Source: Patescibacteria group bacterium (lineage in GTDB: Bacteria > Patescibacteriota > Patescibacteriia > UBA2591 > UBA6264). From it: DNA of 15,658 nucleotides. The stretch spans positions 1 through 15,658 of the forward strand of contig JAQTOB010000012.1 in NCBI GenBank assembly GCA_028713575.1, given 5' to 3'. This document shows positions 1-15,658 of this stretch, in pieces (position 1 is the stretch's first letter; the number at the start of each line of letters is the position of its first letter). The position numbers were made by a program, and so were the translations under genes. The notes beneath the pieces are model-generated. The model was not told where the DNA came from. It saw nothing but the letters and a program-made list of their open reading frames with translations, and searched no databases.

Positions 1-3000
1 TTTAGAATTGTTATTCTTTGGTTTTTGGTTCTTCTTTCCCCTGTTGCTTTTATGGGCAGTGTTTTACCGTCATTTCAGCGTTACGCCAATCAGTGGTGGG
101 AAAAATTTACCAGCCAAGTTATTGTTGGTCCAATTTTGGCGTTTTTTCTTTGGTTGTCATTTTCCATGGTTCAAACTTCGGACAATATATATAAAACGGT
201 TGTTGTTCCCGGGAGCCAAACGGAAGAATATATTGCCGGCGGAATGAGCAACTCGGCGGGTACAGGAACACAACTTTCCGCTGCTATTTCTGAAGCCGGC
301 CGGCCGGAATATATTCTTAATTTTATTATTGGTATTGGCATGCTACTCGGTTCTTTAATGGTTGCTCAACAAATGGGTGTGGCTGGCGGTAAAATGGCCG
401 GACAAGCCCTGGGAAAGATTCAGGCCATGGGTTCAGGTGTGGCCAAATGGCCATTTAAAACTGCGGGCAAAGGGATTAAATCATTAAGCAAATATGCTGT
501 TAAATCAGCAGAAGCTTCAGTGGGCATTCCTTTAACCAAAGAAAGATGGCAACGAATTTTAGCTGACAGAAGAGAGTGGATTGATAAAAAACGAGACGCG
601 AAATTTATTAAACAAAGAGAAAAGGGCATCTTATCTTTTTTACCAAAGGGTGAGGCAGGAGAAAAAGGATGGTCTCATGTTCTTACTTGGAAAGAAGGAG
701 GAAAAGCAATTGGAAGAGTTTTTCAAGGTTTAACAGGGAAGGCTGATAAATTAAGAAAGAAGGCCACGGAAATGGGGAAAAATAAACAAGAAGAAGACGA
801 AACATCAGAACACAAAATCAGGGAAGGAGAAATTTTAAACCAAGATAAACAATATGAAAACAAACTAAATGAACAAAGAGAAAATAAAAATCAATTAGAA
901 ACGAATTCTAATATTTTTACAAAATCAGGGGATAGGATTATGCAATTAGATGATGTTGATAAATATATAGAAAATCTGGAGGCGCAGATAGAAAAAGCAA
1001 GAAGCAAAAATGAAGACGACCCCTGGGTTGGAAAAGCGGAAATATTTTTAGAGGGTCTAAAAAAACAAACAACCTTAGCCAAAAAAGGAAACCAAAAAAC
1101 GATTGATTTAAATACTCTTGGTCCAAATGTTGATAAGAATTTTTATTCGCAGAATATAACGAAATGGTTTAACAAAGAAGTAAAAACAGCAGGTCAGGCA
1201 ATAGAAAAGACAGAACAAGAACAAGAAAATTGGCAAAAAAAGAAAAAAAATTATGAGTTTACTAAAGAGGATTATACAAATGTTAGAAGCGGGATGACAA
1301 ATCTGGAGATGTCTATAACAGAACTTAATTTAGACGAACAAACTAAAAATAAATTCTTAAAAAGAATAAATGATTTACAGGATGAACTGGGGGATGGTAG
1401 CGATGACGCTTTTAATAAATTAAGTCAAGAAAAGAAAAACGAATTGGCGCACAAGGCCTGGACGCTTAAAGATGACTTAGAACAAGAAACAGATAACTTA
1501 AAAAAAGAAGGGAAAATAGATACTGATCAAATAATGGGAATAAAGGATTTTTGCAAAAAAATTCATTCTTCTTTAAGCAAGGAAGTAATTAAAGAGAGTT
1601 TTACCAGAGAAGACCACGAAAAAACTAAAGGCAATATAAAGAATTTGGCCGCTACTATTGAAACACTTGATTTGTCTCCGGAAGCAAAAAATAATTTACA
1701 AAATGAATTAAATGCTCTGCAAAAAGAATTGGAAACACCTTTTGATGAATTAACATTAGGAAAAAGAAACAGAATCGCTAGTCAATTTGAAAAAATTAAA
1801 GACAACTTAAATCAAGAGATGGAAAATAACAAAATAGCTCCCGAAAAAGCGCAAAAAATATCCGATTCTGCTCAAGGAATCCACTCAACTTTAAACAGAA
1901 GAGTGGTTGGTAGGTTTACCAGAGAAGACCACGAAAAAACTAAAGGCAATATAAAGAATTTGGCCGCTACTATTGAAACACTTGATTTGTCTCCGGAAGC
2001 AAAAGGTTATTTCCAAAATGAATTAAATGCTCTGCAAAAAGAATTGGAAACACCTTTTGATAAATTAACACCAGAGAAAAAGAGCAGAATTGCCAATCAA
2101 TTTGAAAAAATTAAAGACAACTTAAATCAAGAGATGGAAAATAACAAAATAGCTCCCGAAAAAGCGCAAGAAATATCCGATTCTGCCCAGGGGGTTCACT
2201 TAATTTTAGAGAAAGAGAAAAAATTAAAAGAAAAGATTGAAAAAAGAAAACAATTAGAACACGAAATAGCGGATTTACAATCTCAAGCAGAAATGATTCA
2301 ACCAAGAACAATGACCGCAGAACAAAGAAGGGTTTTAAATGTAGAAGTTATGAAAGAGTACGAATCAGTTAAGGAAATAGATGATTCCCAGGAATTAATC
2401 ACTCTTTATCGTCAGGCAGAAAAAAAGAAGAATGTTGGTCTGGCAAAGGCTATTTTAATGAAATTAAATTCTCAAAATGATATTAATGAAATTTTAGGGG
2501 AATTTAACCTTGAACAAAATTTTAGGGGAATGGCGGACCTTGGGAAAATAATTCATGATAAATTAGGAATAAGCCAACAAGAGGCCTATATGTTTATAAA
2601 CGATTTATCTTTCAAAAATAAAAACGCCGGTTTATACAGGCTTTCAGCCGCAGTGGGCAGAGATAAAAGAACCGGACTATATCGGCCATTAGACGAAGAA
2701 GAGCATAAAAAAATCGTTTTAATTGAAAGCGGAAAGGCTGAATCGGAAAATTTTTATAGAAAAGCTTCGTGGGCTGCGTTATTTGGCAAAAAGACAGACC
2801 CAAATACAGGAGAAAGAATCCCGATTTTTGATGAAACAACGGAAGCAATGCTTAAAAGAGATATTGATACGATTCATAAAGAATTATTACAAAATTTTCG
2901 ATTAGAAAAAGAAATGCAAAGAAATATGGCTCACAAGAATGTGCTGGATGGAATGAAAAATATGTTATCCGCTATGTATGGAGAAGCAAAAATAAAAATG

Positions 3001-3051
3001 GAGGCGGTGATAAAAGACTTAGAAAGAAAACAAAAACAGTTTTGGTCATAA
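1..3051 (+). CDS. Large membrane protein, 5'-truncated by the window edge. It has a TrbL/VirB6-like polytopic membrane region, then a ~800-aa Lys/Glu/Asn/Gln-rich coiled-coil with internal tandem repeats, then a C-terminal globular region.
   Basis: Frame 1 is open from base 1 (FRIVILWFLVLLSPVAF...), so the TTG at 25 in the ORF track is probably internal and the gene continues upstream. Three hydrophobic helices lie in the first ~125 aa (VLLSPVAFMGSVL; VIVGPILAFFLWLSFSMV; ILNFIIGIGMLLGSLMVAQQMGV). They are followed by a Gly/Ala/Lys-rich tail (AGGKMAGQALGKIQAMGSGVAK), as seen after the last TM of TrbL/VirB6-type proteins. The gene sits upstream of VirB3/VirB4-like genes. That this is a coding region is near certain; the VirB6 assignment rests on motif and synteny recognition only. 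Confidence 0.55.
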   Translation, partial: FRIVILWFLVLLSPVAFMGSVLPSFQRYANQWWEKFTSQVIVGPILAFFLWLSFSMVQTSDNIYKTVVVPGSQTEEYIAGGMSNSAGTGTQLSAAISEAGRPEYILNFIIGIGMLLGSLMVAQQMGVAGGKMAGQALGKIQAMGSGVAKWPFKTAGKGIKSLSKYAVKSAEASVGIPLTKERWQRILADRREWIDKKRDAKFIKQREKGILSFLPKGEAGEKGWSHVLTWKEGGKAIGRVFQGLTGKADKLRKKATEMGKNKQEEDETSEHKIREGEILNQDKQYENKLNEQRENKNQLETNSNIFTKSGDRIMQLDDVDKYIENLEAQIEKARSKNEDDPWVGKAEIFLEGLKKQTTLAKKGNQKTIDLNTLGPNVDKNFYSQNITKWFNKEVKTAGQAIEKTEQEQENWQKKKKNYEFTKEDYTNVRSGMTNLEMSITELNLDEQTKNKFLKRINDLQDELGDGSDDAFNKLSQEKKNELAHKAWTLKDDLEQETDNLKKEGKIDTDQIMGIKDFCKKIHSSLSKEVIKESFTREDHEKTKGNIKNLAATIETLDLSPEAKNNLQNELNALQKELETPFDELTLGKRNRIASQFEKIKDNLNQEMENNKIAPEKAQKISDSAQGIHSTLNRRVVGRFTREDHEKTKGNIKNLAATIETLDLSPEAKGYFQNELNALQKELETPFDKLTPEKKSRIANQFEKIKDNLNQEMENNKIAPEKAQEISDSAQGVHLILEKEKKLKEKIEKRKQLEHEIADLQSQAEMIQPRTMTAEQRRVLNVEVMKEYESVKEIDDSQELITLYRQAEKKKNVGLAKAILMKLNSQNDINEILGEFNLEQNFRGMADLGKIIHDKLGISQQEAYMFINDLSFKNKNAGLYRLSAAVGRDKRTGLYRPLDEEEHKKIVLIESGKAESENFYRKASWAALFGKKTDPNTGERIPIFDETTEAMLKRDIDTIHKELLQNFRLEKEMQRNMAHKNVLDGMKNMLSAMYGEAKIKMEAVIKDLERKQKQFWS
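1258..2229 (+). repeat. In-frame tandem repeat inside the VirB6-like gene. One diverged unit (1258-1599, 114 aa) is followed by two near-identical 315-nt / 105-aa units (1600-1914 and 1915-2229).
   Basis: Each unit starts with FT(K/R)ED(Y/H). Units 2 and 3 both read FTREDHEKTKGNIKNLAATIETLDLSPEAK...NELNALQKELETPFD...QFEKIKDNLNQEMENNKIAPEKAQ.ISDSAQG. The first ~90 nt of units 2 and 3 (from 1600 and 1915) are identical. Close similarity continues to about 1884 and 2199, with scattered substitutions. Unit 1 (FTKEDYTNVRSGMTNLEMSITELNLDEQTKNKFLKRINDLQDEL...) is recognisable only at the protein level. Confidence 0.9.
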
Positions 3052-3066
3052 TAAAATATTTTAAAT

Positions 3067-4989
3067 ATGTTGGAAAAGGAAAAATTAAATTTTCTTATTG
3101 AAGAAACGAGAGAAAAAATAAAACAAGAAATTGCTGAAGGATTTTTTTATCATTCTGATAAGATGAAAAAGTGGTATCAAACTAGAAAAGAATTAGGGGA
3201 GTTTTTAAAAAAAGGGGGCGACTTAAAAGAAACTAATCCTTTGGTTTATGACCAATGTTTAGATTTATTAAATAAAATTAAATGGTTTTCTTTTGTTCAT
3301 CTGAAGTCAGAAGATTTTATTGATTTATTCAGACAGGGCTTAAAATATGCCTTAATGAGCAAAGATTATCCCTTAGAAAAAAATTTAAGCATGTTTTTAA
3401 TTGACATTCCTATTCTTTCTGTCAGGGATGAATATAAAGGGAAAATACGCGAAGCAATGTTTGCTAATCAAGAAAAATTAACTTCCAAGAAAATTGTTAT
3501 GGGAAATAAAGAAAAAGACCCAACCATAAGTAATTGGTTAAAATTTTATGACACAGAGTTAGGGGCGGGAAATGTGGAAAAATTAAAAACATTAGAAATT
3601 TTATTTAACAATAAAAATGTTATCAAATTGTCAACCGAAGAAAAGCAAGTAATCAAACGTTTGATTGACCTTTATGAGGAATTAAAAATATCCGCTATAA
3701 CCGTAGAAGGATTGGAAGAAGAAGATTATGTTATAGATGAAAATGGAGAAATAGAATATCATAAAAGAAGTTATGTGGAAAAAATCAGTCAAGGATTTGC
3801 TAAAACAAAAAAACAAAAAGCATTAAAATTAGAAAAAGAAATGATTCAGGAAAAGATAAAGGCGGAAAAAATTAAAGAAGAAGCGAATTTAATTGATATA
3901 AATCAAGCAATCGGAGAAGTAATTAAAAGAACTAATTTAACATTCCCCCAAGAGGACCTTGAAAAAAGATTTAAAAATATTATTTTGTCTTTTTTAAAAG
4001 ATGTCCGCACGGGCATTGAAACAAAAATTACCCTTAAAAGAGAAACGCAAATTGGCGGCATGGGATTTGACCAAGAAACAACTGATAAAATAATGGATAT
4101 TTTAAAAAATGTTAAGCCTAAAATTGACCAAAAGTTTTTAAAAGAAGAATTGTTATCAAATGGGGTTTTAAAATCAGAATTATCAACAAAAATGTCGTTT
4201 CCCGCTGGTCAATTAGATAAAATTATTCAAACAGAAACAAGGCAGACATTAAACGTTGAACCAATAAGCAAAAAAAAAGAGACAATTGCGTCTAAACAGG
4301 AGCAAGTTTTTAAAACAAAATCAAAGTCACCTTTTGTTCCTCCGCCAATTATTAAACAAACGCCCTCCGCGCCTGTTTTATCAGAGCAAAAGACAATACC
4401 TTCTCTTCAAGCATCAATTTCAACCTCCACAGTTAAACAAGAGCCGGTCATCCAAATTCAAGAATCAACAATTAAAAAAGAAGTCAAGCCAAAGCTGGAA
4501 GAAAAACAAAAAACAGAAACACAAATTTCTTTATCTAAAGACATTGTTTCGCCGTCGCAAAATATTTCCCAGACAAAAACAGAAGAACCCGTTAAAATAG
4601 AAATACCCGTTCGTCGGCCAATTGAATTGCACAAACCCGTGGTTGAAGAAATAAAAGTCAAACCTAAAACATACAGCCCCATTGATGAACTAAGGACAAT
4701 CACTTTAATTGATTGGCGTCGCTGGGGAACCCCGAAAGAAGCAGCCAAAATGGTTCAAAATAAAATAAATTTATTAGCCGAAGAATCTTTAGTTAAAAAA
4801 GCCGAAGGAATTAAGGCCTGGAAGAGTTCAGAAATTAATCAATTATATTTAAATATTGGGGCAGAATCAATTGACCAAGGAAAGTCGGTAAATGAAATAA
4901 TTATCCAAAGACAGCAACAAAATAAGCCAACCCTGAACGAAGAAGAGTTTAATGTTGTGGTGGAATTGAACCAGAAACTGCGCTTCTAA
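3067..4989 (+). CDS. Hypothetical 640-aa protein with no predicted TM segment or signal peptide. It has an N-terminal globular region, a Lys/Glu-rich helical region, a Pro/Ser/Thr/Gln/Lys-rich low-complexity spacer and a compact C-terminal domain.
   Basis: Long ORF starting 15 nt after the preceding stop, on the same strand as the T4SS-like genes. The low-complexity spacer spans roughly nt 4260-4690 (SPFVPPPIIKQTPSAPVLSEQKTIPSLQASISTSTVKQEPVIQIQ...). The C-terminal ~100 aa reads LIDWRRWGTPKEAAKMVQNKINLLAEESLVKKAEGIKAWKSSEINQLYLNIG.... I do not recognise a family. Confidence 0.7.
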   Translation: MLEKEKLNFLIEETREKIKQEIAEGFFYHSDKMKKWYQTRKELGEFLKKGGDLKETNPLVYDQCLDLLNKIKWFSFVHLKSEDFIDLFRQGLKYALMSKDYPLEKNLSMFLIDIPILSVRDEYKGKIREAMFANQEKLTSKKIVMGNKEKDPTISNWLKFYDTELGAGNVEKLKTLEILFNNKNVIKLSTEEKQVIKRLIDLYEELKISAITVEGLEEEDYVIDENGEIEYHKRSYVEKISQGFAKTKKQKALKLEKEMIQEKIKAEKIKEEANLIDINQAIGEVIKRTNLTFPQEDLEKRFKNIILSFLKDVRTGIETKITLKRETQIGGMGFDQETTDKIMDILKNVKPKIDQKFLKEELLSNGVLKSELSTKMSFPAGQLDKIIQTETRQTLNVEPISKKKETIASKQEQVFKTKSKSPFVPPPIIKQTPSAPVLSEQKTIPSLQASISTSTVKQEPVIQIQESTIKKEVKPKLEEKQKTETQISLSKDIVSPSQNISQTKTEEPVKIEIPVRRPIELHKPVVEEIKVKPKTYSPIDELRTITLIDWRRWGTPKEAAKMVQNKINLLAEESLVKKAEGIKAWKSSEINQLYLNIGAESIDQGKSVNEIIIQRQQQNKPTLNEEEFNVVVELNQKLRF

Positions 4990-5074
4990 AAATAGGCAAT
5001 TAGGTGCCTTGGTAATCATGATTTAATATACATTCCCAATGGTTATTTAATTAACAAATCCCCAATTAACCAAT

Positions 5075-5518
5075 ATGCAATTTGTTGTCCCCCAATTTAT
5101 TGATATAGAAAGTAAAATTATCGGGCCAATCACGCCTCGTCAATTTATTATTCTTTTTATTACAGCGGGAGCAATTATTTTATGTTATAAATTAGCCGAT
5201 TTTGCCCTTTTCATCATTGAGGCGATAATTATTCTTGGTTTGGGCGTGGCTTTGGCCTTTGCAAAGATTAACAATCAACCAATTTATTATTTTCTTTTGA
5301 ATATCATCAATGTTGCCAGAAAACCAAATTTAAGAATTTGGCGCCGGGAAGTTATTCAAGTGGTAGAAAAAGACATTAAGGAAAAAACAAAAATCAAGGA
5401 AACAACTAAGGTTCGTCAACCGCTTTCATTTTCTAATTTTTCCAAAGTTGCTCTTTTAGTTGATACGGGGGGGAAATATAAAGAAGAATTGACGGAAAAT
5501 GAAGATTTCAAAATATAG
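5075..5518 (+). CDS. PrgI-family / VirB3-like small T4SS membrane protein
   Basis: The N-terminus MQFVVPQFIDIESKIIGPITPRQFIILFITAGAIILCY, followed by a second hydrophobic helix (ALFIIEAIIILGLGVALAF), matches the PrgI-family pattern: (V)P..I...(D/E)KI.GPLT.RQF followed by two TM helices. It lies immediately upstream of the VirB4-like genes, which is the usual VirB3-VirB4 order. Confidence 0.75.
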   Translation: MQFVVPQFIDIESKIIGPITPRQFIILFITAGAIILCYKLADFALFIIEAIIILGLGVALAFAKINNQPIYYFLLNIINVARKPNLRIWRREVIQVVEKDIKEKTKIKETTKVRQPLSFSNFSKVALLVDTGGKYKEELTENEDFKI

Positions 5519-5559
5519 AATCTGCAAAAAGTTTTAATATCAAAATATAATAATAATTT

Positions 5560-6213
5560 ATGGCAATACCTTCAACACAGAGATATTTAGACATTTCGGA
5601 AATCAAAAATGATTGCGTGGTTTTAAAAAACGGAAGTCTATGTGCCGTTTTATTGGCTTCTTCCATAAATTTTGCCCTTAAATCAGAAGACGAACAAAAC
5701 GCAATTATCCAAAATTATATTCGGTTTTTAAATAGTTTAGAATACACAATCCAAATTGTTATTCAGTCCCGGCCGTTTAATATTAAGCCCTATATTTCTC
5801 AATTAGAAGAATTAAGAAAAGTTCAAAGGAACGAGCTTTTAAAAGTTCAAATGGCTGATTATTCTGATTTTATTAAAGAGTTGGTTCAATTGGGAGAAAT
5901 AATGACCAGGCGTTTTTACATTGTTGTTCCTTACAATCCTTTGGGGGACAAAAAAAGAAGTTTTTTTTCCCGATTTAAAGACATTTTTAGCACAGTTAAA
6001 TTAATTAAAATAAAACAAGAAAAATTTGAAAAATATAGGGAAGAGCTTTTTTCAAGAGTTGATAATGTCATTTCAGGGTTGAATAGCTTGGGGCTTACAG
6101 TTGTTCCTTTAGACACGCAAAGCTTAATAGAGATTTTTTATAATATTTATAATCCGACTGAGGCAGAGATTCAACCAATGGGAGAATTAAAGGATTTAAT
6201 GGTGGAAAAATAA
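5560..6213 (+). CDS. 217-aa protein resembling the N-terminal (non-ATPase) domain of Gram-positive-type VirB4 conjugation ATPases. It has no Walker motifs.
   Basis: STQRYLDISEIKNDCVVLKNGSLCAVLLASSINFALKSEDEQNAIIQNYIRFLNSLEYTIQIVIQSR follows the pattern I recall from the N-termini of Tn916 Orf16 / TcpF-type VirB4 proteins (..Q..IP.....DGI......Y.KT..F.DINY.L...ED...IF..W..FLN.FD..I..QL). Its stop codon is 1 nt from the start of the VirB4 ATPase gene. Confidence 0.55.
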   Translation: MAIPSTQRYLDISEIKNDCVVLKNGSLCAVLLASSINFALKSEDEQNAIIQNYIRFLNSLEYTIQIVIQSRPFNIKPYISQLEELRKVQRNELLKVQMADYSDFIKELVQLGEIMTRRFYIVVPYNPLGDKKRSFFSRFKDIFSTVKLIKIKQEKFEKYREELFSRVDNVISGLNSLGLTVVPLDTQSLIEIFYNIYNPTEAEIQPMGELKDLMVEK

Positions 6214-6214
6214 T

Positions 6215-8095
6215 ATGGCGATAAAACCTTCGGCTCTCAATGAGTCAAAAATTGAAAAAGAAAAAATAAAAACCACCCCTCTTAAAGAAGATAAATCAAA
6301 AGAAATTGTTGAAACAGAGGAATTTTATCGAAAAGGAACAGTCACAGTTTTAGATTTAATCGCTCCTTCGGCCTTAAGGGTTGCCCCTCAATATCTTCAA
6401 TTGGGCGATCGGTATTTAAGAACGATTTTTATTTCCACTTTTCCCCGGTATGTTTCTGTGGGATGGTTTGTTCCAATAATAAATTTTAATGCTCATTTGG
6501 ATGTAGCCATGTTTTTTTATCCGGTCCAAACTAAAATAATTTTGAAACAATTACAAAAACAGGTTGGTAATTTAGAGGCTGAATTATCTGCGGAACAAGA
6601 AAAAGGAATGCCTCGCGACCCTCTTAAAGAAACTGCTTTAAGAGACGTTGAAAGACTAAGAGATGATTTAACTACTGGGGTTGAACATTTTTTTCAATTT
6701 GCCCTTTATACTACCATATACGCCAAAAACGAAAAAGAACTTGATACATTAACGGAAAAAATAGAAAGTTTATTTGCCGCCAAACTGGTCAAAACAAGGA
6801 GGTCTTTTTATCAATCTGAACAGGGTTTTAATTCTACTCTGCCTTTAGCTCAGGATGAATTAATGGTGACAATGAATATAAATTCCTCTCCTTGTGCTTC
6901 AAGTTTTCCTTTTATTTCTTCTGACCTAACTTCAAATAACGGAGTTCTTTACGGCATAAATCGGCACAATAATAGCCTGGTTCTTTTTGACCGTTTTTCC
7001 ATGCCTAACGCTAATTTTATTGTTTTTGCCACTTCTGGGTCGGGAAAGAGTTATTTTTGTAAGCTTGAAGTTTTACGTTCTTTAATGTTGGGAACGGACG
7101 TTATTGTCATTGACCCAGAAAAAGAATATAAACATCTTTCTGACGCTGTAGGGGGAACATATATTAATATTTCTTTGGCCTCGGATAGTAAAATCAATCC
7201 TTTTGATTTGCCGCAAACTGCGGCCAAAGATGTTAAAACTACGGATATTATTCGTTCAGGAGTGATTGCCATTAAGGGACTGTTAAAAATTATGATTGGT
7301 CGGAACTTAGAGGGAGGAACAAAGGGATTTACGCCCCAAGAAGACTCTTTAATGGACCGGGCATTATTAGAAACATATGCCAAAAAAGACATTGTCCCCG
7401 GATGTGACTTAACTAGAGTAGACCCGCCAACGATGAGCGACCTTCAGGAAGTTCTTAGTGGCATGGAAGGAGGAGGAGATTTGGTTGAAAGATTAAAAAA
7501 ATATACGGAAGGCACATTTTCCGGATTTTTGAACAATTCAACCAATGTTAAGATGAATAATCAATTAGTGGTTTTTTCCGTTCGCGACTTAGAAGATGAG
7601 TTAAGGCCCATGGCCATTTATACCATTGTTAACTACATTTGGAATGTAGTGCGTTCGGAATTAAAAAAAAGGATTTTGCTTATTGATGAGGCCTGGTGGT
7701 TAATGCAACATGAAGATTCCGCCAAATTCATCTTTGCTCTGGTCAAACGTTGCCGAAAATATTATTTAGGCGTTACCACTATTACCCAAGACGTTAACGA
7801 TTTTTTGCTGTCACCTTACGGTCGGGCAATTGTTACTAACTCGGCGATGCAGTTGCTTTTAAAACAATCTCCGGCAGCAATTAATTCCGTGACCAAAACT
7901 TTTATTCTCACTGAAGGAGAAAAATATTTACTTTTGGAATGTGGCATAGGAGAAGGCATATTTTTCGCCGGCTCTAAACATGTGGCTATTAAAGTGGTTG
8001 CTTCTTATTCAGAAGACCAATTAATAACTTCTGACCCCAAGCAACTATTGGAAATAGAAGAATCAAAAAAAGAGTTTTCCCAAAATTTAGAATAA
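6215..8095 (+). CDS. virB4: VirB4-family type IV secretion / conjugation ATPase (TrsE/PrgJ/TcpF-like)
   Basis: The Walker A motif is FATSGSGKSY (GSGKS at nt 7037-7051). The Walker B motif is RILLIDEAWWL (nt ~7673-7705). The N-terminal VirB4-type domain reads LGDRYLRTIFISTFPRYVSVGWFVPIINFNAHLDVAMFFYPVQ. The C-terminal motifs RKYYLGVTTITQDVNDF and NSAMQLLLKQ are typical of VirB4/TraC-like ATPases. Confidence 0.9.
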   Translation: MAIKPSALNESKIEKEKIKTTPLKEDKSKEIVETEEFYRKGTVTVLDLIAPSALRVAPQYLQLGDRYLRTIFISTFPRYVSVGWFVPIINFNAHLDVAMFFYPVQTKIILKQLQKQVGNLEAELSAEQEKGMPRDPLKETALRDVERLRDDLTTGVEHFFQFALYTTIYAKNEKELDTLTEKIESLFAAKLVKTRRSFYQSEQGFNSTLPLAQDELMVTMNINSSPCASSFPFISSDLTSNNGVLYGINRHNNSLVLFDRFSMPNANFIVFATSGSGKSYFCKLEVLRSLMLGTDVIVIDPEKEYKHLSDAVGGTYINISLASDSKINPFDLPQTAAKDVKTTDIIRSGVIAIKGLLKIMIGRNLEGGTKGFTPQEDSLMDRALLETYAKKDIVPGCDLTRVDPPTMSDLQEVLSGMEGGGDLVERLKKYTEGTFSGFLNNSTNVKMNNQLVVFSVRDLEDELRPMAIYTIVNYIWNVVRSELKKRILLIDEAWWLMQHEDSAKFIFALVKRCRKYYLGVTTITQDVNDFLLSPYGRAIVTNSAMQLLLKQSPAAINSVTKTFILTEGEKYLLLECGIGEGIFFAGSKHVAIKVVASYSEDQLITSDPKQLLEIEESKKEFSQNLE

Positions 8096-8108
8096 TAAAA
8101 ATATTTTT

Positions 8109-8651
8109 ATGATTAAAAAAAATAAGATACTTATTATCGTTATTGTTCTTATCTTAGTTTTTATTCTTGCTTTTTTTCTTTTATCACAAAAGAAGAGGGT
8201 TAATCAAATGAGTTCATTCCCCGAAAAAACAGAACAAGAAAAAATGGAAGAATTTGAAGGAAAAACCCAAACGACAGAAGACCCGATTATTGCCCTAAAA
8301 GCAAAATTAACTCTTCAGGCTCGTTTTTTCATAGAGCGTTATGGGAGTTATTCTTCAGATAGCAATTACAACAATCGTCGGGCTATGGAAGACCAGATGA
8401 CCGAAAAATTATTTACCAGGGTTATTGAAGAAATAAATTTAAAAGAATTAACAAACGAATTTTATTCTTTAGAGACAAAGGTGATTAATGTTGAATTAAA
8501 AGAGTTTGGCGAAAAAAAAGTCGTTTTTAATGCTCAGATTCAGGAAAAAGAGATAAAATCAGGACAAATAACGACCCTGCCAAAACAAACAGAATTAATT
8601 TTTATCAAGGAAAGCGAGGATTGGAAAATAGATGAAATAAATATATTTTAA
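8109..8651 (+). CDS. Bitopic membrane protein with an N-terminal TM anchor and a ~140-aa extracytoplasmic domain. It may be a VirB8/PrgL-like (NTF2-like) T4SS component.
   Basis: The TM segment is ILIIVIVLILVFILAFFLLS. The soluble domain has an alpha-then-beta pattern (ARFFIERYGSYSS...VINVELKEFGEKKVVFNAQIQEKEI...ELIFIKESEDWKIDEINIF), ending in a W.I strand typical of NTF2-like folds. It sits directly after virB4. The VirB8-like call rests only on architecture and position. Confidence 0.35.
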   Translation: MIKKNKILIIVIVLILVFILAFFLLSQKKRVNQMSSFPEKTEQEKMEEFEGKTQTTEDPIIALKAKLTLQARFFIERYGSYSSDSNYNNRRAMEDQMTEKLFTRVIEEINLKELTNEFYSLETKVINVELKEFGEKKVVFNAQIQEKEIKSGQITTLPKQTELIFIKESEDWKIDEINIF

Positions 8652-8660
8652 TTCAGTTTT

Positions 8661-9374
8661 ATGGTTGAAGAAGAACAGAGGAATCAAGCCGACATAGAGC
8701 AGGAAAGAAAAAGGGCGCTTTATCAAGAACAAAGAAAAAATGCAGGCAAAAAGGAAGCAAAAACGAAAAAGGGACCCAAAAAACAAAGTTCTTTAAACCA
8801 AGAATCTTTGATTAACAGGCCGGAGAAAAAAAATAGTAAAACTGCGCCAAATGACGAGGAAAACGAGGAAGAGCAAGCAAGAGAACTGAGAAAAAAACAA
8901 GCAACAGAACGGTTAGAAAAATCTCAAGCATTGCTTAACAAAGATAAATCAGAGGGAGGCGGAAAAAGAAAAGCCATTAAAGACGCCATGTCGGCCATTA
9001 AAGAACAGGGTTCTGAAGAAGTTTTTAAACAAGCCTCCGGTTTTATTCATAATATTCTTTGGGGATCTCTTTTTACACCAAGCTTTCTCTTTAGTTTGGC
9101 GGGATTAAATATTTATTTTTTAGCTTCAGCAGGTCTTTTTGATAGTTTTATTCCTGAATTGTCTAAAAAAATATCTCCATTTGGACTTCTTATAAAATTG
9201 TTAGGTCGATTTGGCGGGATGATTTTAGGAACGCTTGTTTTGGGCCTTTTGGATTTAATCCTTCTTGCTTTGTTATTATTTATTTTTTTAATTATTTATT
9301 GGTTTATCCATCCCGGAGAATTGATTAAATTTTTGCCGGCTTGGGAAAAATTTGAAAATTTATTTAATTTATAA
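8661..9374 (+). CDS. Hypothetical membrane protein with a ~130-aa highly charged Lys/Glu-rich N-terminal region and a C-terminal cluster of hydrophobic helices
   Basis: The ORF starts 9 nt after the previous stop. The N-terminus reads EEEQRNQADIEQERKRALYQEQRKNAGKKEAKTKKGPKKQ.... The C-terminal hydrophobic segments are ILWGSLFTPSFLFSLAGLNIYFLASAGLF and GGMILGTLVLGLLDLILLALLLFIFLIIYWFI. I do not recognise a family. Confidence 0.6.
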   Translation: MVEEEQRNQADIEQERKRALYQEQRKNAGKKEAKTKKGPKKQSSLNQESLINRPEKKNSKTAPNDEENEEEQARELRKKQATERLEKSQALLNKDKSEGGGKRKAIKDAMSAIKEQGSEEVFKQASGFIHNILWGSLFTPSFLFSLAGLNIYFLASAGLFDSFIPELSKKISPFGLLIKLLGRFGGMILGTLVLGLLDLILLALLLFIFLIIYWFIHPGELIKFLPAWEKFENLFNL

Positions 9375-9384
9375 ATTTTGATTT

Positions 9385-10203
9385 ATGATAAAGAAAAGAT
9401 TATTAATTTTTATTTTAATTGTTTTGTTTTTTATAAATATTAAGTTTACAGAAGCCGCTGTCTATGAAACAGGGTCTTCTGTAGAATTCACTCCCCAGGT
9501 AAGTATTGGGACGGAAATAGAGGCTGGTAAATCAATGGAAATTAGCGGAACGAGCATTGCTAAATATGTCGTTGCTATTTATAACTGGGCTTTGTCTGTT
9601 ATTGTTATTTTGGCCATTGTAATGATTATGGTAGCTGGGGTTCGTTGGATGATGGCTGCCGGCAATGCCTCAATTGTGGGACAAGCCAGGGACCAGATAA
9701 TATCTTCCTTAATAGGATTATTGATTGCCATTGGTTCTTACGCCCTGCTTAATTTTATTAATCCCGCCTTGGTGAGAATGAGGGAAATAGATCCCGGGGG
9801 GATAAAGAATATTAATATTGAGTTCAGAAAATGTGCTGATAATGAAGCATGTGTTTATGATGGTAAAATGAATGATAATTACGATTGTGTCTGTAAGCCA
9901 ACAACGAGAATCTACTTCAATCCGGGGGCGGGTGCAATAGGTCAAGGACTTAGAAAAATTTTAGGATTTAAGACCACAAAAGTAACCACTACTTTTAAGT
10001 CCGACAAGGAGTGCGGTCAGATTGGGTTTTGTGATGGTTGCGGGGGAGTTACAATGGGCGTTAAATGTCTTTATGGCGGTGATTGCGTAGTCAATGATTC
10101 TTTTTACACAGAGGATAATCCTTTAGATGTAAGCGCCATAACCCGAGAGAGTTTTTATAATCCTTCAGCTGCGTATTGCGCTGACCCATCTTTGACCCGT
10201 TAA
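9385..10203 (+). CDS. Secreted T4SS pilin-like protein (VirB2/TrbC-like two-helix hairpin of the type common in CPR genomes) fused to a Cys-rich C-terminal domain
   Basis: The signal peptide MIKKRLLIFILIVLFFINIKFTEA/AVYE is followed by two hydrophobic helices flanking a short polar loop: YNWALSVIVILAIVMIMVAGVRWMMAAGNASIVGQARDQIISSLIGLLIAIGSYALLNFINP. This is the VirB2/T4SS_pilin signature. The last ~125 aa (nt 9832-10200) contain 10 cysteines, whereas the first 149 aa contain none. Confidence 0.7.
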   Translation: MIKKRLLIFILIVLFFINIKFTEAAVYETGSSVEFTPQVSIGTEIEAGKSMEISGTSIAKYVVAIYNWALSVIVILAIVMIMVAGVRWMMAAGNASIVGQARDQIISSLIGLLIAIGSYALLNFINPALVRMREIDPGGIKNINIEFRKCADNEACVYDGKMNDNYDCVCKPTTRIYFNPGAGAIGQGLRKILGFKTTKVTTTFKSDKECGQIGFCDGCGGVTMGVKCLYGGDCVVNDSFYTEDNPLDVSAITRESFYNPSAAYCADPSLTR

Positions 10204-10205
10204 TG

Positions 10206-10241
10206 TGATTGGGCCTGGGGTCTTGATTGGGCCTGGGGTCT
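10206..10241. repeat. Perfect tandem duplication of the GC-rich 18-mer TGATTGGGCCTGGGGTCT. It runs into the palindrome GGGGTC-T-GACCCC (10235-10247).
   Basis: I read this directly: 10206-10223 is identical to 10224-10241. It starts 3 nt after the pilin stop codon, and its G+C content is far above the surrounding AT-rich intergenic DNA. It may act as a terminator or a protein-binding site. Confidence 0.85.
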
Positions 10242-10358
10242 GACCCCCTAAATAGACCTTCTAAAACCCTTGTCAATAAAGGTTTATAGAGCGAAAATTC
10301 CAATTTGGTGTGATTTTGAATGATTTTTAAAAATTTAAAAATTTATAACTAACATCTT

Positions 10359-11645
10359 ATGTCGGAAAAAACAAAAAAAATATTAATTATTATTTTATTT
10401 ATAATTATTGTTATTGGATTGGCCTTGCTTTTATATTTTGTTCTATTTAAAGAAGCGGCACCAGTTGAGACGGTGATTGAGCCAGAAGAAGAAGAAGTCG
10501 TTCCTCGTTTGCCCACAACCAGAGAATCCTGGGAAAGTATGACCATTTCTGAAAGAATTCAGTATGGTTTACCGGCACTTGAATGGCCATCAGAAGAAAT
10601 TGAAGAGATTGTTGAGCCAATTTCAATAATTGTGCCTGAAATTGACGACGTGGCAGATGGAGGGAGGACCTGGGTTACACCGATTTCTGATGACCCGGTA
10701 AAAGGAGCAACATTATCCGCCGATGGCGAGAAAAGTATTTATTATAATTCTGAAACAGGACAATTTTTTTCTACTGATAATTTTAGCAATAAAGAGTTAT
10801 TGACCGAACAAATTTTTTATAATGTTGAAAAAATAAACTGGGCGCCGACAAAAAATAAGGCAATTATTGAATATCCTGACGGATTTAAGATAATCTATGA
10901 TTTTGACACCGAAACACAATATACTTTGCCAAAAAATTGGGAGGAATTTGACTGGAATTTTTCCGGCAGCCAAATAGCCTTTAAGTCGCTTAGTAATTAT
11001 CCGGAGAATAGCTGGTTGGCAATTGCTCAGGCTGACGGTAGCCAGCCCAAACCCATAGAGCACATGGGAGAAAATGCGGACAAGGTGGTGGTTTCTTGGT
11101 CTCCAAACAATCAAGTCGTTGCCTTTTCTTCTACGGGCGAGGCCAGGGGCGTTTGGGAACAAGAAATACTTTTAATTGGACAACATCAAGAGAACAATAA
11201 ATCATTAATTGTTGACGGTCGCGGTTTTGAACCAAAATGGTCGCCCAAGGGGGATAAAATTATTTATAGTATTTACTCTTCTGAGACAAATTATCGGCCC
11301 CAGCTTTATTTAGTAGATGCTCAGGGTAATCAAATCGGACAGAATAAAAAATCATTAAAATTAACCACTTGGGCTCATAAATGTACTTTTAATAAAGACG
11401 CGACCACTATTTATTGCGCCGTCCCTAAGAATTTGCCAGAAGGCGCGGGTTTAGTTTTAGAATTAGCAGAAGATTCTCGCGATGATTTTTACAAAATAGA
11501 TGTGGCAACTGGCATGGTTTCTTTTTTGGCCGAAGACGCCACTGGCGGTTATGATGTGGAAAATGTTTATTTGTCCGAAGACGAAGATTATCTCTATTTT
11601 GTTGATAAAAATACGGAACGGTTGAGATTTATTCAGCTTAAGTAA
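10359..11645 (+). CDS. Membrane-anchored TolB-like / PD40 beta-propeller repeat protein
   Basis: The N-terminal TM segment is ILIIILFIIIVIGLALLLYFVLF. PD40-like repeat signatures recur: INWAPTKNKAIIEY, FSGSQIAFKS, VSWSPNNQVVAFSS, PKWSPKGDKIIYSI. Confidence 0.65.
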   Translation: MSEKTKKILIIILFIIIVIGLALLLYFVLFKEAAPVETVIEPEEEEVVPRLPTTRESWESMTISERIQYGLPALEWPSEEIEEIVEPISIIVPEIDDVADGGRTWVTPISDDPVKGATLSADGEKSIYYNSETGQFFSTDNFSNKELLTEQIFYNVEKINWAPTKNKAIIEYPDGFKIIYDFDTETQYTLPKNWEEFDWNFSGSQIAFKSLSNYPENSWLAIAQADGSQPKPIEHMGENADKVVVSWSPNNQVVAFSSTGEARGVWEQEILLIGQHQENNKSLIVDGRGFEPKWSPKGDKIIYSIYSSETNYRPQLYLVDAQGNQIGQNKKSLKLTTWAHKCTFNKDATTIYCAVPKNLPEGAGLVLELAEDSRDDFYKIDVATGMVSFLAEDATGGYDVENVYLSEDEDYLYFVDKNTERLRFIQLK

Positions 11646-11661
11646 AAGTTTGAAATTTCTA

Positions 11662-11764
11662 ATTAATCTAATTATTCTAATAAATGCCCAATATTCAATT
11701 TTAATGTCTAAATTAATTAATAGGGCTCTGTTAGGTCAATTAGAAATTAGTCAATTAGATTAAT
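11662..11764. promoter_or_regulatory. AT-rich repeat architecture upstream of radA. A 12-nt perfect inverted repeat ATTAATCTAATT (11662-11673) / AATTAGATTAAT (11753-11764) is accompanied by the direct repeat GTCAATTAGA (11735-11744 and 11750-11759).
   Basis: I read this directly from the sequence. The right arm ends 6 nt before the radA ATG. A role as an operator or promoter element is speculative because the region is low-complexity and AT-rich. Confidence 0.25.
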
Positions 11765-11770
11765 TTTTTT

Positions 11771-13078
11771 ATGTCTATTTTTGTTTGTTCAAAATGTGAT
11801 GCTCAATTTCCCAAATGGCTTGGTCAATGTTCGCAATGCGGAGCATGGGGAACAATTATGGAAAAGGGGGAAGAATCAACAGAAATAAAGAATTTTAACA
11901 ATCAAGTTATAGATTTTAATCAGATCAATCAAGAAAAGTTTTTTAAAATAAAAACAGGTTTAAATGAAGTTGATAGGGTTTTGGGGGGCGGAATTGTTTT
12001 TGAGTCATTAATTTTGTTGGGGGGACAGCCGGGGATTGGCAAATCAACATTAGTTTTACAAATTGCAGATAAATCGGCCAATCATCCGGTTTTTTATGTA
12101 AGCGGGGAGGAGTCGGCTCAACAAGTGAAGACGAGAATGGATAGACTCAACATTTCTTCTAATAATTGGAAATTTCTTGGCGAGTCGGACATTAATGTAA
12201 TAATTGCCAGCTTAAAAAGATTTAAGCCCAAGGTTATAATTATAGATTCAATTCAAACTATGGTTTTTCCCGAAATTGCCTCTGAAGCCGGAAATATTAA
12301 TCAAGTGAGAGCCTGTACGTCAAAATTAAGAGAAATAGCCCAAGAATTAAAAGCAGTAGTTTTTATTATTGGTCACGTTACTAAGGAGGGGGTAATGGCC
12401 GGGCCAAAAACGCTTGAACATTTGGTTGACATTGTTTTGTATTTAGAAGGAGACCCCAGTCATCGTTTTCGCTTTCTTCGCGCAGGAAAAAATAGATTTG
12501 GGTCAACAAACGAAGTTGGGGTTTTTGATATGGGTCAGACAGGTTTAATGGAAGTAGTTAATCCTTCGGAGATTTTTTTAGCTAACCGAAACGCGGAAAT
12601 TAGCGGGTCTGTGGTTGTGCCAGTAGTGGAAGGAAGTCGTTCTTTTTTGGTTGAAGTTCAGGCTTTAGTTTCTCGGACTTCTTTTGGTTATCCACAAAGA
12701 AAATCAACAGGTTTTGATTTAAATAGATTGGGGCTTTTAATTGCCGTTTTAATTAAGCGTTGTAATTTTAATTTAGCTAATCAGGATATTCATATAAACA
12801 TTGTTGGTGGTTTGCAGGTTCGTGAGCCAGCCGTTGATTTAGGCGTTGGACTAGCCATTGCTTCCGCCTTTAAAAATAGTCCGATTAATCCGGAAATTGC
12901 TGTTTTTGGAGAAGTTGGTTTAGGAGGAGAAATTAGAGGCGTTAAAGCTACAGAAAAAAGAATTAAAGAAGCTTTTAAATTGGGATTTAAAAAAATTATT
13001 TCTCCGGTTGGAGATTTTGCGGAAACAAAAATCATTCAAGTTAAAAATTTGAATGAAGCTATAGCTCAACTTTGTTGA
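11771..13078 (+). CDS. radA: DNA repair protein RadA/Sms
   Basis: The N-terminal zinc finger is CSKCDAQFPKWLGQCSQCGAWGT (C-x2-C-x10-C-x2-C). The Walker A motif is GGQPGIGKST. The RadA-specific motif KNRFGSTNEVGVFDM is present. The C-terminal Lon-protease-like domain reads INIVGGLQVREPAVDLGVGLAIASAF...EVGLGGEIRGV. Confidence 0.95.
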   Translation: MSIFVCSKCDAQFPKWLGQCSQCGAWGTIMEKGEESTEIKNFNNQVIDFNQINQEKFFKIKTGLNEVDRVLGGGIVFESLILLGGQPGIGKSTLVLQIADKSANHPVFYVSGEESAQQVKTRMDRLNISSNNWKFLGESDINVIIASLKRFKPKVIIIDSIQTMVFPEIASEAGNINQVRACTSKLREIAQELKAVVFIIGHVTKEGVMAGPKTLEHLVDIVLYLEGDPSHRFRFLRAGKNRFGSTNEVGVFDMGQTGLMEVVNPSEIFLANRNAEISGSVVVPVVEGSRSFLVEVQALVSRTSFGYPQRKSTGFDLNRLGLLIAVLIKRCNFNLANQDIHINIVGGLQVREPAVDLGVGLAIASAFKNSPINPEIAVFGEVGLGGEIRGVKATEKRIKEAFKLGFKKIISPVGDFAETKIIQVKNLNEAIAQLC

Positions 13079-13182
13079 TATGGCAAAATTGAACAATTTT
13101 CAAGTATTAAATTACAAATTTAAAACAGTTTTTATCTCAGAATTTTAGATTTTGATATTGTTTATGATTTATGATTTAGGAT

Positions 13183-15267
13183 TTATTCCAGATGAGTTGT
13201 TCGGATAGACTCATTTATTTTTTTTATCAAAAGAGGATAATTTTTAAAATCAGAAGCATTTTTGAATAAGTTTTTAGCAGTTTCGCGCGTTTCTTTAATA
13301 ATTTGTATATCAGAGAGTTTGGCAATTTTTAGGTCATTGGAGAACCCTGATTGTTCCGTGCCAAAAATTTCTCCCGGTCCACGAAGTTCTAAGTCTTTTT
13401 CCGCCAACTCAAAACCATTTTTTGCCTGAATTAAAAATTGAAGTCTTTTTTTTGTTTTTTCTGCTTGAGCAGATAGGTCTCCTTCATTTTCTAAGAATAG
13501 AAAACAATATGACTGGAAGGAACTTCTGCCGATGCGTCCGCGTAGTTGATAAAGTTGAGCCAGCCCGAAACGTTCCGCTCCTTCAATTATCATAATTGAG
13601 GCGTTGGGAACGTCAATTCCCACTTCAACTACGGTGGTGGAAATTAAAATATTAATTTTATTTTCTGAAAAATCTTTCATGATTTTTTCTTTTTGTTCTG
13701 ATTTTAGCCTGCCGTGTAATAAGCCGATTTTAAGGTCGGGGAAAATTTCTTCAGATATTTTTTTATATTCTTCTTTTACTGATTTAACTCCCAGTTTATC
13801 AGAAGGGTCAATTAGTGGGCAAGTGATAAAAGCTTGTCGGCCATTTTTTATTTCCAGTTTAGTAAATTTATAAATGTTTTTTATCTCTTTTGGTTTGATA
13901 ATTTTTGTAATAATTGGTTTTCTTCCCGGCGGAATTTGAGAAATGATAGAAATATCCAAATCTCCATAAAGCGTTAAAGCCACGGAACGAGGAATGGGGG
14001 TGGCCGTCATAGAAAGAAAATGAGGAGAATGGTTAGACGATTGTCTTGTTAATAAAGCGCGTTGATTTACGCCAAAACGATGTTGTTCGTCGGTAATTGC
14101 TAAAACTAAATTTTTAAATTTGGTTTTTTCTTGAATTAATGAGTGCGTGCCAATAATAAAATTTATTTCTCCAACAGAGAGCATTTTCAGTAATTTTTGT
14201 TTTGTCGTTTCCTCTTTATTTGTTTTAATTTTTCCTCTGGTTAAAAGCGCGATTTTAAATGGATATTTTTTAAATAATTTAGAGATGTTCTTAAAATGTT
14301 GTTCAGCCAAGATTTCCGTGGGGGCCATATAAGCGACTTGGTGGCCGGCCAGCAGAACATTAAGAATAGCAATAGCGGCAACAATGGTTTTTCCACTGCC
14401 CACATCGCCTTCTAAAAGGCGATTCATTGGCGTTTCTTTTTCTAAATCTTTTACAATTTCCCACGTCGCTTTTCTTTGCGAATCGGTTAATTTAAACGGA
14501 AGAGACTGAATGAAACTTTTTATTTTATCAGTTTTAAGGTTAATTTTTATTGCTTTCTGGCTTTTTATTTTTTGTTTGATTAATTGATTTCTCATTTGAA
14601 TTAAGAACAATTCGTTAAATTTTAGGCGGCGAGATGCTTTTTCTAACCATTTTTTATTTTGAGGAAAATGGATTTGTTCCAAAGCAAAAGAAAGACTAAT
14701 TAATTCATATTTTGTCCGAATTTCTCTCGGCAACCAATCTTCCGCTTCCTGGGCCAATGGCAAGATTTGACGGACAAGAAAGCGAATTTGTTTTTGAGAT
14801 AGACGCGTTGTACTGGAATAGACGGGGACTAATCGTCCGGTATGAAGAGGACTTTGACGATAAATTTCATAAGAAGGATTGGTTAACTGGAGGCCATAAT
14901 ATTCGTCATGACTGATTTTTCCTGCCAAATATACTTCTTGGCCGGGTTTTAATATTTTGGCTAAAAATGACTGATTGAACCAAATTATTTTTAAAGAATC
15001 GGTTTGGTCAGAAACAATGGCTTCGGTGATGATAATTTTTTTTCTTGGAGAACGATGATTGGCAATCAAGTTTATTTTTGCTTTAATCGTTCCCGATTTT
15101 TTGCTTTTTAAGTCCTTTATCTTAAAAATTTCACTATAATCGTCATAGCGAAAAGGATAATGAAATAACAAATCGCCGGCGGTTTTAATCCCCAGTTTTT
15201 CCATTTGACGGGCGATTGATTTTCCCACTTTGGTTAGTTCAGTAATTGGCGTTTTTATGGTTATCAT
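13183..15267 (-). CDS. recG: ATP-dependent DNA helicase RecG
   Basis: An N-terminal wedge/OB region is followed by superfamily-2 helicase motifs: GDVGSGKT (motif I), DEQHRFGV (motif II), SMTATPIPRS (motif III) and QLRGRIGR (motif VI). The length (694 aa) and the C-terminal LRGPGEIFGTEQSG motif are typical of RecG. Confidence 0.95.
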   Translation of the reverse strand: MITIKTPITELTKVGKSIARQMEKLGIKTAGDLLFHYPFRYDDYSEIFKIKDLKSKKSGTIKAKINLIANHRSPRKKIIITEAIVSDQTDSLKIIWFNQSFLAKILKPGQEVYLAGKISHDEYYGLQLTNPSYEIYRQSPLHTGRLVPVYSSTTRLSQKQIRFLVRQILPLAQEAEDWLPREIRTKYELISLSFALEQIHFPQNKKWLEKASRRLKFNELFLIQMRNQLIKQKIKSQKAIKINLKTDKIKSFIQSLPFKLTDSQRKATWEIVKDLEKETPMNRLLEGDVGSGKTIVAAIAILNVLLAGHQVAYMAPTEILAEQHFKNISKLFKKYPFKIALLTRGKIKTNKEETTKQKLLKMLSVGEINFIIGTHSLIQEKTKFKNLVLAITDEQHRFGVNQRALLTRQSSNHSPHFLSMTATPIPRSVALTLYGDLDISIISQIPPGRKPIITKIIKPKEIKNIYKFTKLEIKNGRQAFITCPLIDPSDKLGVKSVKEEYKKISEEIFPDLKIGLLHGRLKSEQKEKIMKDFSENKINILISTTVVEVGIDVPNASIMIIEGAERFGLAQLYQLRGRIGRSSFQSYCFLFLENEGDLSAQAEKTKKRLQFLIQAKNGFELAEKDLELRGPGEIFGTEQSGFSNDLKIAKLSDIQIIKETRETAKNLFKNASDFKNYPLLIKKINESIRTTHLE

Positions 15268-15318
15268 AAGTTGTTTTATTATAACATTTTAACATTTTAA
15301 ATAATAAAAAAAAAGAGT

Positions 15319-15346
15319 TTGACTTTTTGGGGAAATAAAATATAAT
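15319..15346 (+). promoter_or_regulatory. Near-consensus sigma70-type promoter: TTGACT (15319-15324), 16-nt spacer, TATAAT (15341-15346)
   Basis: Both hexamers are read directly and match the consensus at 5/6 and 6/6 positions. The -10 element ends 19 nt upstream of the tRNA-like sequence. The promoter lies in the divergent intergenic region next to recG. Confidence 0.6.
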
Positions 15347-15365
15347 GTTAATAATGAGAACATTT

Positions 15366-15413
15366 GGAGAGGTGGCTGAGTCCTGCCTGCCGGTAGGCAG
15401 GGGTCGAAAGCGG
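15366..15413 (+). tRNA. tRNA-like 5' fragment (acceptor 5' strand plus D-arm of a class II, Ser-like tRNA) with a 20-nt hairpin inserted in the D-loop. It is incomplete within the window, so it is either interrupted or a pseudo-tRNA.
   Basis: GGAGAGGTGGCTGAGT (15366-15381) and GGTCGAAAGCGG (15402-15413) together match the start of bacterial tRNA-Ser-type genes. They are separated by the near-palindrome CCTGCCTGCCGGTAGGCAGG (15382-15401). No anticodon arm, T-arm (GGTTCGAATCC-like) or 3' acceptor strand (CCTCTCC) occurs between 15414 and 15658. Confidence 0.4.
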
Positions 15414-15418
15414 TCTAT

Positions 15419-15658
15419 ATGTTTTACGTCTACATTCTAAAGAGCCTTAAAGATAATAATCTCTATATAGGGAAAACCAACGATTTACAAAGAAGACTTA
15501 ATGAACATAATGGAAAGCATGTCCAATCAACTAAATCAAGAATTCCCTTTATCATTTTAAAATACTTTAAATGCCGTTCAGAGAAAGAGGCGCTAGAACT
15601 TGAGAAAGAATTTAAAAAAGGGTATAAAAGGGAAAAAATAAAGAGAAAATATAATATT
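15419..15658 (+). CDS. GIY-YIG nuclease family protein (small UPF0213/YhbQ/Slx1-like type), 3'-partial at the window edge
   Basis: This ORF is not in the supplied track because no stop codon falls in the window. My translation is MFYVYILKSLKDNNLYIGKTNDLQRRLNEHNGKHVQSTKSRIPFIILKYFKCRSEKEALELEKEFKKGYKREKIKRKYNI. It carries the GIY-type motif (YVYIL), the YIG motif (LYIGKT), the conserved Arg (LQRRLNEHN) and the downstream Glu (ALELEKEFK). Confidence 0.8.
   Translation, partial: MFYVYILKSLKDNNLYIGKTNDLQRRLNEHNGKHVQSTKSRIPFIILKYFKCRSEKEALELEKEFKKGYKREKIKRKYNI

Follow-up and report, generated by a model that had tools for sequence, protein, structure and literature searches.

A type IV secretion system cluster typical of ABY1-class Patescibacteria, probably resident and non-conjugative

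Patescibacteria are ultrasmall episymbiotic bacteria, and the type IV secretion systems (T4SSs) found among them have been described in several recent papers and reviewed in PMC12857230. In Saccharibacteria, Tn-seq on a cluster homologous to the one described here showed the T4SS to be essential for epibiotic growth (Wang 2023, PMC10633639), an experiment carried out in one Saccharibacteria species rather than in ABY1. That system is without a recognisable relaxase or coupling protein and, given that these are missing, protein export was suggested (PMC10633639). A later survey placed a Patescibacteria VirB4 clade within MPF-FATA, with TrsD, PrgI, VirB6 and VirB2 and no relaxase (Quinonero-Coronel 2025, PMC12102498). 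According to the same survey, a relaxase lies near only 15 of 2,474 Patescibacteria virB4 genes, homologues of the coupling protein (T4CP) occur elsewhere in most Patescibacteria genomes, the split between TrsD and VirB4 is a conserved family trait, and ABY1 loci adjoin comF, recG and radA, for which import was proposed.

The window analysed here is the whole of a 15,658-bp contig from an NCBI Patescibacteria MAG. The contig and its homologues carry the names Patescibacteria, Magasanikbacteria, Buchananbacteria, Jacksonbacteria and Kerfeldbacteria, in agreement with the CPR/Patescibacteria origin that an earlier sequence-only reading had proposed. Its T4SS genes very probably constitute a resident, vertically inherited system of an ABY1-class (CPR) bacterium, not a conjugative element, and may work as a conduit for exchange between epibiont and host.

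Components of the cluster

The T4SS block consists of eight genes in the same direction (Table 1), separated by gaps of 15, 85, 41, 1, 13, 9 and 10 nt; both boundaries and spacing (1-85 nt) are as the sequence-only reading gave them. That reading had recognised VirB6/TrbL, PrgI/VirB3, VirB4 N-domain, VirB4 ATPase and VirB2 pilin proteins, and profile matches bear it out, though for VirB6 the window allows only part of the check. Scanning for promoters and terminators yielded nothing informative.

Table 1. Features of the 15,658-bp window
Feature	Coordinates	Strand	Description
ORF1	1..3051	+	extended VirB6/TrbL-like polytopic membrane protein, 5'-truncated by contig end
Tandem duplication in ORF1	1600..2186	+	315 bp, 1.9 copies, 94% matches
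ORF2	3067..4989	+	640 aa; conserved T4SS-associated protein without fold match
ORF3	5075..5518	+	PrgI/VirB3-like small membrane protein, two TM segments
ORF4	5560..6213	+	TrsD-like free-standing VirB4 N-terminal domain
ORF5	6215..8095	+	VirB4 ATPase, MPF-FATA / CD1110 type
ORF6	8109..8651	+	VirB8-like bitopic protein by predicted fold: N-terminal TM helix, disordered linker, NTF2-like domain
ORF7	8661..9374	+	237 aa; conserved membrane protein without family placement
ORF8	9385..10203	+	VirB2-like pilin: signal peptide, two TM helices, C-terminal domain
ORF9	10359..11645	+	TolB/PD40-like beta-propeller, N-terminal TM anchor; outside the block as first delimited
radA	11771..13078	+	Zn-ribbon, KaiC/AAA_25, ChlI/Lon_C domains; housekeeping neighbour, not a T4SS part
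recG	13183..15267	-	RecG_wedge (1.1e-26), DEAD, Helicase_C, RecG_dom3_C; housekeeping neighbour

The motor is encoded in two pieces. ORF4 matches NCBIfam TrsD/TraD (4.9e-10) and aligns to positions 108-263 of VirB4_plasma (3.6e-10) and 5-105 of CD1110; its Pfam TraC_F_IV score of 26.9 bits falls slightly under the 28.1 cutoff, and PF26593 TraC-like is recorded on its orthologues. ORF5 begins 1 nt past ORF4, and end to end they cover the whole length of a VirB4. The ATPase scores 341.9 bits with NCBIfam conju_CD1110 (curated cutoff 325) over profile positions 167-734 of 752, matches P-loop_TraG (2.9e-28) and retains intact Walker A (ATSGSGKS) and Walker B (ILLIDEAW) motifs. Across ABY1 loci from different orders VirB4 identity is 66-84%, a range in keeping with vertical descent under strong purifying selection. 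Best matches and context suggest membership in the Patescibacteria VirB4 clade, an offshoot of the MPF-FATA conjugation machinery of monoderms. The neighbouring ORF3 passes the Pfam PrgI gathering score (29.1 bits vs 27), and its orthologues are 42-63% identical.

The frame of ORF1 is open from base 1; in a strain that is 99.5% identical (locus L008) the orthologue has 1229 aa, of which the fragment covers residues 214-1229. The window holds the last three hydrophobic segments and, behind them, about 890 aa of hydrophilic coiled-coil/helical extension, which opens with a stretch rich in K and R after the final TM segment and has no signal peptide. The tandem duplication, visible in the translation, gives two 105-aa repeats within this extension. 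A VirB6-like assignment is suggested mainly by homologues: the fragment itself weakly matches CD3337/EF1877 (E 0.009), while TrbL (PF04610) or TrbL_3 (PF19590) is found in 11 of 38 full-length homologues at E<0.01 (best 5.8e-6). At the other end of the block, ORF8 just exceeds the Pfam T4SS_pilin cutoff (26.9 bits vs 26.6), and the same model matches all six orthologues (best 1.2e-7). Its C-terminal domain spans about 150 aa, contains 10 Cys, is probably extracellular and varies in sequence among aligned orthologues.

Three proteins, of 640, 180 and 237 aa, had been left unplaced, and the smallest of them can now be placed. Although Pfam finds no VirB8 match in the ORF6 sequence, its AF2 model (mean pLDDT 77; above 90 in the domain) is VirB8-like by predicted fold, a standard subunit, with top Foldseek PDB matches to CagV 6iqt (E 2.2e-5), Rickettsia VirB8 4o3v, TcpC 3ub1, PrgL 7aed, TraH 5aiw and R388 VirB8 8rtd_Y. 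The 237-aa ORF7 stays unplaced: it matches no Pfam or NCBIfam family, and hhalign gives 9.6% probability against a VirB6 profile and 0.6% against a pilin profile. Its N-terminal half is rich in K and E and probably disordered, about three TM segments lie in the C-terminal part, and orthologues occur in L002, L010, L006 and L004.

The 640-aa ORF2 likewise has no match in Pfam, NCBIfam, PDB or BFVD, and it lacks a Walker A motif. The label lineage-specific, given earlier to components of the block, does not suit it: a profile search recovers a very large family of 3,396 cluster representatives. The protein is probably cytoplasmic because it has neither a signal peptide nor a TM segment; its predicted structure comprises helical domains at about 10-210, 270-360 and 538-640, with a disordered P/S/T/K-rich linker at 362-537. 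In the related loci examined it always lies between the VirB6-like and PrgI genes. In L012 and L014 two genes on either side of metK make it up, and in the sister strain L008 it is interrupted (153 + 471 aa).

A conserved neighbourhood

The cluster sits in a setting that is shared among relatives. Gene order is kept in all eight related loci examined, including two on chromosomal contigs of 315 kb and 517 kb, with ksgA, radA and recG as flanks; conservation of the order had been put forward as a check on the sequence-only reading. Domain matches confirm radA and recG beside the block, and both lie directly downstream in the window, L002, L006, L008 and L010. Composition is uniform, with no break between the T4SS block and radA/recG. 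Profile searches detect no relaxase, T4CP, VirB11, hydrolase or integrase domain in any window ORF, as the sequence-only reading had listed, and no relaxase, coupling ATPase or integrase gene occurs within 10 kb in the eight related loci. The 10 kb upstream in relatives carry a giant surface-protein gene and ksgA.

The description of the block as stripped-down and ending at 10,203 does not hold, as ORF9 and the off-window giant gene are conserved parts of the neighbourhood. ORF9 matches the TolB propeller (2.6e-10) and PD40 models and directly follows the pilin gene in L002, L006, L008, L010 and L013. In the last of these, from Kerfeldbacteria, the propeller gene starts 6 nt past the pilin gene and is followed by a DsbA-like gene and a second pilin gene, not radA; in L004 toxin-antitoxin genes follow the cluster instead. 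The giant secreted protein, 2,100-3,800 aa long with a signal peptide and a CBM_4_9 domain (48 bits), is encoded directly upstream in seven of seven related loci. Conserved synteny makes ORF9 a probable accessory of the cluster and the carbohydrate-binding protein probably a part of it, synteny in slowly rearranging small genomes being weaker evidence than co-function.

Mode of action, cargo and origin

In the proposed mechanism, ORF1, ORF3 and ORF6 would form the membrane platform, and ORF4 and ORF5 the split motor. VirB4 would pull pilin out of the membrane and, with the VirB3/6/8 platform as base, polymerise it into a short fibre or channel where the cell touches its host; the presence of a pilin gene suggests that a pilus is formed. 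The host envelope would be engaged by the variable Cys-rich pilin domain, the giant carbohydrate-binding protein and the propeller, and the DsbA-like gene of Kerfeldbacteria is counted with these extracellular host-binding modules. The assembly may then act as the conduit for host exchange on which epibiont growth depends. Classical conjugative DNA export is unlikely because the window and the 10-kb surroundings in relatives encode neither a relaxase nor a coupling ATPase, although one of these may be encoded farther off in the genome.

As to what passes through the conduit, import of host or environmental DNA or nucleotides is one tentative answer, along the lines of H. pylori ComB or archaeal Ced, with single-stranded DNA delivered to the adjacent RadA and RecG. 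Proposed in PMC12102498, which records comF, recG and radA next to ABY1 loci, and raised again in PMC11665869, it is consistent with the missing relaxase and T4CP, with the position of radA and recG directly downstream here and in four relatives, with a weak similarity of VirB4 to CedB (5.4e-12, far under the CedB cutoff) and with the lack of de novo nucleotide synthesis in Patescibacteria (PMC10633639). However, the adjacency of radA is not universal, as L013 and L004 illustrate; both neighbours are housekeeping genes, recG being on the opposite strand, and no DNA-binding receptor or nuclease is recognised in the cluster. Furthermore, loss of comEC in Southlakia ends competence yet spares viability, and the essential role of its T4SS is therefore independent of ComEC-mediated natural transformation.

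A second, equally tentative answer is the export of protein effectors into or onto the host, with the VirB6 extension and ORF2 as substrate receptors that replace a clustered coupling protein. Export is the usual direction of T4SSs; it was suggested by Wang 2023 (PMC10633639), and speculation on effector delivery is noted in PMC11665869. Large conserved parts without signal peptides (ORF2 and the ORF1 extension) and the T4CP homologues encoded elsewhere in most genomes (PMC12102498) are in keeping with it. Against it, the window shows no candidate effector, no secretion signal and no immunity pair; where the ORF1 extension lies is read from charge alone, not from a topology predictor; and ORF2 has no fold match pointing to a chaperone or adaptor.

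A resident exchange system, whatever its cargo, also has to be weighed against a mobile origin. It is very improbable that the block was cut from an ordinary conjugative plasmid or ICE, with the relaxase, coupling protein and integrase genes situated immediately past the contig end. The contig does break inside ORF1, its VirB4 is closest to the conjugative family model CD1110, and related loci have small GIY-YIG and toxin-antitoxin genes dotted about them. Yet such a backbone is largely refuted by the upstream genes of relatives (the giant surface protein in the 99.5%-identical strain and six others, followed by ksgA in L006), by radA and recG downstream and by the uniform composition, and relaxases are as rare near Patescibacteria virB4 genes as cited above. 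Least probable of all is that the cluster is what decay has left of an ancient conjugative element and no longer functions: canonical VirB1, VirB11 and T4CP are missing, VirB4 is split and ORF2 is interrupted in L008, but the window and L001 have all eight ORFs intact, VirB4 keeps its motifs and its identity across orders, the split is a family trait (PMC12102498), more than 10 kb is retained for the cluster in a reduced genome, and the homologous cluster is essential in Southlakia (PMC10633639).

Comparison with described systems

Taken together, taxon, gene order, absences and composition support a resident, non-conjugative machine for host interaction or uptake, as the sequence-only reading had it, and this interpretation is already published. 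The locus is a T4SS cluster typical of ABY1-class Patescibacteria, described in papers of 2023-2025; it is real and not new. What the present analysis adds is the VirB8-like fold of ORF6, the large family of ORF2, the larger extent of the cluster in relatives and the variable Cys-rich domain of the pilin. The Southlakia/Saccharibacteria cluster, unlike that of the window, comes with an array of pilins, a lysozyme and two VirB6-like genes.

Layout and membrane components of the secretion block

The window is the whole 15,658-bp contig of the NCBI MAG 'Patescibacteria group bacterium' (locus tags PHG59_03110 onward). Its + strand carries eight tightly packed genes, ORF1 to ORF8, with gaps of 15, 85, 41, 1, 13, 9 and 10 nt, a spacing that matches the eight co-directional genes and 1-85 nt gaps described in a sequence-only reading of this DNA. 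Larger gaps of 155 and 125 nt follow, with a membrane-anchored beta-propeller gene and radA; recG lies on the - strand after radA, and a small GIY-YIG ORF then ends at the contig edge. GC content stays between 0.27 and 0.39 and does not shift where the secretion block gives way to the housekeeping genes. Every 1-kb window but one has a positive GC skew, whose cumulative value climbs almost monotonically from 1 to 15658, and the + strand carries 10 of the 11 large genes, consistent with a leading-strand segment that contains neither origin nor terminus. Promoter and terminator scans of the window returned chance numbers (54 found against 50.4 expected, and 12 against 12.1, respectively), and operon boundaries are therefore not definable from them. 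Rfam and tRNA scans gave no hits. A perfect GC-rich 18-bp direct repeat after ORF8 is predicted to fold no better than shuffled sequences (z -0.26).

Judged by its profile matches, ORF5 is unambiguously a VirB4 of MPF-FATA affinity, the monoderm type of conjugation machinery. It scores 341.9 bits against the NCBIfam model conju_CD1110 ('VirB4-like conjugal transfer ATPase, CD1110 family'; curated cutoff 325) over profile positions 167-734 of 752, also matches P-loop_TraG (2.9e-28), and retains intact Walker A and Walker B motifs. It is the sole T4SS-type ATPase in the window, the remaining P-loop proteins being RadA and RecG. The preceding ORF4 matches the TrsD/TraD family at the level of homology (4.9e-10; 39.6 bits, below the NCBIfam cutoff of 200). 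Because ORF4 matches the N-terminal parts of VirB4 models, ORF4 and ORF5 tile one VirB4, and this split is kept in every relative. ORF3, at 29.1 bits against Pfam PrgI with its gathering score of 27, is PrgI/VirB3. ORF8 is a VirB2-type pilin whose T4SS_pilin match, marginal alone (26.9 bits against a gathering score of 26.6), is confirmed because all six of six orthologues match the same family, the best at 1.2e-7. By these profile matches, the PrgI, VirB4 N-domain, VirB4 ATPase and pilin named from the sequence alone are real. After its second TM helix ORF8 carries a 10-Cys domain that varies in sequence between orthologues and that we infer to be extracytoplasmic.

The 180-aa ORF6 was one of three proteins left unplaced in the sequence-only reading, and it now has a candidate identity. 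An N-terminal TM segment (residues 7-25) precedes a domain modeled with pLDDT above 90, in which helices at 59-112 and four long strands at 119-179 are predicted to form three helices packed on a four-stranded sheet. The best solved folds are CagV, Rickettsia VirB8, TcpC, PrgL, TraH, an IcmL-like protein and R388 VirB8, with E values of 2e-5 to 1e-3 and, relative to the target, TM-scores of 0.6-0.69. Folds of other NTF2-like proteins (Tim44, CaMKII hub, ARC6) score about as well, and there is no VirB8 or PrgL match in Pfam or NCBIfam at E<=0.1; the call therefore draws on fold, topology and position together. On the model's fold, the bitopic topology and the gene position, ORF6 is a predicted VirB8-like subunit. 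This agrees with a survey in which VirB8 homologues in Patescibacteria came mostly from the class ABY1 (PMC12102498).

The contig end truncates ORF1: the frame is already open at base 1, the first 213 residues are missing, and what is left equals residues 214-1229 of its orthologue in L008, a strain with 99.47% identity. This fragment has only a weak match to the Firmicutes VirB6-like family CD3337/EF1877 (E 0.009), whereas 11 of 38 full-length homologues match TrbL at E<0.01 and others carry precomputed TrbL/VirB6 or TrbL_3 matches. The VirB6/TrbL-like assignment is thus supported at the level of the family, not by the window fragment itself. A VirB6 N-terminal profile found nothing among PDB sequences, and a bDLD2 match of ORF1 (E 0.012) was left as noise. 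Those homologues that bear lineage names come from Magasanikbacteria, Buchananbacteria, Jacksonbacteria and Kerfeldbacteria, which we take to be ABY1 lineages (GTDB). After the last TM segment a K/R-rich stretch opens an extension of ~890 aa that is probably cytoplasmic, a weak, charge-based prediction. Within this coiled-coil extension, a 315-bp tandem duplication (1.9 copies, 94% matches) encodes two 105-aa repeats.

Two proteins left unplaced: ORF2 and ORF7

The 640-aa ORF2 and the 237-aa ORF7 still have no family or fold placement, as the sequence-only reading had it. ORF2 has no TM segment, signal peptide or P-loop/Walker A and is predicted to consist of helical domains linked by a 175-residue disordered linker. 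It has no Pfam or NCBIfam match and no Foldseek match in PDB (best E 0.79) or BFVD, and its sequence profile returned only noise against PDB. A HEPN_AbiA match (E 0.058) was likewise left as noise. ORF2 is nonetheless no narrow oddity: with a profile built from 15 orthologues, 3,396 cluster representatives are retrieved at E<=1e-3, 1,210 of them at E<=1e-30. In every related locus examined its gene sits between the VirB6-like and PrgI genes, and in two more distant ABY1 loci (L012 and L014) it is split into two. In the near-identical strain L008 it is called as two ORFs (153 + 471 aa), and in the window and its shorter copy L001 it is intact; the L008 break is either an assembly error or a strain-specific disruption.

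A profile search of genome contigs for ORF2 homologues yielded 10 loci on GTDB-representative contigs (L015-L024). Nine (L015-L018 and L020-L024) are titled 'uncultured Gammaproteobacteria bacterium' and L019 is titled Patescibacteria. The former titles look like placeholder bulk-submission names, unfit for taxonomy, and the names of the family's cluster members are nearly all blank. One of these contigs, L016, is the same as L011 (GCA_964499385.1), which also bears PrgI and TraC-like genes.

The N-terminal half of ORF7 is charged, about three TM segments lie in its C-terminal part, and the protein is conserved in relatives. It matches CD3337/EF1877 weakly (E 0.006). With shallow profiles, hhalign gave probabilities of 9.6% for a second VirB6 fragment and 0.6% for a cryptic pilin, and both identities were rejected.

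Gene neighborhood in related loci

Since the contig ends inside ORF1, its surroundings were read from homologous loci. Homologues of ORF1, ORF2 and ORF6 led to eight distinct related loci besides L001, and for the upstream region the 99.5%-identical strain and six further relatives stood in for this assembly. All eight share the order VirB6-like, ORF2-like, PrgI, TrsD, VirB4, VirB8-like, and those reaching further downstream continue with an ORF7-like gene and then at least one pilin gene. GIY-YIG ORFs and HEPN/nucleotidyltransferase pairs are dispersed in and around the T4SS clusters of three of them (L004, L012 and L014).

Where a relaxase, coupling ATPase or integrase might have stood upstream, the relatives hold a giant gene instead: an ORF of 2,141-3,808 aa lies directly upstream of the VirB6-like gene in 7 of the 7 loci whose sequence extends that far. 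These giant proteins are orthologues of one another, with 29-57% identity over >1,000 residues. They share a signal peptide at the N-terminus, a CBM_4_9 carbohydrate-binding domain (48 bits) and a V[KR]DNWGWC motif that is conserved in the C-terminal part. In L008 the giant gene overlaps the VirB6-like start codon, and by homology it would also lie upstream of the window's own ORF1. Beyond the giant gene, ksgA is found in a 315-kb contig.

Coordinates of features in the window and in related loci
Feature	Locus	Coordinates	Remarks
Tandem duplication in ORF1	window	1600-2186	
ORF4, TrsD-like	window	5560-6213	stops 1 nt before ORF5
ORF5, VirB4	window	6215-8095	
Direct repeat x2, TGATTGGGCCTGGGGTCT	window	10206-10241	begins 3 nt past ORF8 stop; spacer otherwise AT-rich
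GIY-YIG nuclease ORF	window	15419-15658	63.9 bits; cut by contig end
ORF2, called as two ORFs	L008	4960-6881	
ORF2 equivalent, split	L012	13157-14500 + 15957-17162	N-part ~445 aa, C-part ~400 aa; metK between
ORF2 equivalent, split	L014	13436-14770 + 17177-18349	N-part ~445 aa, C-part ~400 aa; metK + GIY-YIG ORF between
Giant gene	L008	1-1255	C-terminal end of 2684-aa gene
Giant gene	L006	1721-9922	
Giant gene	L010	1-7165	
Giant gene	L004	1-9896	
Giant gene	L012	1-9200	
Giant gene	L014	1-9786	
Giant gene	L013	3352-9777	
DsbA/thioredoxin-like gene	L013	21884-22507	78.7 bits
Second pilin-like gene	L013	22509-23645	

Downstream, the gene of the TM-anchored, TolB/PD40-like propeller lies at 10359-11645 of the window and comes next after the pilin gene, as it does in five related loci (L002, L006, L008, L010 and L013). 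In L013, from Kerfeldbacteria, it begins 6 nt past the pilin gene, and beyond it stand a DsbA-like gene and a second pilin in place of radA. The propeller therefore travels with the T4SS cluster, not with radA. The DsbA-like gene fits disulfide formation in the Cys-rich pilin domains.

Profile searches against Pfam and NCBIfam detected no relaxase and no coupling ATPase among the window ORFs, and no related locus has a relaxase, T4CP, VirB11, peptidoglycan hydrolase or integrase within 10 kb. The related loci are flanked by ksgA, radA and recG. A conjugative MPF-FATA element, plasmid or ICE, to which the VirB4 affinity might have pointed, is rejected, as window and relatives' flanks hold no relaxase, VirD4/TcpA, integrase/replication module or element boundary and there is no GC discontinuity. 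The conserved order, the flanks without mobile-element genes and a VirB4 identity of 66-84% across related lineages indicate instead a vertically inherited chromosomal system. The sequence-only reading is upheld here in its account of a resident, non-conjugative Patescibacteria system beside radA and recG, with no relaxase, coupling ATPase, VirB11, hydrolase or integrase in the window; gene order, flanks, uniform GC and the literature all support it.

Possible function and relation to known systems

The component list, its conservation and its chromosomal residency are established, and DNA-processing genes are absent from the window and within 10 kb in relatives. VirB4 with VirB3, VirB6 and VirB8 constitutes a membrane platform that extracts and polymerises VirB2 pilin, and in model systems pilus biogenesis has no need of a coupling protein. 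By analogy, the platform encoded here would extract and polymerise its pilin, and a host-contact machine may build a pilin-based fiber or channel mediating an exchange on which growth depends, with the giant CBM protein and the propeller as putative surface modules.

As to what direction transport takes, the linkage to radA, recG and comF and the lack of a coupling protein suggest that DNA or nucleotides are imported. This radA/recG linkage is not universal among related loci, L013 with its DsbA-like gene in place of radA being one exception. To our knowledge, an import function has been demonstrated for no Patescibacteria T4SS. Effector export is equally compatible with the evidence. In Southlakia, the T4SS has an essential role independent of ComEC (PMC12857230). 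That review, from 2025, and a 2024 perspective (PMC11665869) hold the same hypotheses as the sequence-only reading, namely that the system delivers effectors, or that it takes up host DNA or other host molecules via a pilus-like conduit, and the perspective calls the role of the Patescibacteria T4SS 'completely unknown'.

A wider proposal makes the ABY1 T4SS part of a bigger, conserved apparatus that docks to the host and takes up its macromolecules, comprising the giant protein, pilin, propeller, ORF2 and VirB6 extension; it strikes us as rather improbable. In it, the host envelope would be bound and breached by the giant CBM protein (2,100-3,800 aa), the variable disulfide-rich pilin domain and the propeller. 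On the cytoplasmic face, the place of the coupling protein would be taken by the widespread ORF2 family and the VirB6 extension, and the host macromolecules taken up would feed RadA/RecG-dependent processing. The portions of the published accounts of Patescibacteria T4SS covered here contain no description of such an apparatus.

Returning to the host-contact machine, several known systems bear comparison. The extended VirB6 proteins of Rickettsiales share with ORF1 a polytopic core followed by a very large hydrophilic extension (PMC12857230), but they belong to an unrelated lineage and an MPF-T diderm system, and no similarity in sequence was found between the two kinds of extension. H. pylori ComB and Sulfolobales Ced are, like the window's system, VirB4-based machines without T4CP or relaxase. 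ComB has VirB2-, VirB3-, VirB4-, VirB6- and VirB8-like parts, as the window does or, for VirB6 and VirB8, probably does; unlike the window, it is a diderm system with VirB7, VirB9 and VirB10. CedB membership by score was rejected (45.1 bits against a cutoff of 700; weak similarity, 5.4e-12). Firmicutes MPF-FATA systems (pCF10 Prg/Pcf, pGO1/pSK41 Trs and C. difficile CTn2 CD1110) share VirB4, TrsD, PrgI, a predicted PrgL/TcpC/TraH-type VirB8-like fold and probably a VirB6 analogue. In contrast to them, the window has no relaxase, T4CP (PcfC/TcpA), PrgK/TrsG-type hydrolase or PrgB-type adhesin, and it lies in the chromosomal core rather than on a mobile element. It has a VirB2-like pilin, which Gram-positive systems lack (PMC12102498).

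Closer still is Southlakia epibionticum, in which Tn-seq found the T4SS cluster essential for epibiotic growth; it resembles Gram-positive conjugative systems, with essential pilins and without recognisable coupling or relaxase proteins (Wang et al. 2023; PMC10633639). The cluster of strain ML1 (SEML1_0006-0019) is monoderm-type, with PrgI, VirB4, an NTF2-like protein, VirB2-like pilins and VirB6-like proteins of ~1000 aa with helical C-terminal extensions, all as in the window, and both lack a recognisable relaxase or coupling protein in the cluster. In Southlakia there are six small tandem pilins, a lysozyme/peptidase gene and two VirB6-like genes. The window, by comparison, encodes a single pilin, which bears a Cys-rich domain, and a single VirB6-like protein; it lacks a hydrolase and adds ORF2, ORF7 and the propeller. 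It is for Southlakia alone that essentiality has been shown. The role of the Patescibacteria T4SS concerns a very large uncultivated radiation, and the system is essential in the one species tested. The window is not the first to raise the question of that role, because its locus type is already published, and an uncultivated ABY1 example makes the published puzzles no more testable. The VirB8-like subunit, the ORF2 family, the giant neighbor and the Cys-rich pilin do offer concrete entry points for studying, by structure and by genetics, how ultrasmall episymbionts draw on their hosts.

The publication in question surveyed 3,035 genomes and found VirB4 in 2,417; most of this VirB4 belongs to one monophyletic Patescibacteria clade within MPF-FATA (Quinonero-Coronel et al. 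2025; PMC12102498). TrsD, PrgI/VirB3, VirB6 and VirB2-like pilins are encoded close to virB4, hardly any relaxases occur, and T4CP homologues mostly lie at a distance. For ABY1 the authors expressly place the T4SS loci beside comF, recG and radA. The VirB4 of the window would probably fall in that clade, to judge by the 66-84% VirB4 identity in the related loci and the Patescibacteria lineage names of several ORF1 homologues. As far as the portions covered here extend, the paper makes no mention of the giant CBM protein, the ORF2 family, the propeller or the Cys-rich pilin extension; in the papers covered here, with part of their supplementary tables, no mention was found of the VirB8-like call for ORF6, of how large and conserved the ORF2 family is, of the giant neighbor or of that pilin extension. 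Unlike in the published account, the window locus was not seen beside dnaA/dnaN. The sequence-only finding is correct and was independently reasoned; it is not new. The window and the published ABY1 arrangement share a VirB4 of MPF-FATA affinity, a separate TrsD-like N-domain, PrgI/VirB3, probably VirB6, a VirB2-like pilin, no relaxase or nearby T4CP, and a chromosomal recG/radA neighborhood, and they show no difference in kind.

Follow-up and report, generated by a model that had tools for sequence, protein, structure and literature searches.

A tailed T4SS pilin-family gene of Patescibacteria with a strain-variable, cysteine-rich C-terminal cassette

The window analysed here, a 15,658-nucleotide stretch of DNA from a Patescibacteria group bacterium (contig JAQTOB010000012.1), contains a gene that, judged from profile matches, is a Patescibacteria (CPR) T4SS pilin-family gene (PF18895, VirB2-like) of a long-tailed subtype, in which a two-helix hydrophobic core is continued by a cysteine-rich tail that is replaced between otherwise almost identical strains. 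We lean towards the reading that this tail would be a surface-displayed, disulfide-stabilised and strain-variable domain for recognition of a host or cell wall, carried on a pilin hairpin assembled by the T4SS. Such systems are widespread in Patescibacteria and are often located near the replication origin, and their role has been called completely unknown (PMC11665869, PMC10633639, PMC12102498); in the sole species tested, the T4SS is essential for epibiotic growth (PMC10633639). The tail is a candidate for the host-contact module of this system.

The gene was found as an uninterrupted open reading frame (Table 1) that recurs, unchanged or with a single residue different, in the JGI contig Ga0378408_0000012 (517 kb; L002) and in a Logan contig of another run (L003), and the corresponding genes in L004 and L001 have the same architecture. 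An assembly or frameshift error joining a separate cysteine-rich gene to a pilin gene, which had been named as a possible source of artefact, was rejected on the basis of this continuity in three independent assemblies. Hydrophobic segments were identified by hydropathy at aa 1–27 (signal-peptide-like), ~57–94 and ~104–130, and the AF2 model contains core helices at aa 55–90 and 95–125/130, in agreement with the two-helix core that had originally been placed at nt 9547–9774. Cleavage of the predicted signal peptide was assigned after T-E-A by the -3/-1 rule; the mature N-terminal segment that follows is modelled by AF2 at low confidence, and in its FTPQVxIG motif the P and Q are nearly invariant in a 20-sequence core alignment (A4). 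In the junction motif that ends helix 2, residues F124, I125, N126, P127, L129 and V130 are invariant (alignment A1). The extension begins directly after this helix, at aa 131 (nt 9775), and consists of 142 aa, that is, a 19-aa linker plus the cysteine-rich domain; it holds all ten cysteines, as first described, but is longer than the ~125 aa given at that time and starts further upstream. In the region of the linker, pLDDT is <50 at aa 123–148 of the full-length model and at residues 1–10 of the tail-only model. The predicted mature protein of ~248 aa, 142 aa of which are tail, is larger than a canonical VirB2/TrbC pilin, which would have ~70–100 aa and no extra globular domain.

The hydrophobic hairpin matched the pilin profile PF18895 (T4SS_pilin) at aa 64–116 with E 5.3e-6 and 26.9 bits, a marginal score 0.3 bit over the GA cut-off of 26.6, and the pilin assignment made from the hairpin was thereby upheld. 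The core was also matched by the pilin-like profile NF045849 (E 6e-4), PF18895 is precomputed in 23 of the 27 homologues, and it reaches 33.2 bits in the L010 orthologue. The protein has the features of the PF18895 type: a signal peptide is followed by two hydrophobic helices, a short polar loop connects these, and VirB4 and other T4SS genes adjoin. The core alignment contains ~20 fully or almost fully invariant positions, with the N-terminal FTPQV motif and the loop among them. Direct homology of the protein to VirB2 is not demonstrated by these comparisons: the window protein gave no match to PF04956 (TrbC/VirB2) at E<=0.1, one homologue (P0006) gave a sub-threshold match (E 0.029), the core profile gave 0 matches to PDB sequences at E<=10, and hhalign of the core with Agrobacterium VirB2 returned a probability of just 5%. 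A Foldseek search with the full-length model retrieved generic helical hairpins only (E >= 0.8) and was uninformative for the core.

Pfam and NCBIfam matches indicate that the gene closes a Patescibacteria monoderm-type T4SS cluster. The upstream T4SS genes together span 5075..9374 (+), with the PrgI, TrsD-like and VirB4 genes 1.3–4.3 kb 5′ of the pilin gene on the same strand, and the synteny of T4SS and pilin is kept in ~12 GTDB loci. No other pilin-family gene was found within +/-10 kb of the T4SS, and no TraF/LepB-like maturation peptidase was found in the cluster. The 428-aa TolB-like gene that follows the pilin gene is syntenic in related loci and essentially identical in the window and L004; this constancy between strains makes it unlike an immunity gene.

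Table 1. Coordinates of the tailed pilin-family gene, its parts and its neighbours in the window
Feature	Position (nt)	Strand	Remarks
PrgI/VirB3-like gene	5075-5518	+	PrgI, E 1.4e-6
TrsD/VirB4-N-like gene	5560-6213	+	TrsD, E 4.9e-10
VirB4 ATPase gene	6215-8095	+	VirB4 CD1110 family, E 7.6e-102
180-aa membrane protein	8109-8651	+	upstream T4SS cluster
237-aa membrane protein	8661-9374	+	upstream T4SS cluster
Complete gene for tailed T4SS pilin-family protein	9385..10203	+	272 aa + stop; from ORF list
Predicted Sec signal peptide (aa 1-24)	9385..9456	+	MIKKRLLIFILIVLFFINIKFTEA, followed by A; KKR n-region and hydrophobic stretch
Predicted mature N-terminal extracellular segment	9457..9546	+	includes conserved FTPQVxIG (aa 35-42, nt 9487-9510)
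Two-helix hydrophobic pilin core (aa 55-130)	9547..9774	+	short polar AAGNAS loop between helices
Junction motif LNFINPALV (aa 122-130)	9748..9774	+	end of helix 2; contains 5′ breakpoint of cassette, ~nt 9765
Strain-variable cassette	9765..10232	+	replaced between otherwise ~99.5%-identical strains
Linker (aa 131-149)	9775..9831	+	low-confidence structure
Cysteine-rich module A (aa 150-272)	9832..10200	+	beta-rich with one helix (predicted)
18-bp tandem duplication at 3′ junction	10206..10241	+	TGATTGGGCCTGGGGTCT x2, then inverted repeat GGGGTC-T-GACCCC
428-aa TolB-like beta-propeller protein	10359..11645	+	N-terminal membrane helix; TolB propeller, E 2.6e-10

The cassette behaviour of the tail was seen most clearly in a comparison of the window with L004, which is ~99.5% identical over 12.8 kb and in which 150 of the 218 differences fall inside nt 9781–10203 (423 bp). 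The nucleotide alignment is 100% identical to ~nt 9764 and diverges after that point, and the breakpoints are sharp, one in the NFINPxLV motif on the 5′ side and the other just 3′ of the stop codon, with both flanks returning to ~100% identity. In its tail, L004 shares 72% identity with the more distant L001 lineage but just 53% with the window. In a second lineage (L033, L035 and L037), flanks that are 94–98% identical enclose three unrelated tails that break at the same motif, and the same core with different tails was also found in three protein pairs (P0005/P0008, P0009/P0012 and L010/P0033). This pattern shows the tail to behave as a recombinationally exchanged cassette. The 18-bp unit that is duplicated at the 3′ junction of the window occurs as a single copy in L002 and L003, and the L004 open reading frame reads into it. 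The inverted repeat GGGGTC-T-GACCCC is also located 3′ of the stop codon in the longer L001 gene. No terminator or structured element was called at the 3′ junction, and the fold predicted there lacks significant stability (z = 0.28). A search for silent cassettes found no tail-like sequence elsewhere in the window or in the 20-kb L002 locus (+/-10 kb). The target of a DGR was rejected as an explanation, since there is no tail repeat in the window, no RT is encoded among the neighbours, and the differences, indels among them, extend across 470 bp. A polymorphic toxin or CDI-like system was likewise rejected: a variable C-terminus is present, but the downstream 428-aa gene stays constant from strain to strain while the tails change.

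All ten cysteines of the protein (aa 150, 156, 168, 170, 210, 216, 219, 228, 234 and 265) are located in the tail and none in aa 1–149, with the first cysteine codon starting at nt 9832 and the last ending at nt 10179. The chance that randomly placed cysteines would all fall within the last 124 of the 272 residues is 4e-4, and cysteine accounts for 3.7% of all residues and for 7% of those in the tail, compared with 0–1.6% in ten neighbouring open reading frames. The spacings C-x5-C and C-x-C were correctly described in the original prediction; the one reported as CxxxxCxxC is actually C-x5-C-x2-C, and a further C-x5-C is present. Module A contains a framework of eight cysteines (C150, C156, C168, C170, C210, C228, C234 and C265), which is conserved across 15 homologues, and an extra pair (C216/C219). 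The number of cysteines is even in 26 of 30 related tails (P = 3e-5) and zero in the cores; among homologues, C216 and C219 arise as a pair, C150 disappears along with C170, and a cysteine at position 147 (C147) takes the place of C168. These mostly even counts and paired gains and losses favour disulfides, and the signal peptide and two membrane helices imply that the tail should be outside the cell, so that the tail is probably an extracytoplasmic, disulfide-stabilised domain with five disulfides. The bonds predicted from the joint gains and losses, and from the likeness to CBM1 described below, would be C150-C170, C156-C168, C216-C219, C210-C234 and C228-C265. It counts against the disulfide reading that many CPR bacteria inhabit anoxic water. 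Metal binding, the other half of the earlier proposal of a disulfide-knotted or metal-binding module, is unlikely, because the translated tail contains no histidine, the sole CxxC (C216/C219) is missing in the closest alleles (P0002–P0004, with module A 37–56% identical to that of the window), and the predicted location is extracytoplasmic.

The AF2 model of the tail (pLDDT 80.1, pTM 0.72) gave no Foldseek match at E < 1 against PDB and BFVD, and Pfam gave nothing on the tail at E<=1. In an exhaustive profile search of 1.84e9 proteins, module A had 12 matches, 11 of which are fused to pilins or are fragments of such proteins, and by this measure module A is a domain with no detectable relative outside the pilin family. 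The analysis yielded no binding partner for the tail and placed it in no lectin fold or adhesin family. The sole similarity outside pilins is to the motif of CBM1, a fungal cellulose/chitin-binding module, at 8–15 bits per repeat, which is not significant alone: the module A profile matched a 2012-aa protein (P0029) with ~19–23 CBM1-like repeats. The motif-level likeness is to C-G-x..G-x-K-C-x(3-5)-C-V-x(3-4)-[FY]-Y-[ST]-[EQ], a pattern in the latter half of module A, whereas the fourth cysteine of CBM1 is absent from the aligned position. Identity with fungal CBM1 (PF00734) was rejected, given no Pfam CBM_1 match at E<=1 and no Foldseek match, and the likeness was kept as a lead only.

Tails of 140–380 aa were present in ~45 of the 50 related pilin open reading frames surveyed. 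The original view that such a tail is unusual for T4SS pili therefore holds in comparison with canonical VirB2/TraA and the short Saccharibacteria pilins, but within the Patescibacteria subfamily a tail is the rule. Among 49 tails of the family, Pfam matches were obtained to VanY (8), Peptidase_M15 (4) and Peptidase_M15_4 (2), three M15-type counts that may overlap, and to SLT (4), CHAP (1) and GDSL (1); PF18895 and VanY were found on a single polypeptide in L016, L018 and P0027. The tail of L010 contains the M15-like motifs SxHxxGxAxD and WHF, but was rejected as a hydrolase fusion as Pfam did not confirm it at E <= 1e-3. No description of the tails or of their cassette behaviour was found in the literature searched.

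In the mechanism that we propose, the Sec signal peptide and the two hydrophobic helices would place a hairpin in the cytoplasmic membrane with both ends outside, and the 142-aa tail would fold there into a beta-rich domain held by probably five disulfides. The VirB4-driven T4SS encoded upstream would extract the hairpin cores and assemble them into a pilus or stalk, each subunit polymerising with a 15-kDa domain attached, and the tails on its outside would act as contact modules that may bind the envelope of a host or target cell. Homologous recombination in the flanks, formed by the core up to NFINPxLV and by the downstream intergenic region and gene, would swap the tail between strains and thereby diversify specificity. 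A possible, though clearly less probable, alternative is that the protein is not a filament subunit and is instead a membrane-anchored accessory exoprotein, its hairpin serving as an anchor or as a lining of the monoderm T4SS channel and its tail operating on the surface of its own cell, where it might, for instance, span or bind the wall or S-layer or grip the host envelope at the site of contact. Such a role would agree with Gram-positive-type T4SSs being generally without pili (PMC12102498, PMC12857230), with the bulk that tails of this length, including whole enzymes (VanY, SLT, CHAP), would add to each VirB2-type subunit, with the shortness of the essential Saccharibacteria pilins, which leaves the tailed forms room for a different role, and with the statistical weakness of VirB2 homology noted above (0 PDB sequences, hhalign 5%). 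The conservation of the core (~20 positions, the FTPQV motif and the loop) is, however, far above the need of a simple anchor, the gene is the sole pilin-family gene within +/-10 kb of the T4SS, and PF18895 members of Southlakia epibionticum match TrbC/VirB2.

It is distinctly unlikely that the protein is a pro-pilin or carrier whose NFINPxLV motif is a processing site at which the tail is cleaved off, either in maturation or as a released polymorphic effector comparable to CdiA-CT/Rhs. C-terminal trimming before cyclisation is known for TrbC of RP4; here, a strictly conserved motif separates the conserved core from a hypervariable C-terminal domain, and effector-like enzymatic domains (M15, SLT, CHAP) occupy the same slot in relatives. 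The motif is hydrophobic and ends a predicted membrane helix, which would make it a poor protease site; moreover, the cluster has no TraF/LepB-like maturation peptidase, no variable immunity-like gene lies downstream, where the next gene is conserved despite differing tails, and module A resembles a small structural or binding domain more than a toxin. Variation for evasion, with the tail as a phage receptor or a host-defence target under negative frequency-dependent selection and with no specific ligand, seems very improbable as the whole explanation: cassette replacement is a pattern of phage-receptor and antigenic surface proteins, and no ligand-binding family was detected by Pfam or by Foldseek against PDB and BFVD, yet evasion leaves unexplained both the hydrolases in the same slot and the retention of the eight-cysteine framework across divergent alleles, and it is compatible with the mechanism proposed above and not exclusive of it. 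The likelihood of a zinc or iron-sulfur domain, or of an artefactual fusion of two genes, is close to negligible: the C-x5-C-x2-C-type spacing is superficially like that of metal sites, but the tail has no histidine, P0002–P0004 have no CxxC, the predicted location is extracytoplasmic and the cysteines change in pairs, while the open reading frame runs without a break in each of the three independent assemblies and in every homologue.

We return to the reading of the tail as a recognition module on a T4SS-assembled hairpin. The predicted outward-facing tail behaves like a specificity determinant, being confined to pilins, keeping its cysteine framework while the rest diverges, and being replaced wholesale; relatives have cell-wall hydrolases at the corresponding place. 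A separate VirB1 is absent from most genomes with PF18895 pilins (PMC12102498), and PF18895 proteins in freshwater metagenomes have been published as falling into many structure clusters; the tail slot may explain both observations. A broader proposal, which we regard as unlikely, is that the C-terminal slot of the pilin would be a general position for swappable payloads, either cysteine-rich recognition modules or peptidoglycan hydrolases, borne on every filament subunit, so that epibiotic CPR bacteria would use the pilus itself both to determine host range and to breach the wall, and the tail allele would set host specificity.

The nearest known system is that of S. epibionticum ML1, in which a pilin array (SEML1_0014-0019) is essential (PMC10633639; surveyed in PMC12102498). 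Its pilins, like that of the window, combine PF18895 with a signal peptide and a two-helix hydrophobic core, and they also match TrbC/VirB2 (PF04956); both T4SSs are of the monoderm type, with VirB4, TrsD and PrgI, and neither shows a relaxase or coupling protein within the region covered. SEML1_0017-0019 are short (381–417 nt) and arranged in an array, whereas the gene of the window is single in its locus and has an exchanged, cysteine-rich tail of 142 aa. According to reviews, including PMC12857230 and PMC11665869, no pilus of a Patescibacteria T4SS has been observed, and the structure is called 'potential'. Canonical VirB2 (T-pilus, PDB 8cue/8exh), TraA (F) and TrbC (RP4) are alike in their long signal peptide, two hydrophobic helices, short polar loop and position in a T4SS operon, and the hhalign alignment (5% probability) pairs the VirB2 segment 'LAVLGIVAIGISWMFG' with 'LAIVMIMVAGVRWMMAAG', which are topologically equivalent. 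These pilins act in diderms, unlike the monoderm-type cluster of the window. Canonical pilins have ~70 aa in the mature form and no globular domain, and some are cyclised or C-terminally trimmed.

The exchange of the tail has parallels outside T4SS pilins. FliC, with its hypervariable outer domain, and allelic type IV pilins have a conserved polymerisation core and an exposed, highly variable domain exchanged among strains through recombination, and the C-terminal region of type IV pilins is disulfide-bonded; the likeness is by analogy, with no homology to the window pilin. The variable part of the window pilin, in contrast to that of flagellin, is a C-terminal appendage and not an insert, and no silent copies were found within +/-10 kb. 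CdiA-CT/Rhs proteins differ from the system described here, which has no co-varying immunity gene, a module A without a toxin signature and a two-helix pilin-like hairpin as the carrier. The two are nevertheless alike in that a conserved N-terminal carrier and a strict junction motif (here NFINPxLV) are followed by unrelated C-terminal domains in one slot, which in some pilin relatives is occupied by cell-wall hydrolases.

The observation behind the original prediction, a pilin with a 10-Cys C-terminal extension, is confirmed, and its interpretation holds in part. The 10 cysteines, counted and placed exactly by script (aa 150, 156, 168, 170, 210, 216, 219, 228, 234, and 265), all lie within the final 123 residues of the protein, the first Cys codon starting at nt 9832, and are spaced as C-x5-C, C-x-C, C-x5-C-x2-C, and C-x5-C. 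Cys content is 3.7% in the pilin and 7% in its tail, compared with 0–1.6% in ten adjacent ORFs. Three hydrophobic segments were identified (aa 1–27, ~57–94, and ~104–130), the first of which is signal-peptide-like, behind a KKR n-region. The predicted two-helix core (nt 9547–9774) agrees with these segments and with AF2 helices at aa 55–90 and 95–130, and the extension begins at aa 131 (nt 9775). An uninterrupted copy that differs by 1 nucleotide is carried by both a 517-kb JGI contig (L002) and a Logan contig derived from another run (L003), and the related loci L004 and L001 each carry an uninterrupted homologue; these copies rule out an assembly or frameshift artefact, such as a separate Cys-rich gene joined to the pilin by error.

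The gene belongs to a known family, the PF18895 T4SS pilins of Patescibacteria. Its hairpin (aa 64–116) matched the Pfam T4SS_pilin profile marginally above the gathering score (E 5.3e-6; 26.9 vs. 26.6 bits), and the NCBIfam model "pilin-like conjugal transfer protein" matched below threshold (E 6e-4). A precomputed PF18895 match exists in 23 of 27 database homologues, and several homologues are labelled "pilin [Patescibacteria group bacterium]" by NCBI. Direct homology to canonical VirB2 was not demonstrable by any of three comparisons: Pfam gave no match to PF04956 (TrbC/VirB2), a 20-sequence core profile found nothing among PDB sequences, and hhalign of the core against Agrobacterium VirB2 (sequence verified against PDB 8cue) gave 5% probability, with equivalent helix ends aligned. 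The link to VirB2 is therefore only indirect, via the S. epibionticum PF18895 pilins SEML1_0018 and SEML1_0019, which match PF04956 as well.

The pilin gene is the final member of a same-strand gene cluster, which is a monoderm (MPF-FATA-like) T4SS. Such systems are widespread in Patescibacteria, and PF18895 has served to find VirB2-like pilins across a set of 1,948 assemblies (PMC12102498). VirB4 is divided between two ORFs 1 base apart in the window and also in related loci; in a related lineage, its orthologue is a 1301-aa protein with an intein (Intein_splicing and LAGLIDADG_3; L037, 4805–8710; L038, 1742–5647). The VirB6-like ORF at the start of the window has a counterpart of at least 1229 aa in L002. 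The 640-aa ORF that follows is intact in the window and L004, and its counterpart in the near-identical L002 (3684–5605) is called as two genes (153 and 471 aa), which suggests disruption at the strain level. The window and L002 are otherwise 99.2% identical, with 42 of 124 differences bunched at ~15200–15400, upstream of recG, where there is probably either an indel or a stretch of variable intergenic sequence. The TolB-like gene, always located between the pilin gene and radA in ~10 related genomes, may encode an unrecognised component of this T4SS.

Features of the pilin locus (window coordinates)
Feature	Position	Strand	Remarks
VirB6-like ORF	25–3051		hydrophobic N-terminal part, then long coiled-coil
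315-bp tandem duplication	1597–1893 and 1912–2208		inside the VirB6-like ORF; 92% identical; encodes repeated 105-aa units
640-aa ORF	3067–4989		between VirB6-like gene and PrgI
PrgI/VirB3-like	5075–5518	+	Pfam/NCBIfam
TrsD/VirB4-N-like	5560–6213	+	Pfam/NCBIfam; TrsD/TraC-N-like, 217 aa
VirB4 ATPase	6215–8095	+	CD1110 family, E 7.6e-102; 626 aa
Two small membrane proteins	between VirB4 and pilin	+	
Pilin ORF	9385–10203	+	272 aa
18-bp tandem duplication	10206–10241		TGATTGGGCCTGGGGTCT x2, directly after pilin stop codon, then GGGGTC-T-GACCCC
TolB-like beta-propeller protein	10359–11645		428 aa, N-terminal membrane helix

The Cys-rich tail domain (module A, aa 150–272) is a domain without a known fold and is restricted to pilins. 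An exhaustive profile search of 1.84 billion representative proteins (E ≤ 1e-3) returned just 12 matches, 11 of which are pilin-fused tails or their fragments. The remaining match, P0029 (2012 aa), has ~19–23 CBM1-like repeats (8–15 bits per repeat) and is a weak lead that may hint at a carbohydrate-binding sub-motif; Pfam detected no CBM_1 in the window tail. The AF2 model, built from a 15-sequence alignment, is beta-rich with one helix (pLDDT 80.1, pTM 0.72), and Foldseek found no fold match in PDB or BFVD at E < 1. Alignments of 8 and then 15 homologous tails retain a framework of C150, C156, C168, C170, C210-G211, C228, C234, Y241, and C265, and the cysteines vary pairwise: C216 and C219 are confined to the window allele, the homologue P0033 is without C150 and C170, and P0006, P0007, and P0013 are without C168, with a Cys gained at position 147 instead. 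The original prediction had allowed for disulfides or metal; the absence of His from the tail (0 residues) and its predicted outside location favour a module that would hold five disulfides rather than bound metal.

Tailed pilins are distributed across the family. A motif scan ([LI]L[NYS][FLQ]INP[SA]LV, one genome per GTDB species) identified 28 Patescibacteria loci in Kerfeld-, Veblen-, Doudna-, and Andersenbacteria, Paceibacterota, Saccharibacteria, and unclassified members; "Gammaproteobacteria" in some record titles looks like mislabelling. These loci contain ~50 pilin ORFs by core HMM, ~45 of them with 140–380-aa tails. Some of the pilin genes form arrays of 2–5 paralogues, and tail-less short pilins are present in two loci (L027, L030). 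The order PrgI-TrsD-VirB4-p180-(p237)-pilin-TolB-like-RadA is preserved in ~12 loci, whose VirB4 proteins are 69–89% identical to that of the window. Among 30 homologues bearing the conserved junction motif, the cores are without Cys, barring occasional signal-peptide ones, and the tails (105–331 aa) contain 2–26 Cys, an even number in 26 (binomial P = 3e-5).

When 49 distinct family tails were scanned against Pfam, matches were obtained to VanY (8 tails), Peptidase_M15 (4), Peptidase_M15_4 (2), SLT lytic transglycosylase (4), CHAP (1), and GDSL (1); the remaining tails, including that of the window, had no Pfam match. PF18895 and VanY occur on one polypeptide in L016 (9722–10858), L018 (9515–10906), and the homologue P0027, and an SLT domain lies downstream of the core in L025 (7397–8596; E 1e-17). 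These matches indicate that the C-terminal position is a payload slot, often for peptidoglycan-acting enzymes, and lend support to the view that the non-enzymatic Cys-rich modules likewise have an extracytoplasmic role directed at the cell envelope. Core–hydrolase fusions (VanY/M15, SLT) occur in several Patescibacteria, Saccharibacteria among them, and may have a bearing on why separate VirB1 genes are reportedly scarce.

The tail is exchanged as a cassette between strains. The 13.2-kb contig L004, identical in gene order to the window, differs from it at 218 aligned positions over nt 2163–15401, of which 150 are in nt 9781–10203 and 21 more at the 3′ junction, leaving about 47 in ~12.8 kb. 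Identity is full to ~nt 9764, within the NFINP codons, falls to ~65% with indels across the tail, and resumes at 100% at ~nt 10232, just past the stop codon; the proteins are identical over aa 1–130 and ~54% identical thereafter. The L004 tail is closer to that of L001 (72% identical) than to that of the window (53%), although the L001 flanks are only 69–83% identical to the window; such a pattern suggests that the tail was brought in by recombination and did not arise through local mutation. In a second lineage (L033, L035, and L037), with a common gene order and flanks 94–98% identical, three unrelated tails are found (P0013, P0018, and P0012), and the alignments break at the NPSLV motif and restart 25–40 nt past the stop codon. 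Three protein pairs (P0005/P0008, P0009/P0012, and L010/P0033) likewise combine the same core with different tails.

In L001 the gene extends further, through an additional Cys-rich module (module B) that P0004, P0005, and P0011 have as well. The window and L004 alleles are without module B: they stop at a short repeat, or inside it, beside the inverted repeat GGGGTC-T-GACCCC, which in L001 lies past the stop codon of this longer gene. The 18-bp unit is single-copy in L002 and L003, the window having an extra copy, and the fold at this site is not significantly stable. No template repeat, silent tail copy, or reverse transcriptase was found nearby in the window or the L002 locus, leaving a DGR or pilS-like mechanism unsupported. 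The downstream TolB-like gene does not co-vary with the tail, which counts against an immunity-gene arrangement.

In the proposed mechanism, the Sec signal peptide would be cut after A24, the hairpin would insert into the membrane with both termini outside, the tail would be oxidised to form the five disulfides, and the cores would be extracted and polymerised by the VirB4 machine. Both termini point outward in VirB2-type pili, and by this analogy the tail may coat the filament via a ~19-aa flexible linker; a main rival is that the pilin is a membrane-anchored, non-filament protein, and another is that the tail is a cleaved payload or pro-domain. The tail would bind a host or target envelope structure, and recombination between the conserved flanks would shift its specificity; a third rival is that tail variability results from evasion, not recognition.

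The tail offers a direct experimental handle on the role of this essential Patescibacteria T4SS. The window gene represents a long-tailed, cassette-bearing subtype that is absent from the literature searched, in which no description of pilin tails was found. The pilins of S. epibionticum, which are experimentally essential, are short (381–417 nt), whereas the window pilin has a long tail; tailed pilins thus form a subtype of their own.

Follow-up and report, generated by a model that had tools for sequence, protein, structure and literature searches.

Why should a bacterial nuclease gene begin a few nucleotides behind a piece of a tRNA? The question arises at the end of the window, by which we mean the whole 15,658-nt stretch that was analysed, from a Patescibacteria group bacterium (assembly GCA_028713575.1, contig JAQTOB010000012.1). 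A preliminary description of the window had recognised a near-consensus promoter, a tRNA-like fragment split in two, a hairpin and a GIY-YIG open reading frame (ORF), and all of these are present at the positions given below.

Layout of the locus

All the features lie on the forward strand. The promoter (15319–15346) is formed by the boxes TTGACT (15319–15324) and TATAAT (15341–15346), separated by a 16-nt spacer. It agrees with the consensus at 11 of 12 positions and is the single match of that quality within the last 1.6 kb of the window, where weaker promoter-like matches are in no excess (7 versus 5.0 expected from shuffled sequences). No other strong promoter precedes the nuclease ORF. 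The stretch from the −10 box to the first nucleotide of the tRNA (15347–15365) is the 5′ leader transcribed from the original tRNA gene; the equivalent leader in related genomes without the nuclease gene measures 9–23 nt and is variable in sequence. The tRNA fragment, hereafter the stub, comes in two parts. Part A, GGAGAGGTGGCTGAGT (15366–15381), covers the acceptor 5′ strand and the 5′ side of the D-arm, and part B, GGTCGAAAGCGG (15402–15413), the rest of the D-arm. Between them lies the palindrome H, CCTGCCTGCCGGTAGGCAGG (15382–15401), a clean insert between tRNA nucleotides 16 and 17 that folds into a stem of 8–9 bp with a 4-nt loop; as checked in homologous loci, the tRNA numbering resumes behind it without base loss. 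A 5-nt spacer, TCTAT (15414–15418), which matches neither the tRNA nor the sites without the nuclease gene, leads from the stub to the ATG at 15419. All 80 codons of the ORF (15419–15658) are inside the window and the TAA stop is just past its end.

Scans of the whole window with tRNA and Rfam models called no tRNA and no Rfam family, so that the window contains neither a T-arm nor a 3′ acceptor strand, in agreement with the earlier remark on its last 240 nt; when 15200–15658 was rescanned at permissive E-values, nothing relevant appeared among these models. The hairpin is unlikely to be an intrinsic terminator, given that it is not followed by a U-run and that an essential tRNA lies downstream. 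The sole terminator-like match near the stub is a weak 6-bp stem (15401–15416).

The ORF encodes a minimal GIY-YIG nuclease of the UPF0213/SLX1-like type. The domain PF01541 spans residues 1–76 (E=1.7e-17) and shows the GIY and YIG motifs, central arginine, C-terminal catalytic glutamate and alpha/beta core of ~75–100 aa that define the superfamily; Y5, Y16, G18, R26, H30, N31 and E62 are invariant in 30 homologues. At the sequence level, evidence for the GIY-YIG fold is strong. The profile matches among PDB entries were 1zg2 (E=5.8e-15), 1ywl (1.2e-13), SLX1 (7cq2, 1e-7) and, at 4e-3 only, I-TevI. With 80 aa, nothing but the core and 1zg2 and 1ywl as best matches, the protein belongs to the UPF0213/SLX1-like minimal clade, whose closest reference members by this definition are YhbQ, BH0048 and EF2693. 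A Pfam search detected no separate DNA-binding domain, there being no residues outside the catalytic core, and the other Pfam matches (T5orf172, MUG113, TetR_C_42) are overlapping hits to related families or fall below threshold. The dN/dS ratio of the ORF, 0.02–0.11, indicates strong purifying selection, with synonymous sites saturated between lineages. Because of these low ratios and the invariant catalytic residues, the ORF is, by all appearances, functional.

Continuation of the locus and its empty sites

What became of the rest of the tRNA? The locus could be followed past the window on the near-identical 517-kb contig L001, whose RecG protein is identical and whose ORF shows a single synonymous base change. 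There, the ORF stop is followed by 5 nt (AACAT) and then by a complete tRNA-Ser(GCT) scoring 62.1 bits with the Rfam tRNA model. The stub flanks, once joined, match the first 28 nt of this tRNA at 28 of 28 positions, part A being its nucleotides 1–16 (minus strand of L001, 9561..9546) and part B its nucleotides 17–28. Because of this match, the tRNA likeness of the fragment is not due to chance, and the fragment is a dead stub left over from an invaded tRNA-Ser gene rather than an exon. Downstream of the intact tRNA, a 67-nt trailer that contains hairpins leads to a 16-nt copy of the tRNA 3′ end. The order in L001 is thus promoter, stub with palindrome, 5 nt, ORF, 5 nt, tRNA-Ser(GCT), trailer and 16-nt remnant. 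The 3′ half that had been expected downstream is therefore replaced by a complete tRNA, though a short 3′ remnant does follow it.

An uninterrupted counterpart was found in syntenic relatives (L240, L241 and L242), in which the nuclease gene is absent and the promoter stands directly before an uninterrupted tRNA-Ser(GCT). The site is occupied in the window and in L001–L004; L240, L241, L242/L243 and L244 share its promoter and synteny but are empty. The conserved gene order is IF3-L35-L20 ... tRNA-Arg-DUF5673-tRNA-Ser(TGA)-tRNA-Ser(GCT)-RecG-RadA, and RecG is 76–83% identical between the occupied lineage and the empty-site relatives. Since these relatives keep promoter and tRNA without the nuclease gene, the comparison identifies the GIY-YIG gene as an insertion and the promoter as the native promoter of the tRNA. 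Such presence/absence polymorphism at one locus among related genomes is characteristic of free-standing homing endonuclease genes. In principle, the empty sites could also have arisen by loss in the relatives instead of gain in the occupied lineage. Compared with the tRNA of the empty-site relatives, the live tRNA shows 88% identity, versus 61–78% with the tRNAs of other cassettes; in the window lineage it is of host type, derived either by local duplication or by import from a close relative.

In the light of these data, the earlier suggestion of a dead stub reused as promoter and leader was essentially correct, and of the proposed intron or mobile insertion within a tRNA gene the insertion stands and the intron does not. 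The idea of a tRNA-like leader processable by RNase P is not supported, as the stub has neither T-arm nor 3′ strand and obtains no score; the substrate of RNase P would rather be the intact tRNA behind the ORF.

Recurrence at other tRNA genes and distribution of the palindrome

A search for the GIY-YIG gene beside other tRNAs, which had been suggested, covered the 80 best homologous loci in GTDB genomes. In 29 of them a same-strand tRNA abuts the ORF stop, starting −35 to +28 nt from the stop codon, when fewer than 0.2 such adjacencies would be expected by chance. These 29 loci span 13 amino-acid types and hosts from Patescibacteria, Omnitrophota, Planctomycetota, Elusimicrobiota, Bacteroidota and others. 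The tRNA 5′ end is repeated 25–85 nt upstream of the ATG in at least 24 of the 29, and a GC-rich hairpin of 17–69 nt interrupts the stub in at least 20 of the stub-bearing loci, mostly without loss of tRNA bases. Stub ends vary among tRNA-Ser loci (tRNA nucleotides 23–42), in contrast to the constant position of the palindrome at nucleotides 16/17, so a simple target-site duplication of fixed length is rejected.

Three loci tell stub and remnant apart from the live tRNA. In L076, the stub CGGGGC and the remnant GCCCCG contrast with CGGGGA/TCCCCG in the live tRNA; in L067, GCCGT and GGACGGC contrast with GCCGC/GGGCGGC; and in L119, GGGCCCG and CGGGTCC contrast with GGGCCTA/TAGGTCC. Because the acceptor-stem pairs are compensatory, stub and 3′ remnant are the two halves of one former tRNA different from the live one. 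Other loci carry a tandem copy of 250 nt, 100% identical and comprising the ORF and the 5′ part of the tRNA (L045), ORF 3′ ends upstream of the stub (L016, L052, L061 and L134) or derivatives without the ORF (L163, L157 and L051), which we read as repeated invasion or amplification, and decay. Most family members in the sample are not adjacent to tRNAs, and these lack flanking repeats. The RecG neighbourhood is not conserved at other tRNA-Ser cassettes, and a protein-pattern scan of IMG/VR for a viral reservoir returned one distant relative only.

The palindrome has a distribution of its own. H in the window differs at one base from the perfect 20-bp palindrome CCTGCCTGCCGGCAGGCAGG; there is one copy in the window and three in both L001 and L003. 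The perfect form or a one-base variant occupies the same tRNA-Ser position in L005–L016 and L069, and the palindrome is found at other positions in stubs of tRNA-Leu, tRNA-Phe and tRNA-Asn. It is a conserved, sequence-constrained part of the arrangement. The search for further copies that had been recommended revealed a widespread repeat: CCTGCCTGCCGGCAGGCAGG occurs unchanged in at least 155 metagenomic or viral stretches from many lineages, mostly with no nuclease gene nearby, and is identical across genomes of 30–71% GC and viral contigs. It is not a private part of the cassette, given that a nuclease gene lies within 700 nt downstream of only 7 of 169 exact copies, and anywhere in 10 of the 155 loci that bear it. 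A regular target-site duplication is not supported either: direct repeats of at least 8 nt flank H at 13% of sites, versus 0.9% under the null, chiefly where the DNA is of low complexity, and the majority of sites lack them. Nor does H routinely interrupt live tRNAs, because its removal in silico recovered a single otherwise intact tRNA, a tRNA-Met of a viral contig with H in the variable loop.

Known mobile repeats that are small, GC-rich and palindromic include bacterial REP/REPIN sequences, the GC clusters of yeast mitochondria and the double-hairpin elements of Allomyces. H resembles them as a short GC-rich hairpin inserted in AT-rich or non-coding DNA, with variable copy number, as singlets or close pairs and sometimes beside mobile endonuclease ORFs. 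Unlike REPs, which are species-specific imperfect palindromes mobilised by a RAYT transposase, H is only 20 bp long, perfectly symmetric and identical across genomes; its unchanged sequence in such dissimilar genomes speaks against a REP of the classical kind. Full-text literature searches, one of them for the 20-mer, turned up no account of the palindrome.

A probable selfish cassette and its rivals

We consider it likely that the locus is a free-standing selfish cassette of the SLX1/UPF0213-type GIY-YIG family, which lives at the expense of tRNA genes yet preserves a working tRNA, and is not an intron. The cassette, with the 80-aa stand-alone nuclease gene as its core, would have invaded the tRNA-Ser(GCT) gene. 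To judge from the layout, a single transcript would start at the tRNA promoter, with the stub and the hairpin as 5′ leader of the nuclease mRNA, and RNase P would cut at nucleotide 1 of the intact tRNA to release it in functional form. The insertion would therefore be cheap for the host, and the nuclease would gain a strong constitutive promoter. The putative nuclease may cut unoccupied tRNA genes, probably at loop-forming regions; repair of the break from the occupied copy, as with free-standing homing endonuclease genes, could then spread the cassette, and co-conversion or partial duplication of the tRNA would leave stubs and remnants behind. The hairpin may disrupt the target site or the stub repeat, and/or control or stabilise the nuclease mRNA.

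Homing by the cassette nuclease is what we infer from this arrangement, and some points sit uneasily with it. High sequence specificity is hard to explain for a bare 80-aa core, unlike every characterised GIY-YIG homing endonuclease. In the occupied allele the stub is broken by the palindrome and an intact tRNA remains, so that only the contiguity of promoter and tRNA is lost; self-immunity would need a target site spanning promoter plus tRNA, or a structural site. Purifying selection this strong and long-lasting is not what one usually finds in an endonuclease gene that is purely selfish, and a role for the host could lie behind it.

How does such a cassette compare with known systems? SegB of phage T4, one of the free-standing Seg-family endonucleases of T-even phages, carries a C-terminal DNA-binding region. 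The UPF0213/YhbQ/COG2827 proteins and the SLX1 domain (1zg2, 1ywl, 7cq2), which give the best sequence matches, share the minimal GIY-YIG core with our protein. SLX1 is a structure-specific nuclease whose substrates are branched and stem-loop DNA. For bacterial UPF0213 proteins, the literature searched contains no published role in mobility or at tRNA genes; full-text searches found no description of the cassette, and a 2006 paper on GIY-YIG phylogenomics does not mention adjacency to tRNA genes. Among free-standing genes, T4 SegB is a homing endonuclease of the GIY-YIG type; its 27-bp site takes in the conserved T-psi-C motif of tRNAs, and its gene spreads along with adjoining tRNA sequence (PMC2330249). 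As in our case, the SegB gene stands alone among or beside tRNA genes and is missing at the same locus in related genomes (PMC2330249). SegB differs in being far larger than the bare 80-aa core, intergenic and free of tRNA stubs, whereas here the insertion is within a cellular tRNA transcription unit and usually leaves a 5′ stub with a palindromic hairpin.

Essential genes can also be invaded in fungal mitochondria, with further examples in atp6 of Allomyces and in the 'mobile ORF' elements of Glomeromycota. Free-standing endonuclease genes accompany partial duplications of the invaded atp6, atp9 and cox1 genes (PMC7487136). In both settings function is kept through partial duplication or replacement and the displaced part stays as a pseudogene fragment. 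The fungal insertions, however, are in protein-coding genes, mostly duplicate the C-terminal part and rely on a new stop codon, whereas here a tRNA is hit, its 5′ part remains upstream together with the promoter, and RNase P presumably frees the functional RNA. Integrative elements that target tRNA genes by means of phage or island integrases likewise use the tRNA gene as their site, restore an intact tRNA from a duplicated segment and leave a partial copy at the far end. Unlike them, with their tyrosine or serine recombinases, kilobase lengths and usual duplication of the 3′ end, the cassette measures ~0.3–0.45 kb and duplicates mainly the 5′ end. No recombinase was found between stub and remnant, where the ~0.45-kb insertion holds only the GIY-YIG ORF and the tRNA; the locus is not an integrase-mediated island, despite the 16-nt 3′ repeat.

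Several other explanations have to be weighed. GIY-YIG enzymes are classic passengers of group I introns, and the short 3′ tRNA remnant downstream would suit a tRNA interrupted at a non-canonical position by an intron whose splicing restores it. This is very improbable: the complete, high-scoring tRNA-Ser(GCT) between stub and remnant rejects any intron or split-tRNA reading, neither the anticodon arm nor the variable arm is present in stub plus remnant, an additional palindrome of 20–60 nt, whose copy number differs between strains, sits in the stub, and covariance models detected no group I, group II or other intron family in the window and L001, even at permissive thresholds. A chance resemblance or an assembly artefact, for instance a palindrome arising as a library or adapter chimera, might be suspected from contigs L002 and L004, which end within the palindrome, and from its occurrence in very many unrelated assemblies. 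We regard this as negligible in view of the 28/28-nt match to the adjacent tRNA, the order stub-palindrome-ORF-tRNA in at least 15 independent metagenome-assembled genomes from different projects, the constant tRNA-Ser position of the palindrome beside ORFs that have diverged to ~60% identity, and the existence of variants in palindrome sequence and copy number.

It is quite unlikely, yet worth keeping in mind, that the gene is a housekeeping UPF0213/SLX1-like nuclease for DNA repair or RNA processing, co-transcribed with tRNAs and without ongoing mobility, and the stub the relic of an old rearrangement. The low dN/dS with saturated synonymous sites, the many stand-alone family members with neither tRNA nor flanking repeats, a protein tree that groups by isoacceptor within the tRNA-Ser clade and the host-type live tRNA all agree with such a role. 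The empty sites of close syntenic relatives speak against it, as do the rebuilding of the architecture at 13 tRNA types in several phyla, the perfect tandem arrays and ORF-less relics, stub/remnant pairs unlike the live tRNA and a RecG neighbourhood not shared by other tRNA-Ser loci. We would give little chance to a tRNA addiction module, in which the element or palindrome plugs the loops of the resident tRNA while the cassette carries the sole working copy, making loss impossible. Such a module would fit the live tRNA directly behind the ORF in the same transcription unit, which is a different allele wherever stub and remnant are informative, and the dead tRNA pieces that nearly always bear GC-rich palindromes in the D-, anticodon- or T-loop, as the live copy never does. 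Yet survivorship explains these hairpins equally well, insertions in live tRNAs being lethal; the tRNA would survive a precise loss of the ORF alone, and derivatives lacking the ORF are indeed found; and palindrome insertion by the nuclease is unsupported by evidence. A selfish cassette could also be part of something broader. An extension that we think rather unlikely is a new mobile system in which the tRNA cassettes are the autonomous members, and CCTGCCTGCCGGCAGGCAGG and other GC-rich hairpins non-autonomous passengers. The minimal SLX1-like, structure-specific nuclease would attack the regions of the tRNA D-, anticodon- and T-loops and other hairpin tips, and the attack on loop-forming DNA would lead to insertion of the palindrome or of the whole cassette. 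If true, this would explain the loop-plugged dead tRNA pieces, the identical 20-mer across phyla and viral contigs, and the conservation of H next to nuclease genes whose divergence has reached saturation.

The 20-bp perfect palindrome, poorly explained by known repeat families, merits a separate study. If the selfish cassette is real, many uncultivated bacteria, Patescibacteria above all, would harbour in their tRNA genes a minimal selfish element with ~250 bp of coding sequence, driven by the tRNA promoter and rendered harmless by the regenerated tRNA, with RNase P in the role that splicing plays elsewhere. It would account for pseudo-tRNA fragments, mis-extended gene calls and contig breaks at cassette loci. 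The large UPF0213/YhbQ family, so far uncharacterised, would also gain a first concrete biological setting, and the cassette would point to an 80-aa nuclease with a defined nucleic-acid partner.

Anatomy of the window locus and of its continuation

The promoter, the tRNA-like fragment with its hairpin and the GIY-YIG reading frame opening at 15419, as reported in the preliminary description, are all present where it placed them. On the forward strand, sequence inspection finds a TTGACT −35 box (15319-15324), a 16-nt spacer and a TATAAT −10 box (15341-15346), which together form the sole 11/12 promoter match in the last 1.6 kb of the window. There follow the first part of the stub, GGAGAGGTGGCTGAGT (15366-15381), equal to the 5′ end of tRNA-Ser(GCT), the hairpin CCTGCCTGCCGGTAGGCAGG (15382-15401), the second part of the stub, GGTCGAAAGCGG (15402-15413), a TCTAT spacer and an ORF of 80 codons that runs from its ATG at 15419 to the window end and encodes a GIY-YIG domain (PF01541, E=1.7e-17). 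The divergent neighbour of this ORF is the RecG gene (13183-15267, minus strand). In the window, neither ARAGORN nor Rfam detected any tRNA or RNA of another family, even with E values of up to 10 allowed over the last 460 nt. Upstream of the RadA-like and RecG genes lies a type IV secretion/conjugation-like cluster (5075-10203, forward strand) in which Pfam marks carried by the identical genes of a near-identical contig, L001, identify PrgI-like (5075-5518), TraC-like (5560-6213), VirB4/TraG P-loop ATPase (6215-8095) and T4SS pilin-like (9385-10203) genes, all on the forward strand.

The locus was followed downstream through L001, a 517-kb JGI contig found by its identical RecG protein sequence and read on the minus strand, whose ORF is one synonymous base apart from that of the window and ends in TAA. 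This stop codon is followed by AACAT and then by a complete tRNA-Ser(GCT) (9561..9468; ARAGORN; Rfam tRNA 62.1 bits), nucleotides 1-28 of which are GGAGAGGTGGCTGAGT joined to GGTCGAAAGCGG, an exact match to both flanks of the window hairpin. The tRNA-like fragment thus duplicates the 5′ end of the tRNA behind the nuclease gene, and its suspected likeness to tRNA-Ser is borne out. The 3′ strand sought downstream was also found: 67 nt beyond the tRNA, its T-arm and acceptor 3′ strand recur as the 16-nt AATCCCGCCCTCTCCG (9400..9385). Further on, at about 9310..9285 of the minus strand, GTTGAACCGCCCCGCCTTCTCCTCCA is another, more diverged piece resembling a tRNA 3′ end. Both tRNA-Ser genes of the L001 genome have a trailer hairpin pairing with the CCGCCA end, and the tRNA-Ser genes of relatives share a different trailer. 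The hairpin is present once in the window and three times in tandem in L001 (9886..9827, minus strand) and L003 (169..110), a copy number of 1 versus 3 among strains with identical RecG proteins. Variant palindrome copies are found in either orientation, as GGTAGG or as its reverse complement CCTACC, and two short-read contigs, L002 and L004, terminate within the palindrome.

Empty sites and recurrence at tRNA genes

Relatives chosen by RecG homology (76-83% identity) have the same gene order: IF3, L35, L20, tRNA-Asp, tRNA-Arg, DUF5673, tRNA-Ser(TGA), tRNA-Ser(GCT), RecG, RadA. In L240, L241 and L242/L243, TTGACT...TATAAT and a leader of 9-23 nt lead into an uninterrupted tRNA-Ser(GCT), and the stub, the hairpin and the GIY-YIG gene are all absent there. 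The presence of the same promoter at these empty sites shows that it is native to the tRNA. By this comparison the nuclease gene is an insertion; less simply, it would have been lost in three related lineages. Thus, of the earlier proposal that a mobile intron or insertion interrupts a tRNA gene, the insertion agrees with the empty sites, and the group I intron is ruled out by the complete tRNA-Ser(GCT) behind the ORF. An integrase island was likewise rejected as an account of the cassette (promoter, stub, GIY-YIG ORF and intact tRNA).

The live tRNA of L001 shares 88% identity with the empty-site tRNAs, compared with only 61-78% for the tRNA-Ser(GCT) genes of other cassettes, which indicates that the working tRNA of the window lineage is of host type. 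In this lineage live tRNA, stub and remnant are identical over comparable positions, and the live tRNA may derive either from local duplication or from import from a close relative. A second endonuclease-gene polymorphism of the neighbourhood is a LAGLIDADG ORF (PF14528) between rplT and tRNA-Asp of one relative (L242 922-1866, L243 239-1183), absent at that site in L001, L240 and L244.

Close homologues of the protein number more than 100 and come almost entirely from Patescibacteria metagenomes. When one genome per GTDB species was scanned, 557 related stretches emerged, and among the best 80, which were fetched, the proposed search for the gene beside tRNAs found a same-strand tRNA starting −35 to +28 nt from the stop codon in 29; a density of about 45 tRNAs per Mb would yield fewer than 0.2 of these by chance. 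Three further loci have the same layout, with the locus truncated by a contig end or the ORF frameshifted. Within this set, the closest homologues (L005-L017) are all on tRNA-Ser (GCT, TGA or GGA) and more distant ones on Cys, Leu, Pro, Phe, Asn, Gln, Val, Thr, Trp, Ala and Arg tRNAs; a tRNA-Lys case is metagenome locus L157. Record titles of the more distant loci name Omnitrophota, Planctomycetota, Elusimicrobiota, Bacteroidota and Gammaproteobacteria. At least 24 of the 29 tRNA-adjacent loci have a second copy of the tRNA 5′ end, 25-85 nt ahead of the ATG, and in 11 loci the ORF overlaps the tRNA by 10-35 nt, with the stop codon inside the tRNA. Members without an adjacent tRNA fall mostly in a separate part of the neighbour-joining tree, and no flanking repeats were found around them. 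A different tRNA association is seen in a separate clade of the GIY-YIG family (L031, L040, L062, L063), where a convergent tRNA (His-GTG or Ile-TAT) on the opposite strand ends 12 nt past the stop codon.

L001, L017, L052, L060, L067 and L076 have, past the live tRNA, a remnant of the tRNA 3′ end that starts in the T-loop; L005 has a weaker one of 9 nt, and another is in metagenome locus L119. At informative loci the remnant pairs with the stub and not with the live tRNA: the stub 5′ acceptor and remnant are CGGGGC and GCCCCG in L076 (live tRNA CGGGGA/TCCCCG), GCCGT and GGACGGC in L067 (GCCGC/GGGCGGC), and GGGCCCG and CGGGTCC in L119 (GGGCCTA/TAGGTCC). This pairing shows that a resident tRNA was split at these three loci and that a different, complete tRNA stands behind the ORF. 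Arrays and relics also occur. In L045 (2195-2750) the ORF and the first 15 nt of tRNA-Pro are duplicated in tandem over 250 nt, with 100% identity and a period of 306 nt, and an older partial copy (85% identical) lies further upstream; ORF 3′ ends lie just upstream of the stub in L016, L052, L061 and L134; and in L163, L157 and L051 an intact tRNA comes after stub and hairpin, the ORF being absent.

The nuclease and the palindrome

The protein is a minimal GIY-YIG core of the UPF0213/SLX1-like clade of the GIY-YIG superfamily. Its nearest solved structures are the UPF0213 proteins BH0048 (1zg2, E=5.8e-15) and EF2693 (1ywl), then eukaryotic SLX1; the match to I-TevI is marginal only, and no DNA-binding domain was found in it. 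Residues Y5, Y16, G18, R26, H30, N31 and E62 are invariant. Pairwise dN/dS values of 0.02 (L007/L009), 0.07 (L008/L016) and 0.11 (L013/L014) show that the ORF is maintained by selection; for more distant pairs its synonymous sites are saturated. Gene callers run the ORF upstream into stub and palindrome in P0007 and other homologues of 95-129 aa; one such N-terminus, VAESCLPAGRGLRKT, is translated GTGGCTGAGT plus palindrome. Database lengths for the family are thus partly artefacts.

In at least 20 loci a GC-rich hairpin of 17-69 nt (58-85% GC, folding energies −9 to −44 kcal/mol) splits the tRNA sequence of the stub, usually with all tRNA bases kept around it, in the D-loop, D-stem, anticodon stem or anticodon loop and at least 13 nt ahead of the ATG. 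The 20-bp palindrome H (CCTGCCTGCCGGCAGGCAGG), or a one-base variant such as the window hairpin, stands after nt 16 in all tRNA-Ser loci L005-L016 and L069, after nt 18 in tRNA-Leu(CAA), nt 21 in tRNA-Phe and nt 25 in tRNA-Asn, and in two copies after nt 31 of a tRNA-Leu(GAG) stub; L017 has a rearranged variant array. Because H is constant beside ORFs with saturated synonymous sites, it is either sequence-constrained or repeatedly renewed. GC palindromes were never found in the live tRNAs of cassettes; among dead tRNA pieces, H sits in the T-loop of L119, and dead tRNA-Thr and tRNA-Pro pieces downstream of the live tRNA (L067 2826-3005; L052 2825-3080) have GC-rich palindromes in both anticodon loop and T-loop. 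L052 carries a twofold tandem repeat of a 121-nt dead-tRNA unit with H-like sequence. Folding of the leader predicts that the hairpin forms and that part of the start codon is base-paired, at a z-score of only −2.0. Candidate roles for the hairpin are to break the target or direct repeat in the stub, or to control or stabilise the nuclease mRNA, given the very strong promoter ahead of its gene.

The search for hairpin copies elsewhere found exact H in at least 155 stretches (L085-L239; at least 120 metagenome and 35 IMG/VR), viral contigs included, in DNA of 30-71% GC. Among the matches listed, a nuclease gene lies within 700 nt downstream of only 7 of 169 copies and anywhere on the locus in 10 of 155; H is thus not private to cassettes. 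Besides tRNA stubs, its settings include short motifs of tandem or low-complexity type and the tips of other hairpins, and about 8 sites lie within 65 nt of a tRNA (about 1.5 expected). In viral contigs L229 (2284-2303) and L206 (8616-8635), H is placed behind nt 45 of a tRNA-Met that is intact apart from it; standing in the variable loop, it would there resemble the long variable arm of class II tRNAs. Some loci have 2-4 copies, spaced 9-13 nt or kilobases apart. H often stands between short quasi-repeats of 7-14 nt period, such as TTGTAAATTGTAAATT, CGTACNTCGTAAAT and GTGAGAGGTGAGAGG (L005 2440-2450, L007/L009 upstream of the stub, L087, L127, L130, L144, L205, L213, L228); ahead of some stubs, motifs of this kind take the place of the promoter region.

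A possible mode of spread

In the open full-text literature searched, we found no description of the H sequence, and the non-subscription literature searched does not describe a minimal GIY-YIG gene, accompanied by a 5′ stub and a hairpin, as an invader of bacterial tRNA genes; the ubiquitous palindrome is possibly the more novel component. The cassette resembles free-standing homing endonuclease genes in the presence/absence polymorphism of its nuclease gene. T4 SegB spreads by cutting and repair from the occupied copy, at a site that includes the tRNA T-psi-C motif (PMC2330249), and free-standing endonuclease genes of fungal mitochondria are accompanied by partial duplication of the invaded gene (PMC7487136). 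Characterised homing endonucleases have a DNA-binding domain, whereas the 80-codon protein lacks one; the position of junctions and palindromes in loop-forming parts of tRNA genes, together with the SLX1-like protein, makes structure-specific recognition plausible. The tRNA promoter may drive one transcript comprising the stub and hairpin leader, the nuclease ORF and the tRNA; RNase P would free the tRNA, making the insertion nearly neutral, and the nuclease would cut unoccupied tRNA genes, repair off the occupied copy spreading the cassette.
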